The notes under the pieces were generated by a model. The model had not been told where the DNA came from, did no database searches, and was given only the letters and a program-made list of their open reading frames with translations. DNA of 64,000 bases, taken from positions 46,208-110,207 of the IMG/VR virus record IMGVR_UViG_3300027887_000007; one strand, given 5' to 3'. Of this stretch, positions 1 to 64,000 are shown piece by piece (within the stretch, counting starts at the first letter, position 1; every line of letters begins with the position of its first letter). Made by a program: the position numbers and the translations under genes. The stretch is from a virus.

Positions 1-3000
1 TGTTAACAGGGGTGGTCGGGCGCTGCTCACCCTCCGGCTTTGACTCTCGGTAGGCGTCGAGAACCTTCTTCAGTTTTCTCGGAGAGATCCCGTATGAAGA
101 AAACACGTTGCTCAGGAACTCGAATAGGGAACTCCCCGTCGGTTCGTGTCCGTGCCATGGGTTTGCGACGTACTGCTCCCATGCTTCCTGCTGTGCCTTA
201 GGAAATCGCTTTGCTGCAAATTGAGCCAGCTCCTCGAATCCAAGTGGAAGGTCAAAGCCTAGGAAATTGCCGTCCCTCAGTATCGGGTACTCATCTAGCA
301 CCTGCTGTGGAACCTCGCGCCCGATGCTGAGAGCCTCTTCCACAGCCTTGAAGTGGTGGTCGTCGTAGAGCTCGTTGTGAAACTGAGCCTCTTCAACCGC
401 AAGGGCGAAGTTCCTGACGGCCTGATGGGCGACGTCCTTCGTCAGCGCGAGCTCGTCCGGGCTAATGTCACGCTCGTCAATGGCCGGATCGTTGAAGAGC
501 TGATCGACCTTGTTGTGCCACAGCTCGAACCACTCGGCGAGCTCGATTTCGCTATCAAGCAGGCCTTCTCTTACCCAACCTCCCAGCAGGTGCATCTCAT
601 CTTCCATGCTGGTGATCGTGTTACGGTACTTGAACGTGTAGAGACCGCGATTCTCCGGCCGCAGGAACTTCGGAGCGACCTGGTGGACTAGCGTCATGCG
701 AAGATCGTCGAGCCCACGCTCGAGGACAGTGGGATCCTCGTGCTGCGGGTAGTCGCTCGCGTCGTACTGCTCCCTAGTCATCTGGTGAGGCTCTAGCTTC
801 TGACTGGGCGGGGCGTTCTCGGACTCAGGCGGCGGTCCCGGCAGACCTCCCTGCGCCGCCTCCGAAACCATTGCGGCTATCTCTTCGGCGGTTCCTACGT
901 GGATCCTGATCGGTGTGAGCGGTTTCCCCTCTTTCGCGTTGAACTCGTTACGGAATGCTTGGACCTGACGCGGGACGTCCCACCTCGGAACGACCGCATG
1001 GCCGGCTACGGTCATCGTCCCGTCAGGATTGACCGCCCATACGATTACGCCTGCGTCGGCGTCGGCGTCCTTGGGGGCAACGATTCCGAGGAGCTCATAG
1101 AGCTTCCCGGCGTCAAGCATCGAACTAATGTCGTCCTCGCTGTACGAGTCCGATCGGTAGACGAGGAATCCGTCCTCGACTTTCGGATGGTCGGAGATAT
1201 CAACCAACCGAAGCGGGGGCATGATGTTCCACAGCTCCAGAGAATCCTTCTCCTCGTCGGTTAGCTTCGCCATCGTGGATGCCGCGATAAACACGGCATT
1301 GCGGCTGCCGTTGGCAAGGTTAGCCAACTGCAGTTTGATGGTGTCGGGATCCTCGGGCAACGTCGGCTGAGTAGCCGTCGGCGGCGCCTCCGTCGTTTCG
1401 GGCGGCGGCGGCTCCCCAACCGGAGCGCCCTCGATTGGCTTGCGAACTATCTTCGACTTGGCGGCTAGGTACCCAAGGTTGTCGTTCGCCTGGAATACAT
1501 ACTTCGCCTCTCCGGTTGTTGGGTCGTAGATCAGCTCGCCGTTCTGGTCGTGATCGTATCCATAGATAGCGCCGGCGAAGGCTCCGATCTTTCCGTTCTC
1601 CAGAACGTGATAGAGCGACTGACCGACTCTCTGGTATTTCAGCCCATCTGTTGTAACGAGCTGGTCGCCTTCTTCCATGACCGCAAGGATCGTATGACCC
1701 TGAGCGACGATCTCTCCCTCTGCCTGCATCCGGGCCGACTCGTCACCGGCTAGTGGCTGGGCTTCCATGATCTCTGTCATGCGACGATCCAGCCACGCCT
1801 GTACTTCCATTTCATCAAGACCGTGAAGCATCCCGACTAGGACAGAATCAGCCGGCGTTGCCGCCTCTCTAGTCTCTGGCGGCTTGGTTAAGCCGGGTTC
1901 CTGCGGAGCAACCGTTTTAGGAAGGAGTCCCCGCTCTAGCCTCTCTACCTCAGAAAGCTCCAGCTGCGAGAATTCCTTGCCGAATAGCCGGCGCGAGATT
2001 CGATCCGGGTCGAGTCCAAGGCGACCCATGATCTCGCTGACTCTGGCTACGGCAGCGGTCATTACCGCATCGCCCGGGTACGGTGTATTCGCCGAAGTCG
2101 GAGGAACGAAGGTTCCGTAGATCGCCCGGTAGGAACGCTCGATAGCCAAGAGAGCGCTCTCCGGCAATGTGCTGGAGTCTATCGAGGCCAGAACCTCGGC
2201 CGGGATCGGGTTTCCTGTCTCGTCGAGGTGTGTCCCAATCTCCTGCGCGATCGTCAGTCTCAGGTTGGGATCCTTGTTGTCCCACCATTCAGCCGCAGCC
2301 TTGATCTGCTCATCGGAAGGACCACCGACCGGTTCATTCGGCTCGAGCTGCCTGCGGATCCAGTCGGAAGGACCGGCCGCATCCATTAGGTCAAGGACCT
2401 CCTGCGGAACCGGGGAGACAGGATTGTCCCTGTACTGCGACAAGGTGTCGGAGGCTTGGCCAAGCCATTCGATCTGTGATTCGACGCGGCTGCGCTCCGA
2501 GGCTCTGTCAATGTTTAAGATCAGGTCCTCGCGTTCCCGGCCGATGCGAGCCACGGCGAAGTCGATCTGATTCGGCGTTGGAACTGGGGGCGCCGGCTCA
2601 GGCGGAACACCCTCTACTGGGGGGACGCCGCCTTCTACTGGGGGGACGCCGCCTTCTACTGGAGGGACGCCGCCTTCTACTGGAGGAACACCGCCTTCTA
2701 CTGGAGGAACACCGCCTTCTACTGGAGGAACACCGCCTTCAGGCGCAGCCGGAGGGGGAGTTTCGGCGGGAGGTGTCGGAGCCGGTACAGTAGGGAGAAC
2801 TCCCTTGTGCTTGTCGAGTACCCCGACCAGCACTTGCCGCAGCTCGAGGATGTTCCACTGCGCGATCTCTTCATCCTTGAAGCCGGAGTACCGGAGGACC
2901 CGCATCACCTCGTCCGTCACTCCATGAGGGTTGCCAGTCTCCGCTTTGGCCGGGGCCCGGCGCATCCCACGTTCGAGTGCGTATATGGCGCCCTTTACCG

Positions 3001-5971
3001 CAGTCGGAACCGAGAACGCCGCGATCTCCTGTCCGAACTGATACAGGAAGTCGTCGATCGCTTCTGCTTTGGCAGACATGGGATCCGTGAAGATCCGGAT
3101 CATGGGAGGAGCCTTGTCCCCCTCGCGCAGCTGCCCAATGAGTGGGAGGTTGATCTCCCGCAGGACATCCCCCATCCGCTCTTCAAACCACTCACCGATC
3201 AGCCCGTGCCAAGCCATCTTCTGCTTGAACTTGTTGAAGAAATCGTCGAGCGTCCTAGTGGGGTCGCGTTTGAGCCAGTCGTAGACGATGGCTGACTTCA
3301 ACGCGCCAAGCTTGTTGATCAGGGGCAGCTTGGCGAACTGCTTTACCCAAGGCTCGATGGCTTCTTTGAGTGCCTTCTGAGCGTATTCACCGGGAAGGCC
3401 CATGCGCTCAGTCCAGTTCTCAATGACTTGCTGAGGTAGAGCCTTTACGAGGGCCGGCATGAAGTCGTCGTCCCATCGCTCCAACTGGTCGCGCAATCTC
3501 TGAAGGTTGCTGGGGTCGCCTATTTGGGTGGGCAGTTGGTTCTCAAGAGTCTGCTGGAGTAGCCTCTGCGGCATGACAAGCGTATGCACGGTAGCCGCCG
3601 CAGCGGAAGTAACGGCGGTTCTCGCGGCCTTCATCGCCGCTTTCCCTGTGACCTTCTCGCCGAGTATCGTTGCTTCCTTCTTGGCTAGATTCTCAACCGC
3701 TCTCCCGGCTACCTTCTTGGCAACCCTCTCCATGGCCTGGTCGAGCAGAAGCTTCGTCCCCGTGTACGCCCCCCCGGTAGTAGCGAACTCCAGCGCGTAA
3801 GCAGGCATGTTGGCCGCAATCTCAGCGGCGCCATAGAGGAAGGTCGTGTCTCTTCGGCCCTCCTCCTGTTCCTGTAGAAATCCTTCTATGACTTGAATGT
3901 CATGCGGGGTCTCCCGGTTGTCTCTGATCGCACGGGCGGCCTCGAGGATTTCCAGAGAGTGTGCGGCATCGAAGAGGGGTCCGACAAACGGGGTCAGCGT
4001 CAATGCCTTGCGGGACGGCTCGAACCTGCTCAGGTTCTCGTTGTACTCGAACATCTCCGCTGCGAATGTCTTCAGATCCTTCGGCCCGGTCCCCTTAGCT
4101 TCAGCGTGAGCCCTTTTAATCGCAGCGTCGATACGGCTCTGCCTTCTAGCTTCCGACTCGAACTGCTTTGGATCCATGTCCCCCAGAAGGTTCTCGATCT
4201 GGACGCGATCCCGATTGGCAGTCAACACCGCATCTTCGGGTTTCTGCGTCAGGTCCATCTGTACCGTCTTACCCGGCACAACCCGCTGCGGGGCTTTCAT
4301 GGCTTCGGCTAGGATGTCCCTGACGTTCCCCTGCTGAGCCCGCATCATAATTGGGATCATGCGGGGATCCGTAGAAGAAGCCAGCTGTATCCCTTGCGTG
4401 GCGCCGAATGCCTGTAGGTCGTCGATCTCCTTCTTCTTCTGCCGAGCCCGATCCGACACTTCTTTGAGGTCCGCCACGAGGGCGCTGTACCTCTTCATTT
4501 CAGAATCGTTGGTCTGATCCGGACCGTCTGGAAACTCCTTGGCGAGCTGTTCGTCTGACAGCTTCATCTCGTCGACTATTGCCGTGAGCTCCTGATAGGT
4601 GGAAATCAGCTGGCCTGCCAGATCGGTCTCAAGCGTCGGCGGTCCAAGAATGGACTTCCCGGTAAGAATCTCTGCCGGTTTCGAGATGTCGATCTTCCCG
4701 CCCTCGAACCACGGCTCCCCGGGCTTTACCGGGGCGACGGGAGCCCTGCCCGGAGGTGCCATGTCAGAGGCAAGGGGGGGCTGCTGCGTCATGTCTACGG
4801 CCGGTGGTTGGACCTCCGGCGCGGTCTGTGGGGCCGGCGGCGCTGCTGGAGGAGTACCCGCGGCGACTTGCGGTGGCGCGAAAGGAGTCGGGGGCTGCGC
4901 CAGTCCGGGCTGCGGGACTGGAGGAGGCTCTGTCTTTGCGAGAGACCCGCCCTCAGCTGCCGTTCCGGGGCCAGCGATGCTGTACTCCGGAAGCTTTCCG
5001 CCCTTCATGACGTAGTTCCAGGCGTTCGTGTACGCCCTGCCGCCCTCCACGGGGTCGTGGACCTGTCCCTTGCGCCCGATGTACAGCAAAAGCTCTAGGC
5101 CCTCGAGGCCGAGCTTCTTCCCCTTTTCGTACCAAGGCTTCAGATACTTCAGTGACTTCGGGATGACGTAGTCAGGATCGAACTGCAGGTCGATGGGCTC
5201 GCCCGTCCCCATGCCACCCGGTTCGTTCCACTGGAAAAGACCGCGGCTAGTTCGACCTTTCCCGCCGTCGTTCTGTCTGACCGCTTTCGGGTTTCCACCA
5301 GACTCGCCCATGATGATTGCTCTGGTGATCTCCCTCGGGATTCCGTACTGATCCGAGTATCGGTCGGCCTTTTCCCAGACCGTCTCTTCCTTGGGCTGCG
5401 TTACTGCGCCGGGGATCTTCTGCCTCTGAACCGACGGTACGAACGGTACCGGCGCCCCGAGCTGAGGCGGCGGCGTAAGGGAAGGCTCTTCCTGCGGTTT
5501 AGCGGCAGGAGCCGGCTTTGGAAGAGCTTCCTTGGGTGTCTCTGTGGTTGGGGATCCCAGCGGCCCTGTGACGTCTGGCAACTTGGATTCGATCCACTGC
5601 CCCCACCCCTTGATCCGCTCGCCAAGGCTCTTTTCGGGCGGTGCCTTTGGCTTGTGTTCCTCGTCCCACTTGGCGTAATACTCTTTCCACGAGTTGTAGT
5701 CTCTGCCAAGTACGTCGTCCTGCACGTCCTTGGGAGCCTTGGCGAACCGCTCAGGTTCGATGATATTTAGCAGGTGCCGCCTAGCCCCCGGCGTCAACCG
5801 ATGGAACTCCTCGTTCAGCAGGAGATCCCTTCCCCGCTTGTACTTCTCACGGAAAAGCCTGTTAGCCTCCTCTCGAGATTCCTGTGGCTTTACCGACTGG
5901 ACGCCGCTGGAGAACGTACTGTCTTCCTGCGAGGGATCTAGCTCCTGCGGGTCAACCGGCTGCGTAGCCAT
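1..5971 (-). CDS. Giant internal virion/ejection protein (>1,990 aa, 3'-truncated by the window edge) with an N-proximal lytic transglycosylase (SLT-like) domain
   Basis: ATG at 5971 behind AGGAGAG. The frame is open wherever translated and has no terminated ORF in the track. Translation MATQPVDPQELD...YGIPREITRAIIMGESGGNPKAV...SRGLFQW matches the SLT ES...GLFQ motifs (~5150-5390). It lies after the other ejection genes. Confidence 0.85.
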   Translation of the reverse strand, partial: MATQPVDPQELDPSQEDSTFSSGVQSVKPQESREEANRLFREKYKRGRDLLLNEEFHRLTPGARRHLLNIIEPERFAKAPKDVQDDVLGRDYNSWKEYYAKWDEEHKPKAPPEKSLGERIKGWGQWIESKLPDVTGPLGSPTTETPKEALPKPAPAAKPQEEPSLTPPPQLGAPVPFVPSVQRQKIPGAVTQPKEETVWEKADRYSDQYGIPREITRAIIMGESGGNPKAVRQNDGGKGRTSRGLFQWNEPGGMGTGEPIDLQFDPDYVIPKSLKYLKPWYEKGKKLGLEGLELLLYIGRKGQVHDPVEGGRAYTNAWNYVMKGGKLPEYSIAGPGTAAEGGSLAKTEPPPVPQPGLAQPPTPFAPPQVAAGTPPAAPPAPQTAPEVQPPAVDMTQQPPLASDMAPPGRAPVAPVKPGEPWFEGGKIDISKPAEILTGKSILGPPTLETDLAGQLISTYQELTAIVDEMKLSDEQLAKEFPDGPDQTNDSEMKRYSALVADLKEVSDRARQKKKEIDDLQAFGATQGIQLASSTDPRMIPIMMRAQQGNVRDILAEAMKAPQRVVPGKTVQMDLTQKPEDAVLTANRDRVQIENLLGDMDPKQFESEARRQSRIDAAIKRAHAEAKGTGPKDLKTFAAEMFEYNENLSRFEPSRKALTLTPFVGPLFDAAHSLEILEAARAIRDNRETPHDIQVIEGFLQEQEEGRRDTTFLYGAAEIAANMPAYALEFATTGGAYTGTKLLLDQAMERVAKKVAGRAVENLAKKEATILGEKVTGKAAMKAARTAVTSAAAATVHTLVMPQRLLQQTLENQLPTQIGDPSNLQRLRDQLERWDDDFMPALVKALPQQVIENWTERMGLPGEYAQKALKEAIEPWVKQFAKLPLINKLGALKSAIVYDWLKRDPTRTLDDFFNKFKQKMAWHGLIGEWFEERMGDVLREINLPLIGQLREGDKAPPMIRIFTDPMSAKAEAIDDFLYQFGQEIAAFSVPTAVKGAIYALERGMRRAPAKAETGNPHGVTDEVMRVLRYSGFKDEEIAQWNILELRQVLVGVLDKHKGVLPTVPAPTPPAETPPPAAPEGGVPPVEGGVPPVEGGVPPVEGGVPPVEGGVPPVEGGVPPVEGVPPEPAPPVPTPNQIDFAVARIGREREDLILNIDRASERSRVESQIEWLGQASDTLSQYRDNPVSPVPQEVLDLMDAAGPSDWIRRQLEPNEPVGGPSDEQIKAAAEWWDNKDPNLRLTIAQEIGTHLDETGNPIPAEVLASIDSSTLPESALLAIERSYRAIYGTFVPPTSANTPYPGDAVMTAAVARVSEIMGRLGLDPDRISRRLFGKEFSQLELSEVERLERGLLPKTVAPQEPGLTKPPETREAATPADSVLVGMLHGLDEMEVQAWLDRRMTEIMEAQPLAGDESARMQAEGEIVAQGHTILAVMEEGDQLVTTDGLKYQRVGQSLYHVLENGKIGAFAGAIYGYDHDQNGELIYDPTTGEAKYVFQANDNLGYLAAKSKIVRKPIEGAPVGEPPPPETTEAPPTATQPTLPEDPDTIKLQLANLANGSRNAVFIAASTMAKLTDEEKDSLELWNIMPPLRLVDISDHPKVEDGFLVYRSDSYSEDDISSMLDAGKLYELLGIVAPKDADADAGVIVWAVNPDGTMTVAGHAVVPRWDVPRQVQAFRNEFNAKEGKPLTPIRIHVGTAEEIAAMVSEAAQGGLPGPPPESENAPPSQKLEPHQMTREQYDASDYPQHEDPTVLERGLDDLRMTLVHQVAPKFLRPENRGLYTFKYRNTITSMEDEMHLLGGWVREGLLDSEIELAEWFELWHNKVDQLFNDPAIDERDISPDELALTKDVAHQAVRNFALAVEEAQFHNELYDDHHFKAVEEALSIGREVPQQVLDEYPILRDGNFLGFDLPLGFEELAQFAAKRFPKAQQEAWEQYVANPWHGHEPTGSSLFEFLSNVFSSYGISPRKLKKVLDAYRESKPEGEQRPTTPVN
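2615..2740 (-). repeat. Six tandem 21-bp repeats encoding (EGGVPPV)6 inside the giant protein
   Basis: Minus-strand unit GAAGGCGG(T/C)GT(T/C)CC(T/C)CCAGTA repeated 6 times. Confidence 0.95.
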
Positions 5972-5984
5972 CTATCAGGCTCTC

Positions 5985-7760
5985 CTACTGAAGATCAGCT
6001 TTGGGGGTAACGGGCTTCTGAGCGCCACCCTTGGTTTCTTTGTCGACAAACTTGTTTGCTTTTTCCTCGTCAGTTGGGGCGGGTTTCCCCTCCTGCATGG
6101 CCATCAACGTATCCAAGTCTGGGAAATTGTTGTCTTGCAGGAACTTGTCGACCCCCTTCCTGACCTCACGCTCGAGTCCCGCTGGATCCGTGGCGGCAAG
6201 TCGCATGAGCTGGAGCGGACCAAGCTGCTCATACGCATTAGCGTGAGCTGCCCGTATGACCGAAAGCCGCTGCGCGAGCGTGATCCTCTTGCCATTCAGG
6301 ATCTCGTTCTTTATGGTCTGAGCTTCGTTCATGAGCTTGGTTCTCTCGTTGCGGAGAGAGGCGTAGGTAAGGTCTAGCTCCTGCTTCCCGACCTTCGCTT
6401 TGATACCGCGGAATCGCTGGTCGGCCAGCTGGTGTCGCGCCTCTTCAACGGATACTCCGTAGTTCGCAGCGTATTGAGCCGCGTCCGCATTCTCTTTCTG
6501 GAACTGAGTTTGGGTTGCGGTCGTAAGTGATGCCGGGTAAGGATCTCCTACGTTTTCTCCGGCTGCAGTTGTGGGTTGAAACATCACAACGCCGCTTGTC
6601 GGATCGAGGTACGTTTTGCCCTTGCCCGGACGGTCCCACGGATCGTAGCTGGTACCGGCTAGTGAGAAGCCTTTTCCGGTCATGATGTTGGCTGTGATTT
6701 GCGCCCTCTGTTGCTCTGAGAGCTTGTTCCATCCGTCGCCCATCTCCTTCTTTAGGTCCTCGAGGTCTTGGCGGGCGTACTTCCGCTGTATCTCGCGGGC
6801 GGCGTCTGCCTTATCGGTGGCATCCTGCATTTCCAGTCGTGTCTTCGTCCAGTTCCACTGACTCGGGTACCATTCTGGCTTTGGCGGCATGGCCGCTGCC
6901 AGCCGGGTAATGCTTGCCTTCTGTTCCTGTCCTGCCGGCGTCTGCCCACCGGCTTGTCCCGCAGGCGGTTGTCCCGTGGGCGCTCCCGGCGGCTGACCCT
7001 GTCCTTCCCGCGGGGGCGCTGTCATCTGTGTCGGGACGGTCTGCGACTCAACCTGTCCCATGGTCGTCGGCTGGCCGTAAGCAGGCCCGCCCTCGCGGGC
7101 CATCGGACCTTCGCCCGCGAATCCTTGGGTCGTCCTTCCGCCGCGGAGCGCGGTATCCACTCCTCCGGTAGGACCCATGGTCGTTGGTCGACCATAGATC
7201 GGAGGTTGCGACTGCCCCCGGCCGGCCAGCGGCCCGGCATTCGTAAACCCCGTGGTCATCACTGGAGTTGATGGACCAGCTCCGGGTTCCATCGACGCCA
7301 TACCCGGAGTCATGCTCTGCTCTGGCGGCGGCGTGTTAATGCTTTCCGGACGCCCCTCCGGCTTGGCCGGCTCTTCGGGCGGCTTTGATAGCCCGGTCCC
7401 CGGCTGCCCGGCCATTTGTGTCACAGCGCCGGCCCTGTCTTGAGGAGAGGATGCGCCCTTCCCCTTGCTACCCCCCCTACCGATTCCGAGAAGAAGCCCG
7501 ACCTTCGCCAGCCCGCCGACCTTCTGATTGATCGCTTTCTCGGCGTCAAATGCGGCCTGATGTGCTTGCGCCTCTAGTTCTCTGGCCAGATCGTCGTTAG
7601 CCATCGGGCCTTTGGCGCGTTCCATCTGGGCGTGTTTCATGTAGTCGTCAGACGCCCGCATGAGCGTGTCAAACTGACGCTGCCGTTCCTGATGGCGTTG
7701 GGCGATGGTATCCTGATAGCCCTTCATGAATCCGCCGAAAGCTTCTCCCCATCCGGGCAT
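5985..7760 (-). CDS. Putative internal virion/DNA ejection protein
   Basis: 591 aa; N-terminal GGFMKGY helix, P/G/Q-rich linker, helical C-terminus; lies between the tail genes and the giant SLT protein. Confidence 0.65.
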   Translation of the reverse strand: MPGWGEAFGGFMKGYQDTIAQRHQERQRQFDTLMRASDDYMKHAQMERAKGPMANDDLARELEAQAHQAAFDAEKAINQKVGGLAKVGLLLGIGRGGSKGKGASSPQDRAGAVTQMAGQPGTGLSKPPEEPAKPEGRPESINTPPPEQSMTPGMASMEPGAGPSTPVMTTGFTNAGPLAGRGQSQPPIYGRPTTMGPTGGVDTALRGGRTTQGFAGEGPMAREGGPAYGQPTTMGQVESQTVPTQMTAPPREGQGQPPGAPTGQPPAGQAGGQTPAGQEQKASITRLAAAMPPKPEWYPSQWNWTKTRLEMQDATDKADAAREIQRKYARQDLEDLKKEMGDGWNKLSEQQRAQITANIMTGKGFSLAGTSYDPWDRPGKGKTYLDPTSGVVMFQPTTAAGENVGDPYPASLTTATQTQFQKENADAAQYAANYGVSVEEARHQLADQRFRGIKAKVGKQELDLTYASLRNERTKLMNEAQTIKNEILNGKRITLAQRLSVIRAAHANAYEQLGPLQLMRLAATDPAGLEREVRKGVDKFLQDNNFPDLDTLMAMQEGKPAPTDEEKANKFVDKETKGGAQKPVTPKADLQ

Positions 7761-7762
7761 AA

Positions 7763-8107
7763 CTACCTCCTGCTGGCCTTCCGGCTCGGCTTACGGGCTT
7801 TTGTCAGGCGTTGGACCTTTGAGACGATTTCGGACGGGATAACAACCTCTCCCTTGTGCAGCTTGTACGCCCCGGTCTTGTTGATGCGTCCGCCCTTGCG
7901 TTTTTCTGGGAGAGGTTCCCGAACCACCCGAGAAGGAATCACGGGACCCTCTTGACCCTCCGGCAAGGGCTCCATGGCTTCCTGAGAGTATCTACTACCA
8001 CCCTTGCCGATAGCCTTTTTGAAGCGATCGACGAGGCTCCCGCCCTTTTCTTTTGCCGCGAGACCGGCCGCGGCGCCGCCGGCTAGTCCACCGAGAAATG
8101 CGCCCAT
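7763..8107 (-). CDS. Small basic virion protein with KGGxxxxTGxxxLHKGExV motif
   Basis: 114 aa; Gly/Ala-rich N-terminus, Arg/Lys-rich tail; motif shared with 29834-30169. Confidence 0.7.
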   Translation of the reverse strand: MGAFLGGLAGGAAAGLAAKEKGGSLVDRFKKAIGKGGSRYSQEAMEPLPEGQEGPVIPSRVVREPLPEKRKGGRINKTGAYKLHKGEVVIPSEIVSKVQRLTKARKPSRKASRR

Positions 8108-8125
8108 AACGCCTCCGATATTGGA

Positions 8126-8641
8126 CTACATCATTGCCACAAGGGAACCGACACCCTGGCCGATACCGGCCGCGTTCTGGGCCCCGAGCTGGGCGAGGTT
8201 GGTGTACATGCCGCCCGCACCTTGGAACTGATTGCCGGCTCCTCCCATCGCCCCGATTCCAGACTGGGTTCCGAACTGGGAGAAGGCGCCAAGGCGTGTC
8301 AGGGCGTCGGACCAAGCTGCATTTGCCATACCGGTTTTGGCTCCGGCCTCAGACAGCCTCATGTCTCGCATACTGATATCGCGCAGACCACCCGGCGGGA
8401 GCTCGTTTTTGATCTTGTTGTAGCCGACACCGAACTGGCCTGTCGCCTGATTCATGGCGGGGGCCATCGCCCGCTGCATACTCTGTCCGCCCTTTACGAT
8501 GTCGGACCACGTTCCGCCGGCAAGCTTCCGATAGGGCGAGGTCTCACCCCAGAGCTCCTTCGCCATCCCGGTCATTTCCTTGCCGATGTTGGCAACGCTC
8601 TCGGCCTGAATCCGGGCCGCGCCCATATCCCCTTTACCCAT
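8126..8641 (-). CDS. Putative DNA transfer/ejection (pilot-like) protein
   Basis: 171 aa, rich in Gly/Ala/Met/Gln with a hydrophobic Gly-rich C-terminus; typical position in podoviruses. Confidence 0.6.
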   Translation of the reverse strand: MGKGDMGAARIQAESVANIGKEMTGMAKELWGETSPYRKLAGGTWSDIVKGGQSMQRAMAPAMNQATGQFGVGYNKIKNELPPGGLRDISMRDMRLSEAGAKTGMANAAWSDALTRLGAFSQFGTQSGIGAMGGAGNQFQGAGGMYTNLAQLGAQNAAGIGQGVGSLVAMM

Positions 8642-8643
8642 GG

Positions 8644-9249
8644 CTAGCTCCTAAGCCCGGAGAAGTAGTCTTCAGACGTAAGCTGGGAGACTACCCCGGC
8701 ACATACCTTGCCCTCGTACGTGGTGTAGCGAGGGATCCGGCAGATTTCCTTGAGGCCAAGCCTCTTTACGAAGAGCAAAGCCGCACGGTTAGGCTCCGGC
8801 GTAAGCCCAACCAGCGTGTGCAACCCCAGAAGGTTGAACCAGTAGTCGAACAGGATTTCGTGGCACGGATCGGTGTAGGCCGGCTTCTGGTAGTTCTTGA
8901 AGAACAGGAACGATCCGATCGCCTTGTTGAGCGTCCCGCCGCAGCAGTTCTGTGTCTCTGACAGCCACGCCATTCCAACGACGTCAACTACGCTGTCCGT
9001 CTGCTCGTCCATCAGCGCAAAAACGCTGAGGAAGGTTCTGGGGCTGGACATGAAGTTCATGAACTGCAGGAGAGTCATCTCCGGGTTCTCGTGAAACACG
9101 ATCTCCTGCAGACCGTCTTGGTGAATTCTGAAGTACAGATCGACTAGGCCCTGCTGCGATGTCGACCCGTCATCTACCCTGTACGGGACCAACGTGAAGT
9201 GGCCCCGTCTGAACTGAAAATCCATCTTCTCGGCAACGGCTCCTTGCAT
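8644..9249 (-). CDS. GNAT-fold (acetyltransferase-like) virion assembly protein
   Basis: LHTLVGLTPEPNRAALLFVKRLGLKE resembles GNAT motif B; usual position between tail tube and ejection genes; RBS GGAGGGGAG before ATG 9249. Confidence 0.65.
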   Translation of the reverse strand: MQGAVAEKMDFQFRRGHFTLVPYRVDDGSTSQQGLVDLYFRIHQDGLQEIVFHENPEMTLLQFMNFMSSPRTFLSVFALMDEQTDSVVDVVGMAWLSETQNCCGGTLNKAIGSFLFFKNYQKPAYTDPCHEILFDYWFNLLGLHTLVGLTPEPNRAALLFVKRLGLKEICRIPRYTTYEGKVCAGVVSQLTSEDYFSGLRS

Positions 9250-9294
9250 ATCTCCCCTCCGGCAAAATCCCGTCACTACCGTAACATATTGAAG

Positions 9295-9498
9295 TCAATC
9301 TACTATCTCGAACAGACCGCTGCTCAAATAGGTCTGGACGTCCTCCCGCTTGACCCTCACCCTCTCACCGTAAGTGCCGAACATCCGGCCCGGCCGGTCG
9401 GGCTGTGGGGAGAAGCTGAAAGGACGAAAGGCCTTGTAAGCCATCGTCACGATGTCAGGAAGGTCTGTAAGCCTCTTCTTCTTTCCGCAGCATCCCAT
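9295..9498 (-). CDS. Hypothetical protein (MGCCG start)
   Basis: 67-aa ORF in operon spacing. Confidence 0.55.
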   Translation of the reverse strand: MGCCGKKKRLTDLPDIVTMAYKAFRPFSFSPQPDRPGRMFGTYGERVRVKREDVQTYLSSGLFEIVD

Positions 9499-9504
9499 GT
9501 CGTT

Positions 9505-9816
9505 CTATGGCGTTGGCGTCGGGAGAGGGGCTTTTCCGCCCTTCATGAGGTTGTCCCTGATAGCCTCTGCCGCCTCCTTGCTCTTGATGTATTCCTTCGT
9601 GACGAATTCGGTTGACGCCGCGGTCTGCTGGTTCGCCGGCCCGTTCAGGATCTTGTGACCCCCCATGTCCATGTTGTTGTGCTGGACGACCGGTCCGTTC
9701 ATCGAGTCTATCTTCTCGATTGCCTCGAAGATCCTCTTCAGAATGAAGTTGAGCCTCTCCCATTTGATCCCGTCGGAACCCTTGGGGTCGTAGGATATCT
9801 GGTAGTACTCTGACAT
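9505..9816 (-). CDS. Hypothetical tail-associated protein
   Basis: 103 aa, RBS GGAGG; MDMGGHKILN...AASTEFVTKEY resembles fibre-shaft motifs. Confidence 0.6.
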   Translation of the reverse strand: MSEYYQISYDPKGSDGIKWERLNFILKRIFEAIEKIDSMNGPVVQHNNMDMGGHKILNGPANQQTAASTEFVTKEYIKSKEAAEAIRDNLMKGGKAPLPTPTP

Positions 9817-9823
9817 AACCCTC

Positions 9824-12800
9824 CTAGTACGTCTGCGGCGGCATCATCTTTTCCTTCCGGTAGCCGTCCTCTGTGTTGACGTCTTTCAGCTCGATGTCGC
9901 TCTTCTCCCAGTGCAGCTCGAAGGCGAACGGAGACGTGAACACGAACCGGAATAGTCGCCCCTTCAGGCCCGCTTTGAAGTCAAGCCGGCGCTTGGTGAA
10001 CGACCGCACGAAGACTTGCTCCATGGGAATCGTCAGGTTCATCCTAAGTTCGTTGTCCACGTACACATCGAGGTTAACGTCCCCATCCGGGTTGAGCATG
10101 GCGACCCACAGGCGCCGAAGAACCTTGAGCCTGTCGAAGCTCATTACCTGTTCCCACGAATCGGATATCGTGGTGTCAGGAACCATTTGGTCAGTGGCGA
10201 ACGACTCCCCGTAGTACCTGAAACACAGTGGCAGGCAGCACTCCGGATCCAGAAACGACTCATCCACCGTCAGGCGCCCGAGCTTCCCGAACAGGTCCCG
10301 GTCAAACGACTGCAGGAACCGCAGCCGCTTCTCTGTCCGTACGGTGAATTCCTGCACGATCACGCCGTCGAGCCAGAAGTAGAACTGAACCGGCCGGTTC
10401 TCCGTGTCGATGTCGATCTGGACGTGTTTCCAGAGCTTACGGAACGGGAAGCCGTTGTCCTGCCAAGGCAACTGCAGGGTATTGATGCAGGGCGGCTCTG
10501 GGATGACCTGAAATTCGTAGTCGTAGACCTTGACCTCGTTGTCCGCAAACGGGACCACCTTGAGCCGGGCCAGCGTCCCCCGGATGTCCGGGTGCAGGCC
10601 GTAGTAGATTTTCGTCTGTCCGTCCGCATTGAGTCCCTGAGTCAAGACCTGGGCGACTGCCTGGTCGATCTGAACCTCGATTGATTCTAGGTCCAGCCCG
10701 AACGTGTCCATCTCGATCCACAGTTCGCGGAAGAACTTAGGACCCGGTTTCCCTTGATCCGACCAGTCCGTGACGAAGGTCTTGTGCCGAGGCGGCTCGA
10801 TGAAGAATCTGTGGACTACCTTGTAGAGCCGTATCGAAGAAGTGGCGTCGACGGCCTGTCTCGCTAGGATCCTGATCGAGGCGCGGGTGGCAAGCTTGCT
10901 GTCACCTTCTCCCAGCAAGATCGGCAGAACCGTACGCTCGCGCCCATTCGTCCTGCAGATCCCAATCGGCTCGTGGGCGGCAGTCTTCGCCTCTTCCCCG
11001 GTCAGGTCGAAGCCCATCTGCACTGTGATCGGGGTGCCTTGCGTGTCGGCATCGACGACTATGTCGATGAAGCGCTTTTCCTGATCCGGCATCCCGAGGT
11101 CGTACTCACGGGTATCTAGGGCCCAGAAGATCCCGCGGTTTCCGACCGGCTCGCTGAGCTGGTCAACGTACCCGTCCTCTAGGTGGAGCGGCCAGATACC
11201 GCCGTAAGCCGCATTGTATGGACGGTTATCGACTATTCCCTCCCATTCGTACAGCTCGCCTCCTACGAGGAAGTTGTTCTCCGGCTCGGTGAACAGGCAG
11301 GAGCAACCGTACAGGTACCAGTGCCACCTTTCGTAGATCGTATCCCAGACGAGGGTGCAGTCCGGGGTGGTCGACGGGTCTGAGGTCGAGCAGTAGCTAA
11401 AGTACAGCTTGTTGTCCCAGAACCCCATGCACCCCTCTGACTCCCTTCCCGGGTAGATCGGGGGGATTTCGTTGGTCGTTTTGACCAACGGCTGCGGGGG
11501 GGCGGGGACAATGCTCAGGTCGATCTCGCCGAAGAATATCTGGTTGATCGGCTCGCTGATCTTGCGGCCGGATGGGAACTCATAGATCCCATCGTAGGCC
11601 TGCATGAACAGAGCCCGAGTTCCCTTGGCCAGCCCAAAGGGATTCTTCAGGCCTTGGTTGACCGCGGTTGAAACCGCACGGTAGTTTCCAGCAGATCCAA
11701 CTACCCGGTAGACTTGAGTCAGGGTGAAAACGAGCAACTCTCCGTCATGTTCCTTGACGCGCTGGATCTTCTCCGACCCGGTCCCAACGTAGATGTAGTT
11801 CGCGGCCGGGAAATGCTCCACATCGACGTTCTTTGAAAAACGCAGCCGGTTGGGCGGCTCCGGAATCTCAACCGGGTATCCGTCCAGCCCGGTAGCTATC
11901 ATCGACCCGCCCCACGTCCAAAGGCGGTTATCAAACAGTTCGACCCCGCGAACCTCGTCTGGGGGCAGCTGGTTGTCGAGATCGGCAAGGTCTCCGAGCA
12001 GGCTGTCCGGAATGTTGTCGTCGTAGGGGTCCGGAATGGTTGTATCGCCTAGGGTCCCTACATACGGAATGCTGTCGACGAGCTGGAACTGCTGAACCGT
12101 CCCCCCCATGCGATACAACCGGATGTAGTCCGGTGCGGCTGCGGGAGCGTCAGTGGCAGCCGTTTGGGGGAAGACTATCTGAAACTGGGCGTATTCTGCC
12201 GGCGCGTTGTAGGGAGTCGCGGCTACCGGGGACAGGTCACTCTCTGTGTTTGTCGCCGAGTTGTAATAGGTGTAGGCCCAGATCAGATTCTCTCCGAACA
12301 GCTTCCCGGTCGTCAGGACAGAGCAATCGTCGAGGTACACCGTCCCATCTGCTGAGGGCGAGTCTACAAGCCGCACAGTGACTCGCATCGCCGTCACTGT
12401 GTCCCAGTTGAGCTCCGGGTGATCGGCTTCCTTGGTCCCTACCCGGCCGAAGTCATCCTTTCGGATCCGGTACCCCTGCCACACACCGACGCCAGCCTGC
12501 ATCGTTTTTGGCTGGCCAAGGGAGTAATCGTTGAAAGCATCCTGATTGGTCTCGGGATAGCTTTCAGCGTAAGCCGAGTCTGAGTAATCTGGGGAGCGGT
12601 ACTTTGACTGAGTGTAACCGTAGGTAGTCTGAGCTCCGTCGACCGAGTCAACGTAGCCAGTGTCGCTTGACGGCTGAGCCGCGGCCGTCAACGCGCTGGT
12701 AGCTACTGCCTTCTCATAGCAGGTGGAAAATGAATCGTCACCCGCAACTAGACTCAACCCGAACGAGATGACGATTTCTTTGACATTGAGCGCATCCGCC

Positions 12801-13582
12801 TCGGTGGGAAACTGGAACCAGAACTCGATGGCTTCGGATCTGTCGTTGTTCCCCAACTCCATGACGTATTCATTGGGGTAGTTGTTCGGGTCGATCATTG
12901 TGATCGTGGCGTACCCGACCTTTGTCCCAGATGCGATTGTGAACGACACTCCCTGACTGTCATCTCTGATGCCATTTGCCACCGCGTCTAGGGTGGCATC
13001 ATTAGCCGTCCACGCATCGTGATCCTCGAAGTCAGCAATCCGGGTGTAGGCATTCGCTAATGTCAGTACGGTGACCGCCTCTGTTGGTGCGGGTATTCCG
13101 ATCCTTCTGCCGGCGGCTTTACCGCCCGGATGCTTCAGGAACTTCTTCCCGTCCGCCATGAAGACATAGGGCTTGCTCTCAAACCCAGAGAGCGTGTAGT
13201 TTGCGAAGAATGCCCGGGGATCCGTGTCGTCCGACAGTGAGCCGCCACCCGGTATCTCGGAGAAGTCGGTCCCGAGCGCCACCGGCCATACGTCTTCGTC
13301 GTTAGGGTCGATGACGGGGGCAACCCACCACTCCCTGTTGGCGATTGCGTAGCGCCACTGGCGACCGTCTCCATCTCTCAGGAAAAACAACGAGTGGGGG
13401 CCAGTGGAGAGACCACCGTTTAGGCGGGAGAATCCCTTGCGGACCGAGATCGAGTTCTCCCGATCGGTTACGACGTTGACCAAGGCCTTGTAGCCGGTCA
13501 GGGGAAGTTCGTCCGGAATGTTGCGTAGGACAATCCCGGTGTTACCAAAGGTGATTGGTACCTGCTTCATCTCCTGTGGCAT
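9824..13582 (-). CDS. Tail tubular/packaged-DNA stabilisation protein (P22 gp10 / T7 gp12-like), 1252 aa
   Basis: N-terminal NVVTDRENSISVRKG, beta-propeller-like segments (DNRLWTWG, NRLRFS, LLVFTLTQVYRV), repeated C-terminal beta modules; follows the adaptor genes. Confidence 0.7.
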   Translation of the reverse strand: MPQEMKQVPITFGNTGIVLRNIPDELPLTGYKALVNVVTDRENSISVRKGFSRLNGGLSTGPHSLFFLRDGDGRQWRYAIANREWWVAPVIDPNDEDVWPVALGTDFSEIPGGGSLSDDTDPRAFFANYTLSGFESKPYVFMADGKKFLKHPGGKAAGRRIGIPAPTEAVTVLTLANAYTRIADFEDHDAWTANDATLDAVANGIRDDSQGVSFTIASGTKVGYATITMIDPNNYPNEYVMELGNNDRSEAIEFWFQFPTEADALNVKEIVISFGLSLVAGDDSFSTCYEKAVATSALTAAAQPSSDTGYVDSVDGAQTTYGYTQSKYRSPDYSDSAYAESYPETNQDAFNDYSLGQPKTMQAGVGVWQGYRIRKDDFGRVGTKEADHPELNWDTVTAMRVTVRLVDSPSADGTVYLDDCSVLTTGKLFGENLIWAYTYYNSATNTESDLSPVAATPYNAPAEYAQFQIVFPQTAATDAPAAAPDYIRLYRMGGTVQQFQLVDSIPYVGTLGDTTIPDPYDDNIPDSLLGDLADLDNQLPPDEVRGVELFDNRLWTWGGSMIATGLDGYPVEIPEPPNRLRFSKNVDVEHFPAANYIYVGTGSEKIQRVKEHDGELLVFTLTQVYRVVGSAGNYRAVSTAVNQGLKNPFGLAKGTRALFMQAYDGIYEFPSGRKISEPINQIFFGEIDLSIVPAPPQPLVKTTNEIPPIYPGRESEGCMGFWDNKLYFSYCSTSDPSTTPDCTLVWDTIYERWHWYLYGCSCLFTEPENNFLVGGELYEWEGIVDNRPYNAAYGGIWPLHLEDGYVDQLSEPVGNRGIFWALDTREYDLGMPDQEKRFIDIVVDADTQGTPITVQMGFDLTGEEAKTAAHEPIGICRTNGRERTVLPILLGEGDSKLATRASIRILARQAVDATSSIRLYKVVHRFFIEPPRHKTFVTDWSDQGKPGPKFFRELWIEMDTFGLDLESIEVQIDQAVAQVLTQGLNADGQTKIYYGLHPDIRGTLARLKVVPFADNEVKVYDYEFQVIPEPPCINTLQLPWQDNGFPFRKLWKHVQIDIDTENRPVQFYFWLDGVIVQEFTVRTEKRLRFLQSFDRDLFGKLGRLTVDESFLDPECCLPLCFRYYGESFATDQMVPDTTISDSWEQVMSFDRLKVLRRLWVAMLNPDGDVNLDVYVDNELRMNLTIPMEQVFVRSFTKRRLDFKAGLKGRLFRFVFTSPFAFELHWEKSDIELKDVNTEDGYRKEKMMPPQTY

Positions 13583-13583
13583 C

Positions 13584-14225
13584 TTACGCTCCCGGGAAGT
13601 CCGTTACCGGAGTGCCGTAGATCAGGCGCTTCGCCAGCTGCACCCCGACGATATACCTCGCATGGGCGTACGCGGCTCTGGCGAGGTCTTGGTTGTCTCC
13701 GTCCCTTGCCAGCGCCAATGCTATCACCTCCCATCGGATGTACGGTTCCCAAGGGTCGGCCACAGCGATCAGTTCGTTGAGGTCGTGGCTATGCTCGTCT
13801 GGGATCAGATCGTAGAAGACTCTGTAGGTGCCTCCTGCTGCCGGGATCTTGTCGAATTCCCATTGCACGATCGGCAGATGGTCCTCGTGGTAGTACCGCG
13901 GGTGACCGACTGTGTTGCTCCTCCAGTCGGGATCCTCTCGCTCGAGATCCCATGACGTTACCCGACGGAGACGCTTGCGGTCGAACGAAAGCCTCTCGAT
14001 ATCACCCATTTGCGCCGTCTTCGTGACCAGAGGGGAACTTCCACCCGGGAGTACAACCGTATCATCCTCTTTGATGATGCCGGTCTGCCGCAAGAAATCC
14101 CGTTCGGCATGGGTGACGTACTCGATCATCTCCTGCTGTGTCCAGACTCCGGCCCCGAAGTTCTCGTCCTCCTCTTGGAGATCGAGAGCAACCCGCTGCA
14201 GCAATTCCCTGACCGTGGTCGCCAT
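13584..14225 (-). CDS. Head-to-tail adaptor/ring protein
   Basis: TVRELLQRVALDLQE...WTQQEMIEYVTHAERDF helical adaptor signature. Confidence 0.7.
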   Translation of the reverse strand: MATTVRELLQRVALDLQEEDENFGAGVWTQQEMIEYVTHAERDFLRQTGIIKEDDTVVLPGGSSPLVTKTAQMGDIERLSFDRKRLRRVTSWDLEREDPDWRSNTVGHPRYYHEDHLPIVQWEFDKIPAAGGTYRVFYDLIPDEHSHDLNELIAVADPWEPYIRWEVIALALARDGDNQDLARAAYAHARYIVGVQLAKRLIYGTPVTDFPGA

Positions 14226-14906
14226 TTACTGTTTCGTCCCCTCTTGCGCCCCGCGCCTCAGGGTAGACTCCGAGGTTACGGCCTCCCTGACATCCCACGA
14301 TGGGAAGCTCCTCAGCACGTTGCGGCCGGAGAGCTGCTGGACAACTTCAATGAACCGGATGTAGAAGGAACCGCCTTGCTGAAACTCCGCACCGCCCTCT
14401 TTGAACATCGCCCGAGATACGATGTAGTCCTCCAAGGCCCTTTCGTACTCAGGCCGGCACGGGAGGGGAAGCCCATCGTCATACACGCGATCGTACTCTG
14501 CCAGACCCTCGACGTAGACAGTCCCGGCCAGTAGCGGGCGCGGGTAGATCAGAATCTTGTTCAAGCCCAACGATGACCAACTGCGGATGTCCCTCCTCAC
14601 CTCGTTCGCAGCTTCCCAGTCGGCTTCGTTGTCCATTGCGTCGACCGGCTGGCGGTGCAGGTAGTGGCTTCCGTGGCGGGCTGATACCGGGGAGATGATT
14701 CCTTCCGGAAGATCGTAGACGTTCTCTGCGTTGGTTACGTCAACCTCGAAAGTATCCTGACTGTCGAAGGCGATCAGGTTGAGTTCGTTCAGGGCGTCGT
14801 TGAGGAATACGACAAGCTCGTCCCTCGTCCATCGGACCGGGGCTTCTGGTAGAAGTTCGTTAAGGCGCCGGAGCGCCTGGTCGATCAGCTCTCTCGATGT
14901 CGCCAT
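14226..14906 (-). CDS. Head-to-tail adaptor/ring protein (paralog)
   Basis: SRELIDQALRRLNE...RWTRDELVVFLNDALNEL, YDLPEG, ALEDYIVSRAMFKE. Confidence 0.7.
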   Translation of the reverse strand: MATSRELIDQALRRLNELLPEAPVRWTRDELVVFLNDALNELNLIAFDSQDTFEVDVTNAENVYDLPEGIISPVSARHGSHYLHRQPVDAMDNEADWEAANEVRRDIRSWSSLGLNKILIYPRPLLAGTVYVEGLAEYDRVYDDGLPLPCRPEYERALEDYIVSRAMFKEGGAEFQQGGSFYIRFIEVVQQLSGRNVLRSFPSWDVREAVTSESTLRRGAQEGTKQ

Positions 14907-14912
14907 GATCCA

Positions 14913-15272
14913 CTAGCTCGTCCTCAGCGTGACGTCCGGGTAAACGACTAGGTATCCAGACGCGAGCGTGTAAATGCTTCCCTGTGAGGTGACCATCTGG
15001 CAATCCCATAGAAGCTGGTGCTTCCCGTTCGTCAGACTGGAGGTATCCGTGGGGGATATCGTCACTGTGAAACGCCCGTTGACCGCAGACGTCACCGATA
15101 TTCCGCTGCCGATCGACTTCTGGAACACCGCGGAGCCGTCTTCGTCGGTGTAGTTCCACTTGGCGGTGAAGTAGATGGCTGCCCCCGTGATGTCGTAGAC
15201 CGCCCCGTTGGCGACGACCGAAGCCAGAAGGCTGACCGTGTCTCCGCGATACATCGTAAACGTATTGGACAT
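14913..15272 (-). CDS. BppU-like Ig-fold virion protein
   Basis: MYRGDT...YDITGAAIYFTAK...GRFTVTISPTDT...WDCQM...TLASG pattern. Confidence 0.65.
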   Translation of the reverse strand: MSNTFTMYRGDTVSLLASVVANGAVYDITGAAIYFTAKWNYTDEDGSAVFQKSIGSGISVTSAVNGRFTVTISPTDTSSLTNGKHQLLWDCQMVTSQGSIYTLASGYLVVYPDVTLRTS

Positions 15273-15276
15273 TTCT

Positions 15277-15759
15277 TCACCTTAGCTGAAATCTGATCGT
15301 AGCGGTTGGCGGCGACTCCTTCGTGAATGTGGCTGTCGGCACACCGAATCCCGTGTCAAACGGAACGCATACGGCATCTCCCCCTCCGGGCTCACCGGGC
15401 TCCGGAGGCTCTTCCCCGGTCGGCTGGACCGTCGCGGAGGTTTCGGGGACCACCCTTACCTGAAAGACGCTCGTCACTACCAGTGTCGTCGGCGGCTCTG
15501 TGGTACCCCAGATGATGACCCCCGCCGTCTGCGAGACGAGCATCAGCGGGTTGTCGCCCTGCACCGCAGCTACTCCGGCCTGTGAGATAAATTTAGTCGG
15601 GTCGTCGCCGTGGATTACTGACGCGCCCAATACCGTATTCCTGACGACTGGGTCATCTCCCTGAATGAGGGAGAGACCGTCCGTCGTGAATCTTGCTACG
15701 GCATTGCCGCCGGAGAGGAAGATCGCGCCGGCTTTGAGGATCCGATTTATCTCGGCCAT
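15277..15759 (-). CDS. Linker protein with repeated beta-strand units
   Basis: Repeats LSLIQGDDP / ASVIHGDDP / AAVQGDNP and ISQAG / VSQTA. Confidence 0.65.
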   Translation of the reverse strand: MAEINRILKAGAIFLSGGNAVARFTTDGLSLIQGDDPVVRNTVLGASVIHGDDPTKFISQAGVAAVQGDNPLMLVSQTAGVIIWGTTEPPTTLVVTSVFQVRVVPETSATVQPTGEEPPEPGEPGGGDAVCVPFDTGFGVPTATFTKESPPTATIRFQLR

Positions 15760-15761
15760 AG

Positions 15762-16874
15762 TCAGCTTGCCAACTGGTACCCAAGCTCAACATCGTTGGC
15801 TTGAGCAACCGTAAAGGGCGATCCCGTTACTGGATCGACGTATAGGAACGACTGGCGCCACAAGAATTCGACGTCGTAAGCGCTCTCGTTGTCGCCATAG
15901 GAGTCCGTTGCAGACCTACGGGCGACAACCTTCAATCCGTGCGGGAGAGAATCCAGCTTTTTCCCCTCAACGCTGATGCCAAGGGCCCTGACGCTGGTCA
16001 AAGCATTCGTGATCACGGCCCCGCCATAGGTGAACGTATCCTTGTTGCCTACGGTATCTGCCGAGTTGTATGAGTTGCTTCCTCCGGTCGACCAGTCAAC
16101 CGGGCTCTCGTTGACCATCGCGTAATTGTCCGTACCCTCGAACGGCGTAAAATCGGAGTAGAATCCGTCCGCCACCGGAGCGACCTCGAGGACCTTGAGG
16201 TCCCCTATGAAGCTCTTCATGTAGGTTCCGGTGGCATCCATGATCACGACGTCGTCAAGAAGGTGGTAGTCGACCGCAGTCGGCCAGCCCATCGAAATCG
16301 GCCCGGTGAAGGTCCCGCCGAACCTAATCTCGTCGATGATCGCACTGGTCCCGGGAACGGCTGAAATGAAGTTTCCCGTTCCAGACCAGTGTATTACTCC
16401 GTCTATCCGACACTCCAACCAACCGGTGCCGGATCCTCCAACCGTGAAGTCGACTTCGACCCAATGCCAAGTCTGCTCTGAAAACTCGTGTGTGCCGTGA
16501 CCGACTAGAACATTGCCGCCGTCGTAGATAAGGATGTTCTTGTTGACAACGTGGACTCCGGCGTGACGGTTGTTGTAGTTCCAGAAGTCGACGAGCGCCA
16601 TCTCTCCGGTGCCGTCGGTTTTGATCCACCGTCCGCATCCGACGATAACCCTCGGTAATCCTCCGAATCCGGCGAGTTCAAGACACCCGCTGCCTGTCAT
16701 CTTCAGGCAGCTTCCGATGCCATGCCGAGCGTAGTCTGCCCCTTCGACACTGAAGTTGCCGGAGGAAACCCAGTAGTAGCCGTTATAGAAGCGAGCGTAC
16801 AGACCCCACGAGGCGGTGGCACCAAGATCGTTATCGTCAGTCAACTCAAAGCCGACAGCCCGAACGACAGCCAT
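15762..16874 (-). CDS. Beta-sandwich (LamG/ConA-like) virion appendage protein, paralog 1 of 4
   Basis: GFE start, WHWVEV, DDVVIMDATG, APVADG, TDNYAMVNE, LYVDPVTGSPFT, shared with 16883, 20216 and 21199. Confidence 0.7.
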   Translation of the reverse strand: MAVVRAVGFELTDDNDLGATASWGLYARFYNGYYWVSSGNFSVEGADYARHGIGSCLKMTGSGCLELAGFGGLPRVIVGCGRWIKTDGTGEMALVDFWNYNNRHAGVHVVNKNILIYDGGNVLVGHGTHEFSEQTWHWVEVDFTVGGSGTGWLECRIDGVIHWSGTGNFISAVPGTSAIIDEIRFGGTFTGPISMGWPTAVDYHLLDDVVIMDATGTYMKSFIGDLKVLEVAPVADGFYSDFTPFEGTDNYAMVNESPVDWSTGGSNSYNSADTVGNKDTFTYGGAVITNALTSVRALGISVEGKKLDSLPHGLKVVARRSATDSYGDNESAYDVEFLWRQSFLYVDPVTGSPFTVAQANDVELGYQLAS

Positions 16875-16882
16875 GGTTCCCC

Positions 16883-17968
16883 CTACGAGTTGATCTTGTA
16901 GCCGAACTCCGCGGCATTCACCGCTGAGCGGGTAAACGGATATCCCGTATTCGGATCAACGTAGATGAGAGATTCGAGCCAGTTATAGGAGCTCGGCACT
17001 GGAACGACTGACCCGACTCCGTCGACTCCGGAAGACCGGCAGATGCCGACGAAGGTGTGACCACCACCGTCGATACAGCGAGCGTAGGCGGTGCAGCCAA
17101 CCGCCGCGATCGTGGTGTTCGGGTTGGTGAGCGGGGTTCCGAATGTGAAGGTATCCTTGTCTCCGACGGTCTGCGAAGAGTTGTAGGTTGTGTCGTCGTC
17201 CGGAGGGACCTCATTGACCATCTCGAAATGGTCGGTCCCAGAGAGCGGGGTGAACTGCGTGTAGTATCCGTCCGCGGTTGGGGAGAACTCACTGACCTTC
17301 CGGTCGCCGATGAAGTCGTTACAGTAAGTTCCCGTCGTGTCCATCACGATCAGGTCATCCCACTGTTGCAGCGTGACGCCTACGGGATTGGCGTCGGATA
17401 GGGCGCCATTCCTCTGACCGCCGATCGCCCATCCGTCCGCGCCCGCCGTCGTCGACGTGATCGTGTTGATACCGGTCAGCGAAAGAATAACCTGCTCGTC
17501 GACTCGCATGACGATTGAGCCGGTCGTTCCATGGAAAACGACCTTGATCTCAATCCAATGCCAAGTCGACTGGCTGACCTCGGTACTCGCCGTTCCCAGC
17601 AGGGTCCCGTTGCCACGGTAGGCTTTCACTGTACGGTTCAGAACCCGGATGTAGCACTGGATCGTCGTGCCGTCGAAGAACTCCGCAATGTTGACGTCGG
17701 TTACCGTGTTGTCGGTCAGGTAGTAGCCGAAAGACAGAATCATCGTCCCAAGGCTTGCGCCAATCCCGTCGCGGATCTCGCACCCACCGCCCGTGTCCAA
17801 AAGACACTTTCCCAGAGCATTCCTCGGGTTGACGTCCGATACGGTGACCATCGACGGAGCTAGGCTGATGGCCCCGAAGCCGTTCCTACGGCAGACCGTG
17901 AAAAGTTTGCTGTTCTTCGCAGCGGTACTGTCCATCAACTCAAAGCCACAATACTTTCGGATAGCCAT
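16883..17968 (-). CDS. Beta-sandwich virion appendage protein, paralog 2 of 4
   Basis: WHWIEIK, DDLIVMDTTGTYC, PPDDDTTYN, YVDPNTGYPFT...NAAEFGYK. Confidence 0.7.
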   Translation of the reverse strand: MAIRKYCGFELMDSTAAKNSKLFTVCRRNGFGAISLAPSMVTVSDVNPRNALGKCLLDTGGGCEIRDGIGASLGTMILSFGYYLTDNTVTDVNIAEFFDGTTIQCYIRVLNRTVKAYRGNGTLLGTASTEVSQSTWHWIEIKVVFHGTTGSIVMRVDEQVILSLTGINTITSTTAGADGWAIGGQRNGALSDANPVGVTLQQWDDLIVMDTTGTYCNDFIGDRKVSEFSPTADGYYTQFTPLSGTDHFEMVNEVPPDDDTTYNSSQTVGDKDTFTFGTPLTNPNTTIAAVGCTAYARCIDGGGHTFVGICRSSGVDGVGSVVPVPSSYNWLESLIYVDPNTGYPFTRSAVNAAEFGYKINS

Positions 17969-17979
17969 CGTTCACTCCC

Positions 17980-18354
17980 CTACCTGATGAACTGAATCTT
18001 CAAAACGAAGCTGATAACCTGCCCGAGGGCGACTGCGTGACCCGGAGAAATGGTCTCGTGGAGAATCAGATTTCCACCGACTAGCGCGTCATAGAGTCCC
18101 CATTCCGTGATGGTTTTGGCCGCATTTGCCGCCAAACTGCCGGAGACTTGGTAGGTGTCACCGGTAACCGAGATCGTGGTGATCTGGCTAACTCCGGCCA
18201 CTCGCGCCTCTGAGGCCTCGGTAAAAAGGGCTAGGTCGTTGGCGCCGGCGGTCCCCGCCCCGGTTCCCCACGCGATGTAAAGCGGCTCGGTGCCGTTCCC
18301 CTTGACTCGGGCAGCGACGATCGCAAGTCCGACGTTGGTAACGATCTTGGCCAT
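17980..18354 (-). CDS. Virion structural protein (fibre-anchor/collar-like)
   Basis: IVTNVGL...YIAWGTG...LFTE...ITEWGLYDA pattern common in phage fibre N-termini. Confidence 0.6.
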   Translation of the reverse strand: MAKIVTNVGLAIVAARVKGNGTEPLYIAWGTGAGTAGANDLALFTEASEARVAGVSQITTISVTGDTYQVSGSLAANAAKTITEWGLYDALVGGNLILHETISPGHAVALGQVISFVLKIQFIR

Positions 18355-18357
18355 AAC

Positions 18358-18657
18358 CTACCTCTCCAGTACGTTGCTCCAGCGAACCTTGAAGTGCATC
18401 TCGCCTGCCGCCTTGCCGTTCCCGGTAGACCAGAACCGGTAGTAGTAGTCCCCCGACAGTTCCACGTCCCTTGAGATTTCGTAGACCCCGACTCCGGTCT
18501 TTTGAACCTCAGGATCGGTTCCATAGACCTTGGTCACCTTCGACCGGTTCGGCAGCCTCATCTCAAATGATACGGTATCCGGGTCAACTGGCTCCCCGTC
18601 CGCATCGACGAAAGTCGCGGAGCAGACGATCCTGTCACCGATGTCGTACGTGTTCAT
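18358..18657 (-). CDS. Small Ig-like virion protein
   Basis: YDIGD...ATFVDADGEPVDP...GVGVY...GDYYYRF. Confidence 0.6.
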   Translation of the reverse strand: MNTYDIGDRIVCSATFVDADGEPVDPDTVSFEMRLPNRSKVTKVYGTDPEVQKTGVGVYEISRDVELSGDYYYRFWSTGNGKAAGEMHFKVRWSNVLER

Positions 18658-19181
18658 GGCATCTTCCTATCCGACAGGCGGGCGTCAACCGCCGTATCTC
18701 TAACTAGGGCCTCCCCGCTTCTAATGCTCACCTGCGCCCTCCACGTTCGCGCAACCTCGCTCGCAGCCCTGTAAACGAGGGTCTCGAGCTCGTAGTCGCC
18801 CAGCTTAGCATCCCACTCCGGGTGATCCCTCAGGATCAAGGTTGCGATCTTCTTAATAACCTCTATGAAGAATCGCTGGAGCGTCTCGATGTCGAACTCG
18901 AGAGCGACTTGAAAGTCGGCCATCGCCCTCGGCGAGAACTCAACCTCGATCGGAAACGCGATCGTAGGATTGGTTATCATCGTTGCCGAGATAGACTCAT
19001 CAACAATCAGGGCAAAGGCGATCTCCCGGGAAGCGTCAAGTGTTACTGATACCGCGTCCTCTGCCTCGAGGCCTAGGGCGACATCCACATTGAAGATCAG
19101 CTGCCCGGGCCAGTAGTTGGTCTCCCAGTAATCGAGATCCCAGAACCCTGACGCGAAGTATCCAACTCCACCTTCAGACAC
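18654..19181 (-). CDS. Hypothetical virion protein with aromatic N-terminus (YF/FW/YW repeats)
   Basis: GYFASGFWDLDYWETNYWP followed by beta-strand-rich sequence. Confidence 0.6.
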   Translation of the reverse strand: MSEGGVGYFASGFWDLDYWETNYWPGQLIFNVDVALGLEAEDAVSVTLDASREIAFALIVDESISATMITNPTIAFPIEVEFSPRAMADFQVALEFDIETLQRFFIEVIKKIATLILRDHPEWDAKLGDYELETLVYRAASEVARTWRAQVSIRSGEALVRDTAVDARLSDRKMP

Positions 19182-19189
19182 TCTAACTC

Positions 19190-19825
19190 CTACGGTGTCA
19201 GCGTCATCGAGGTACGGTTATTGTTGGCATCCGTCACCACCACAGCCCTTGTAGCAACCCCGTTCGGCGTCTTGAACGTCTTTCCGGCATTCGCCGTGAC
19301 GCCAGATAGTACCGACAGCAGAATCGAAAGGATCTGGTCGTAAGTGTAGTTCCCCTGTGATTCTGCAATTCGAGCGCCAAGCGCCGCCGCGATCGTACTT
19401 TCCGTCACCACCTGAAGGTCGAATGCCGTAAGCTGGATTTCCTTCATATTCGGCCCGATGTTCAGTGCCGTGGTCGTGGCCTCGTAAATGTTGATCTGGA
19501 CCTTTGCGGAGGCGTCGGCAGCTCCGAAGATCGTTGCCGAATCGTGGAACTGGATCTCGTACATCCCCGGGAAGTTGGTCGCGTCAACCGCCTTGAACCT
19601 GCAGTACGTCGAGCCCGTGGGCGCCTGGTAGGTCCCGGGAGTCGTGATGTCCTCGATGTTGGCCCCCGTGTAGGTCACGGTTGCCCCCTGCTCCCTCCGG
19701 TAGGCAATCACGAGGTTCGTACTGGCGTTGGTCAGGCCGGTCTTTCCCGCACCTGTCGTACTCGAGTTGTCGGGGATGAAAACCCGAACCATCTGAGATG
19801 TGGCTCCGCGGGTTCTGATGTCCAC
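19190..19825 (-). CDS. Virion structural protein
   Basis: 211 aa Thr/Gly-rich; DATNFPGMYE; C-terminal TDANNNRTSMTL. Confidence 0.6.
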   Translation of the reverse strand: MDIRTRGATSQMVRVFIPDNSSTTGAGKTGLTNASTNLVIAYRREQGATVTYTGANIEDITTPGTYQAPTGSTYCRFKAVDATNFPGMYEIQFHDSATIFGAADASAKVQINIYEATTTALNIGPNMKEIQLTAFDLQVVTESTIAAALGARIAESQGNYTYDQILSILLSVLSGVTANAGKTFKTPNGVATRAVVVTDANNNRTSMTLTP

Positions 19826-20197
19826 CTAAAAGCCCCCTCTCATGGCGCTGAATCCACCGTAGAAGTCCGGGTTGATCAGTAATCCACCGGTTTCCTTGAC
19901 GATGACCTCAAGTACAAACTGCGACACTCTTGGACCCGCGTCTGAGTAGAACACCGTCTCAGTGGCGAACTGTGAGACTCTCGGCGGGTCATCGCTTCCA
20001 TAGATCGTTTCTACCGCTAACTGGCTGACCTTGTTGACCGAATTTTCTAGGACCGAGTACAGCAGAGCCTTTGTGATGTCTATGCCGGCAGGCGGCTCTA
20101 TGACTGACTCTAGTACTCCCTTCGCTACGCCAAGCCCGGTTGTCGGCTCGAGGACCGAGTAAAGTACAGATTTACTGACCTCTACACCTTCAGCCAT
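19826..20197 (-). CDS. Linker protein with 3+3 repeated beta-strand units
   Basis: VSKSVLYSVLEP / VAKGVLESVIEP / ITKALLYSVLEN, then VSQLAVETIY / VSQFATETVF / VSQFVLEVIV. Confidence 0.7.
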   Translation of the reverse strand: MAEGVEVSKSVLYSVLEPTTGLGVAKGVLESVIEPPAGIDITKALLYSVLENSVNKVSQLAVETIYGSDDPPRVSQFATETVFYSDAGPRVSQFVLEVIVKETGGLLINPDFYGGFSAMRGGF

Positions 20198-20215
20198 CTA
20201 ACATCCCCTCGGACT

Positions 20216-21199
20216 CTACGTGGCAGACCTGAAATTGATCTGGGCAGCGTCCAGAAGAGTCGGGGTTATCGCCGCCGCGTTCCACTGCGTCATGTAGCGT
20301 TCGTAGGTTTGCCATCCAGAGGCAAGGGCTTGCCCCGCGTCGACGTCAACCGTCCCGCCGGACTTTACCCCAAGCTTCAGTGTGCCGACTGTTGCCGAAG
20401 ACGTCTTCAATGCTCTGGCGGCAATCTTCGTAGCTATCACGTTCACCGAAGAAGACGGCAGGTTCGACAGCCCAAACTGGGCATCCTGAGCGTCTGAGTC
20501 GACGACGATCAGATCGGCATCGCTGATCGTCGTTTCGTCGATATCCGTGTACGCTCCGGTCCAAGCATTCGCATCCCCGGCGCCGTTGGGGTAGTGCGTT
20601 ACCAGTGACATAGCCCGCGTGTCAGTGGTAGCCACGATCATCTCGGAGAAGTACTCCGTTCCCGAACCGGACAGGTGGGTGTAGATGACTACGATGTCGA
20701 AATCGGATACACCCGAGATCGACGAGTCTCCGGTGAAGGTGAGGGCCAAGACGCCATCGACGTAGACCCTTATTGTGGAAGAGCCCCCGTAGCTCGACAG
20801 CTGCATGTCGATCTTCTGAAGCGTGTTGTTGATAAGCACCGTACTCGCCGATGCCGCAAGCTCAGTTCTCGTGGATCCGTCCCATGTTGCGACACTGACC
20901 TTTCCACCGGAGCTTGTTGCGGGACCAAGGAATATCCCTTTGTCCGTTCCCAGCTTGCCGATCCCTATCTTCATCCGGCCGGCGTTGGCTGTGTCTATCT
21001 TCCACCAGACAGACAGCCAGCAGGACGTTACACCACCGCCAGAGAAGGTCGTCGACTTGTAGTAAACGTAGGGGGAGGCTGTAAACCTCACCGAGCATCT
21101 GCCGTACCCGGAACGGAATGTCGTCGAACCGGTCTCCACCGGAATTGTGCTAGCGTTTGGAAAGTCGATGTCCTCTCCACCGCACCATAGGATCGACAT
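20216..21199 (-). CDS. Beta-sandwich virion appendage protein, divergent paralog 3 of 4
   Basis: MSILWCGGED, IRVYVDG, YFSEMIVATTDTR, PNGAG..NAWTG, LDAAQINFRS. Confidence 0.65.
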   Translation of the reverse strand: MSILWCGGEDIDFPNASTIPVETGSTTFRSGYGRCSVRFTASPYVYYKSTTFSGGGVTSCWLSVWWKIDTANAGRMKIGIGKLGTDKGIFLGPATSSGGKVSVATWDGSTRTELAASASTVLINNTLQKIDMQLSSYGGSSTIRVYVDGVLALTFTGDSSISGVSDFDIVVIYTHLSGSGTEYFSEMIVATTDTRAMSLVTHYPNGAGDANAWTGAYTDIDETTISDADLIVVDSDAQDAQFGLSNLPSSSVNVIATKIAARALKTSSATVGTLKLGVKSGGTVDVDAGQALASGWQTYERYMTQWNAAAITPTLLDAAQINFRSAT

Positions 21200-22251
21200 T
21201 ACGTTTCCCTCTTGTAGCCGAACTCGGCAGCATTAAAGCCGGCCTTGGTGAATGGATATCCCGTAGTCGGATCCACATAGACTGGACTCTGCAGCCAGTT
21301 GTAACTCCCGGCGACTGCCTTTTCCGGGCCCAAGCCGTCGGTTGTGCCGGTTCGAGCAACCCCCTTCACGGAAGCGCCGCCCTCAACCTTGGTGTAGATG
21401 CTGCAAACCACTGCAGAAATCGCAGACGCCGCGGCTAGTTGTGTGACGGAGAAGGTGTCAATCTCTCCGACTGTTTCCGTGTAGTTGTAGGTTGTGTCGT
21501 CGTCTGGGGGGACTTCGTCTACGTTGGCGTAGTTGTCTGATCCGGCACTGCGATCCCATTGCTTGTAGGATCCGTCGGCAGTAGGAACGCACACTTGAAC
21601 GATGCGTGGGCCGAGGAGGGCATTGCAGTACGAACCGGTGGTGTCCATGATGATGATGTCGGACCATCTGGCCGTATTGGCGTCCCAGTCCCCTTCCGTT
21701 CCGGTCCCGTATCCGAATCTGATTTTGTTGCAGTAGGCGTTTGCGGTGTACTGGGTGTCCTGACCGGTGAGATTCAGAACCGTTTGATTGTCGACCTTTA
21801 CCAGAACTGCTCCGACCGAGTTGTCGATCGTTACGTCCACCTCTATCTGGTGCCAAGCGTTTGCCGGCACCGACGCGCCAGACTCTTCACCGATTTTTGT
21901 TCCGACCCCACTGCTGGCACGGTAGGCAGATATCTTCCCATTAGCACAACCTATGGATAGCTGGGCGCCGTACCGCGCATCTCCGTCCGAGAAGGTGACA
22001 AGGGCCGGGATCCCGGGGCCCCACCACTGCGAAGCGTAGAATCCGAATTGAACCAGAATCCGCTGGTAGTTTGCCGGGAGAGCTTTCACGAAGTACTGCC
22101 CGCCGCATTGCGGGTGAATCAAGTACCTCGCGTTTGCGGTCCTGCCCGATCCCGTGCCGATCGAAGGACTGTAGCCCACACCAAACGAGTCGTACCGTTT
22201 GGTGATCAGCGAGATGTCGTATGGGAATCCGTCGACGAACAGGAGGGCCAT
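21199..22251 (-). CDS. Beta-sandwich virion appendage protein, paralog 4 of 4
   Basis: MALLFVDGF, WHQIEVDV, SDIIIMDTTGSYC, PPDDDTTYN, YVDPTTGYPFT...NAAEFGYK. Confidence 0.7.
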   Translation of the reverse strand: MALLFVDGFPYDISLITKRYDSFGVGYSPSIGTGSGRTANARYLIHPQCGGQYFVKALPANYQRILVQFGFYASQWWGPGIPALVTFSDGDARYGAQLSIGCANGKISAYRASSGVGTKIGEESGASVPANAWHQIEVDVTIDNSVGAVLVKVDNQTVLNLTGQDTQYTANAYCNKIRFGYGTGTEGDWDANTARWSDIIIMDTTGSYCNALLGPRIVQVCVPTADGSYKQWDRSAGSDNYANVDEVPPDDDTTYNYTETVGEIDTFSVTQLAAASAISAVVCSIYTKVEGGASVKGVARTGTTDGLGPEKAVAGSYNWLQSPVYVDPTTGYPFTKAGFNAAEFGYKRET

Positions 22252-22254
22252 GGC

Positions 22255-22905
22255 TTAGACGCTCGTCATCGTAATCGTTACCATCACGTTGACCGTGTCA
22301 CCGGATCCAACAATCTTCACCCCACCGGTAAAGTCGCCTTCACCGAGCAGGGTTCCGGTGCTGTCTGCCTTGACTGGATTGTCTACGAGACCGCCGCCGC
22401 GGACGGTCATGTCGGCATTGATGTTGAAAACCGCCTTGGACCCGGAGTTGCTGACGGCCCCGCCAGAGATGGTTCCCGGCGTGAATGCCGGCCGGGTCGC
22501 GTTGCTGTAGGGTTGACCCTCCACCCATCCGCCGTGGGTTGCGAAGGTGTCGGCTGCGCTATAGCCGGTAGTGAACCCCGCGTTGTTGACGAGGAAGACG
22601 TACCAGGCCGGAACCGCAAGCCCGGTCTTCAAGGTGGCATCGAGGTAGGCGTTCAACCCCACGGTCGGGACAAGATTCTCGATCTTGTCGTACCAGATCC
22701 GCTCGCTGCGATGCGGCAGCGGACATTGATCATGAGGGGTGGTGCAGCGGGCCCCATCTTCGTGATAGTGCCGGAAGCACTCGAAGTCGTAAGTCTGCGA
22801 GACTCGGATGTTCTGTCCAGCTCTCATCCGGCCGAGTTCCTTTGCGACAGCCTCGCGGACCTTCGACAGGGACACCCTAATGGTTCCGTGTACGGCTTCG
22901 TCCAT
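22255..22905 (-). CDS. Virion structural protein
   Basis: NLVPTVGLNAYLD...WYVFLV...YSNATRP...GDTVNV pattern of phage structural proteins. Confidence 0.6.
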   Translation of the reverse strand: MDEAVHGTIRVSLSKVREAVAKELGRMRAGQNIRVSQTYDFECFRHYHEDGARCTTPHDQCPLPHRSERIWYDKIENLVPTVGLNAYLDATLKTGLAVPAWYVFLVNNAGFTTGYSAADTFATHGGWVEGQPYSNATRPAFTPGTISGGAVSNSGSKAVFNINADMTVRGGGLVDNPVKADSTGTLLGEGDFTGGVKIVGSGDTVNVMVTITMTSV

Positions 22906-22920
22906 GACACCCCCCAAACG

Positions 22921-23226
22921 TCAGAATTCTTCGTACATGACGTTGGCGATATCTCCGTCCGCAGACGCCAGAACGTAGATCGCGCTCAGGTCGAGACCGT
23001 TCTGCGGCCCGCCGTCAATGTGGAGGATATGCGAATGAGCAGAGGCCACCGGCTTGATGAGTTCGATGCCGTCTAGCTGGGAGATCGTGTCGTCTCCGAC
23101 CATCAGGTATCCGTCGTTGTCCCTCTTGGCCTGAATCCAGACCTGTCGGCACTTGATGGACGTCGGCCAGATCGGGTAGGCGACTTCTTTCGCGGTACAG
23201 GTGACATACACTGATTTGATTGCCAT
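22921..23226 (-). CDS. Small beta-rich virion protein (paralog of 30184-30510)
   Basis: IQAKRDNDGYLMVG...LDLSAIYVLASADGD. Confidence 0.6.
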   Translation of the reverse strand: MAIKSVYVTCTAKEVAYPIWPTSIKCRQVWIQAKRDNDGYLMVGDDTISQLDGIELIKPVASAHSHILHIDGGPQNGLDLSAIYVLASADGDIANVMYEEF

Positions 23227-23235
23227 CGCCCCTCC

Positions 23236-23460
23236 CTAGAAGCCCTGACGGTTGCGCCCGCAACCCTCGGACGGAAGGTCGTCCTCGTCGAGAACGAACG
23301 GTGTGCTGAACTGCCCCCCGGACTTCACCCCGCAGTCAGGCACCTTGAAGGCCATGGCGGGATCGTCGGCCGATCTGCCGTCTGGGATCTTGTGGCCGGT
23401 AGGCGCCTGATTGAACGTGGGATCCGGACGACACTCGTCCCTTGGTATCTCTTTTCTCAT
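23236..23460 (-). CDS. Hypothetical protein
   Basis: 74 aa, RBS GGAGG. Confidence 0.55.
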   Translation of the reverse strand: MRKEIPRDECRPDPTFNQAPTGHKIPDGRSADDPAMAFKVPDCGVKSGGQFSTPFVLDEDDLPSEGCGRNRQGF

Positions 23461-23478
23461 ACGTCCTCCACCGACAGT

Positions 23479-24120
23479 TTACTGTTTCTCTGTCAACACC
23501 CGGTTGAAGTCCTTAGACCCCACCGGTTTTGGCACACCCATCTGGTTGACCTCAAACGATGTATCGCAGTGGATCTTGATCCCGGCTGCCGTGGCAGACT
23601 GGCAGAAGTTGAGGTCGGCAGTGAACTTCTCTTCCTTGTCGTACCAGAACCAAGGCTCCCTCATCTGCCAGAGTATCTCGGTCCGGATCATGATCACACC
23701 GGTCCCTACCCCGTCGCACTCAACGAGTGCGTTTTTGGGGTAGTCCAATATCGGATTCATGCTGCCGTCCGGGGCCCTTTTGAAGAGCAGGGGGGCATGG
23801 TCGCCACCGGACCTGAAGAACAGCGGTGCGACGATGTCCACGTTCCGCTCGAGCAGACGGTCGAACACATCGGCCGTTGGAAGCATGTCATCGTCGATCA
23901 TGGCGACGTGACTGAGACCGTTGTTCTTGGCGATACTGCAGGCTATGTTTCTGGCCTTGGTGATCTTCATCTTGGGGCCGGCAACCATCCACCTGACGAG
24001 GAATCGCCCTTCGGCTTCCGCCCGTCCGCAGGCTCCAGCAAGAACCAGAAAGTGAGAGAATGGTGTTGGTTGGACTCCCCAGTAGGAGGGGACTAGGGCA
24101 AGGATTTTCGCATCTGGCAT
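23479..24120 (-). CDS. GT-A fold (GT2-like) glycosyltransferase
   Basis: ARN...SHVAMIDDDM (DxD), VECDGVGTGVIMIR, PWF, ADLNFC. Confidence 0.75.
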   Translation of the reverse strand: MPDAKILALVPSYWGVQPTPFSHFLVLAGACGRAEAEGRFLVRWMVAGPKMKITKARNIACSIAKNNGLSHVAMIDDDMLPTADVFDRLLERNVDIVAPLFFRSGGDHAPLLFKRAPDGSMNPILDYPKNALVECDGVGTGVIMIRTEILWQMREPWFWYDKEEKFTADLNFCQSATAAGIKIHCDTSFEVNQMGVPKPVGSKDFNRVLTEKQ

Positions 24121-24126
24121 GACACC

Positions 24127-25350
24127 TCAGACATAGCCGTAAACCGAGTCGACGTCGTGGCTCTGCCAGTAGTTCGCACCATGCTGCGTGAACGGATAGC
24201 GAGAGTACGCCCACTGAAGGTTCTGCATGTAGATCGAATCGTCCGCCAACGCCGCGGCTGCATAGTCAGCCTCGAACTGCATCTGGAAGTCCCTCGCCGT
24301 CCCGGGGTCGTAGTAAGGGCTCTTGGGATTGTACTTCAGAACGTCCGCAATCGCACCATTTACTAGGACATGGCTCGGCATTGCCGGTGGCGCCGTATCC
24401 GTATCATCGACGAGGTTGGGGACGGTCCGGTAGGCGAGGTACGGGAACCCCTGCTCCATGGACGGAGCCGGGTAGAGCTCGTACTGAAACCGGCCGATCT
24501 CGTCTGGGATGTAGTCGACCATCATGTAGCAGAAGCCGGTCGTCTGCCGCCAAGTGTCGTAGGTATTGACCACCTCCTGAGGCATGTTGAGCCGGAGGCG
24601 CCAACCCTGCTTGTTGTTCACCACGGACCAGACCATCCGCAGGTTTTGTTCCAAGGAGACGTAGGCCTTCATGATCTGGTAGGCGGATCCGGGTCCGAAT
24701 GTAGCATGGCCCCAAACCAGATCGAGGGTAAGGTACTGACCGGTCACAGCGGGTCCGTGTACCCCTTTGATTCCGTAGAAGGACGTCGTCGTGCCGATTC
24801 TAAACTGCCGGCGGGCTAGCGAGCTCTTCCAGATCGTCTCCCCGGCCGCGTGTGCCTTTGCGGGGATCGCCTTGAAGCTGGTCGCACCAACGCTGATGAC
24901 CAGCATGAACTCCCGCTGAGTCCCTCCGGTCGGGTCGCCTATGGTGTCGCCGCCATCGAACGTCAGCCAGTCCCCGGCCTCAATTCCAGACATGCTGGCC
25001 GGGTAGACGTCCTGCAACTCGTTGACGATCGTGATTGCTGTGCCGAGGGTTGTATTGACGAGGTCGTTGCGGGGCCAAGACGTGGCGACCCCTGTGACGA
25101 GGGCGGACCCCTGCGTAGCTGTGACCGTACCGGTAGTGTAGGCTGCCGGGACTACGATCTGGCCGCGGACTAGCAGGCCGCCCCACATTCGGCGGTCCTG
25201 TAGTTGACGCAGACGGGTATTGATTCGCCGCTTCGCCAGTTGCGGGGGACAGTCCGGGTTGTAGGTCAACACATGGTCGACCATCTGCCGGAAGTTCTCT
25301 TGAACCGCCCCGCCGCCGGCGTAGGGCTGCATCGGGCCGACGACGGCCAT
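24127..25350 (-). CDS. Head-to-tail adaptor-like protein with inserted beta domain
   Basis: NFRQMVDHV...KRRINTRLRQL helical start; YTTGTVTATQGSALVTG insertion; YELYPAP...LVDDTD..P...HVLVNGAIAD C-terminus. Confidence 0.6.
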   Translation of the reverse strand: MAVVGPMQPYAGGGAVQENFRQMVDHVLTYNPDCPPQLAKRRINTRLRQLQDRRMWGGLLVRGQIVVPAAYTTGTVTATQGSALVTGVATSWPRNDLVNTTLGTAITIVNELQDVYPASMSGIEAGDWLTFDGGDTIGDPTGGTQREFMLVISVGATSFKAIPAKAHAAGETIWKSSLARRQFRIGTTTSFYGIKGVHGPAVTGQYLTLDLVWGHATFGPGSAYQIMKAYVSLEQNLRMVWSVVNNKQGWRLRLNMPQEVVNTYDTWRQTTGFCYMMVDYIPDEIGRFQYELYPAPSMEQGFPYLAYRTVPNLVDDTDTAPPAMPSHVLVNGAIADVLKYNPKSPYYDPGTARDFQMQFEADYAAAALADDSIYMQNLQWAYSRYPFTQHGANYWQSHDVDSVYGYV

Positions 25351-25373
25351 AGCACACCCTTTCCGTAGGCTCA

Positions 25374-25397
25374 CCCCGGGCGGGCGCCCGCCCGGGG
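25374..25397. other. Perfect 24-bp GC palindrome after the capsid/cement genes
   Basis: CCCCGGGCGGGC|GCCCGCCCGGGG; no U-tract follows. Confidence 0.85.
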
Positions 25398-25403
25398 CTT
25401 ACC

Positions 25404-25652
25404 TCATGCGTGTCCGATCGCCAGAACTAGAGCGTTCGTCAGACCACCGCTGCAAGCGAAGGTCACTCGTCCACCGCTGTACGTTGCCCCGGTTGTCACA
25501 CCAGAGGTTCCGTTTTCGATGAAGCAGGCCTCCACCTTACCGAGACCAGTGTCCCAGTAATCGGTTGCACCGGCAGACGAGAACGTCGCCAGAACTGCCA
25601 TCCGGTTGCCGAGGTTGAGCTGGATCTTGCTGGCTTCTGTTGCCGCAGCCAT
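25404..25652 (-). CDS. Small capsid-associated protein
   Basis: 82 aa beta-rich, RBS GGAGG, follows the cement gene. Confidence 0.6.
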   Translation of the reverse strand: MAAATEASKIQLNLGNRMAVLATFSSAGATDYWDTGLGKVEACFIENGTSGVTTGATYSGGRVTFACSGGLTNALVLAIGHA

Positions 25653-25663
25653 CCCTTACCTCC

Positions 25664-26200
25664 TTACCAGATCAAGTTCTGGAGAAGAACCGTGTTTGTG
25701 CCGGCCGTGCCGTTGCGAGCTGAAAGCGCAAGGGCATAGACGCAGTCGGTGACGGTTTGCGCTTCGGCGATCCGCGCAAAGATCCCGTCGTTGGTCGAAC
25801 CGGTACACATATCGCCAGCCACGGTCGAAGCCGCGGTCTTGGCTGTGCAGGTTCCACCAACCTGAATCCATGTGTAGTAGCCGTCGGTGACAACGCCACC
25901 GAAGATGCCGGCGACCGCATTCTTGCCGCCGAGTGTGTCGGTCCAGTCCATCGTGACCGTGAAAACGCCGTCGGTGGTAGCCGTCGGCATCGTCAAAGTC
26001 TTCCAAACCGCCACGCCGTACGCAACGCTGGCGACGTTTCCGGATCCGTTGTCAAACTTGACGTACCGGTAAACTTTGCCGTTCCACCGCAGCAATGCGC
26101 CCAAGGGCGCCTTGGCCACAGCGTCGTTTGCTGCACCGGGACCGCTCGCTGGAACCTCGACGGTCTCCAGTGTCCCGTAAGTGAAAAGACCCTCACCCAT
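25664..26200 (-). CDS. Capsid cement/decoration protein
   Basis: PLGA...GKVYRYVK...VAGI...DGYYTWIQVGG; directly after the MCP. Confidence 0.7.
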   Translation of the reverse strand: MGEGLFTYGTLETVEVPASGPGAANDAVAKAPLGALLRWNGKVYRYVKFDNGSGNVASVAYGVAVWKTLTMPTATTDGVFTVTMDWTDTLGGKNAVAGIFGGVVTDGYYTWIQVGGTCTAKTAASTVAGDMCTGSTNDGIFARIAEAQTVTDCVYALALSARNGTAGTNTVLLQNLIW

Positions 26201-26220
26201 GACACTTTCTCCTTTCGAGG

Positions 26221-27195
26221 TTACAGGGAAGTTACCCCAGACAGAACGAAGTTGAGACGCGGGGCCGGGAACAGGAGGTTGCCGGAGAAGAGATACTGAC
26301 CGGCGACGTCATCCGTGTTCTGCGCTTCCTTGAACCCGGTGAACCCGAACTGGTACTTCGGCAACGTGCTGATCCAGAACTGGATGTACTTCGTGTTGAG
26401 ACCGAAGATGTATCCAGACGGAGCGTACTGGTCGACGGTGATGCTGGCGCCGTTCCAGCGCAAGCTCTGGAATCCGATCTTCGCCACGTCCGAGGATTCC
26501 TCAAGGAACCTCTGCTGCGGCTGGACCTTGTTCCAGACCATGTCCCAGATGGACTGAGACGTGACGATGAGGTCGATGTGTTCGTTGCCGAACCATGACG
26601 CACCGTACGCGGTCTGAAGTCCAAGCATCGTGAACGGCTGGAGGGTGTTGACGTAACCGTTGATGCCCTGGTTGTTGGTGCCGTTGGCAACGCCCAGATC
26701 GGAGCGCGTGATGCCCCCGTACGAAGCGTAGGTGTTGCCGTTGTCGAGGGCCTGAAGCATCCCATCGAGGTTGATCGTTGCTGAGTTGACGCCCGTCCCG
26801 TCAAGGAAGAGGTCGGTGCCGAGGAGCTTTGCCATCTTGCCGCTGGCGTTGACCATCTTCGACTCGACGTAGTTCATCGCCGCGTCTGGACCCCGAGCGA
26901 TCACGTTGTCAGTGCCGAACAGCGTGACATTGACGTAGTAGTACTTGGGGTTAACCTCGATCGCGGTGTCGGTCTGGACGTAGGTGATGTTGAAGGTGCC
27001 GCCCCTCTGAAATGCGCCGCCGTTGAGTTCCGCGTACGCGATCGGGTGCCTGATCGTCGTACCACCCTCAAACCGCTCTGCATTTCTGGTTCGGAGGCGG
27101 GTGAAGACTGGCGAGGATTTGTAGACGTTGTCTACCAACCGGGGGACAATGTGCTTATTGACCTTCCCGGTTATGTCGTCCCATGTTAGGGCCAT
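26221..27195 (-). CDS. Major capsid protein (HK97 fold)
   Basis: 324 aa; LVDNVYKSSP, GGTTIRHPI, LFLDGTG...LDG, YGGITRS, GFQSLRWNG...D..AP...GLNTKY; RBS GGAG. Confidence 0.85.
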   Translation of the reverse strand: MALTWDDITGKVNKHIVPRLVDNVYKSSPVFTRLRTRNAERFEGGTTIRHPIAYAELNGGAFQRGGTFNITYVQTDTAIEVNPKYYYVNVTLFGTDNVIARGPDAAMNYVESKMVNASGKMAKLLGTDLFLDGTGVNSATINLDGMLQALDNGNTYASYGGITRSDLGVANGTNNQGINGYVNTLQPFTMLGLQTAYGASWFGNEHIDLIVTSQSIWDMVWNKVQPQQRFLEESSDVAKIGFQSLRWNGASITVDQYAPSGYIFGLNTKYIQFWISTLPKYQFGFTGFKEAQNTDDVAGQYLFSGNLLFPAPRLNFVLSGVTSL

Positions 27196-27413
27196 CTCAC
27201 TGACTCCATTGAAGTTAGGTTACAAGCCGTCCGCTAATGCGGATACTCCGACCGGAACATTACCGATCGGCTGATCTGCACTCGCCTCTGCCTTGTCGCC
27301 TTCCTTCTATGGCTCCCCGCGAGATAGCGGTTCCATTTCGGGCTCGGGCGCTGGCACTTGGGGTCAAGTGCTGCGCGGCCGGCCGGGAACGCCCCGACCG
27401 GCCAGCAGGAGGT
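27196..27413 (-). promoter_or_regulatory. Structured 218-nt intergenic leader upstream of the MCP
   Basis: At least five hairpins visible (27230-27243, 27248-27270, 27309-27336, 27354-27371, 27377-27403). Confidence 0.5.
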
Positions 27414-28235
27414 CTAGAATTTCCCCTCTTGCCTGAGCTCCTGAGCGACCAGATTGGCAAGTCGGCCGGAGCCGTCCGCCATGACGTCCTCAGGAATATT
27501 TCCCGTTTCCTTCTTCTGCAACCGGACTTGGAGCGGTCCCAGATTGGGCTCCCCGCCCCCCTGATCCAGAGGAAGGTTAGAGGTTTTGATTCTTTCAGCG
27601 TACTTCTTCTCGTACTCGGCCTCGATTTCCTGCCGGATCTTCGCTTCTTTGAAGTCCTTGGTCAGGTACTCGTAGGCCCCTTGGAGGTCTCCGTTGCGCT
27701 TCTGCGCTTCCGAGATGAGTTGGTTGCGGTCAAGCCTCTTGCCGTAGGTCTCGAAGCATTCGGTCTGCTTGTCGATCACGTCGAAAATCGCCGCACCGAG
27801 CCCGTCGCCACGCTTGACGAGCTCCTCTTCCATCTTGTCGGCCGTGACGAGCTTACCCTGCTCAAGCATCTGGTCGAACTGGGTAATCCTCGTCTTCGCT
27901 TCTGCCAGTTCAGCCCGTGCTTCCCGCAGTGCTTTGTTCAAAGCCTCGTCCTCGACTCCCGTAAGGTCATCGCCCTTTTTTGCTTCTTCGAGCAGACTCA
28001 CCCGGTTCTTGAGGTCGTCGCGCTCCTTGATCGCCGCCTTGAATTCGGCGTCGGCCTTCTGGTGCCACGACTGCCACTCTTTTTGTTTCGCAGTGAGCTC
28101 GTTCATCCTGCGGCTGTAATCAGACTGCCGCAGGCCGTTCTCGGAGTTCTCCAAGAGCTGCTTCCGTGTTGCTTCTCGCTTCGTTGGATCGGTAATGAGG
28201 CCGACCAACGCCTCGAGTTCCGCTGACAACGGCAT
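27414..28235 (-). CDS. Capsid scaffolding protein
   Basis: 273-aa charged coiled coil with LRQSDYSRRMNEL; immediately upstream of the MCP. Confidence 0.75.
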   Translation of the reverse strand: MPLSAELEALVGLITDPTKREATRKQLLENSENGLRQSDYSRRMNELTAKQKEWQSWHQKADAEFKAAIKERDDLKNRVSLLEEAKKGDDLTGVEDEALNKALREARAELAEAKTRITQFDQMLEQGKLVTADKMEEELVKRGDGLGAAIFDVIDKQTECFETYGKRLDRNQLISEAQKRNGDLQGAYEYLTKDFKEAKIRQEIEAEYEKKYAERIKTSNLPLDQGGGEPNLGPLQVRLQKKETGNIPEDVMADGSGRLANLVAQELRQEGKF

Positions 28236-28303
28236 AACATTCCTTCGCTTCTACCCCTTGGCAAACCCCCAAGTCTGCAAGCGGTAGACCAGCGTTGGAC
28301 TAC

Positions 28304-28687
28304 CTAGCCCATCGGGGGCATCTGCCCGGGTCCGCCCGGAGGCGGTGGTGTTCCGGGCATACCCGGAGGTCCGGTTTCACCCGGGCCACCTGGCCCCTTC
28401 GGGGCTCCTCTTACAGCCGCCACTCCACTGTCGAGAATCGCGGTTGCCCGCGCAGCGAAAGGCGCCATTATCGGTTCTGTCGAAGCCATCTGCTCAAGTA
28501 CCTTCTTTACCGCCTCTACCTGAGCGACGATTGCTCCGTTGGCGTCAGGAGCTCCCGGTGCCGGAGGACCGCCACCGGGTCGCCGAGCCGCCAGAGCGCC
28601 AAGCCCCGGTGGGGGCTCGGGCGGTGTCCCCATCTGACTAGCGACGTCAGGCGGGGGTGCGGGTGGTCGATCCAGTCCCATAGGCAT
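28304..28687 (-). CDS. Pro/Gly-rich head-associated protein
   Basis: 127 aa; P/G-rich ends around a helical core. Confidence 0.65.
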   Translation of the reverse strand: MPMGLDRPPAPPPDVASQMGTPPEPPPGLGALAARRPGGGPPAPGAPDANGAIVAQVEAVKKVLEQMASTEPIMAPFAARATAILDSGVAAVRGAPKGPGGPGETGPPGMPGTPPPPGGPGQMPPMG

Positions 28688-28690
28688 GGG

Positions 28691-28852
28691 TTACCCCACC
28701 TTTCCCTTTTTCCCCGATTCAGACTTCTGGTTGGCCGACGTGGGCTCAGTCGCCAGAGGCACGAACGTACCCGGGCTCTGGATCCCTGCCGGCTGTGTGT
28801 TGTCGCCGTGGCCCTCGAACTTGCCCCCGGCTTCTTTCTTTTCCTCGGCCAT
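28691..28852 (-). CDS. Small hypothetical protein
   Basis: MAEEKKEAGG... behind AAGGAG. Confidence 0.55.
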   Translation of the reverse strand: MAEEKKEAGGKFEGHGDNTQPAGIQSPGTFVPLATEPTSANQKSESGKKGKVG

Positions 28853-28908
28853 GTTGAATCTCCTTTTGCTGGCTTTAGGTGATGTGCAACTCCCGAATTC
28901 CGGCGCCA

Positions 28909-29076
28909 TCAACGCCGGGAACCCTTTCGCCCATTCAGCTTGCGATAGTGTCGCAGCTCTCTGGACTGTTTCTTGGCCTCTTTGTCTAGCTTGTCCGTAT
29001 CCCCGTGCCGCAAAACCTTGACGAGATGCTCATGCTCTCGAACGGCTTCCTTCTTCGGGATACGGACTTCGGCCAT
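28909..29076 (-). CDS. Small basic protein
   Basis: MAEVRIPKKEAVREHEHLVKVLR...EAKKQSREL...RKGSRR. Confidence 0.65.
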   Translation of the reverse strand: MAEVRIPKKEAVREHEHLVKVLRHGDTDKLDKEAKKQSRELRHYRKLNGRKGSRR

Positions 29077-29077
29077 T

Positions 29078-29236
29078 TTACTTCCGGCCAAAACCCCTGC
29101 CGGCCTTTCGGACCTTCTTGCGACCCTTGCCCCGGGATTTTGCCTCGGCCTTTTCCTCAGCCGCGGATTCCTTGCCACCAAACGGCGGCGCCCCGGCGAC
29201 CGGGGCAGCTGCACCCTTGACGAACGGAGGTTTCAT
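29078..29236 (-). CDS. Small basic protein (52 aa, not in the ORF track)
   Basis: MKPPFVKGAAAPVAGAPPFGGKESAAEEKAEAKSRGKGRKKVRKAGRGFGRK*; ATGA overlap with the upstream gene. Confidence 0.7.
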   Translation of the reverse strand: MKPPFVKGAAAPVAGAPPFGGKESAAEEKAEAKSRGKGRKKVRKAGRGFGRK

Positions 29237-29451
29237 CTTCCTCTCCCTCTGGATGATTTTCGTGCTGATTTGCGTCCCTTGCGAGATTGCCCGGATACGC
29301 TAAGTCCGATGGCGATCGCCTGATCTCGGTCCTTTACGATCGGACCCTCGTCTGACCCGGAGTGGAGTGTTCCGGCCTTGAACTTGTGCATCTCCTCGCC
29401 CATTGCAGCCCGTTTCTGCTTCTTCGATGCGGAAGGCGGTAGCTTAGGCAC
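29233..29451 (-). CDS. DUF6496-like small basic protein
   Basis: EMHKFKAGTLHSGS..GPIVKDRDQAIAIGLS; GTG start. Confidence 0.7.
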   Translation of the reverse strand: MPKLPPSASKKQKRAAMGEEMHKFKAGTLHSGSDEGPIVKDRDQAIAIGLSVSGQSRKGRKSARKSSRGRGR

Positions 29452-29719
29452 GGGACGCTCCTCGTGAGGCCTTTCGGTTCGGCTTGCGCTTCGAGGCCCT
29501 TCCCTCGTCAGCCTCATATCCGGAAAGCGCTGAAGCTGCGCTCCTCAGGAGTTCGGCCGCCCGGGCTAGGCGCTTGGGATCCTTGCGGATCTCGGCATGG
29601 CGAATCATGTCGTGGGCATCCTCGCGGGCGCGGAACTCATCGTCCATGCCCAGCGCCGCAGACGGGGTCGGCGGGCTCGGAATCTTTGCAAGGCTGGCCT
29701 TCTTCCCTTTGGTCGCCAT
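29444..29719 (-). CDS. Small basic protein
   Basis: FRAREDAHDMIRHAEIRKDPKRLARA; Arg/Lys-rich tail. Confidence 0.7.
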   Translation of the reverse strand: MATKGKKASLAKIPSPPTPSAALGMDDEFRAREDAHDMIRHAEIRKDPKRLARAAELLRSAASALSGYEADEGRASKRKPNRKASRGASRA

Positions 29720-29833
29720 ATTCGCCTCTCGGGGCGGCCTCGGTTCGAGGAGGGTAGATGTTACCTCTTGCCAAGACCGCCACTTCGGGAGTTTGCCGTC
29801 AGAGATAGGCTACTAAACCCTTGTCAAGCCCCC

Positions 29834-30169
29834 CTATCTCCCTCGGCCTCTGGACCTTTTGCGGTTGCCCTTGCGGACGACCATTTCCCCCTTGTGGAGG
29901 ACCGCGAGGCCGGTATTTTTTACCCGTCCGCCCTTTCGGTACTTCGGCAGCTTCTTGAGCTGCTCCGGATCCGCCTGTCCTCCAGCTCGGCGCTTGGCGA
30001 GGTCTACCACAGCCGAAACGCCCTTCTCGCGGATCGTGTCCGCTGCGGTCCGGGCGGGGGCCGCGGTTTTCTTTGCCGGGCCGACCCAACTGTCAACCTT
30101 CTCTTGGATCTTCCGGCCGGCTGACTTCACCGCCTCGGTGGCTTTGCTCAGTATGCCTTCATCCGGCAT
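29834..30169 (-). CDS. Small basic protein with KGGxxxxTGxxxLHKGExV motif
   Basis: 111 aa; motif shared with 7763-8107; RBS AGGAG. Confidence 0.7.
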   Translation of the reverse strand: MPDEGILSKATEAVKSAGRKIQEKVDSWVGPAKKTAAPARTAADTIREKGVSAVVDLAKRRAGGQADPEQLKKLPKYRKGGRVKNTGLAVLHKGEMVVRKGNRKRSRGRGR

Positions 30170-30183
30170 CTCGCCTCTCCTTG

Positions 30184-30510
30184 CTAGGACACCATGCAGA
30201 TGCAGGTGACCCCATCCCCCGCGGTGTCCGCGTCGATGTAGATCACCGACATGTTGGTCCCGTTCACCTCGATACCTATCCCTGCACTAAATGATGGCTG
30301 AGTCCTGTCAAGCCTCGCCATGATGTACCGCAGGTTTATTCGGTCGTCGGAGGATGAGAGAGTAACGTAGACGTCGCCAGCATTCGACTTGAGACGCTGG
30401 ATCGCAAAACCATGGACGTTTACGGCCAAGGATGGGTCGAGGAGGTTGTTGGTGATCCTCTTCGGGACCCCGGGCGTGTCGATTACGATCTTGCCGAGTG
30501 GTAGAAACAT
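30184..30510 (-). CDS. Small beta-rich protein (paralog of 22921-23226)
   Basis: IQRLKSNAGDVYV...NMSVIYIDADTAGDGV. Confidence 0.6.
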   Translation of the reverse strand: MFLPLGKIVIDTPGVPKRITNNLLDPSLAVNVHGFAIQRLKSNAGDVYVTLSSSDDRINLRYIMARLDRTQPSFSAGIGIEVNGTNMSVIYIDADTAGDGVTCICMVS

Positions 30511-30686
30511 TTGAGTTTCCTCGTGGCGATGATGTACCGCCGCCTGACACTTCCCAACCACCATTCATAGATGGCGGCGAGAACCTTGCTCCTAGGACCA
30601 ACGTAGTCGATCTGAAAGATCGCAGCCCGTTGTTCCACGGCACGGGACGTGAAATCCTCAGGACCCAAGTGATACGCGAACTTCAT
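30483..30686 (-). CDS. Hypothetical protein
   Basis: 67 aa; ATGA overlap with the upstream GT gene. Confidence 0.4.
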   Translation of the reverse strand: MKFAYHLGPEDFTSRAVEQRAAIFQIDYVGPRSKVLAAIYEWWLGSVRRRYIIATRKLKCFYHSARS

Positions 30687-32677
30687 GACGGCACCTCAAG
30701 TACTCCAATGCCCATCGAGGGCCCCGGGCATCCGGGGTACTCGCCCGGGTCGAAAAACTCGTGGTGGACGAATCTCCCCTTTATTTCCTCCCACAGCCGG
30801 CTGACGAAAACCCCAAGGCTGCGGTGATAGTCGCTGTCGAGAATGTCATGGAAGACGATCAGACCGCCTGGTCGAACAGACGGACTGTAGGCCTCGAAAT
30901 CCTGTCTGACACCCTCATAGGTGTGGTCCCCGTCGATAAACAGAACGTCGACCTGTCCAGCCATTTCGGTAGCCCGGTGGATGATCGCCCAGTCGTGGCT
31001 GTCCCCCTCGATCTCGGTAACATGCTTTGCGAGCGGGGTCTCGTCGTACACCTGCCGGGGATAGTAGTGGGCGAGCTCGGTAAACCCGCCCCAGTCGAAT
31101 CTCTGGTCAACCGCATAGACCATGCCATCGTGAGGGGCGACCATCTTGGCCCAAAACATGGCGCTTCCACCCCTGTACACGCCTATCTCAAGTACCTTCT
31201 TGATCTTCCGTGCCGACAGTAGCTTCTGCAACGCCATGAGCTCGCCCGGCTTTTGGGCGCAAGGCCAGTCGATCTTGATGCCGGCGAACCCGTACCGCTC
31301 TCGGATGATCGCCCGGCAGCGCTCGAAATGCTCCGGCGTCATCCAAGAGGCGTGATTCTCTTGGTGAAAGATCGGGAAGTTTCCGATCATCAGGCTTCCG
31401 TTGTTCGGGAGCGGCCCTTCTTTCGGGACCTGAATGGTCTGGTACCCGGCGTCCTGAACCTTGAAGCAGAAGTCCATGTCCTCAAATCCGCCGGGATTGA
31501 AAGTCTCATCGAACAGACCGACCTTATCGAACATGTCCCGGCGAACGGCGGCGCAGAAAAACATGACGAACCAGCGGTCCACGTCCGATGCGTACCCCTT
31601 CAGTGGGCCGGTAACGCCGAAGCGCTTGGTCCTCAGAGGCTCAATCAGTGTCGGCAGCCATAGTCGCGCCGCTTCGGGATTGTTGTTTAGGATCACCGCA
31701 TCATCATTGATGAAGACGATGTACTCTCCACGGGAAGCCCGCACCCCCTCGTTGAGCGCTCTGGTAGCTCCGATCCTCTCTGGGAACCATACCAACCTGA
31801 ATGGATCCCCCAATGTCTGGGCGAAGTAGCGAGCATCCTCCTCCGCTCCATTTGCCACAATGACCACCTCACCGTTGGTCAGATCGGTGGCTGCAACGAT
31901 GCTCGACACGCAGGCCTGCAGATTCCTCGCCGAGCAAGTAGGGATGACTATCGAGAACTCGGCAGTCTTCTCCTTGAATCCGTACCGCTCGCGGAGGATG
32001 TTGAAGTTCCGGGCGAAGGTCTCCTGCCACTTCTCGGCCACCCCTTCGAGGGAATGCACTGTACCTTCGGCCGCATGGTAGATCGGGAACTCCCCCGACC
32101 AGAACTTCGGGTTAATGTTCCCATCCAGCTTATCGTGGGGAACCTGAACGATGCCGTACCCCTTCTGCTTCGCCTTCATGGCGAAGTCCATGTCTTCCCC
32201 GGCGCCCGGGTTGAAGCACTCGTCCAGCAGGCCGATCTCGTAGAACAGGGTGTGCCGGATCATGGCACAGAAGAAGAGGATGAACTCGCAGTTGGTTGCC
32301 GGGCTGCGCGTCTTGAGTGGTCCGGTGATGGCCACTTTCGGGTTCGAGAAAGGCGCCATCATCATGTCGATCCACTGGTTTTTGGACTGCGGGAGCAGGA
32401 TTACGTCGTCGTTCAGCAGGACGATGTACTCTCCGCGGCAGACCTTGATCCCCTCGTTGAGGGCCCGTGTGGCCCCGATCGGCTTGTCATAGTGAAGGTA
32501 CTCTACCGGAACGCCGACCTCGGTAAGTCCCTTGGCGAACCGGCGCGTTTCTTCCCCGGCGCCGTTTGCGACCACAACAATCTCGGTGTCAGTGAGATTG
32601 GTGTACTCAGCAATAGACGCCAGACATTGTTTCAACAGAGATAGGGTACACGTCGGTATGACGATGCTTAACTTCAT
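30683..32677 (-). CDS. Tandem GT2-GT2 glycosyltransferase fused to a class I SAM-dependent methyltransferase (Methyltransf_24-like)
   Basis: Two copies of SIVIPT...VVANG...GATRALNEG...GEYIVxxNDD...GLxDExFNPG.xEDMDF; C-terminal VLEIGVYRGGS, DVLFIDGDHTYEGV, PGGLIVFHD. Confidence 0.9.
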   Translation of the reverse strand: MKLSIVIPTCTLSLLKQCLASIAEYTNLTDTEIVVVANGAGEETRRFAKGLTEVGVPVEYLHYDKPIGATRALNEGIKVCRGEYIVLLNDDVILLPQSKNQWIDMMMAPFSNPKVAITGPLKTRSPATNCEFILFFCAMIRHTLFYEIGLLDECFNPGAGEDMDFAMKAKQKGYGIVQVPHDKLDGNINPKFWSGEFPIYHAAEGTVHSLEGVAEKWQETFARNFNILRERYGFKEKTAEFSIVIPTCSARNLQACVSSIVAATDLTNGEVVIVANGAEEDARYFAQTLGDPFRLVWFPERIGATRALNEGVRASRGEYIVFINDDAVILNNNPEAARLWLPTLIEPLRTKRFGVTGPLKGYASDVDRWFVMFFCAAVRRDMFDKVGLFDETFNPGGFEDMDFCFKVQDAGYQTIQVPKEGPLPNNGSLMIGNFPIFHQENHASWMTPEHFERCRAIIRERYGFAGIKIDWPCAQKPGELMALQKLLSARKIKKVLEIGVYRGGSAMFWAKMVAPHDGMVYAVDQRFDWGGFTELAHYYPRQVYDETPLAKHVTEIEGDSHDWAIIHRATEMAGQVDVLFIDGDHTYEGVRQDFEAYSPSVRPGGLIVFHDILDSDYHRSLGVFVSRLWEEIKGRFVHHEFFDPGEYPGCPGPSMGIGVLEVPS

Positions 32678-33947
32678 GCTTGGCAGGCTCCCGTTCCATC
32701 TTCTTTTCGTAGTCTAACAGACACCCGCGCCGCGGCTTGTTCTCCTTCAGCCAAGTGCGGAAGGCGACCTCTAGGATCCTAAATTCCGCCCGCGACAACC
32801 AGAGAGTATCTACCGTCAGCCCTCCGGTCCCATCCTTGCCAACCTGATAGTACTGATCGAAGTCGCGTGACATCCAAGTGATCCCATACTTCTCCGGGTT
32901 GTCCCACACGGGGGTCCCGGGGTAGGGGACGAAATTGGAGACGAAGTACTGGTCCGGATCGGCGTCGACGATGAACTTCCTCGTCTCCTCGAGCGTATCG
33001 GCGGTCTCGCCCGGGAATCCGATGACGAAGAAGGCCCGGGAGACGATCCCGTATTTCTTCGCCCATTCGATGACGTTGTAGTTGTCCTTGATCTTCGCTC
33101 CCTTGATCATCCGGTCAAGGATGTAGGGCGACCCGGATTCGATGCCCCATGCAACCTGTCGGCATCCGGCGTCGGCCAGCCGGCGGTAGACTTCTTCCGT
33201 ATCCGGCCCGGCCTTCCCAAGGCAGCGGAACGTGATACCAAGCGGCCCGATCAAGTCCAATATCGGAAAAAGTCGCTTCTTGTTCAGGGTGAAGATGTCG
33301 TCTTGGAAGTTGAACGCCCGGATCCCGTACTCGTCGATAACCCGCTTGATCATGTCGCGGACTTGCTCGGGCGTGGCGATTTTCTTGTTTCCGTCCAGCT
33401 TGTGCATCATGTCGAGCCCGCAGAATGCACAGTGGTAGGGACATCCGCGGGCTGTGAGCAGAGGGACCGACTTCTCCCCGTCGACAACCCGGTGGTAGGA
33501 GAAGACGTCCACGAGGTCGAACGCGGGGTAGATACCAGCGTCAACCTTCCCGTCCGACTTGATGATCCTGTGAAACTGCTTCCCGGTCGCAAGCTCAGCC
33601 ATTGGGGTTTCGCCGGCCCCGATCACTACATGATCGGCAAACAGGTATCCCTCCGGCATGGCCGATGGATTAGCTCCCCCGACAACGATCTTGGCCTTGG
33701 GTGAAACCCTGCGGATCTCCCGACACAAAGGCTCGACAAAGTTCATCGAGGTGCAATAGCTGGTGATCCCGTAGAGGTCGGCCTTCCCGATCGTAAAGCT
33801 GGTCAAACCAGACATGTCGTTCACACGCACATCGACATCCGGAACTGCCTTGCGAAGATGCGCGGCAATCATGAGAAGACCCAGAGGCGGGTCCAGCCTG
33901 TCATCTGTGGAGTTTGGGTGCGGCGGATGGATCAGCTCAACCTTCAT
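32607..33947 (-). CDS. Cobalamin-binding radical SAM enzyme (class B methyltransferase-like)
   Basis: PPLGLLMIAAHL and IVVGGANPS B12-binding domain; RGCPYHCAFC (CxxxCxxC); FQDDIF; GIESGS; FVIGFPGET; PYPGTP. Confidence 0.92.
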   Translation of the reverse strand: MKVELIHPPHPNSTDDRLDPPLGLLMIAAHLRKAVPDVDVRVNDMSGLTSFTIGKADLYGITSYCTSMNFVEPLCREIRRVSPKAKIVVGGANPSAMPEGYLFADHVVIGAGETPMAELATGKQFHRIIKSDGKVDAGIYPAFDLVDVFSYHRVVDGEKSVPLLTARGCPYHCAFCGLDMMHKLDGNKKIATPEQVRDMIKRVIDEYGIRAFNFQDDIFTLNKKRLFPILDLIGPLGITFRCLGKAGPDTEEVYRRLADAGCRQVAWGIESGSPYILDRMIKGAKIKDNYNVIEWAKKYGIVSRAFFVIGFPGETADTLEETRKFIVDADPDQYFVSNFVPYPGTPVWDNPEKYGITWMSRDFDQYYQVGKDGTGGLTVDTLWLSRAEFRILEVAFRTWLKENKPRRGCLLDYEKKMEREPAKHEVKHRHTDVYPISVETMSGVYC

Positions 33948-34417
33948 TACCCCCCCTTTGCGACCGTGTCGATCGCGGTGGCTACGGTTTCGGCGTCAAC
34001 CCAACAGTCCTCACGGTACTGTGCGTTGTCCCACCATTCCCAGATATTAGGGCGGATGTACCTGACTCCTTTGAGCAGGTTTACGTTGGCGGGATGACCA
34101 AACACGTAGGGGTCTTGCTGACCGAATACCACAACTCCGCGTTTTCCCTCGTAGGTTGCGAAGTGCTGGAAAAAGTTGTCGACCGACGCCCATGTCGCGC
34201 ATTCCTGCAGGGCTTTCGCAATGAGCTTCAGGCGCAGCCCCCAGCAGAATCCTTGGACGTTAGGAAACCGGTACTCGCCGGCCGCGCCGACCTGAATGAC
34301 ATGGTACCCCATGGCGACCAACAGTGAGATCACCGCCTCCCAGTGCGGGTAGTCCTTCGGGTTTTTCGCCCCGCTGCGGAGCGTCCTCGAGAACGGCGAG
34401 ACCATGATCTTCTGCAT
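33947..34417 (-). CDS. GT9 (heptosyltransferase-like, GT-B) C-terminal domain protein
   Basis: KDYPHW...VIQVG...VDNFFQHFA...GVVVFG..DP. Confidence 0.7.
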   Translation of the reverse strand: MQKIMVSPFSRTLRSGAKNPKDYPHWEAVISLLVAMGYHVIQVGAAGEYRFPNVQGFCWGLRLKLIAKALQECATWASVDNFFQHFATYEGKRGVVVFGQQDPYVFGHPANVNLLKGVRYIRPNIWEWWDNAQYREDCWVDAETVATAIDTVAKGG

Positions 34418-35463
34418 CAGGCAACTCCGTACAGCCGCTTGAACCCTTCAGCGATCGGGATCCTGAGATTCTTGTCACCACAGTACTTGTAGACGTCATA
34501 GTTCTCAAGGTTCCAAATCATCTGGCCTTCGGCAATCGAGATTTCCACGAAGTCCTTCGGTTCGTCCTCGAAGACCTCCGGGTAGCAGTCGGCCATGACG
34601 ATCTTCTTCCCGGTGGCTTTCTCGCGGACCAGCGGCCAGACCTCGTTTTTGAAGATGATGTGGTCGCCGAGGCCGCAGTTCAAGACGATCGGGACAATTT
34701 CAGTGGGATTGACGCCCCAGCGGAGCATACGCTCGACGAACTTCCGCTCGTCCGATGCCCAGTGGGACCCGTCCGTGTAGGACCGGATTCCGCCCTCCGG
34801 GTTGCGAAGGTGCCAAGTCTTGCAGACTGGCTGTATGAGGATCTTCCAGCCGGCGAGCTTCATCTCGTAGGTGAAGATAGTCTCCTCCCGATGGCCGACC
34901 GGACTCAGGTCGGTCGGGTAGTTCGGGGCAGCTTCCTTGCGAAACACAAACGAGCTGTAGAGGTGGTCAACCTCGTACGGCTGCTCGACCGTACTAGGGA
35001 ACCACTGCTCGTTCATGCCGATGTAGATGTCCTCGATCTTGTTCGAGGCGATCTTCGGCTTCCTCGGGATGTAGTTGAGTGGGTCGATGATCAGCCCACC
35101 GACAGCCCCGACCTCCGGCCTCGGGCGAATCACCCGCAGGAGGCACTCGAGGACGTTCGGCTCGGGCGCCTGGTCGTCGTCCAAACGCCAGATGAAGTCA
35201 GTCTTCGCCATGCCGAGGGCCCGCTGGTGGTTGGCGACTTGGCCGATCCGGGCCCCGAAGCTAACCTCCCACTCGATGCCCTTGATGCTCAGCAGTGAGA
35301 ATAGCCCCTTGTAAAGGCCGTTCTCGCGTAGGTCCCTCTGCTCTCCGTCATCGAAGATGATGAGTTTCTTCGGAAGGATGGTCTGGTTGCAGACCGCGGA
35401 GATCATGAGCGGAAGGGTGGTGAAGTACCGGTCCTTCGTGGAAACGGTTGCGGTTACTTGCAT
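34417..35463 (-). CDS. GT2 glycosyltransferase with a C-terminal GT9-like N-domain
   Basis: STKDR, IIFDDG, WRLDDD (DxD), HREET; C-terminal LNCGLGDHII...YPEVF. Confidence 0.8.
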   Translation of the reverse strand: MQVTATVSTKDRYFTTLPLMISAVCNQTILPKKLIIFDDGEQRDLRENGLYKGLFSLLSIKGIEWEVSFGARIGQVANHQRALGMAKTDFIWRLDDDQAPEPNVLECLLRVIRPRPEVGAVGGLIIDPLNYIPRKPKIASNKIEDIYIGMNEQWFPSTVEQPYEVDHLYSSFVFRKEAAPNYPTDLSPVGHREETIFTYEMKLAGWKILIQPVCKTWHLRNPEGGIRSYTDGSHWASDERKFVERMLRWGVNPTEIVPIVLNCGLGDHIIFKNEVWPLVREKATGKKIVMADCYPEVFEDEPKDFVEISIAEGQMIWNLENYDVYKYCGDKNLRIPIAEGFKRLYGVA

Positions 35464-35699
35464 CAGACAGGCACCCCCAGCTCCGTGAGGATCGCCTCGA
35501 TTCCGCCGACCTCCTTCAGGAGCTCAGCCCGCCTGTCCTGAAGCTCTTTGGGGTTGACCTTCTGCCGCTCCGGCATCTGGAGTTCTTCCCCGCTCTCCGG
35601 GTCGAATCGCTTGAAGACCAGCTCGTAGCCCTCCGGTCCGAACTGAATCTTCGCAAGTCCCTTCTCACGCACTCGGTTGAACCGTTTGATGTCGATCAT
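35463..35699 (-). CDS. Hypothetical protein
   Basis: 78 aa; KRFDPESGEE plus coiled coil; RBS GGAG. Confidence 0.65.
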   Translation of the reverse strand: MIDIKRFNRVREKGLAKIQFGPEGYELVFKRFDPESGEELQMPERQKVNPKELQDRRAELLKEVGGIEAILTELGVPV

Positions 35700-36168
35700 A
35701 AAATCTCCCTCCCGGTATCGCTATCCACCGACCGACATTTGCCGGCCAGATCCAATCGTTCTGCACTTGCGCCATATCCCACTTCTTCTTCTCTGCCTCA
35801 ATCTCGTTCTTGATTGACTCTACACTGACGCAGTCACCAGCGGGAAGCTCCCTCACGAAGCGGCAGGATGCGGAAACGCCCCCTTGAACGTAGATCGCCG
35901 GAAACGATCTGCAGACGAGCGGGCGCTTGTTGTAGACCAAGCAGGCTCCATCGCCGTAGTTCGGGCAAGGCCTAGTCACCATTTGGTACGCGGTAGTCAC
36001 AACAGGAAAGCCGACACCGAAGAGAGGTTTTACGCTTTCTGGGGGAAACTGCAGTGTTTCGTCCGGGCTGAGGTAGAGTCCAAACTCCCATCCGAACCTC
36101 GGCTCGACAAGATTCTGCTCCCGGCAGCAATCCCCGCAGTTGGTACACTTGAAGTCAACGGCTACCAT
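35665..36168 (-). CDS. YkgJ/FliB-like CxxCxxCC Fe-S/Zn protein
   Basis: FKCTNCGDCC...CP...CLVYNKRPLVCRSFP...C. Confidence 0.85.
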   Translation of the reverse strand: MVAVDFKCTNCGDCCREQNLVEPRFGWEFGLYLSPDETLQFPPESVKPLFGVGFPVVTTAYQMVTRPCPNYGDGACLVYNKRPLVCRSFPAIYVQGGVSASCRFVRELPAGDCVSVESIKNEIEAEKKKWDMAQVQNDWIWPANVGRWIAIPGGRFYDRHQTVQPSA

Positions 36169-39100
36169 TCAACGCCCCGATCACTGATTCTACAGATTCT
36201 TTCAGTGAGGCGTCCATCTGTTTTACAGCGTTGACCAAAATGAAGACCATCGGGGCGTAGTCGAAGATCAGTACGTCAGTCGGTTCTCCCTCGGCGTAGA
36301 GCTGGGCGTTCTCTATGCGCCAGATCGTCCGCGGGGCGACCGGCTCTACTTCCTGCGCGATGATGCCGACGCGGTCGATGTTGTCGTATCCCGGCTCCCA
36401 AAGCTGGTTGTACTTGAAAAATACGGGGTTGATCTTCTCTACAACCTCGATCCCGTCGGTAAACCGCTCGATCTCACGCTTCAGGCGGATATCGGACGAC
36501 TTTTTGAACCCCGACAGACCACTGTAACCGGAGAACCCAGAACCAGAGTAGCCGCTGTCACCCGAGTAGCCTGACCCGGACGAGTACCCAGAGTAGCCCG
36601 AGTGACCGCAGTACCCGGACATTCCGGAGTAGCCGCTGTAGCCGCTCTGCGGTGAGGAGTAGCCGCTCCGTCCTGAGACCCCGGAAATCCCCGAGTGACC
36701 GCAGTACCCGGATTTGCCTGGGAAGCCTGAGTACCCGCTATCCGTCGAGGAGTACCCGGATGTACCAGAGAAACCGGAATAGCCTGAGTAACCTGACGTT
36801 CCAAGACCAGCGCTTCCATACCCGGAGTAGGAGCTGTAGCCAGAGTACCCCGACACGGCGCTGTAGCCCGAGATCCCCGAATACCCTGATTCCCCGCTGT
36901 AGCCGGAGTAGCCAGACGCCTGACCTCCACCACCACCGCCAGATGTGACGAACCAACTTCTGGGAGATGGCGGGAGGAGACGAGGCGGGTCTTGCTGACT
37001 GCCGAAGTACGACTGGTACAGGCGCCAGACCTCATCGGCTGACAGCGCCCGATTCCAGAACTGTAGGTCTGATGCTCGGCACTCGTTCCACTCGAATGAG
37101 CCATAGTCTCTCGGGAGCCCGACACCGTAGCTCCAAGCTCTTTCACTGGCAAACGCAGTAGCCGAGCCGTGCGTCTGGGAATCCCAAAGCTTGCCGTCCA
37201 CGTAGACGTCTAGGTACCCATTGTCAGACGCGCTCCTGACCACCCAAGTAACTAGGACCCACCTGTTTGTCGGACACGGAGTACCGCCACAGACCATCGT
37301 GTGATCTTCTGTGACATACCCAAAGAAGTAGCCTTCGGTTGAAATTCCGACCACGGCATTTGTGTAGCCACCGGCCGGACCATCAAGAACATCGAACAAT
37401 GAGTTCCATTGAGTGGTCCCAAGATTCAGCACCCAGGCCGATACCGTGTACGCCCCATCCACCGCAATCGGAGTCCGTACGGTGTGAACCGGGGTATAGA
37501 AGTAGTACTGATTGGTGTAGCTGAAGGTGCCACCGAGCTGCGGCCCACGGGCGCCAACCGACCAGTAATCCGGTCCAGCCGGAGCCACGAAAATCTCCGG
37601 ACCTGCTACGTTGTGGAGATAGTTGCCAGATCCCTCGTTGAGAAGCAACCACACCCCAAGCCCTTGGTTGAGCGGGTGGTCTGGATTAGCTTTCCATCCA
37701 GCCCCGACCGGCTTGGTCGGAGGTTCTGATGGTATTGACAGCTTACGGGTGACCGCTTGACTGCCGGATGAAACGAACCACTTGCGCGGCGACGACGGGA
37801 GAAGGCGCGGATTGTCAGGTGTCCCCCACGGGTGCCGCTGTAGGTACAGCATCTCGTCGATGGACAAGATACGGTTCCAGATGGCGGTTTGAATGACCGG
37901 AGCGCTGTAATTGCCAACTCCGTTTGCCTTCCCACCTGCGATGTTGAACATGTCCGCGTCGTAGTCGTTGCGATAGTAGATCGGACCCAGTCCAGTCCCT
38001 ATATTCGCACTACGTCCAACGGCATAGATGTTGACATCCCCAGCGGCATTCCATGTTTGAAATGCAACAAACCCCATGCGTTGCTCAAACTCAGTCATGG
38101 TGAGGTCGGGACCATCCAGAGTGTGGTTGTTAGCCCCCCCATTTGAGTAGTAATCGCATGTCAGCCCATGAAGCGAACCTGTCCAACAGACCAGGCCGTA
38201 TGACGCCGATAGGCTCCCGGCGCCCCTAAATCCGCCAATCGCCACGTTCTGCTCGACAGATCCATAAAACACAAACTCCGTCATGCTCGTTCCTTCTGGA
38301 ACGTCCGAGAGCTGTCGCATCGACGTAGTATGTGGCCCGAAGCCCGTCGATTGTACGGCGTGGATCCCGCATCCTCTCCGCGTCTGGGCCCACCTAACAT
38401 TCATCCCGGTGTCAGGAGCATTAGGAATGCCGTAAAACAAAGTCATCCCAGTGCAATACTCCTTCAGTGACGCCCCGACTCCCTCCAAGAGCGGGTACCA
38501 CAACGTCATTCCATCGTGAACTGGGTGTTCCCTGTTTACCTGAAATTCGCTTCCAACCGGCTTTGTGAGCGTTTCATCGGGGATGATGAATGCCCTAGTA
38601 AGCCCGGAGTCTCCTCCTCCTGCCGAGTATCCGGACGACCCACTCAGTCCAGATCCACCCGAGTACCCAGATGGCGCCGTGTCGCCCGAATACCCAGAAA
38701 TGCCGGAGTACCCCGAGAACCCGCTGTCTCCGAACCCACGGTACCCGGAGAATCCAGAAGGCGCAGCGCCCGAGTAACCAGAAGACCCGTACCCCGAGTA
38801 CCCGGATGCTCCAGAGCATCCCTCCATACCGAACTGGAACACCCAGTTCTGCTCTGGACCTTCCTGAGCGGGGGCGAACCAAACCTCCGGCTGCGCTGGG
38901 ACAAAACGAGGATTTTCTGGGGTGCCAAACGGGTGAGAGTAGAGCTCTAGCCACTCCTCCGAGCTCAGTTCCCTGTCCCAGATTTGAATCCAGTAGATGT
39001 TAGCGCCAACCGTTCTGGTTAGCTGGGCTGCTGAGGCGTCGTTGCCAGCGATGACAAACCTACCCGTGCCACCTGTGTCGTAGTCTATCGTCCCGGCTGT

Positions 39101-39745
39101 CTCTGCGGTGGACTTGACGTTCCTGCCGTTAACCCAGAGACGAACAGACCCGCCATCACCCCATGAACCGCCGACTTGCGTTGGAACCGTAAGATCGCCA
39201 CAGTCGTAGGCGTCAGTTTCGTAGATACCAGCACAGTTGACGGCGAAGCTGACGTAGTTCTGCCCAGCGTACGCTGGATTCACGTTTAGGCAGTACGACG
39301 TGTATGGGAACGCGCCATTGTTGTAGGTCTTATCGAGGATCTTTCCAAGCCAGATGTCGCTCGTGGTCCTGCGGAAGTAAGTGGCGACCGAGATGCCTTT
39401 AGTTGGCTCGCACCAGTTTCCACGCTCGATCCATGTCGCCTGATCCTCGACGGTCGTTCCGGGGTATGCCCGACCCCCACCACGCTCACCAGTCCAGCGC
39501 GGTACAGCCCTAGCCCCCGCACCTCCGATTGTATTGAGCGGGAGCCTGTTGATGAGGCCAATGCCCTCCCCCGCTCCTTCCGTGAAAAGGAAGACCTCTC
39601 TCAGGCCACGATTTAGCGGGTGATCCCAGTTGACACCAACAGCAGAGTGCGGCTTGAAGGTATAGGCCTGAGGAGCCCGCATCCTGACCGGAACCACCGC
39701 GGTGAGAGGCCAGTAGAACGGCAGCAGGTTTGGCCCGAATCCCAT
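36155..39745 (-). CDS. Fibre/adhesin: three LamG-like domains, two SGYSG tracts and a C-terminal intramolecular chaperone (Peptidase S74-like)
   Basis: Three HPL/V..G...L.EG.G to WxRxLSxxE..L...P.G...PR modules; (SGY/F)n tracts; SSDIRLKREI. Confidence 0.8.
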   Translation of the reverse strand: MGFGPNLLPFYWPLTAVVPVRMRAPQAYTFKPHSAVGVNWDHPLNRGLREVFLFTEGAGEGIGLINRLPLNTIGGAGARAVPRWTGERGGGRAYPGTTVEDQATWIERGNWCEPTKGISVATYFRRTTSDIWLGKILDKTYNNGAFPYTSYCLNVNPAYAGQNYVSFAVNCAGIYETDAYDCGDLTVPTQVGGSWGDGGSVRLWVNGRNVKSTAETAGTIDYDTGGTGRFVIAGNDASAAQLTRTVGANIYWIQIWDRELSSEEWLELYSHPFGTPENPRFVPAQPEVWFAPAQEGPEQNWVFQFGMEGCSGASGYSGYGSSGYSGAAPSGFSGYRGFGDSGFSGYSGISGYSGDTAPSGYSGGSGLSGSSGYSAGGGDSGLTRAFIIPDETLTKPVGSEFQVNREHPVHDGMTLWYPLLEGVGASLKEYCTGMTLFYGIPNAPDTGMNVRWAQTRRGCGIHAVQSTGFGPHTTSMRQLSDVPEGTSMTEFVFYGSVEQNVAIGGFRGAGSLSASYGLVCWTGSLHGLTCDYYSNGGANNHTLDGPDLTMTEFEQRMGFVAFQTWNAAGDVNIYAVGRSANIGTGLGPIYYRNDYDADMFNIAGGKANGVGNYSAPVIQTAIWNRILSIDEMLYLQRHPWGTPDNPRLLPSSPRKWFVSSGSQAVTRKLSIPSEPPTKPVGAGWKANPDHPLNQGLGVWLLLNEGSGNYLHNVAGPEIFVAPAGPDYWSVGARGPQLGGTFSYTNQYYFYTPVHTVRTPIAVDGAYTVSAWVLNLGTTQWNSLFDVLDGPAGGYTNAVVGISTEGYFFGYVTEDHTMVCGGTPCPTNRWVLVTWVVRSASDNGYLDVYVDGKLWDSQTHGSATAFASERAWSYGVGLPRDYGSFEWNECRASDLQFWNRALSADEVWRLYQSYFGSQQDPPRLLPPSPRSWFVTSGGGGGGQASGYSGYSGESGYSGISGYSAVSGYSGYSSYSGYGSAGLGTSGYSGYSGFSGTSGYSSTDSGYSGFPGKSGYCGHSGISGVSGRSGYSSPQSGYSGYSGMSGYCGHSGYSGYSSGSGYSGDSGYSGSGFSGYSGLSGFKKSSDIRLKREIERFTDGIEVVEKINPVFFKYNQLWEPGYDNIDRVGIIAQEVEPVAPRTIWRIENAQLYAEGEPTDVLIFDYAPMVFILVNAVKQMDASLKESVESVIGALNGSR

Positions 39746-40536
39746 CAGACGAACCTCGGAACTGTCGGAGTTCCATAGGGGAAGAGGCTGAATTGCCTGA
39801 CTTCATCGTCGGTCAGGCACCTGTTCCAGAGGCAGAAGTACTCGAAGATTCCGTCCCAGACACTATTATTGGTCTGAGTGCCGATCGCCAATGTTCCGGC
39901 TGGGTAGGCTATCGGGTAAGCAGTGGTGTTGACCGTGTTTATGAATACCCCGTCTTTGTAGAACGACGCAAATCCAGTCGTCGTTATGTTCCGCCACGTA
40001 CCACCGAGCGTCACCCACGGGTTGCCACCACCGGGAATGCTGATGAGAGAGACGGAGCTCAGGTACCACCCGTGGATACCATAGTCTGTGCCACAGTAGG
40101 CAAAGCCCAGCTTCCCAGTATCGCCAGGGACAGTGGTTCCCCTGATACCCCATTCATAGAATCCTAAACCTATTATAGTATCCGGAGACCCGATCAGCAT
40201 CCTCGATCCACTTCCGCTGTGGGTATCCAGTTTAACCTTTGCGATTATGGTGTGGTTTTGCACCCGGAGTGGAGAGTTTGCGTTTGCACTGGACGGGAGT
40301 GCGATGTAATCTCCAGCGCTGCCCGCCTTCAGCTCTAGGAAGTAACCCCACCACGCAGTCCCACCAGGCAGAACGCCTTCTATCCCATACGGCGCAGAGT
40401 GGAGGGTGGATCCCCCACCCTCATTCATCGCCCAGAACGCAACTATGCCATTCGACAGAGGATCTGCCGGATTGAGGGATGGACTGCGGTAGGTAGGCTT
40501 CCGCAGTCCGCCATGAGATTGCAAAGCCCAAGGCAT
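39745..40536 (-). CDS. Single LamG-like domain protein
   Basis: DPLSNGIVAFWAMNEGGG...FYKDG...LAIG...WNRCLTDDEV...PYGTPTVPRF, the same module as in 36155-39745. Confidence 0.75.
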   Translation of the reverse strand: MPWALQSHGGLRKPTYRSPSLNPADPLSNGIVAFWAMNEGGGSTLHSAPYGIEGVLPGGTAWWGYFLELKAGSAGDYIALPSSANANSPLRVQNHTIIAKVKLDTHSGSGSRMLIGSPDTIIGLGFYEWGIRGTTVPGDTGKLGFAYCGTDYGIHGWYLSSVSLISIPGGGNPWVTLGGTWRNITTTGFASFYKDGVFINTVNTTAYPIAYPAGTLAIGTQTNNSVWDGIFEYFCLWNRCLTDDEVRQFSLFPYGTPTVPRFV

Positions 40537-40548
40537 TGCCCACCCCCG

Positions 40549-40992
40549 CTAGGCGGCAGGCGCGTATGTCTTCGGCCTCGCCTTGAGTACCCATCCAGCG
40601 GATAGGTTCTGATTGGTCCCGTTCTCGATGCTGAACTTGCACGTTTGCGAGATCGGCACGTTCGGCAGTGGGTAGGACGCAGATGCGCTCTGACCGCTCG
40701 GGATCACGAATGCCCCGACGAACAGGTACTTGTAGGTTGTTGCCGGGGCCGGCGCGTCCTCCGTCCCTCCGACGATGTCGAAATCTTGGCGATAGAGATT
40801 GACCGTGTAGTTGGCTCCCACGGCGGCGCCGAAGTCGCATGTCAGGACCAGATCAGCCAACGGGTAGTCCGAGGCGTTTGCCACCGCAAGCGAGGTGTCG
40901 TCGGCCGCGACGAATGCGTTTGACGCGGCCGATGCCCCGTTGGCCTCGAGAGTAACAGCTGAAGCGTATGTGTACTTTACCTCGTTTGCCAT
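40549..40992 (-). CDS. Beta-rich virion protein
   Basis: MANEVKYTY... behind GGGGAG; 147 aa. Confidence 0.65.
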   Translation of the reverse strand: MANEVKYTYASAVTLEANGASAASNAFVAADDTSLAVANASDYPLADLVLTCDFGAAVGANYTVNLYRQDFDIVGGTEDAPAPATTYKYLFVGAFVIPSGQSASASYPLPNVPISQTCKFSIENGTNQNLSAGWVLKARPKTYAPAA

Positions 40993-41000
40993 TTCTCCCC

Positions 41001-41297
41001 CTAGACAGCGAACGTGTTGACCGCGTTGGTGACGGCAGTGATGATCTGTCCGTCGGTACAACCAGTCGGATTGGCGAGTACGTTCGCATCGGCGATGACG
41101 GCCCACATGATCTTGTCCGTTGCGGATTCCGTATTGATCAGAGCATCCTTCGCCCATGTGAGCCGGGCAGCGTGATTTGCGGTCCCCGGATCCTCCGCGA
41201 GGATGTCGATCGAACACTTCGCTACCGCCGCGATCGTCCGACTCCGAAGCGTCTGGTTGGTGACTTTCGTGTTGTAGGCCTCAAGCAGCGTTGCCAT
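41001..41297 (-). CDS. Small helical fibre-associated protein
   Basis: 98 aa; EDPGTANHAARLTWA...TDGQIITAV. Confidence 0.65.
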   Translation of the reverse strand: MATLLEAYNTKVTNQTLRSRTIAAVAKCSIDILAEDPGTANHAARLTWAKDALINTESATDKIMWAVIADANVLANPTGCTDGQIITAVTNAVNTFAV

Positions 41298-41964
41298 TTT
41301 GTTTCTCCTCTAGCGCCTCATCTCTGAGGGCGTCTTTGTAAGTGTAGTCGTATGACCCGACGTGGATCATGAGCTTAGACAGATCGTGATCCACGTAGAG
41401 CTTGAAACCGGAGTCCATGGCTCGTTGAGAAAAGTAGTAGTCCTGATAGACGTACCGCCGATTCTGCTCGCTGTACCCCATGAGGAACCACGGGTGAGCC
41501 ATCTTCTCGTACACCTCCCGGGCCACCAGCGTTAACCCCTGCGGGAGCAACTTGACCTCCTCAAGCCCGGTTGACGTCTCCTTCGTGATAATCCTTTTGT
41601 CCTTCCCGGCCGCGGTGAACCTCTGACGCTTTCCTTTGTTGGTCGAGTAGTTCGCCCCAACGATCGGAAGCCGATGCCGGGCGAGACGGTGTATGGCGTC
41701 TGGAGGGAACCCCATGTCATCCTCGACGCTGCAAAAGTGCGTCCACCTCACCTGCTTGTCCTCCAAGTACTTTTCGACCAGGCGCTCGTAGTTCTCCGCA
41801 ATCCCGCTTCCTTCTGTCCCGTCGGGGACGAAGTACTGGGTGTCGCAATCCTCAAACACCCTAACGTGCGAGAAGTACATCGCCATTCTGGCGAGGCACA
41901 TCGCATACTTCAGCCGGCACAGACCAGTCGACGGCGTCAAAACGGCAACGGCGAAATCTCCCAT
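41281..41964 (-). CDS. GT-A fold (GT2-like) glycosyltransferase
   Basis: THFCSVEDDMGFP, IVGANY, GLTLVAREVYE..PWF, QDYYF...GFKLYVDHDLS..HVG; similar to 23479-24120. Confidence 0.75.
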   Translation of the reverse strand: MGDFAVAVLTPSTGLCRLKYAMCLARMAMYFSHVRVFEDCDTQYFVPDGTEGSGIAENYERLVEKYLEDKQVRWTHFCSVEDDMGFPPDAIHRLARHRLPIVGANYSTNKGKRQRFTAAGKDKRIITKETSTGLEEVKLLPQGLTLVAREVYEKMAHPWFLMGYSEQNRRYVYQDYYFSQRAMDSGFKLYVDHDLSKLMIHVGSYDYTYKDALRDEALEEKQNGNAA

Positions 41965-41972
41965 ATTCCACC

Positions 41973-42995
41973 TCAAAGCTGAGCGATCGAAGCGAGGAAC
42001 CGTTCTTTGTCTCCCGTAGACTCGAACTCCTCGGATAGACGCTTCAGCTCGAGTATCTTACCGTTCAACTCCTTGATAGCGTTAGTGAGAAGAAAGACCA
42101 GTGGCGCTACGTCGAACAGGATGATCTCGGTCTCCTCGCCCTCTTCGATAAGCTTGCCGGTGACCTTCCGGATGGTGTACGGAGCTAGAGCCTCGATCTC
42201 CTGACCGACGATCCCAACTTGGAGTACGTCGTCGTTCTTGGTCTCCCACAGGCCGTTCCACTTGAACGTGATCGGGTTGATCTTCCTCAGAACCTCTAGG
42301 CCGTCCTTGAATGCGCGGATGTCGCGCTTGAGTCGAATATCGGACGATGCCCCCGAGTATCCCGATCGGCCCGAATAGCCAGAAACTCCTGAAAATCCGC
42401 TTCGGCCCGAATAGCCAGAATAGCCTGAAGTCCCGCAGTACCCCGAAACTCCCGAATAGCCCGAGTAGCCTGAGCTGGAGTATCCCGAGATGCCAGAGTA
42501 TCCCGAGTAGCCTGAGCTGGAGTAACCCGACACCCCGCTGTACCCAGAAAAGCCTGACGTCCCGCAATAGCCGCTGACGCCTGAGAATCCGCTGTAGCCC
42601 GAGCTGGAGTAGCCACTTGTCCCCGAGAAACCAGATCCGCCACTACCGCCCGAGTACCCACTTTCGCCCGAGAAGCCGCTGACCCCGCTAAACCCCGAAA
42701 CCGCCGAGTACCCCGAGATCCCCGAATAACCCGAAGTTCCAGAAAATCCAGAAGTGGCCGCACCTGAGATCCCAGAGTACCCCGAGTATCCTGACGGACC
42801 AGAGTAGCCACTGTCGGTCGAACCCGGTCCGCTATAGCCTGATGGGCCACTGTAGCCGGAATCGCCCCCGCCGCCAGAGTAGCCCGAAATCCCTGAGTAG
42901 CCAGATGTCGACGAGTAGCCCGAATAGCCTGAAACCCCGGAGTACCCGGAGATCCCAGAATAACCACTCATCGACGCAATCTTGTCCCAGCCCAT
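41973..42995 (-). CDS. SGYSG collagen-like fibre protein with a C-terminal S74-like chaperone
   Basis: About 205 aa of (Gly-X-Ser)n followed by SSDIRLKRDI...GIVGQEIE. Confidence 0.85.
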   Translation of the reverse strand: MGWDKIASMSGYSGISGYSGVSGYSGYSSTSGYSGISGYSGGGGDSGYSGPSGYSGPGSTDSGYSGPSGYSGYSGISGAATSGFSGTSGYSGISGYSAVSGFSGVSGFSGESGYSGGSGGSGFSGTSGYSSSGYSGFSGVSGYCGTSGFSGYSGVSGYSSSGYSGYSGISGYSSSGYSGYSGVSGYCGTSGYSGYSGRSGFSGVSGYSGRSGYSGASSDIRLKRDIRAFKDGLEVLRKINPITFKWNGLWETKNDDVLQVGIVGQEIEALAPYTIRKVTGKLIEEGEETEIILFDVAPLVFLLTNAIKELNGKILELKRLSEEFESTGDKERFLASIAQL

Positions 42996-42996
42996 A

Positions 42997-43473
42997 TCAA
43001 CTCAGAAGGTAGACGTCACAGGTGTCAGTGTCTAGGTACAGGTCTCCAGCGACGGCGCCTGGGATCGACCCCGGAGCTCCAGATCCGGTGAACCACTGCG
43101 TTCCCCGAGCGCCCGAGTAGGCGCTGATCCCAGAGTACCCACTGTAGCCCGAGGTCCCCGGACTGGAGTAACCAGAAATCCCACTGTAGCCCGAGGGCGA
43201 GGAGTAGCCTGAGATTCCCGAATAGCCCGACGTCCCAGAGTATCCCGACGATGACGAGTACCCAGAAATCCCTGAGAATCCAGACAGGCTAGAGTATCCC
43301 GAAATCCCCGAATACCCAGAAGGCGACGAATAGCCACTAATTCCCGAGTAGCCCGAACTGGACGAGTATCCGCTGATCCCCGAATAGCCCGATACGCCGG
43401 AGTAGCCGGAGTAACCCGATCGGCCCGAGTAGCCTGAGTATCCGCTGATGTTGCTCTGCTTTGTCCAGCTCAT
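42997..43473 (-). CDS. SGYSG collagen-like fibre protein (short)
   Basis: MSWTKQSNI-(SGx)n-RGTQWFTGSGAP...GDLYLDTDTCDVYLLS. Confidence 0.85.
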   Translation of the reverse strand: MSWTKQSNISGYSGYSGRSGYSGYSGVSGYSGISGYSSSSGYSGISGYSSPSGYSGISGYSSLSGFSGISGYSSSSGYSGTSGYSGISGYSSPSGYSGISGYSSPGTSGYSGYSGISAYSGARGTQWFTGSGAPGSIPGAVAGDLYLDTDTCDVYLLS

Positions 43474-46145
43474 GCGTACTGGCCTCCGGTCGCTGACGTT
43501 CCAGACGAGTCTCCTGGGAAGTAGTTAGCGCCGCCGCCGTTTGTGTTGATCACGCCGTTCAGGGTTACTTGGTACCGGGAACCGGTTGCTGACCCGCTGT
43601 AGGTTGATGATGTGTCCTGAACCACTCCGGCCAAAGATGCGTATGCAAAGGCCGTAAACGCTGGAGTCCCAGTAATCGTCACTGTGTGGGCGGAAGTCTT
43701 GTTCACCCTGCCCTGGCTTGTTGCTACATGGGAGGTCGCACCGCCGCTGATTGCGTAGCTTCCTACGCAAGAGATTATCCCGTTGAATCCAGCATCGAGG
43801 TGGTAGACGGAGCAAGCGCCGAAATCGATGTTCTGGAACTTTATTGATGCAGCTTGAGCCCTTAAACCACCAAGCCCACCAGAGTTCGTGATCTTGAGAT
43901 CCTTGATGAACACAGGATTTACGGTTGGGCAACCAACAACCGCTATGTTGTACGCAGCCGTTGTGTTGATCACGACGTTTGCTGGCGTTGAGGCGTTCCC
44001 CTGAACCGTTAGAGTGGCAGTTCCAAGCCCATGAAGCAGGCCGATCTGCATCCCAGCCGTGTAGGTTCCATCTCCGATTTGTACTGTGACGTTATACCCG
44101 GCGATGTCCAGCTGCATGATCGAGTCAGCAGCCTTCTGCAGAGTGAGGAACGCACCACCGGCCGAGTCTGTCAGCCCATCGTTGCTGTCGTTCCCATCGG
44201 CGCGGACGTAGTAGGTCCGGTCTGCCGTTAGCCTAGTCCTGACGTTCAGCGGGTTGCTCGCCCCGGCCCCCTGCTGGTAAACGTCTCCAGTGTTGAGATC
44301 GAGGTAGAGGTCCCCTGTGGCCTCGCCACTAATCGTGCCTGGCGCTCCATCCCCCGTGTACCAGAATGACCCCCGGACTCCGGATCCTCCCGAGTAGGCG
44401 CTGATCCCAGAATATCCAGATGGGCCGCTGTAGCCAGATGGGCCCGAGTAGCCTGAAAATCCCGAAACTCCCGAATACCCCGAAATCCCCGAGTAGCCCG
44501 ATCGCCCGGAATACCCCGAGTAGCCTGAGTCGGAACTGTAGCCGGAAATGCCCGAGTAGCCAGATCGTCCCGAATAGCCCGAGTAGCCCGAATCTGAGCT
44601 GTAGCCAGATCTTCCCGAGTAGCCAGAATATCCCGAGTCAGAACTGTAGCCGGAGATTCCCGAGTACCCCGACCGGCCAGAATAGCCCGAGTAGCCGCTG
44701 TCGGAAGAGTACCCAGAAATCCCGCTGTAGCCGGAAATTCCCGAGTAAGCCGAAATCCCTGAGTAGCCTGATCGCCCAGAATAGCCCGAGTAGCCTGAAT
44801 CTGAACTGTAGCCCGAAATCCCTGAGTAGCCCGACGTGCCAGAATATCCGGAGGGCGACGAATAGCCGGAGATCCCAGAGTACCCAGAATCAGACGAGTA
44901 GCCTGAGATGCCGCTGAACCCGGAAATCCCAGAAAATCCTGAGTAGCCCGACCGGCCCGAATACCCACTGTAGCCCGAGGCTCCTTTGGCTCCCTGCATG
45001 GCGAACACAAGCATGTCCGCCTTGTTTAGGCCCGGAGTGGCCGCTCCGGACGCCCTGCGGAATCTCAGCTTGACCGTGTAGGTCCCTGCCGGGAGCTCGG
45101 CAGTCCTGTGGGTGATCGCCCCGATTCCGTAGTCGTTCGTTCCGGAGAGGTACCGCTGGTACTCGTCGTAGTCTACCCCGTCGATCTGTATTGCGATCCC
45201 GATGGTAGATGGAGCGCCGCCGCTCTGCGTCCCGATCTCGAAACTTGCCAGCGCGGCAATCTCGACCGCCTCTTCGGTCGTGATTGTCGTCGACATCCCG
45301 CTGACGTCCTCTAGCGTAGCGGACGTAGTGCCAACGGGACTGTCCAGCTCGACGTAAGAACTCGGGAGTTTTCCAGCAACGGCATCCGCGCCGGGAAGCC
45401 CTGAGTAGCCCGAGATCCCAGAGTAGGCGCTAATGCCTGAAAACCCCGAAACGGACGAGTAACCCGAGAGTCCCGAGTAACCCGAGTATCCACTGTCTCC
45501 CGGCCCCGAAAACCCTGAGTACCCAGACTGCCCAGCTCCCGAGTATCCAGAGTACCCTGAAAACCCGGATCCGCCCCCGGGGTCTCCCTTTTCTCCGGAG
45601 TAACCAGAGTATCCCGACGTTCCGGGGCTGGAGTACCCAGAGAATCCAGACTCCCCGCCGGCCGGGCCGGAAAAGCCACTGTAACCGGATGTGCCGGGGC
45701 TGGAGAAACCAGAAGTTCCGCTGTATCCGGAGTAACCCGATGTGCCGGGGCTTGAGTAGCCAGAGAATCCCGAGACCGAGATTCCCGAGTACCCTGAGAT
45801 GCCCGAGTCTCCGCTATAGCCAGAAGTGCCGGGGCTTGAGTACCCAGAAGGGCCGCTGTAACCCGATGGGCCTGAGTATCCGGAGGTCGATTCTCCCGAG
45901 TACCCGGATGGGCCGGAGTAGCCAGAGGTCGAGACCCCCGAGTATCCGGAGTAACCAGAAATGCCGTAACCGGAGTACCCGGAGGTCCCGAAAGTGTACG
46001 GAAGGGCGTTCCAGTTCTGAATGCCGTCGCCGAGCTTGATCTTGCCAGTGTCAAGCTCAACACCAACTTCGCCTTCAGCCAGAAGTGGATTCGCTGCGGT
46101 CCACTCTGCTGCGAGGCCGCGGCGAAGCTGGATGTGGACAGCCAT
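43470..46145 (-). CDS. SGYSG collagen-like fibre protein with an Mtd_N-like N-terminus and a C-terminal beta-helix-like domain
   Basis: IQLRRG.AAEWTAANPLLAEGEVGVELDTGKIKLGDG..WNALPY; two SGx tracts; RTYYVRADGNDSNDGL...AFLTLQKA...IGDGTY. Confidence 0.85.
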   Translation of the reverse strand: MAVHIQLRRGLAAEWTAANPLLAEGEVGVELDTGKIKLGDGIQNWNALPYTFGTSGYSGYGISGYSGYSGVSTSGYSGPSGYSGESTSGYSGPSGYSGPSGYSSPGTSGYSGDSGISGYSGISVSGFSGYSSPGTSGYSGYSGTSGFSSPGTSGYSGFSGPAGGESGFSGYSSPGTSGYSGYSGEKGDPGGGSGFSGYSGYSGAGQSGYSGFSGPGDSGYSGYSGLSGYSSVSGFSGISAYSGISGYSGLPGADAVAGKLPSSYVELDSPVGTTSATLEDVSGMSTTITTEEAVEIAALASFEIGTQSGGAPSTIGIAIQIDGVDYDEYQRYLSGTNDYGIGAITHRTAELPAGTYTVKLRFRRASGAATPGLNKADMLVFAMQGAKGASGYSGYSGRSGYSGFSGISGFSGISGYSSDSGYSGISGYSSPSGYSGTSGYSGISGYSSDSGYSGYSGRSGYSGISAYSGISGYSGISGYSSDSGYSGYSGRSGYSGISGYSSDSGYSGYSGRSGYSSDSGYSGYSGRSGYSGISGYSSDSGYSGYSGRSGYSGISGYSGVSGFSGYSGPSGYSGPSGYSGISAYSGGSGVRGSFWYTGDGAPGTISGEATGDLYLDLNTGDVYQQGAGASNPLNVRTRLTADRTYYVRADGNDSNDGLTDSAGGAFLTLQKAADSIMQLDIAGYNVTVQIGDGTYTAGMQIGLLHGLGTATLTVQGNASTPANVVINTTAAYNIAVVGCPTVNPVFIKDLKITNSGGLGGLRAQAASIKFQNIDFGACSVYHLDAGFNGIISCVGSYAISGGATSHVATSQGRVNKTSAHTVTITGTPAFTAFAYASLAGVVQDTSSTYSGSATGSRYQVTLNGVINTNGGGANYFPGDSSGTSATGGQYA

Positions 46146-46279
46146 TACACGCCCCCACCATCAATCGGGTCGATTCCGCCGTAGACGGAGGTTGGAGTAC
46201 CGCCGTCGACGTCTCCAAAGTTCTCAGACGTCCCCTCGCCGCCGCCGCCACCGATGATGATGCAGCTCTCTATCTCCAT
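46145..46279 (-). CDS. Small DGG-motif protein (44 aa, not in the ORF track)
   Basis: MEIESCIIIGGGGGEGTSENFGDVDGGTPTSVYGGIDPIDGGGV*; TAATG overlap with the fibre gene. Confidence 0.6.
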   Translation of the reverse strand: MEIESCIIIGGGGGEGTSENFGDVDGGTPTSVYGGIDPIDGGGV

Positions 46280-46281
46280 CG

Positions 46282-46686
46282 TCAGAGCGCCTGTCCGTGC
46301 GGCCCGACTAGGCCACCGGGACTATCGGGTTTGACCATTGGAGGAATCAGGTCAATCGGCTTTGCGACTTCGATTTCCCGATAGCACCGGTTACACTTGA
46401 ATGAAACCTGTCCGTCCGTCGTTGCCCCCTTTACGTCGTACATCGACCGCTTGTTGCGGGCTCCGCAGCCGGGACACTCAAAGACGACGTAGTCGGTCCC
46501 GGGTACGCGCTGGTTACTCCGGAGGTACCGCTTGATCGACTTTTTCAGCCTCAATCCTAGCTTTACGGCTTCCTTTGCGAGCTCGCCATCCGGATCAGGA
46601 AGTGGCTCTCGAACGGTCTTTGTCTTATGTCCTCCACCCTTGTTCACTACCTTGACGGCGGTAGTTCTCAGAATAACTCCCGGCAT
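46282..46686 (-). CDS. Zinc-ribbon protein
   Basis: FECPGCG...FKCNRC; likely start MPGVIL at 46686. Confidence 0.65.
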   Translation of the reverse strand: MPGVILRTTAVKVVNKGGGHKTKTVREPLPDPDGELAKEAVKLGLRLKKSIKRYLRSNQRVPGTDYVVFECPGCGARNKRSMYDVKGATTDGQVSFKCNRCYREIEVAKPIDLIPPMVKPDSPGGLVGPHGQAL

Positions 46687-46694
46687 GTTTCCCC

Positions 46695-48584
46695 CTATTG
46701 GATTTGACCTGTTTGCGTTGCAGATGGGCCAGTGGCATTGCTGATTTTCTCCATGGCACCCGGCAACATTCCTCCACCGCCGGCAGCTCCCGCCTGCTTC
46801 TGCCGGATGGCTTGGATGAGGATGTTGGCACCCTCTTCCTCGAGGTTTTTCTTGATCGAGTCGTACAGGCCTCCCAGATCGAGAGACTCCAGCATGTTCT
46901 TCATATCCATGTCGCCCATTCGCCGCAGGTTGAGCATGAGCGCTTGCTGCGGCATTCGGGCCGACTTGAGCAGGGATCCGGGGACCATCATGAACGTAAA
47001 CGCCTTCCAATGCTCCTCGGCAGGCGTCCCGTACGGGACCATCGTCCCGGGGTCCCAGTCGAAGTCCTCCCACGTCAATCCCTCGGACCCTAGAAGCTGC
47101 ATCCTCCGTTTCAGCGTGTAGAACTGGAAGGCGTTGGGGACCCACTGCTGGCCCATCTGTTTCATGAAGTCTTCGATGTACCGTACCTTGAGCCTGACAA
47201 GGGTCTGTTGCCCCTCCTTCAGTTGCTCCAGAGTGTCTCCTGCCGGGACGATACCCCTGCGAGAGATGCTCCCCATGTCCAGAAAACCGCTCTGGCTGTC
47301 TAGTTCCTGCTGGGCGTACAGCATCGTCTGGAAGACGAAGCTGGGCAGGACAGGCGCCGGCCCCCACGTCGGAGCCTGAATCGAAGCCGGGGAGTAGAAA
47401 ATCTTCGCATTCGGCATGTTCGGGTCGAGATTCTTCTTCACCGAAGCGCCGAAGGCGTTGTCCGGAGCAAGGAGTTGCGGGTTGACCGCCTTCTTGACCG
47501 CGTCAAGGATCCCTGCGAGGACGTTGTTCATGACATCCTGCAGCGGGATCTGGTTGCGGAACTCGGACAGTCCCGGGAACTGCCACGGGACCCGGTTCAA
47601 CCGGAGGCACTGGAACGGGAACTGACCGTGGTAGTGCGGATTTGGACCGTCGTAAAGGACAACCGGGCCGCCGAGGATCATTAGCCGGCCGCGAGGATAA
47701 AGCTTCTGGCCAGGCTGGACGGCGTATCCGTACTCCCTCTGCTGATCCCCGACCCAAACTGTTGCGTTTGACGTATTTCTCTGGCTGTCCCTGATCCAGA
47801 ACTCCCGGTAGAGAGCCATCGGTATTGCGGAGTCTCGGGCTTGGCTTGTGGTTTGGCCAAACACTCGGCGCATCTGGGGGGATAGCACCTGCCAAGCCCG
47901 TCCCCACATCCCCGTGCCGGCCTGAGACGGGCCACCAAGGTACTGCGAATACTCCTTGTCGACAGGGACTTTGTAGCCTTTGAGGGGGTACTTCTCCTTG
48001 AACCATGAGATCGGCTTGGGGGCGCGGTAGATGACTCCAAGAGACCGCTGTAGCGTATGGGACGGCCTGATCGGAATCAGGTCCATCGCGCCAAGGGCTG
48101 TCAGCTCCATCTCGCCTTCGCCGTTCTTCAGGTCTGGATTCCAGATCAAACGGCCGTAACCGATCGTGAGAGCCGCGTGGACGATGATCATGGCAAGGGT
48201 CATGTCGATGTCCTCGTTCATGAACCAAGCCCGGACCATCTTGTTGAGGACCTTCGCGTGTTCGTCGTACAGCTTGTTGTTCGCTTTGATCTCGAACGAA
48301 GGCCGGATGTCCGTGAGGTAGGAAATCAGCTGAACTAGGTTAGTCCACAGCCGGTTGGCGACCGGTGCGGCCTTGTAGCTAGGCCGGCGCTCGACCCACT
48401 GCTTCCCCATCAGGTAGTTGATGGCGCGGTCGATCTGGACTACGTCGTCGTTCCGCTCGAGGTCGTCCTTCGCCTCTTCAAAGACGGCCTCACACCACCG
48501 GCTGACCAAGAGATCGTGTGCAGTCTCGTCTAGCGGCCATTGGGTAGCGCTCGGGTCGTACGAGTACCAACCGGGTAAATCCAT
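46695..48584 (-). CDS. Portal protein
   Basis: 629 aa after the terminase; YLMGKQW, RPSFE, LYDGPNP..HGQFPF, PLQDVMN; Q/G-rich tail. Confidence 0.85.
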   Translation of the reverse strand: MDLPGWYSYDPSATQWPLDETAHDLLVSRWCEAVFEEAKDDLERNDDVVQIDRAINYLMGKQWVERRPSYKAAPVANRLWTNLVQLISYLTDIRPSFEIKANNKLYDEHAKVLNKMVRAWFMNEDIDMTLAMIIVHAALTIGYGRLIWNPDLKNGEGEMELTALGAMDLIPIRPSHTLQRSLGVIYRAPKPISWFKEKYPLKGYKVPVDKEYSQYLGGPSQAGTGMWGRAWQVLSPQMRRVFGQTTSQARDSAIPMALYREFWIRDSQRNTSNATVWVGDQQREYGYAVQPGQKLYPRGRLMILGGPVVLYDGPNPHYHGQFPFQCLRLNRVPWQFPGLSEFRNQIPLQDVMNNVLAGILDAVKKAVNPQLLAPDNAFGASVKKNLDPNMPNAKIFYSPASIQAPTWGPAPVLPSFVFQTMLYAQQELDSQSGFLDMGSISRRGIVPAGDTLEQLKEGQQTLVRLKVRYIEDFMKQMGQQWVPNAFQFYTLKRRMQLLGSEGLTWEDFDWDPGTMVPYGTPAEEHWKAFTFMMVPGSLLKSARMPQQALMLNLRRMGDMDMKNMLESLDLGGLYDSIKKNLEEEGANILIQAIRQKQAGAAGGGGMLPGAMEKISNATGPSATQTGQIQ

Positions 48585-48599
48585 GGACCCCTCCGATGC

Positions 48600-48920
48600 T
48601 CAGTCTACTAGGGTTGTGTCAATCCCCGGCTGGGGGGCTCTTTTCTTGGGCGGGGCATCCTTGGGATCCGGGCAGTGAACCACTCCGTACTCGTTGCAGT
48701 ACCGGGAAAGGTCCTTCTGGCGCCCGACGTGGATTTCTCTGCCATCCGGGTCAAGGTTTCTGGTGTTGAAGGCGGCGAAAACCTTGGGGGAGTACCGGCT
48801 GAAGAGACGCTCTCCGGGTCCCCCGCACTTTGGGCAGGTACCGCTGCAATCGGTAACGTGGGGTGAGTACCACTCCCAGATGTGGTCGCACTCGAAGCAC
48901 TGGTCCTCGTAGACTGGCAT
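48600..48920 (-). CDS. FmdB-like zinc-ribbon protein
   Basis: MPVYEDQCFECDH...CPKCGG..ERLFS; RBS GGAGG. Confidence 0.75.
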   Translation of the reverse strand: MPVYEDQCFECDHIWEWYSPHVTDCSGTCPKCGGPGERLFSRYSPKVFAAFNTRNLDPDGREIHVGRQKDLSRYCNEYGVVHCPDPKDAPPKKRAPQPGIDTTLVD

Positions 48921-48930
48921 GATCGCCTCC

Positions 48931-49494
48931 TCAGTAGAACCAGAGGTTGTCGAGACCGTCCTCAACCCGGGAGTTCATGTAGCGCTCAAGCGACATTTGC
49001 CCTGACTTGGCTACGTCTTCGAGCGGCTGGACGTGCCTCTCTGGGATCATCAGGGTAATCGGAACATCTCCACCGATCTTCCTGATCTGGCCAGACAGGA
49101 CTCTGGCCTCTGCCCTCTCGACCCTCTCACGCATGTCCTTCATTTGCTCGTTCATGGCAAAAACGGCTCCGAACAGCGACGAGGAGTCGGTGAATTTTCC
49201 GAGGACGCTCTCGAGGCGAAGGCGGTCGACCTCCTCAATCCTCATTCTCGTATCAGGAGGCGCCGAGGCTTCCTCTTTCGGCGGCTCCGGAACTGGCGGC
49301 GGGGCCGCGGCTCTTCTCGTCCTACCCATCTCGAGCAATGCCGCGGCGAGGACATCGCGGTCCTCCCACTGGTGACCGGCGGTGCAAAAGTGGCTAAACT
49401 TAGCTCCCGGCCTGTAAATTAGGTCGTTTTCGACTCCACCCTTGTAACACTCCGGACACAACTCTCTAGGCTTTGGTTTGTTGGCGACGGCCAT
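48931..49494 (-). CDS. Hypothetical protein with an N-terminal Zn motif
   Basis: CPEC...C..GH; coiled coil; RHH-like C-terminus. Confidence 0.65.
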   Translation of the reverse strand: MAVANKPKPRELCPECYKGGVENDLIYRPGAKFSHFCTAGHQWEDRDVLAAALLEMGRTRRAAAPPPVPEPPKEEASAPPDTRMRIEEVDRLRLESVLGKFTDSSSLFGAVFAMNEQMKDMRERVERAEARVLSGQIRKIGGDVPITLMIPERHVQPLEDVAKSGQMSLERYMNSRVEDGLDNLWFY

Positions 49495-49502
49495 CTCCGC
49501 TC

Positions 49503-51398
49503 CTATAGCATGTAAAAGTCAGGAATTCCCGTCCGATCCTGAGCAATGTTGTCCTTGTCGTAAAGCAATGAGTAATCCGTGTTTTGGAAGTCCTGATTGG
49601 CTGGAATCTTCTCTTCTTCTAACTTGGAGTCCATTCTTGGACGCAACTGGGTGGCGCAGTAGTAGGTGATCATGGCCGACATGATCCCGTCATCGTGCTG
49701 GCCGGCTCTGGCCTCGTACCTCTCGGTCCCCTCCTCTACTTCCACGAAGTCGAACATCTCGTCGATGTCTGCCTCGGCCCGGATGATGACGGTCCACTCG
49801 TCGAGTGCCTGACGGAACCGGCCGATGAGCTCGTTGCGGTTCCTGAAGTTTGTCTGCCATCCGATGAAGTTCGAGTAGGCGTTCCGGGCTTTGTCCTCCC
49901 GCATCCATCGGTACCACTTAGGGTAAAGCAGGACCTTGCAGAGATCCGACACAACGGTCGTGATCGTATTGCATTCCGGGCTGATCTCCGCGGTGTTGTA
50001 CATGTAGCCAAGCGCAGCGAGAACACGGGCGAACTGGCCGGGACCGATCCATCCGTGCCAGCGGGCGACTTGCCGAATGGGCTGATTGATGTCCTCCGGC
50101 ACCGCAAAGACCTGGGCGCAGGCCGGATCGCCACCCTCGACACCCATCGACGGATCGGCCCCGATGTAGTAGTTCATGTTCGCCTTCGGCAGTTCCCAGA
50201 TGCTTAGGCGACCATCCTGAAGCTTGCTGAGCTTGAAGCTGCGGTTATCCTTGTCGTCAAGACGGACCTCTCCGACCCACATGGGCGGCCGGCAGAAATG
50301 GGTGAGCATCTCCTGTAACCGCCGCTTTGAGAACGCGCATCTGCCTGAGGCGATGAAAGCTTCTGCGGGGCTGACCGGAAACTCTTGGCGAAACTTCTCG
50401 GGGTCTCCGTCGGTCGACTCAAACTCGGCCATCTTCTTCCGACGCCACGCCAACTGGGAATCGGTGAGGCCAAACCCGGCGGTCTTCTTTACCTTGTCGA
50501 GCAGAGCTATCTCTTCCGGCGTATGCTCGAAGCGCTCGGGAACGGTAATAGAGTATCCGGGCTCACGGAACCACTCGATGAACACAAAGTCCCAAGGAAG
50601 CTTTCCGGATTCTGCGGCCTTGCAGATCCGGTGCCACGTTCCGCCTCGACCTCTGGCGGTAGACTCCATGATGCCGATAGACCCGGGCAGCTCGACCAGT
50701 GAGCCGAAAATTCCCTCGGTAATGGCATTGGAGTTCCGGTATCTGGCAACCTCGGCCAAGTGGGCTCCGAAAAGCGACTTGGAATAAGCCGCGCCGGAGG
50801 GCTGATTCGCTGACTCAAAGTAGATCTGGGACTGGATTCCGGAGCTCCTTCGGCGATCTTCCTCTCTTGCTCTATCGAATCCAAGCAATCTGCCCCTTGC
50901 GTCATACCTCTTCTCAGGACGCATCCACCAAGGCAAGTACTCATGCGCCGTTCTGGCCATGTTGAAGTTAACATCGGTTCTCTCCTCCTCGTCCGACATC
51001 GTCAGAACGTGCGAGTTCGGGTGGAAGAAGACCAACCAGCACATCAGAGCTACCGAGATTGTCGTCAACCCAAGTTGGCGGGCCTTCAACACGACGATTC
51101 TGATGATGTTGTCTATCGACTGCTGCCGCTCGAAGCTGGCCAGAAAGACTTCCTGACTATCCCAAAACGGCCACAGGGGGACGAGACCAAGCTTTTTGGT
51201 GCGGATGAAATGGTAGTTTTCTAGGTAGTATCGGGGGGACTGGAGGCACTTGGCTATCTCGCCCTCAATGAACTGAATCTCGGTGTCACTGAGCGAGGCA
51301 AGCGCCTTAGCCTGATCGAAATTGGCTTCGAGCAGTCTGGCGTCTAGAGCTTCGAGGGCTTCGTCTAGCTCTTGTTGCTTCCGTCGGAGCAGTTCCAA
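49503..51398 (-). CDS. terL: Terminase large subunit
   Basis: LKARQLGLTT (Walker A), HLAEVA (Walker B), IMESTARG (motif C), FRQEFP..EAF, IGADPSMG and HDD nuclease motifs. Confidence 0.92.
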   Translation of the reverse strand: MELLRRKQQELDEALEALDARLLEANFDQAKALASLSDTEIQFIEGEIAKCLQSPRYYLENYHFIRTKKLGLVPLWPFWDSQEVFLASFERQQSIDNIIRIVVLKARQLGLTTISVALMCWLVFFHPNSHVLTMSDEEERTDVNFNMARTAHEYLPWWMRPEKRYDARGRLLGFDRAREEDRRRSSGIQSQIYFESANQPSGAAYSKSLFGAHLAEVARYRNSNAITEGIFGSLVELPGSIGIMESTARGRGGTWHRICKAAESGKLPWDFVFIEWFREPGYSITVPERFEHTPEEIALLDKVKKTAGFGLTDSQLAWRRKKMAEFESTDGDPEKFRQEFPVSPAEAFIASGRCAFSKRRLQEMLTHFCRPPMWVGEVRLDDKDNRSFKLSKLQDGRLSIWELPKANMNYYIGADPSMGVEGGDPACAQVFAVPEDINQPIRQVARWHGWIGPGQFARVLAALGYMYNTAEISPECNTITTVVSDLCKVLLYPKWYRWMREDKARNAYSNFIGWQTNFRNRNELIGRFRQALDEWTVIIRAEADIDEMFDFVEVEEGTERYEARAGQHDDGIMSAMITYYCATQLRPRMDSKLEEEKIPANQDFQNTDYSLLYDKDNIAQDRTGIPDFYML

Positions 51399-51416
51399 CG
51401 GCTAGGCCGTTTCTAC

Positions 51417-51773
51417 CTACCCTTTGTCTGTTACGGCTTGGCTCATGAACGCCTTGATTTCCTCTGCGGTCATTCCCTGAGCCTCGGCTAGCTTGATCTG
51501 CTCTTGGATGAACATCTCTTCGTCGGTGTTCCCGACGAATTCTCCCTCGGTCGGCTTCATGCGAGCGGCGATAAACTCCCGAAGTTGACCGCCAAGCACA
51601 TTTTCAGTCGACTTTGCCTCTTGCAGCTGTCTCGGCGTAGCCTTGAACTCCCGTAGCAAGGCGGCGTCGACAGAGAGGGCCATCAGTAGGAATCGGTACG
51701 CGACGTAGATGACGGCAGAGAGGGCGGCAAGAAAGAATGCCGCGGCCACAAGCAGGATCGCTAGCTCAATCAT
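51417..51773 (-). CDS. Membrane protein
   Basis: N-terminal hydrophobic helix MIELAILLVAAAFFLAALSAVIYVAY. Confidence 0.6.
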   Translation of the reverse strand: MIELAILLVAAAFFLAALSAVIYVAYRFLLMALSVDAALLREFKATPRQLQEAKSTENVLGGQLREFIAARMKPTEGEFVGNTDEEMFIQEQIKLAEAQGMTAEEIKAFMSQAVTDKG

Positions 51774-52053
51774 CGAGTATGCTTTCACGCTTGGGATTAT
51801 ACTTCTTCGCCTCTGGCAGCCCAAAGGCAAAGTCCCCCTCGCGCTTTTCCTGAACGAGGTTGACGCCGACCAAGTACCCGGCATCGTCGTACTCGCACGT
51901 CACGTACCCGTTGTCGCAAAGAGCCTCCGACCCGGGAAACTGGGCGTGGAACGCGGTCCGACGCCTAGTTGTGGCCGGGTTCAAGTCGATGTGGAAGGCC
52001 TCAGCCTCTAGGATGAGAGGCTCTTTGTCGTCCCGAGTGATGCAGATTTTCAT
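51766..52053 (-). CDS. Hypothetical protein
   Basis: 95 aa, coupled overlaps with neighbours. Confidence 0.6.
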   Translation of the reverse strand: MKICITRDDKEPLILEAEAFHIDLNPATTRRRTAFHAQFPGSEALCDNGYVTCEYDDAGYLVGVNLVQEKREGDFAFGLPEAKKYNPKRESILDD

Positions 52054-52499
52054 AGGTTGTCCCCGTACTTCCGCTCAGGCTCGCCGACGGTCATCCACGC
52101 CCCGCTCTTCAGCCGGCGGACCCTCGGGCTCCCAGACTTGGAGTCCTTGTAGAGGATCCCGTAGAGTGTCTGAATCGGCCGGGTTCCCTTGACCGGCTCC
52201 CCCTGCTTCTCAAGGGCAGCGAGGATGTCGTTGGTCTTCATCGGTCCACGCGAGATGAGCATCGCCATCACCTTGTCGGCGATACTGGCCGGCTTCTTGG
52301 ATCCGACGCCTTTCAAGACCCTCGGCTTGGACCACCTGATCGTCGCCGACATGTCCTCCGCCATCGGCAAGGCATTGCCAGCTCCGTTACTCGACAGAAA
52401 CGATTCCAGCCCCCGAATAGCAAGGTCGATCCTGCCACGTTCCTCCATCAGGATCTTTCTGGACTGCTCAATGCACGTTCTGATATCGCTGAGGTTCAT
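52050..52499 (-). CDS. Winged-helix DNA-binding protein
   Basis: N-terminal coiled coil; GPMKTNDILAALEKQG...TLYGIL...RRLKSGAW. Confidence 0.6.
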   Translation of the reverse strand: MNLSDIRTCIEQSRKILMEERGRIDLAIRGLESFLSSNGAGNALPMAEDMSATIRWSKPRVLKGVGSKKPASIADKVMAMLISRGPMKTNDILAALEKQGEPVKGTRPIQTLYGILYKDSKSGSPRVRRLKSGAWMTVGEPERKYGDNL

Positions 52500-52516
52500 A
52501 TCACTCTCCGGCCGAC

Positions 52517-52546
52517 ACTCTACGACCGGCTAGGGCTAGATGTCAA
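52517..52546 (-). promoter_or_regulatory. Sigma70-like promoter
   Basis: TTGACA-N18-TAGAGT upstream of the 52499 start (RBS GGAGAG). Confidence 0.55.
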
Positions 52547-52806
52547 GCAACCTTCCTCGGCCTGCCGCGGCGACGGGGATGCTTCAACCTGCCCTTCTCC
52601 TGATAGTACTTGGTCGACCGCTCCCTAGAGCAAGCACGGCACACTCTACGCTGGTAGCCCTCTTTTGACTTAGTCAGCAGAAGGTTGTCACCCTCGTACG
52701 GGTGTCCTGCTGGACATGTCGTCTTGAGGCGGTTGTACCAGATCCGCTCTTTTTTGGGTGTCTCCGTTTGATCCGAACTCAATGATGAACTCCTTCCCCG
52801 CACCAA
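52543..52806 (-). CDS. Small Zn-finger protein (HNH-associated KTxCPxGHPY...RxCRxC module); start uncertain
   Basis: KTTCPAGHPYEGDNL...RRVCRAC. Confidence 0.55.
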   Translation of the reverse strand: MVRGRSSSLSSDQTETPKKERIWYNRLKTTCPAGHPYEGDNLLLTKSKEGYQRRVCRACSRERSTKYYQEKGRLKHPRRRGRPRKVA

Positions 52807-52930
52807 GCCGGGTTTTGACTGATTTGTCTCCGAACGACCTGATCAACGTGAGCTCCTGATCGTCGATCGAGTCGCTCGGGATCAGGGAAATCTGGGCCAT
52901 CTTCTTAGTAAATCTGAACTCTACTTCCAT
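52688..52930 (-). CDS. Hypothetical protein
   Basis: MEVEFRFTKK... start at 52930. Confidence 0.45.
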   Translation of the reverse strand: MEVEFRFTKKMAQISLIPSDSIDDQELTLIRSFGDKSVKTRLGAGKEFIIEFGSNGDTQKRADLVQPPQDDMSSRTPVRG

Positions 52931-52937
52931 TTTGCCC

Positions 52938-53138
52938 TCAGTGCTGATGCGGATTGAATTCGAGATCGGCCGGTTCCGGCGAACCAATGTCACAGCTTTC
53001 CAGCGACACCACGGCCGGGACACACCACTGCAGAAGGTAGGCCTTGGCTTCCTTCTCGGCGTCTTCCTTGTCAATGAACGGTCCGTCGACGACCTCTCCG
53101 TCAGCGCCACGGACGAACCACCTGTTTTTGATTGGCAT
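52938..53138 (-). CDS. Hypothetical protein
   Basis: VDGPFIDKEDAEKEA motif; coupled to the upstream gene. Confidence 0.55.
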   Translation of the reverse strand: MPIKNRWFVRGADGEVVDGPFIDKEDAEKEAKAYLLQWCVPAVVSLESCDIGSPEPADLEFNPHQH

Positions 53139-53419
53139 CAGACCGTCCCGCCGCAGATCATCTGATTCGGCGATTTGTCCTCAGAAACCCGTCCGATCGC
53201 TAGTTTGTACCCGGCCTTAACCCCGAGCTCGATGAGCTCAAGAACGTCGTAGACGTGTACAAGGGCCTGTTCGGGGAGGGCGATACGCGAGTCGAAGATC
53301 CTACGTGCGAGGACTTCTTCCTCTGTTATCGGGTCCGGTATCTCCGGAACCGTCCACTGGTTTCTTCCGCCCTCTTCCCTCTGTTTCTGGTCCCTTAGGT
53401 GAAGCTGTAGAGCGTCCAT
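53138..53419 (-). CDS. Hypothetical protein
   Basis: RBS AGGAGG; 93 aa. Confidence 0.55.
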   Translation of the reverse strand: MDALQLHLRDQKQREEGGRNQWTVPEIPDPITEEEVLARRIFDSRIALPEQALVHVYDVLELIELGVKAGYKLAIGRVSEDKSPNQMICGGTV

Positions 53420-53765
53420 ACTCTCCTCCTAGCAACATGGCTCTCTCGTTTGTGGTCAGTGGTTTAGTCATGTCAACCAGACGGTCGAACAGAGATGTCA
53501 TCGGACTCGGATCGGATTTCGGGATCGGGAACTTGATGCCCGCAGCCTCTTCTTTGGTTGGCATAACCACGATTTCTAGATTCTCGCAGATCAGCTTTTT
53601 GAGTTTTGGCTTGGCGCCCTTGAATAAGTTGAAGATCGCCGGGGACACCTGAACAAAGCATCCGAAGTAGTACCCCTTGTTCGATCCCTTCAACGCGCTG
53701 TTTTCGACGATCGGGATGGACTTGAAGAGTTTCGCGTCCAACATGTCTTTCAGCGTTATGTTCAT
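53301..53765 (-). CDS. Hypothetical protein
   Basis: 154 aa; ATGA overlap. Confidence 0.5.
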   Translation of the reverse strand: MNITLKDMLDAKLFKSIPIVENSALKGSNKGYYFGCFVQVSPAIFNLFKGAKPKLKKLICENLEIVVMPTKEEAAGIKFPIPKSDPSPMTSLFDRLVDMTKPLTTNERAMLLGGEYGRSTASPKGPETEGRGRKKPVDGSGDTGPDNRGRSPRT

Positions 53766-54196
53766 TTCATCATAGCCGGGTTGAACCCGTCCGGATCTCC
53801 CGGCTTCTCCTGTGACTCGACGAAGGTGACTGTTGTCTCGACGGTGGTGTCGACTTGCACAGAGCTCTCGCTGCGGTCACGATTCCTGTCCAGAATCTCC
53901 TGACCATCGGCATCGACGTAGAAGATGAGCGGCTTTGTCCTGCTCTGGTATTTGTTGAGCGCCGGGATCATTGCGATGATGCCTTCCTGACTGTGCCAGA
54001 GCGTGTACTCGGTGTAGAGCTGACCGACGATTGGGATGTTGCAGTCGAACGTCGGCGGCTGGATCTCGATCTGGTAGAGCGGTGACTCGGAAGCCATCTG
54101 GGTGATCCTGACAAACAACCTCAGGTCCGCACACCATTTGAAGCCGTACTTGAGGTTCCTGAAAATCTGTCCAAAATACGGGACGGTCTTTGGCAT
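53762..54196 (-). CDS. Hypothetical protein
   Basis: MPKTVPYFG start at 54196 behind GAGGAG. Confidence 0.6.
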   Translation of the reverse strand: MPKTVPYFGQIFRNLKYGFKWCADLRLFVRITQMASESPLYQIEIQPPTFDCNIPIVGQLYTEYTLWHSQEGIIAMIPALNKYQSRTKPLIFYVDADGQEILDRNRDRSESSVQVDTTVETTVTFVESQEKPGDPDGFNPAMMK

Positions 54197-54492
54197 CACT
54201 TCTCCTCTCGGTTCGTTAGTTTGTCCATGATAAGCACCGCACCGCCGATGGACAGCCACAGAACGAAGAAGTCCTTCACGGTCGGCGCCAGAAAGACGGC
54301 CGGCACCAGACAGACCCACAGGCTGAAGCAGAAGAAACAGTTGACCAGTTCGTACAGAGTGAGAAACCCGCGGTTCCAGAGGTACTCCCTCATCCTGTCG
54401 AAGCATCGCCACGGACCAGACTCTCTTGTGACAAGGTGAGAAACCCGGTACGCGGCGAGCGTCCATGCCAGAACCGCCATCCCCTTATTCAT
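54196..54492 (-). CDS. DUF1360-like membrane protein
   Basis: LAAYRVSHLVTRESGP..FDRMR...ELVNCFFCFSLWV. Confidence 0.7.
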   Translation of the reverse strand: MNKGMAVLAWTLAAYRVSHLVTRESGPWRCFDRMREYLWNRGFLTLYELVNCFFCFSLWVCLVPAVFLAPTVKDFFVLWLSIGGAVLIMDKLTNREEK

Positions 54493-54799
54493 CCGGCACA
54501 GCCTTTCCGGCCTTCAAAAGCTCCTCGATCTGCCCGAGAGCCTCCCGGGCCATTGCGGATACCTGTCTCAGCTTGGCGGTCTCCTGACCGCGGCGCCAGA
54601 GGATCAGGGCGTTACGGATCTTGCCGAGGCTCGTCACGGCGATCTGAAACGCCGCCCTAGTGCATTCGATCTCATGGAGCATCCGCTGGCGGCAGAGGTG
54701 GCCTGGCCGGAACTCTTCGCCGCAGTCCGGGCATTGTGGATACGGCGGGGAAGCATCGGCCAGCGGAGGGGTCACTGGACCATCTTGTTCGTCATCCAC
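54485..54799 (-). CDS. Hypothetical protein (CxxC...H.C)
   Basis: 104 aa; start uncertain. Confidence 0.5.
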   Translation of the reverse strand: MDDEQDGPVTPPLADASPPYPQCPDCGEEFRPGHLCRQRMLHEIECTRAAFQIAVTSLGKIRNALILWRRGQETAKLRQVSAMAREALGQIEELLKAGKAVPDE

Positions 54800-54994
54800 G
54801 TTCCCATCTCCCTCAAAATCTCAGCAAACTGGGCCTCGTTCAATCTTGGCGATGGAACCGCCAGACAGCCGGCGTTGCCGTCCACGTTTTTTACGGCGAT
54901 GAGAAACCCAACTAGGGTCATGTTCGGACAATCCTCTTCCAGCCTGTGGACGAAGTCGTTGATCGCAGCGTTGGCAGCGTCAATCTCTGCCTTG

Positions 54995-55267
54995 TCAATC
55001 ACCAGCTGGTTCGCTGTCACGCTTCTTCTCCTCGCCCGGGATCTCTTCTGCTCCGTGGACCCTGTCGTACTTGTAGCCGCGCCGGAACACAAGGTTCACG
55101 AACTTGCCCTTAGACGGGGCATGGACAAACTCTTCCCATTTCTCCGGTGTTACATTGTGGTAAGAGTAGACAGTCCCGTCTGTGAAGCGGACATAGCAGT
55201 CCTGTTTCGCCTCGTCGTACTTCATTCCAATGACGTTAGAGCTGCCGTAAACGGGCATCCAGTCCAT
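54995..55267 (-). CDS. KTSC domain protein
   Basis: SSNVIGMKYD...YVRF.DG.VYSY..V....EEF..APSKGKFVN...Y.Y. Confidence 0.85.
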   Translation of the reverse strand: MDWMPVYGSSNVIGMKYDEAKQDCYVRFTDGTVYSYHNVTPEKWEEFVHAPSKGKFVNLVFRRGYKYDRVHGAEEIPGEEKKRDSEPAGD

Positions 55268-55464
55268 ACTTCAGCCCTCCAGAGGCTCACATGATCTTGT
55301 GCTTCTGCCAATTTTCACCGTAGAGGTCTTCCTTGACGAAGGTGTTCTCCTCAAACTGGATGTCGTAGACGACCTCCTGCTTCTTAGCGTAGATGGCGCC
55401 CGCCAACAAGAGGACGGCAACGGTGCAGAAGACACCCCAAACCCAGTCCGGAGCGTGGAATCTG

Positions 55465-55884
55465 TCAAGGTACAGGTACGCCAGAAGGCCCCACAACAGC
55501 ACTCTTCCCGGGGACACGGGGATCCTCTCGGCGGGAATCACTTTCTTTTTGCTTGCCACAGAGTCGTTCCTCCTCGATAGCGGCCATCTCCCGAAGGGCC
55601 ATACCGCAGATTGACCCCTCGCAGACGAAGTGTCCACACTGGGAGTGGGATGACGCGATGTGGTGGAGCGCCTTCATGGCTATCTTCACCTGCGCCTGAA
55701 GGGCAGACAGCCTCTCGGCATGGTCTAGGGTCTGCTTGAGATCGGCCGGCTTGAAGGCCCCCTCCATCCCGGTGCCGAATACGAGCCACCCGAACTCCTG
55801 CCACTCCTTCTTGTTGTACCCATCCGTTCCGACAGCCTTGCTCCAGAGTCGGTGGTACAGCTCGTCGGCTAACTTGTTCGTCAT
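55465..55884 (-). CDS. Hypothetical protein
   Basis: 139 aa; LWSKAVGTDGYNKKEW motif. Confidence 0.55.
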   Translation of the reverse strand: MTNKLADELYHRLWSKAVGTDGYNKKEWQEFGWLVFGTGMEGAFKPADLKQTLDHAERLSALQAQVKIAMKALHHIASSHSQCGHFVCEGSICGMALREMAAIEEERLCGKQKESDSRREDPRVPGKSAVVGPSGVPVP

Positions 55885-56246
55885 AATTCTCCCTCTTTAT
55901 TCTGACGAAGATCGTTCTTCGCTTTCTCCTTGAGATTTTTGACGAAGTCGCCGATCCGGGTCATCTCCATCCAAAGCAGGGGTTCGTCGGCTTCAATCCG
56001 GCGGATCTCCTCGTCCGTCAGATTCCGCTGGTGGAGCGTCTCGTCGAAGACTAACCACGAGTAGCAGAAGACGCACAGGGAAAGGTCGCCCTGCTTCGGC
56101 TTCCGCTTGTGCGTCAGGTTGGCCGTAGCGGTCAGCCTGTTGTGGCACTTGATACACAAGCTGACCGGAACATCGAGGTCTTCAGCAACTTTCATAATCG
56201 GATCCTCCAACGGCGTCCAATATCCGACGCCCAACCCACCTCGCAC
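55881..56246 (-). CDS. Hypothetical Zn-binding protein
   Basis: CIKC...PKQGDLSLCVFC; true start probably later (MKVAE). Confidence 0.55.
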   Translation of the reverse strand: MRGGLGVGYWTPLEDPIMKVAEDLDVPVSLCIKCHNRLTATANLTHKRKPKQGDLSLCVFCYSWLVFDETLHQRNLTDEEIRRIEADEPLLWMEMTRIGDFVKNLKEKAKNDLRQNKEGEL

Positions 56247-56991
56247 ATGGGACCGCTACGGCGTTTCCGAGTTGCCGGTATCGCTGGCTGTCGGAACTTC
56301 CGGAGGTCCATCCCACAGGGAATCCAAGGGCAATCTCGCACTCCTCGGGAGTGAGTTTTCGATAGTCGCGCCCCTCAAAAGGACCACGGTCCTCTGTCCA
56401 TGCTTGTCGACCCCTTTCCAGTAGTTGCTGTCGAGCCGGGTTCCAATCGTCAGAATCGTCCATCCGGAATCCCTTTGGAATACCGCCAAAGGCCCGCCGA
56501 TCAAACCCGACGATGAATACATGCTCGCGTCTGAGGGGTAGCCCGAACGCGGCTCCGTCCAGCACTCGCCATTCCCCCACATACCCCAAGTTGTCCAGCG
56601 ATGTGATGATTGACGTGAAAAGACGTCCTTCGTCTGCTGTGAGGATACCCGTGACGTTCTCGAGGAGGACAACCTTTGGCCTGACCAGTGACGCGACCCG
56701 AAAAAATTCCCAGTAGAGGCGGGTTCTTTCGCCAAATCCGCGCTTTGACCACCTGCCCCGCATAATTGACGCATCTTGGCACGGAAACCCTCCGGCGAGA
56801 AGATCGACATCTGGGCAGGTTTCGGGGGTGACGCTCTCGACATGACTCAGCTTCTCCGTGTCCTTCCAGTGCTTGTATAGCACGGCTAGACACCGTCCGT
56901 CAAGCTCGACCTGTAGAGCTACTCTACTTCCCTCTCGCTCTAGACCGAGATCCAGACCCCCGATGCCGCTGAAAAGGCTTGCCACTCTCAT
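56182..56991 (-). CDS. DNA (cytosine-5) methyltransferase
   Basis: SLFSGIGG (I), GGFPCQ (IV), LENV (VI), RREHVF (VIII), RKLTPEEC..GFP (IX), RYRQLGNAV (X). Confidence 0.92.
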   Translation of the reverse strand: MRVASLFSGIGGLDLGLEREGSRVALQVELDGRCLAVLYKHWKDTEKLSHVESVTPETCPDVDLLAGGFPCQDASIMRGRWSKRGFGERTRLYWEFFRVASLVRPKVVLLENVTGILTADEGRLFTSIITSLDNLGYVGEWRVLDGAAFGLPLRREHVFIVGFDRRAFGGIPKGFRMDDSDDWNPARQQLLERGRQAWTEDRGPFEGRDYRKLTPEECEIALGFPVGWTSGSSDSQRYRQLGNAVAVPCARWVGRRILDAVGGSDYESC

Positions 56992-57138
56992 CGGCTTTCA
57001 CCGTCCACACCGGCCATCGTTGGTTGTAGGAGGCCAGATATCGCCAGACTGAACCGTCGCGGTCCTTGTAGATCACGGCGTTGTCTCCCTGCCACAGGAT
57101 CTCAGCCGCGTCCTTCTTTACTACTTCGGGGATCTCTT

Positions 57139-57264
57139 TCAACACGCCACCTGAATGATGACCACGGCCAGCGCCAGAATCGCGGGAATGACGACGATCG
57201 CCACGGCAAACAGGCAGCTGGACCAGCTGAACTTCGGACCACAGTCGTACCCGTATGGAACCAT
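57139..57264 (-). CDS. Small membrane protein (41 aa, not in the ORF track)
   Basis: MVPYGYDCGPKFSWSSCLFAVAIVVIPAILALAVVIIQVAC*. Confidence 0.5.
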   Translation of the reverse strand: MVPYGYDCGPKFSWSSCLFAVAIVVIPAILALAVVIIQVAC

Positions 57265-57461
57265 CACTTTTTCCTGAACCGCTGCGCTACCGGACAGGTG
57301 GCCCAGTGAGCCACGCGACCCTCGCGGTCGATCGGAAGCCGCTTGTCATTCGGAGTGATCCACCACTCGACGATCGCCCCACAACCCTTGCACTTCGACT
57401 CCCCGGAGTAGGTGTAGCCGAGGCCGCGGAGCGTCTTCGAGTCGAACTTGGCTTCGGTCAT
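57264..57461 (-). CDS. Small Zn-binding phage protein
   Basis: CKGCGA.VEW..T...KRLP.D...HWATCP.A..F. Confidence 0.65.
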   Translation of the reverse strand: MTEAKFDSKTLRGLGYTYSGESKCKGCGAIVEWWITPNDKRLPIDREGRVAHWATCPVAQRFRKK

Positions 57462-57805
57462 CGGATTCTCTTCAGCCCTCCGAGGATCCCGCGCTGGTAG
57501 ACCTCTTTTTCGGCCGGTTTCTCGACCACCAGAACACGCTCCGGGCTGGATTCCTTTACGGATTTTGCGATCTGGGCCCCGGCTTCGGCAATGGCGAGGT
57601 TGGCGATCGCCTGTGCATCGAGACTCCGCACGATCACCGGATACATCTCCTCAACGTAGCGCTGCGCTACCTTGACGATGATCTCGCGCAGAACAGCCGT
57701 TGCCGTCGACTTGTGTACCATCAGGTCGTCGATCGTCATGTTCACGTCGACAGCCAGACGATCCGCCGGCTTCGAGACGGAGATTTTGATGGGTTCTGCC
57801 ATCAT
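57458..57805 (-). CDS. Hypothetical protein
   Basis: 115 aa, RBS GGAGG. Confidence 0.6.
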   Translation of the reverse strand: MMAEPIKISVSKPADRLAVDVNMTIDDLMVHKSTATAVLREIIVKVAQRYVEEMYPVIVRSLDAQAIANLAIAEAGAQIAKSVKESSPERVLVVEKPAEKEVYQRGILGGLKRIR

Positions 57806-58056
57806 TACCTCCCGACGATCGAAGGCGGATGGACCGGCACGTTCGGCGCCGGCCTGGCCTGAATGATTCGTTTCTCGGAGGGCTTCATCCAGCAGATCCA
57901 GAATCCCTTGTTGGCAACCATGACCAGCTCGTCCATCGAGAGCTCACGGTTGTAAACCCACACCCTGAGGTTCCCCTCGCTATCCACTTCCAGCTTGTCG
58001 GCGTCGAACTCGAGGACGTTCGCAGGGGCCAGTACGATCTGGTATTTCTGCGCCAT
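57805..58056 (-). CDS. Hypothetical protein
   Basis: 83 aa, coupled. Confidence 0.6.
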   Translation of the reverse strand: MAQKYQIVLAPANVLEFDADKLEVDSEGNLRVWVYNRELSMDELVMVANKGFWICWMKPSEKRIIQARPAPNVPVHPPSIVGR

Positions 58057-58275
58057 CTACCACCTTCTTTCTTTTGCGATGAGTGCCTTTGCTTCGCTGT
58101 GCCAATACTTGAAGAACGTCATCGGCCGCGTCAGGTCTCCGTCTAGGAACTCGCACATTTCGTGTACCAGCTCCCTGTAGAGCGGCCCGAGGAAGTAAGC
58201 CGCCAGAGCCAACCGCCGGCTCCAGTACCACGCCTTCAGACGGCCGATCTTCACCGCTATCCACGTTCGCATCAT
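58057..58275 (-). CDS. Hypothetical protein
   Basis: 72 aa, coupled. Confidence 0.5.
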   Translation of the reverse strand: MMRTWIAVKIGRLKAWYWSRRLALAAYFLGPLYRELVHEMCEFLDGDLTRPMTFFKYWHSEAKALIAKERRW

Positions 58276-58551
58276 TTTTTAACCGCCTTGCGATCTTCCT
58301 GATACACCGCATAAGCTCTGCCCGGATGTCCTCGTCCCCGTCTAGGCAATACCACGCCTGCTCGCACAGAGCCGCCGCCATCCTCCGGTCGTACGTTTCC
58401 GCCTTCTTCCTTCGGCTCTTTGGTGAAATCAAGTTCTTTTATCAGGCTCCCGCGGTGCGGGTGCATCTGGATGGCGATTAGAGTAGCCCTATAGAGCCTC
58501 CCGAAATACTCTATGGTGTGATCCAGCGATACGAGAATTCTTCCATCATTG

Positions 58552-58854
58552 TCACCGGGCATCAGGTTTCCACGGGCGCTGGTAATGGTAGTGCTTGCCA
58601 CACGTCCTGCGGTAGTGTTCGCCGTCTGGGAACCCGCACGTCGCCGGCTCCCTGCAGCCCGGCTCGTCGCACCCCATCTCAGGGACAGGATGAGGATCGT
58701 CCCACCCAAGTACGTCGAAGGCCTGCTCGAGGGCAGACAGCCCGCCCGTTGTGATCTTGGGCCCGGAGACCATGTATCCGAACTGGATAGCCATCGCCTC
58801 GATGGCCTCTTTGGCCGCTTCAGAATCGAATCCGCACTTCTGACATTTGGGCAT
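58552..58854 (-). CDS. Cys-rich hypothetical protein
   Basis: MPKCQKC...TGGLSALEQAFDVLGWDDP...CDEPGC...TCGKH. Confidence 0.6.
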   Translation of the reverse strand: MPKCQKCGFDSEAAKEAIEAMAIQFGYMVSGPKITTGGLSALEQAFDVLGWDDPHPVPEMGCDEPGCREPATCGFPDGEHYRRTCGKHYHYQRPWKPDAR

Positions 58855-59007
58855 AGTTTTGTCGGTGGCGGCAGGATCATCCCCCCGGACTACTGCCGCC
58901 GACCGCCCGGCCGGCCAGTCGCAAAAAGGGTCGGCCAAGATTGATGGGGCGGTTTTGAGTCCAATCCGCTTACCCACCGGGACTAAGTGGTGGCGCCCCA
59001 CATTACT

Positions 59008-59283
59008 CTACAGGTACTTGTCGAGCGCAGCGGCGACGGCTGCCATGATGCCTTGCCGCGGATGCTCGGCGTACCACATCTCGATGAGTTGCTCGTCGGT
59101 TGCCGGAACTCCGGTCGCTTCGACTGATTCGAGGTTCTTGTCCTGCGAGAAATCGAGGTATGCCTGAACGACCATGAGCGGTGTGGCGGTCTGATTCGCC
59201 ACATCCTCGGTCCTCCAGTACATGCCCGTCGCCGAGTTCCGCTTGTTCAGGTAGGTGTTCACATACTCCGGATAGGTCAACAT
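59008..59283 (-). CDS. Hypothetical protein
   Basis: 91 aa, strong RBS AGGAGG. Confidence 0.65.
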   Translation of the reverse strand: MLTYPEYVNTYLNKRNSATGMYWRTEDVANQTATPLMVVQAYLDFSQDKNLESVEATGVPATDEQLIEMWYAEHPRQGIMAAVAAALDKYL

Positions 59284-59294
59284 CTCTTCCTCCT

Positions 59295-59581
59295 AAGTGG
59301 CATGGCCGATGATGGCACCGGATTGGGTCACTGTCGCCCCTTGTGCCATTAGGGGCTAACTACCAATCCGCATCGGCCACAACTTATGCCGTCCGTGCTG
59401 CCAGCCCCGTCGCTGCGGGTCAGTACCACACCCCTTTCGGCAGCTTCCCAAGCCCACCCCGGCTCACTCCAGCTACGGTTTCCCGCCAAAGGAGAAGCTC
59501 TCCGGGGACGGACGGCTTCCGCGCCGCCGTGCGGGTAAGCGACCTCCAAGAGCCTACGCACACCCGCTAACCCAGCCACTT
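59295..59581 (-). ncRNA. Candidate ~290-nt structured non-coding RNA
   Basis: Closing stem, multiple nested helices, a GAAA tetraloop and a 7-bp pseudoknot (see findings). Confidence 0.5.
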
Positions 59582-59615
59582 GACGGGGAGACGAGAAGAC
59601 CCGGCAAGACGGCGG

Positions 59616-59927
59616 CTATTTCGGATCCATCTCCGTGAACCTTCCGTTCACGAACGTCACCAGCATCGCAGTGTCCAGAAACACCGGGTTCCCCTGCGGG
59701 AAGAAGCGCATGAAGTACTGCTCCACAGCCCCTCTCGGCAGAGTCTTGAGCTTCTCCAGCCGCGCATCCGGCGGCATCCGCTCGATATCCTCGAACATCG
59801 GATAGTTGCCGGTGAACCGGTTCTCGTATTGCCTCAGGAGCCGCTCCAGTACGAGGGCAACGTCCTGCGGCGGCAGCCCGGTAGCGTCGATCGCGTTTTT
59901 GATGATGTCGTGGAGTATCTGGCTCAT
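59616..59927 (-). CDS. Hypothetical protein
   Basis: MSQILHDII... behind GAGGGA. Confidence 0.6.
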   Translation of the reverse strand: MSQILHDIIKNAIDATGLPPQDVALVLERLLRQYENRFTGNYPMFEDIERMPPDARLEKLKTLPRGAVEQYFMRFFPQGNPVFLDTAMLVTFVNGRFTEMDPK

Positions 59928-60056
59928 GATCCCTCTGGTATGGCCCGCCCGCGGCGTCGACCGCGGCCCTGCTCCCTCCGGGGAAACACGTAACCCGTGG
60001 CGTCCGTCGTCTTTAGGACGGGAGACAGACACCGACAGGGGCAACTTGCACGGGCC

Positions 60057-60266
60057 TCAATGCGGTCCGAAATCGGACTGTCCCTGAACCTTGTACCAGA
60101 CGATTCGGTTGGCCGTCACGCTGAGGGCCACTCCGCTGTCAAATCCCATGAACAGTGTCCCATCGTCCCGCAGAATAGCAATCTCGCACATCTTACCGAC
60201 CAGATGATTGAGCCTCGCCAAGTTTTCCTCGCTGGAAAGCTCCTTGGTCTCATCCGTGCCGGCCAT
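60057..60266 (-). CDS. Hypothetical protein (probably a leaderless transcript)
   Basis: 69 aa; ATG 6 nt after a -10 box. Confidence 0.55.
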   Translation of the reverse strand: MAGTDETKELSSEENLARLNHLVGKMCEIAILRDDGTLFMGFDSGVALSVTANRIVWYKVQGQSDFGPH

Positions 60267-60272
60267 GTAGAG

Positions 60273-60302
60273 TTTATATCCCGTCTAGTAAAACCATGTC
60301 AA
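60273..60302 (-). promoter_or_regulatory. Sigma70-like promoter
   Basis: TTGACA-N18-TATAAA. Confidence 0.6.
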
Positions 60303-60484
60303 TAGAAATTTTTCCCGCCTTCTAGACGGAGGTACTTTACTATACGGTACGGGTCGCGGGGGTGCAGGATCCTGTAGAACACCGAGTAGAAATTCGCGTC
60401 GTGTAGAGTTGGATGGGCGCCGTAGAACCTCCACGGACCCTTCCCGCCCTGTTTCCACTCGATCACCCAGCAGTTCGCCTTCAC
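60299..60484 (-). CDS. Hypothetical protein
   Basis: 61 aa, GTGA overlap. Confidence 0.5.
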   Translation of the reverse strand: MKANCWVIEWKQGGKGPWRFYGAHPTLHDANFYSVFYRILHPRDPYRIVKYLRLEGGKNFY

Positions 60485-60888
60485 GGGTTTTCCCGGGTGA
60501 TGTCGGTCCGCAGGATGAGAGCGATCTGCCCCATCATCTGCTCGAGCTTGGCGCAGCGGTACTGCAGCTCGGTCGGGGATCCCTTCCTCGAGGCAGCGAG
60601 CTCCTCGGCCAGCCGCTCGATGTATTCGTGTTTCTTGACGAGCTCAGCTTTCATGATCTCCCGGTCGGCTTCCATCTTCTCCCGCTGCGCCTTCAGCAGG
60701 ATGATCTCCTCGTCCCGATCGTGAAGCGTCATCGTCAGCTTGTCCAACCCCGTCGCCGCTTCCCTAACCGTCGCCCGGAGACCCTTCACCGTCTCTCCGT
60801 AGTCCCTCAGCTCCGACAGGTACCCCTTCTCCCGCTCTCTGAGCCTCTCGAGCTCTTCTCCTAGCTTCGTATTCTGCCAATCGTTCAT
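60481..60888 (-). CDS. Coiled-coil protein
   Basis: MNDWQN...; heptad-rich. Confidence 0.6.
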   Translation of the reverse strand: MNDWQNTKLGEELERLREREKGYLSELRDYGETVKGLRATVREAATGLDKLTMTLHDRDEEIILLKAQREKMEADREIMKAELVKKHEYIERLAEELAASRKGSPTELQYRCAKLEQMMGQIALILRTDITRENP

Positions 60889-61342
60889 GGTGCGTCTCCA
60901 CAAGGACTTCCCATCTGTCGTATTTCCCCAGCGTCTTTTCCTTAACCGCCAGAAGCTTGAATGCCGCCTCTCTCTCCTCGCGGTTGATTTTCCTGATCAG
61001 ACCCCTCAGTTTATCCGTGGGGATGAACTCGAGCCTCATGTACCCCGGAGGATTAATGCCGGCCCGCCTGTAGCGGCTGAGGCACCGCTTCGGCAAGCCA
61101 AAGATCAACCGGAAATTGCCCACACCGGGAATGTTGAGCTCGCTTCGATCGCCTCTGCGGAGGCCCTCGACCCACGCCCGCATCCAGACCTGAAGTCCAG
61201 TGGCGACTGCGTCGATGCACTGAGCGGCCTGGTCCTCGGTTATTCCGGTCAGATCGGCAATGTGAACCGCGAACCCCCGCTTGGCGAGCCTCCCCTGAAG
61301 GATATATTTGCGGACAATCCTATTCCTCCTCTTCGGTTCCAT
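60764..61342 (-). CDS. HU/IHF-like DNA-binding protein (divergent)
   Basis: FAVHIADLTGITEDQAAQCIDAV...ELNIPGVGNFRL...RLEFIPTDKLRGLI matches the HU fold pattern. Confidence 0.65.
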   Translation of the reverse strand: MEPKRRNRIVRKYILQGRLAKRGFAVHIADLTGITEDQAAQCIDAVATGLQVWMRAWVEGLRRGDRSELNIPGVGNFRLIFGLPKRCLSRYRRAGINPPGYMRLEFIPTDKLRGLIRKINREEREAAFKLLAVKEKTLGKYDRWEVLVETHHERLAEYEARRRAREAQRAGEGVPVGAEGLRRDGEGSPGDG

Positions 61343-61725
61343 CAGGGCTCCCAGAGGTCGTTGTCGATCAGGTTTTGAACGCGGGCCTTTCTCTTCTCGT
61401 AGAACGCCTTGTGCCGATCGCACGGCACATTAGCCGTGCATCCGCACTCGCGCCAGTCCTCGAGGAAGCTCAGGGCCCGACCCAGAAGCGTGTTGAGGTC
61501 TTCGATGTCTTTGGCGTTGAGCTTCTCCTCGAGATGGGGAGGAAGCCGAAACTGCGGCGTCTGCACCATAACGAGCTCGGGTTCGTTCCGGACCCCCATC
61601 AAGTAGAAGAAGTAACCCTTCTTCGTCCAGTAGAACCCGAACCGGCCGCTGAGATGGATCCACCCGGGCTTGCGCCGGAGTTCCATTTCCTTCTCTTCTG
61701 GAGTCAGGATCACTGGATCACCCAC
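61342..61725 (-). CDS. Hypothetical protein
   Basis: 127 aa, coupled. Confidence 0.55.
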   Translation of the reverse strand: MGDPVILTPEEKEMELRRKPGWIHLSGRFGFYWTKKGYFFYLMGVRNEPELVMVQTPQFRLPPHLEEKLNAKDIEDLNTLLGRALSFLEDWRECGCTANVPCDRHKAFYEKRKARVQNLIDNDLWEP

Positions 61726-61936
61726 GCTTCCTGGCCGGCTTCTCCACGAACGTCTCGGGCTCGATCACCCAGTTGCCGCACTGGAACGCCGAGATGATCC
61801 GATCAACAGTCCGCATCATCGTAGGGCGCCGGGTGTACCCTTCCCCCGATTCCGCCACGATCTTCCGCGACCGGCTCTCGATCAGGCGCCACCGCCACTC
61901 CGCGTTCCTTGACTTGTATGTCTGGATTCTGTACAT
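61718..61936 (-). CDS. DUF1508/YegP-like protein
   Basis: YKSRNAEWRWRL...KIVAESGEGYTR. Confidence 0.75.
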   Translation of the reverse strand: MYRIQTYKSRNAEWRWRLIESRSRKIVAESGEGYTRRPTMMRTVDRIISAFQCGNWVIEPETFVEKPARKRG

Positions 61937-62270
61937 CACTGCCCTCCGCATCGAAACAGGCCATGCTGGCCTCAGTGTAAATGAACCCATCCGGCCTCGC
62001 GCCGCGATAGGCAAACGCCACCGGCACGGCGCCGGCGTAGATCACGATCTCCGGAGCGAACCCGACTCCCTTCAGAGGAAGTTCCCGCAGGAACTTCCCG
62101 CTCCGGTCGTAGAACAACGCGACCATCTTGCTTCCCACTCCGATCTGACTCCCGTCCTTCCCCCAGATCACCGCCACATTACTCTTCACCCGCGGGGCCC
62201 CGGGCTCCGGAAGCGCCGCTTCATGCTTCCGCAGGTACTCAGGATCGGTCATTCCTTCCGGCTCACCCAT
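61803..62270 (-). CDS. Hypothetical protein
   Basis: 155 aa; 3' end overlaps the DUF1508 gene. Confidence 0.45.
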   Translation of the reverse strand: MGEPEGMTDPEYLRKHEAALPEPGAPRVKSNVAVIWGKDGSQIGVGSKMVALFYDRSGKFLRELPLKGVGFAPEIVIYAGAVPVAFAYRGARPDGFIYTEASMACFDAEGSDVQNPDIQVKERGVAVAPDREPVAEDRGGIGGRVHPAPYDDADC

Positions 62271-62653
62271 TGTCCCAACCCCTTCATGATCGCTTCCCTG
62301 ATCACACCCAACCCCTCGCCGTAGGTGAAAAACCGCTCCGTCTCCCTCCGCACGGCCCTCTCAATCTCGTCCGCTACCGTTTTTTTGAGCGCTGCCCCAA
62401 GATTCTCGCTGGAGCAGAACTGACGGACGGCTTCCGCCACCTGCTTGTCCATCTCGGTAGAGTAATTCTGCAGGTGCATCAAAATCTGATGCTTCATCGA
62501 CTCCAGCTCGAACTTCACCACCGGCCCCGTCCCGATCATACCCCCTCCCCCACCAAACCACTCCTGCGCCAAGCTCCGCTTCATCTTCTCCCGGTTCCGC
62601 TCCTCAGCCCGCTGAAAGAGCTCCTCCAGACTCCGGCCGAACGCGGCATCCAT
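62249..62653 (-). CDS. Hypothetical protein
   Basis: MDAAFG...; helical. Confidence 0.55.
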   Translation of the reverse strand: MDAAFGRSLEELFQRAEERNREKMKRSLAQEWFGGGGGMIGTGPVVKFELESMKHQILMHLQNYSTEMDKQVAEAVRQFCSSENLGAALKKTVADEIERAVRRETERFFTYGEGLGVIREAIMKGLGQWVSRKE

Positions 62654-62892
62654 CACGGCTCGCCCCCCAACCACTTCCTCAGGTCGGTCAGATACTTCCC
62701 GACGTCGACAAGCCGAATGTCAGGCGGACCGCAGCGCCCCAGCAACCACCGCGCAGACAGACACCGCTCCTCCAGCCGATCGACCTCCCTCACAAGCCAC
62801 AGGAAGTCTTCCTCGCTGACCTCCCGGTACTCCAAACCCTCATCGTCGGTCAGCTTCATCGTGTGGTCGCGGATCATCTCGAGTCTTTTCAT
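62653..62892 (-). CDS. Hypothetical protein (Ead/Ea22-like WLVREVDRL motif)
   Basis: MKRLEMIR... behind GGAGG. Confidence 0.55.
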   Translation of the reverse strand: MKRLEMIRDHTMKLTDDEGLEYREVSEEDFLWLVREVDRLEERCLSARWLLGRCGPPDIRLVDVGKYLTDLRKWLGGEP

Positions 62893-63638
62893 TGATTCCT
62901 CCCCATCCACTCGTCGAGCCGTTGCTTGAGAGCGAAGATTTCGTCCAGCGCAGCTTCGTACTTGAGCTCGTAGTAACCCTTGTGACGGACCGGATGCTGC
63001 CCGCTGACCGGCCTCCCAAGATCGCTCAGAAGAGCATCCCGCTCCGCGACAACCCGTCTGAGCTGCCTTTCCTTCTCGCACAGATGACAGGTACAGTCCG
63101 ACCCAAGCGACAGCCACCTGCAGGCCGGCCAAGCCCGCTTCTCATACTCCTTGATCTTCACGCCGAATTCGTGCTTCGCCGCAACCCAGTCCTGCTCGTA
63201 TTGGTCCGCCTTCTTCCGGAGCCGCTCGTTCTGCAGATGCGACCAGCACACCTCACACCAACCGTTCGGCCGCCCGTAACTGTCCGTGGTCTGCTCGTTC
63301 TCCTCAGCCGGCAACCCCACGAAATGCAGACAATCACCCCGACCGGGCCCGGCCATCAGGCACCCCCGCTCGCACCGGAGCCGCTCAACCTCACACTCGA
63401 CACATTCAGCTGTAGAGCCCTTCTCCTTGTTGTACTGCGGGACAGCCTGATGCTTGATGCAGCGGATAAACAAAACATCGTCGGCGGAAGGCTTGGACCG
63501 CAACCGCACGACTTCGTCTTTGAGCCACTCTACGTCGCCCGCCGTGATCGCCTCCCAGTCGACGCACTCACAGCACGAATGGAACTCCTTGTACTTGATG
63601 TCTTCAAATGGGTCTCTCATGGTGTCCCCTTCAACCAC
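62889..63638 (-). CDS. Cys-rich coiled-coil hypothetical protein
   Basis: 249 aa with several CxxC motifs and EVERLR repeats. Confidence 0.55.
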   Translation of the reverse strand: MVEGDTMRDPFEDIKYKEFHSCCECVDWEAITAGDVEWLKDEVVRLRSKPSADDVLFIRCIKHQAVPQYNKEKGSTAECVECEVERLRCERGCLMAGPGRGDCLHFVGLPAEENEQTTDSYGRPNGWCEVCWSHLQNERLRKKADQYEQDWVAAKHEFGVKIKEYEKRAWPACRWLSLGSDCTCHLCEKERQLRRVVAERDALLSDLGRPVSGQHPVRHKGYYELKYEAALDEIFALKQRLDEWMGRNQ

Positions 63639-63904
63639 TTCCTTACCGATGGTTGGTCGTCACACGAATTCTCCAGCAGTTCCCGCGCCTCCTCGATCCG
63701 CTTGGTCAGGTCTGCAATGTCTTGGTTGTCCTTCTTCACAGCCTCATCCAAACAGCGGATGTACTCCTTCCGGCTGAAAGCCTCCCGCTTGGCGGCGGCG
63801 AGTTCGGCGCGGAGCCGCTCAACCTCCCGCTGCGGACCAACCCCATGCTGAGGACAATAGTGATCGGTTACCCGCGTCTCTTCCATCCCGTACTTGGCAA
63901 TCAT
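63617..63904 (-). CDS. Coiled-coil hypothetical protein
   Basis: 95 aa; EVERLRAEL. Confidence 0.5.
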   Translation of the reverse strand: MIAKYGMEETRVTDHYCPQHGVGPQREVERLRAELAAAKREAFSRKEYIRCLDEAVKKDNQDIADLTKRIEEARELLENSCDDQPSVRKWLKGTP

Positions 63905-64000
63905 GCAGGTGCAGCAATTATCAAATCGGTTGCGGAGCCGCCCAACCTCAACCTCAACTTTGAGCTTGTCGATCTGAATCGACTTTTCGAGGCACTCGCC

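Follow-up and report, generated by a model that had tools for sequence, protein, structure and literature searches.

An 83-nt non-coding hairpin lies between two orphan genes in the early region of an uncultured phage. It is a new, unclassified conserved hairpin/pseudoknot candidate: the stem is stable, the apical loop is exactly complementary over 7 nt to a bulge lower down the same hairpin, and all 83 bases recur, beside different genes, in one other phage. Chance accounts for these facts less well than a discrete functional module does, and the hairpin is probably a functional signal between early genes. The reading we favour, held tentatively, is that the element may be a cis-acting, pseudoknotted RNA signal in an early polycistronic message and also a boundary of shuffled gene cassettes.

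The window analysed here is the right-hand 64 kb (bases 46208-110207) of the record IMGVR_UViG_3300027887_000007, a genome of 110,207 bp rated 100% complete; coordinates are those of the window unless the record or another piece is named. The source phage is uncultured and podovirus-like, and carries an SU10/P22-type portal, collagen-like fibres, a glycosylation/radical-SAM cluster and a C5 methylase. Its nearest cultured phages are those of Tunturiibacter, a genus of the Acidobacteriota, and portal identity to them is only ~25%. A scan for tRNA and tmRNA genes found none. A giant minus-strand frame of ~5,950 aa occupies window 2-5971 and continues over record 34320-52178 (pieces L082 14320-19998 and L083 2-12178); its product is a ‘polyvalent’ protein with a Strawberry-notch-type helicase (AAA_34, Helicase_C_4), a methyltransferase, a GHKL ATPase and an LPD38 domain. 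The genome has a GC content of 58-60% and stable hairpins are common in it. The strongest GC-corrected local structure genome-wide lies outside the window, at record 30461-30587 (L082 10461-10587): a perfect 15-bp hairpin with an 8-nt loop and a z of about -5 on both strands, which may be a terminator or a DNA site.

Rightward of ~50 kb, all genes of the window lie on the minus strand and are small and closely spaced. Those at 50-57 kb are syntenic with the portal relatives, and the synteny stops near 58 kb, which marks what follows as a hyperplastic region. The early genes between ~58000 and 64000 are orphans without a homologue in the eight phages that share 66-82% portal identity, the exception being the ORF at 60764-61423, with a weak tblastn match to one relative (28% over 130 aa). 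The element lies in this region, in a non-coding gap of 332 nt (59284-59615) between two minus-strand orphan genes. In the order of transcription the features are:

59616-59927, minus strand: upstream orphan gene, 103 aa from its ATG, in an ORF open to 60044
59382-59615, minus strand: non-conserved 5' spacer (z -0.9), with no counterpart in the second phage
59299-59381, minus strand: conserved element of 83 nt, a bulged three-helix hairpin (P1, 11 bp; P2, 8 bp; P3, 6 bp)
59289-59294, minus strand: Shine-Dalgarno AGGAGG of the 91-aa gene, 5 nt past the element, predicted to be mostly paired in the ensemble
59008-59283, minus strand: downstream orphan gene, 91 aa, start codon at 59281-59283
58275-58562, minus strand: 96-aa gene, its core homologous to the 88-aa gene of the second phage

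The flanking proteins have no relatives in IMG/VR. The 91-aa product finds nothing but itself among 5.8e9 proteins and has no Pfam or PHROG match, and the sole relative of the 103-aa product is weak (36% over 45 aa). Further downstream, two long minus-strand ORFs (149 aa and 202 aa) overlap at 58272-59001. Homology to the second phage shows that the real gene there is the 96-aa product of 58275-58562, which matches nothing in Pfam and whose Atlas model, of poor quality (pLDDT 0.41), gave no usable hit. The gap itself had been described as lacking a convincing ORF, and this holds: measured against the codon usage of the phage itself, which gives the called genes positive scores, its 76-aa and 75-aa frames come out at -16.3 and -9.1, and neither frame matches a known family. 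A small ORF running through the element was rejected, as the frames differ between the two phages, an RBS is absent and the codon scores are negative. A group I intron was likewise rejected: Rfam gives no match, and the two neighbouring ORFs, which have a stop and an RBS each, are separate genes. No promoter-like or terminator-like consensus occurs within 58800-60200, and no U-run follows the hairpin on its 3' side.

The anatomy of the element is given below, where an element position is 59382 minus the window coordinate:

59371-59381, minus strand: 5' arm of P1, pairing with 59301-59311 (positions 1-11 with 71-81); nine Watson-Crick pairs and two terminal G.U pairs, mean probability 0.99 for the nine Watson-Crick pairs
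59363-59370, minus strand: 5' arm of P2, pairing with 59319-59326 (positions 12-19 with 56-63); 8 bp, probability 0.97
59357-59362 and 59327-59335, minus strand: internal loop of 6 + 9 nt, to which the minimum free energy (MFE) fold adds four pairs, leaving bulges of 2 and 5 nt
59351-59356, minus strand: 5' arm of P3, pairing with 59336-59341 (positions 26-31 with 41-46); 6 bp, probability 0.99
59342-59350, minus strand: apical loop of 9 nt, whose central 7 nt AUGGCAC (59343-59349, positions 33-39) are complementary to the bulge
59312-59318, minus strand: 7-nt bulge GUGCCAU (positions 64-70) on the 3' strand between P2 and P1, the candidate pseudoknot or kissing partner of the loop

Folded alone, the element reaches an MFE of -39.4 kcal/mol with a z of -3.5, and a single shuffle in 200 does as well; within the ensemble of the full gap, the pairs of P1-P3 keep probabilities of 0.97-0.99. 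The duplex between loop and bulge is worth -9.6 kcal/mol. An exact 7-nt match of this kind has a chance of ~1e-3, there being 15 possible 7-mer pairings among the unpaired segments at 4^-7 each. A structural descriptor requiring at least 6 bp in P1, 6 in P2, 5 in P3 and 6 between loop and bulge was scanned over 807 kb on both strands; it matched only the element, and nothing in three shuffled sets. The loop heptamer is not enriched elsewhere in the window (6 copies, where 6.5 are expected).

The claim of the element rests on its conservation and its loop-bulge match and not on folding energy. As a plain hairpin it ranks 64th in stability among 22,026 genome windows, about 46 bins of 100 nt (about as many loci) are equally stable for their GC content genome-wide, and its antisense strand folds nearly as well (-36.8 against -39.3 kcal/mol). 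The two terminal G.U pairs of P1 exist in the minus-strand RNA only and are mismatches on the opposite strand. The conserved block takes in both of them, which lends modest support to the mRNA-sense RNA as the functional form. In three dimensions, P2 (8 bp) and P3 (6 bp) are similar in length, so that a sharp turn at the internal loop could bring the apical loop to the P1/P2 junction. On this proposed geometry the linker-free strand between P1 and P2 would cross the deep groove of a 7-bp helix, a tight passage comparable to loop 1 of an H-type pseudoknot. Pairing of loop and bulge between two molecules is the alternative to the intramolecular pseudoknot.

The second copy of the element is in IMGVR_UViG_3300027887_000040 (30,467 bp, labelled G015), where the stretch corresponding to 59299-59381 is identical at 83 of 83 positions and identity stops abruptly on both sides. 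This phage was found by a pattern scan of IMG/VR with the loop and bulge words fixed, which returned five chance matches plus the one true match; a scan with P1 fixed and the stems given as purines and pyrimidines returned the second phage only. In the JGI metagenomes, scanned with the loops fixed, the only matches were two contigs of this same phage, Ga0208980_10000876 and Ga0208980_10000214. Ga0208980_10000876 carries the element, identical up to the contig end, and that end overlaps the start of Ga0208980_10000214 by ~130 nt, the only difference being a 2-nt indel that lies 3 nt before the element. Judged by this overlap, the two contigs are neighbouring parts of a single phage, or of two strains, separated where the assembly broke off at the element. 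Because the two known copies are identical, there is no covariation between them.

The element has been sought widely outside these two genomes. In the eight portal relatives (66-82% identity, four of them complete) it is absent by blastn, by covariance model R1 and by the structural descriptor, and tblastn of its neighbours was null, so the element is dispensable for this group of phages. Two exact probes found no copy in 185,579 GTDB genomes, and an attP site or host-derived fragment was rejected on the same lack of a GTDB match. Among cultured phages, blastn gave no match to the region and only chance matches of 19-24 nt to the element. Rfam searches with four stretches of the window (including one of 901 nt and one of 116 nt) and with the second phage returned only noise at the gathering score and at E<=10, for example mir-263, whose 14.5 bits fall below the cutoff of 51.

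Gene order around the element differs in the second phage. A 73-aa zinc-ribbon-like gene is followed, after its stop, by 26-28 nt, the element, 75 nt, an RBS with a 139-aa coiled-coil gene, and then an 88-aa gene. The genes flanking the element are unrelated between the two phages on both sides, the one downstream being unrelated to the 91-aa gene of the window. The 5' spacer has no counterpart: the element starts 26-28 nt past the stop, as against 235 nt in the window, and its distance to the RBS is 75 nt as against 5 nt. The leader of 193 nt in the second phage has a z of -3.6. Between its element and RBS lies another hairpin (L078 1427-1500, minus strand), whose closing stem has 9 bp and is rich in GC. 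The 139-aa protein is weakly similar (31%, E 2e-5) to the product of window 63617-63904, 4.3 kb upstream of the element, and this displacement points to a shuffled gene order. A 17-26-nt motif occurs as three repeats in the window; in minus-strand reading it appears to encode ‘EVERLR’-type heptads of small coiled-coil proteins. The stretches concerned are window 63376-63958 and L080 13357-13524 of the second phage, and the 139-aa gene weakly joins window 63617-63904 in one group, with blastn patches as well.

Going by their proteins, the two phages are distant kin, with few matching genes at 30-56% amino-acid identity. The sole family common to only these two is that of the 96-aa and 88-aa genes, which has two members in 5.8e9 proteins and none beyond the two phages in IMG/VR and the protein database. 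In both phages it lies one to two genes downstream of the element, ~0.8 kb away. Within its conserved core, identity is 56% at the protein level and 51% at the DNA level, with different codons at 19 of 28 conserved residues and a longest exact run of 8 nt. The element is the sole segment of at least 30 nt that the two genomes share; it is single-copy in each, intergenic, and oriented like the genes in both.

Under the reading we favour, the element would act as RNA within a leftward polycistronic early message. There it would fold into a rigid bulged hairpin of 11 + 8 + 6 bp, whose apical loop would pair with the 7-nt bulge at the P1/P2 junction, giving a pseudoknot of the apical-loop/internal-loop type; the fold would be compact, with P3 bent back alongside P2. 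It would most likely serve as a cis recognition signal between gene cassettes: it could be where the message is processed or stabilized, or an operator to which a protein binds, fixing where the downstream cassette begins at its 5' end and how well ribosomes reach it. As the only conserved DNA in a region of swapped genes, the same 83 bases would probably also act as a patch of homology for the exchange of cassettes between co-infecting phages, and recombination at this patch would keep the element uniform while swapping the cassettes on either side.

Three features favour such a cis-acting RNA signal: (i) in both phages the element separates cistrons and is sense-oriented; (ii) the bases flanking it pair with each other and, again in both phages, involve the start of the next Shine-Dalgarno, with a probability of ~0.4 in the window and 0.65-0.88 in the second phage, where the first four Shine-Dalgarno bases form part of a 7-bp helix with the bases immediately before the element; (iii) irregular hairpins of this size, found between early genes of podoviruses, are classic sites of RNA processing and stability, the RNase III sites of T7 among them. 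Cassette shuffling is suggested by the unrelated flanks, the displaced relative of the 139-aa protein and the portal relatives, which lack nearly all of the region past ~58 kb. Exchange of cassettes at the element would account for 100% identity with unrelated genes on both sides, and inter-phage recombination at the patch is proposed because the identity goes beyond structural need. The same total identity, in loops and stems alike, also tells against an RNA reading, since recent exchange fits it at least as well as selection does, and so do the near-equal antisense folding, the modest rank as a hairpin, the variable distance to the RBS and the lack of a promoter or terminator consensus.

The main rival to the RNA reading places the function in the DNA. 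The element would then be a nested palindrome or cruciform, acting as a recombination linker or as a protein-binding site for an origin, partition or packaging, or it would be a small non-autonomous mobile palindrome (MITE-, REP- or IS200/605-end-like) that has recently moved between phages. We regard this as possible, though unlikely. Recent horizontal spread would explain an element at 100% identity when the neighbouring homologous gene is at ~51%, and it agrees with a block bounded by inverted repeats (the arms of P1) with unrelated genes on both sides, a patchy distribution in which the closest relatives have no element, nearly equal folding of both strands, and second-phage contigs that break at the element as they do at repeats or variable sites. 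A mobile palindrome is not, however, expected to occur once per genome and to be missing from cultured phages and, by the two exact probes, from GTDB genomes; neither insertion has a target-site duplication, and there is no adjacent transposase or nuclease gene. Independent insertion would also hardly select a near-syntenic spot beside the same rare gene in both phages. As for a DNA site, the conserved block exceeds the Watson-Crick palindrome by taking in the RNA-only G.U bases, and the off-centre 7-nt complementarity has no obvious use in duplex DNA. A more sceptical account, which we judge improbable, takes the shared segment for a functionless leftover patch of recent recombination between two phages that is a GC-rich palindrome by chance. 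Two independent occurrences are the whole record, identity without variation is uninformative on constraint, and stable hairpins are common at 58-60% GC; yet a random patch is not expected to start and stop at the base of a 25-bp hairpin, nor to be the sole shared segment of at least 30 nt, and the exact loop-bulge match (~1e-3 by chance) has no parallel in the shuffled sets.

Two further accounts keep an RNA and change what it is. A stand-alone, trans-acting small RNA, cut or transcribed from the gap, might self-associate through loop and bulge on the principle of the phi29 prohead RNA, or act as a decoy for a host factor; this we think rather improbable. Loop-bulge complementarity within one molecule is what drives formation of the pRNA ring (PMC2241910, PMC4201828). 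The 7-nt match is highly non-random, and the module is compact and self-contained, its conservation ending at the base of the helix. Against this, Rfam gives no pRNA match, the element has no three-way junction and carries loop and bulge on one coaxial arm, the genome that carries it is that of a 110-kb phage with an SU10/P22-type portal and not phi29-like, no shared promoter or terminator flanks the element, and it is located among early orphan genes, outside the packaging module. The other account is that of the preliminary description, which proposed a single non-coding RNA of ~290 nt (59295-59581) in which a 7-bp stem encloses a multibranch 5' domain and a 3' domain with a pseudoknot, the whole working as a riboswitch or ribozyme. 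We hold this very improbable. Its sequence words, such as a GAAA-looped hairpin, show that the minus strand, in the mRNA sense, was read, and on that strand all ten of its helices exist; the gap is also unusually long and non-coding for so tightly packed a region, and the closing stem (59575-59581 with 59295-59301) does run up to the AGGAGG that precedes the next gene. The architecture as a whole nevertheless fails. The entire gap has a z of only -1.7, and the 83 nt are its supported part; the 5' 234 nt have a z of -0.9, with 30 of 200 shuffles as good, and are not conserved. The closing stem, the 9-bp stem and the GCUGCC/GGCAGC pairing each have a probability of 0.00 in the ensemble, GCGGGU/ACCCGC one of 0.07, and the completed fold lies at -140.5 kcal/mol as against an MFE of -154.0 kcal/mol, i.e. 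13.5 kcal/mol above it. In the 5' spacer the only robust local structure is a stack at 59457-59507 with the GAAA loop (probabilities 0.62-0.99), and a scan of IMG/VR for the most robust part of the spacer gave no match. The second phage holds the 83-nt block alone, and the 5' 234 nt occur nowhere else.

What survives of the preliminary description is thus a part of both its observation and its interpretation. The three-stem 3' domain is structured and its loop matches the bulge exactly over all 7 nt, the pseudoknot itself being a candidate. The novelty it anticipated stands in that Rfam offers no known family, and this applies to the 83-nt hairpin module, not to a ~290-nt RNA. Its ‘kink-turn-like’ internal loop does not hold up, as inspection finds no tandem G.A after a 3-nt bulge on either strand; the likeness to c-di-GMP-II riboswitches falls with the missing k-turn and with the lack of an Rfam match at E<=10. 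By-eye models of many helices in DNA of 60% GC can equal chance, and the part backed by shuffling and conservation is alone worth keeping.

Phage early regions are rich in orphan genes, and very few non-coding signals are known in them outside model phages. Base-for-base identity beside genes diverged to saturation implies exceptional constraint or transfer between phages, and either way a functional or recombinational hotspot. If the element is a signal for RNA processing or translation, it would be a portable, host-independent-looking module of 83 nt; if it associates with itself or cleaves itself, it would represent a new RNA class. There is a small chance, in our estimate, that it is the first representative of a class of phage RNAs not described before: compact, pseudoknotted between loop and bulge, active in their own right (self-cleaving, self-assembling or factor-capturing), constrained at every base and moving as a unit between unrelated early-gene cassettes of soil phages.

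Several known systems share part of this description. Unlike MITE and REP palindromes, the element is single-copy, with no target-site duplication in either phage and no GTDB match by the two exact probes. The c-di-GMP-II riboswitch and the ribozymes built on loop-internal-loop pseudoknots (twister, and the HDV-like ‘theta’ of phages) are compact pseudoknotted folds of 80-100 nt, as the element may be, and some occur between phage genes. The element differs in that it matches no covariance model at E<=10, those of twister, HDV-like, hammerhead, pistol and hatchet ribozymes included, has no k-turn, and departs in strand order from the nested double pseudoknot of HDV.

In the pRNA of the phi29 family, a hairpin loop is complementary to a bulge loop of the same sequence, and this pairing forms the ring (PMC2241910, PMC4201828). 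The element is also a phage non-coding sequence with such a match (7 nt, exact, 59343-59349 with 59312-59318), from which, by analogy, self-association could follow. The pRNA, however, has a three-way junction, with its CE and D loops on different arms and a pairing of 4 nt; the element is unbranched, pairs over 7 nt, does not match the Rfam pRNA model, and differs in genome type and location. The pRNA belongs to phi29-like phages of ~20 kb.

The PeSL cassettes of T4-type phages, in which recombination at the motif has been demonstrated (PMC2839356, PMC4122927), offer a parallel for the surroundings of the element. A conserved intergenic stem-loop motif, a hyperplastic early region of small orphan genes and differing neighbours in related phages are common to both, and are consistent with recombination at the motif. 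PeSLs are multi-copy and combine a sigma-70-like promoter with a terminator hairpin, whereas the element is single-copy and neither consensus was found in it; it is also longer and more elaborate, and has the loop-bulge complementarity.

In the layout of its loops the element resembles apical-loop/internal-loop (ALIL) pseudoknots, in which the apical loop is complementary to an internal or bulge loop of an extended hairpin; the complementarity is 7 nt in this candidate. ALIL frameshift stimulators of the IS3 family were reportedly described by Mazauric et al. in 2008. Such pseudoknots comprise frameshift elements of luteo-, diantho- and umbraviruses as well as the IS3-family stimulators (review PMC5009743). 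In the known ones, a slippery site within overlapping ORFs lies a few nt 5' of the pseudoknot. The element, unlike them, is intergenic, lies 26-235 nt past a stop, and has no slippery heptamer and no overlapping or continuing frame.

The hairpins between the early genes of T7 are a further point of reference; they were reportedly described as RNase III processing sites by Dunn and Studier in 1983. These are irregular hairpins of ~20-25 bp with internal loops, placed in the early polycistronic transcript of a podovirus, where they shape mRNA ends and downstream translation. T7 has several per genome, they are not sequence-identical across distant phages, and we know of no pseudoknot partner for them, in all of which the element is different. 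Like them, it has 25 bp, here in three helices, is intergenic and lies on the gene-sense strand, and by analogy it may be a putative processing site.
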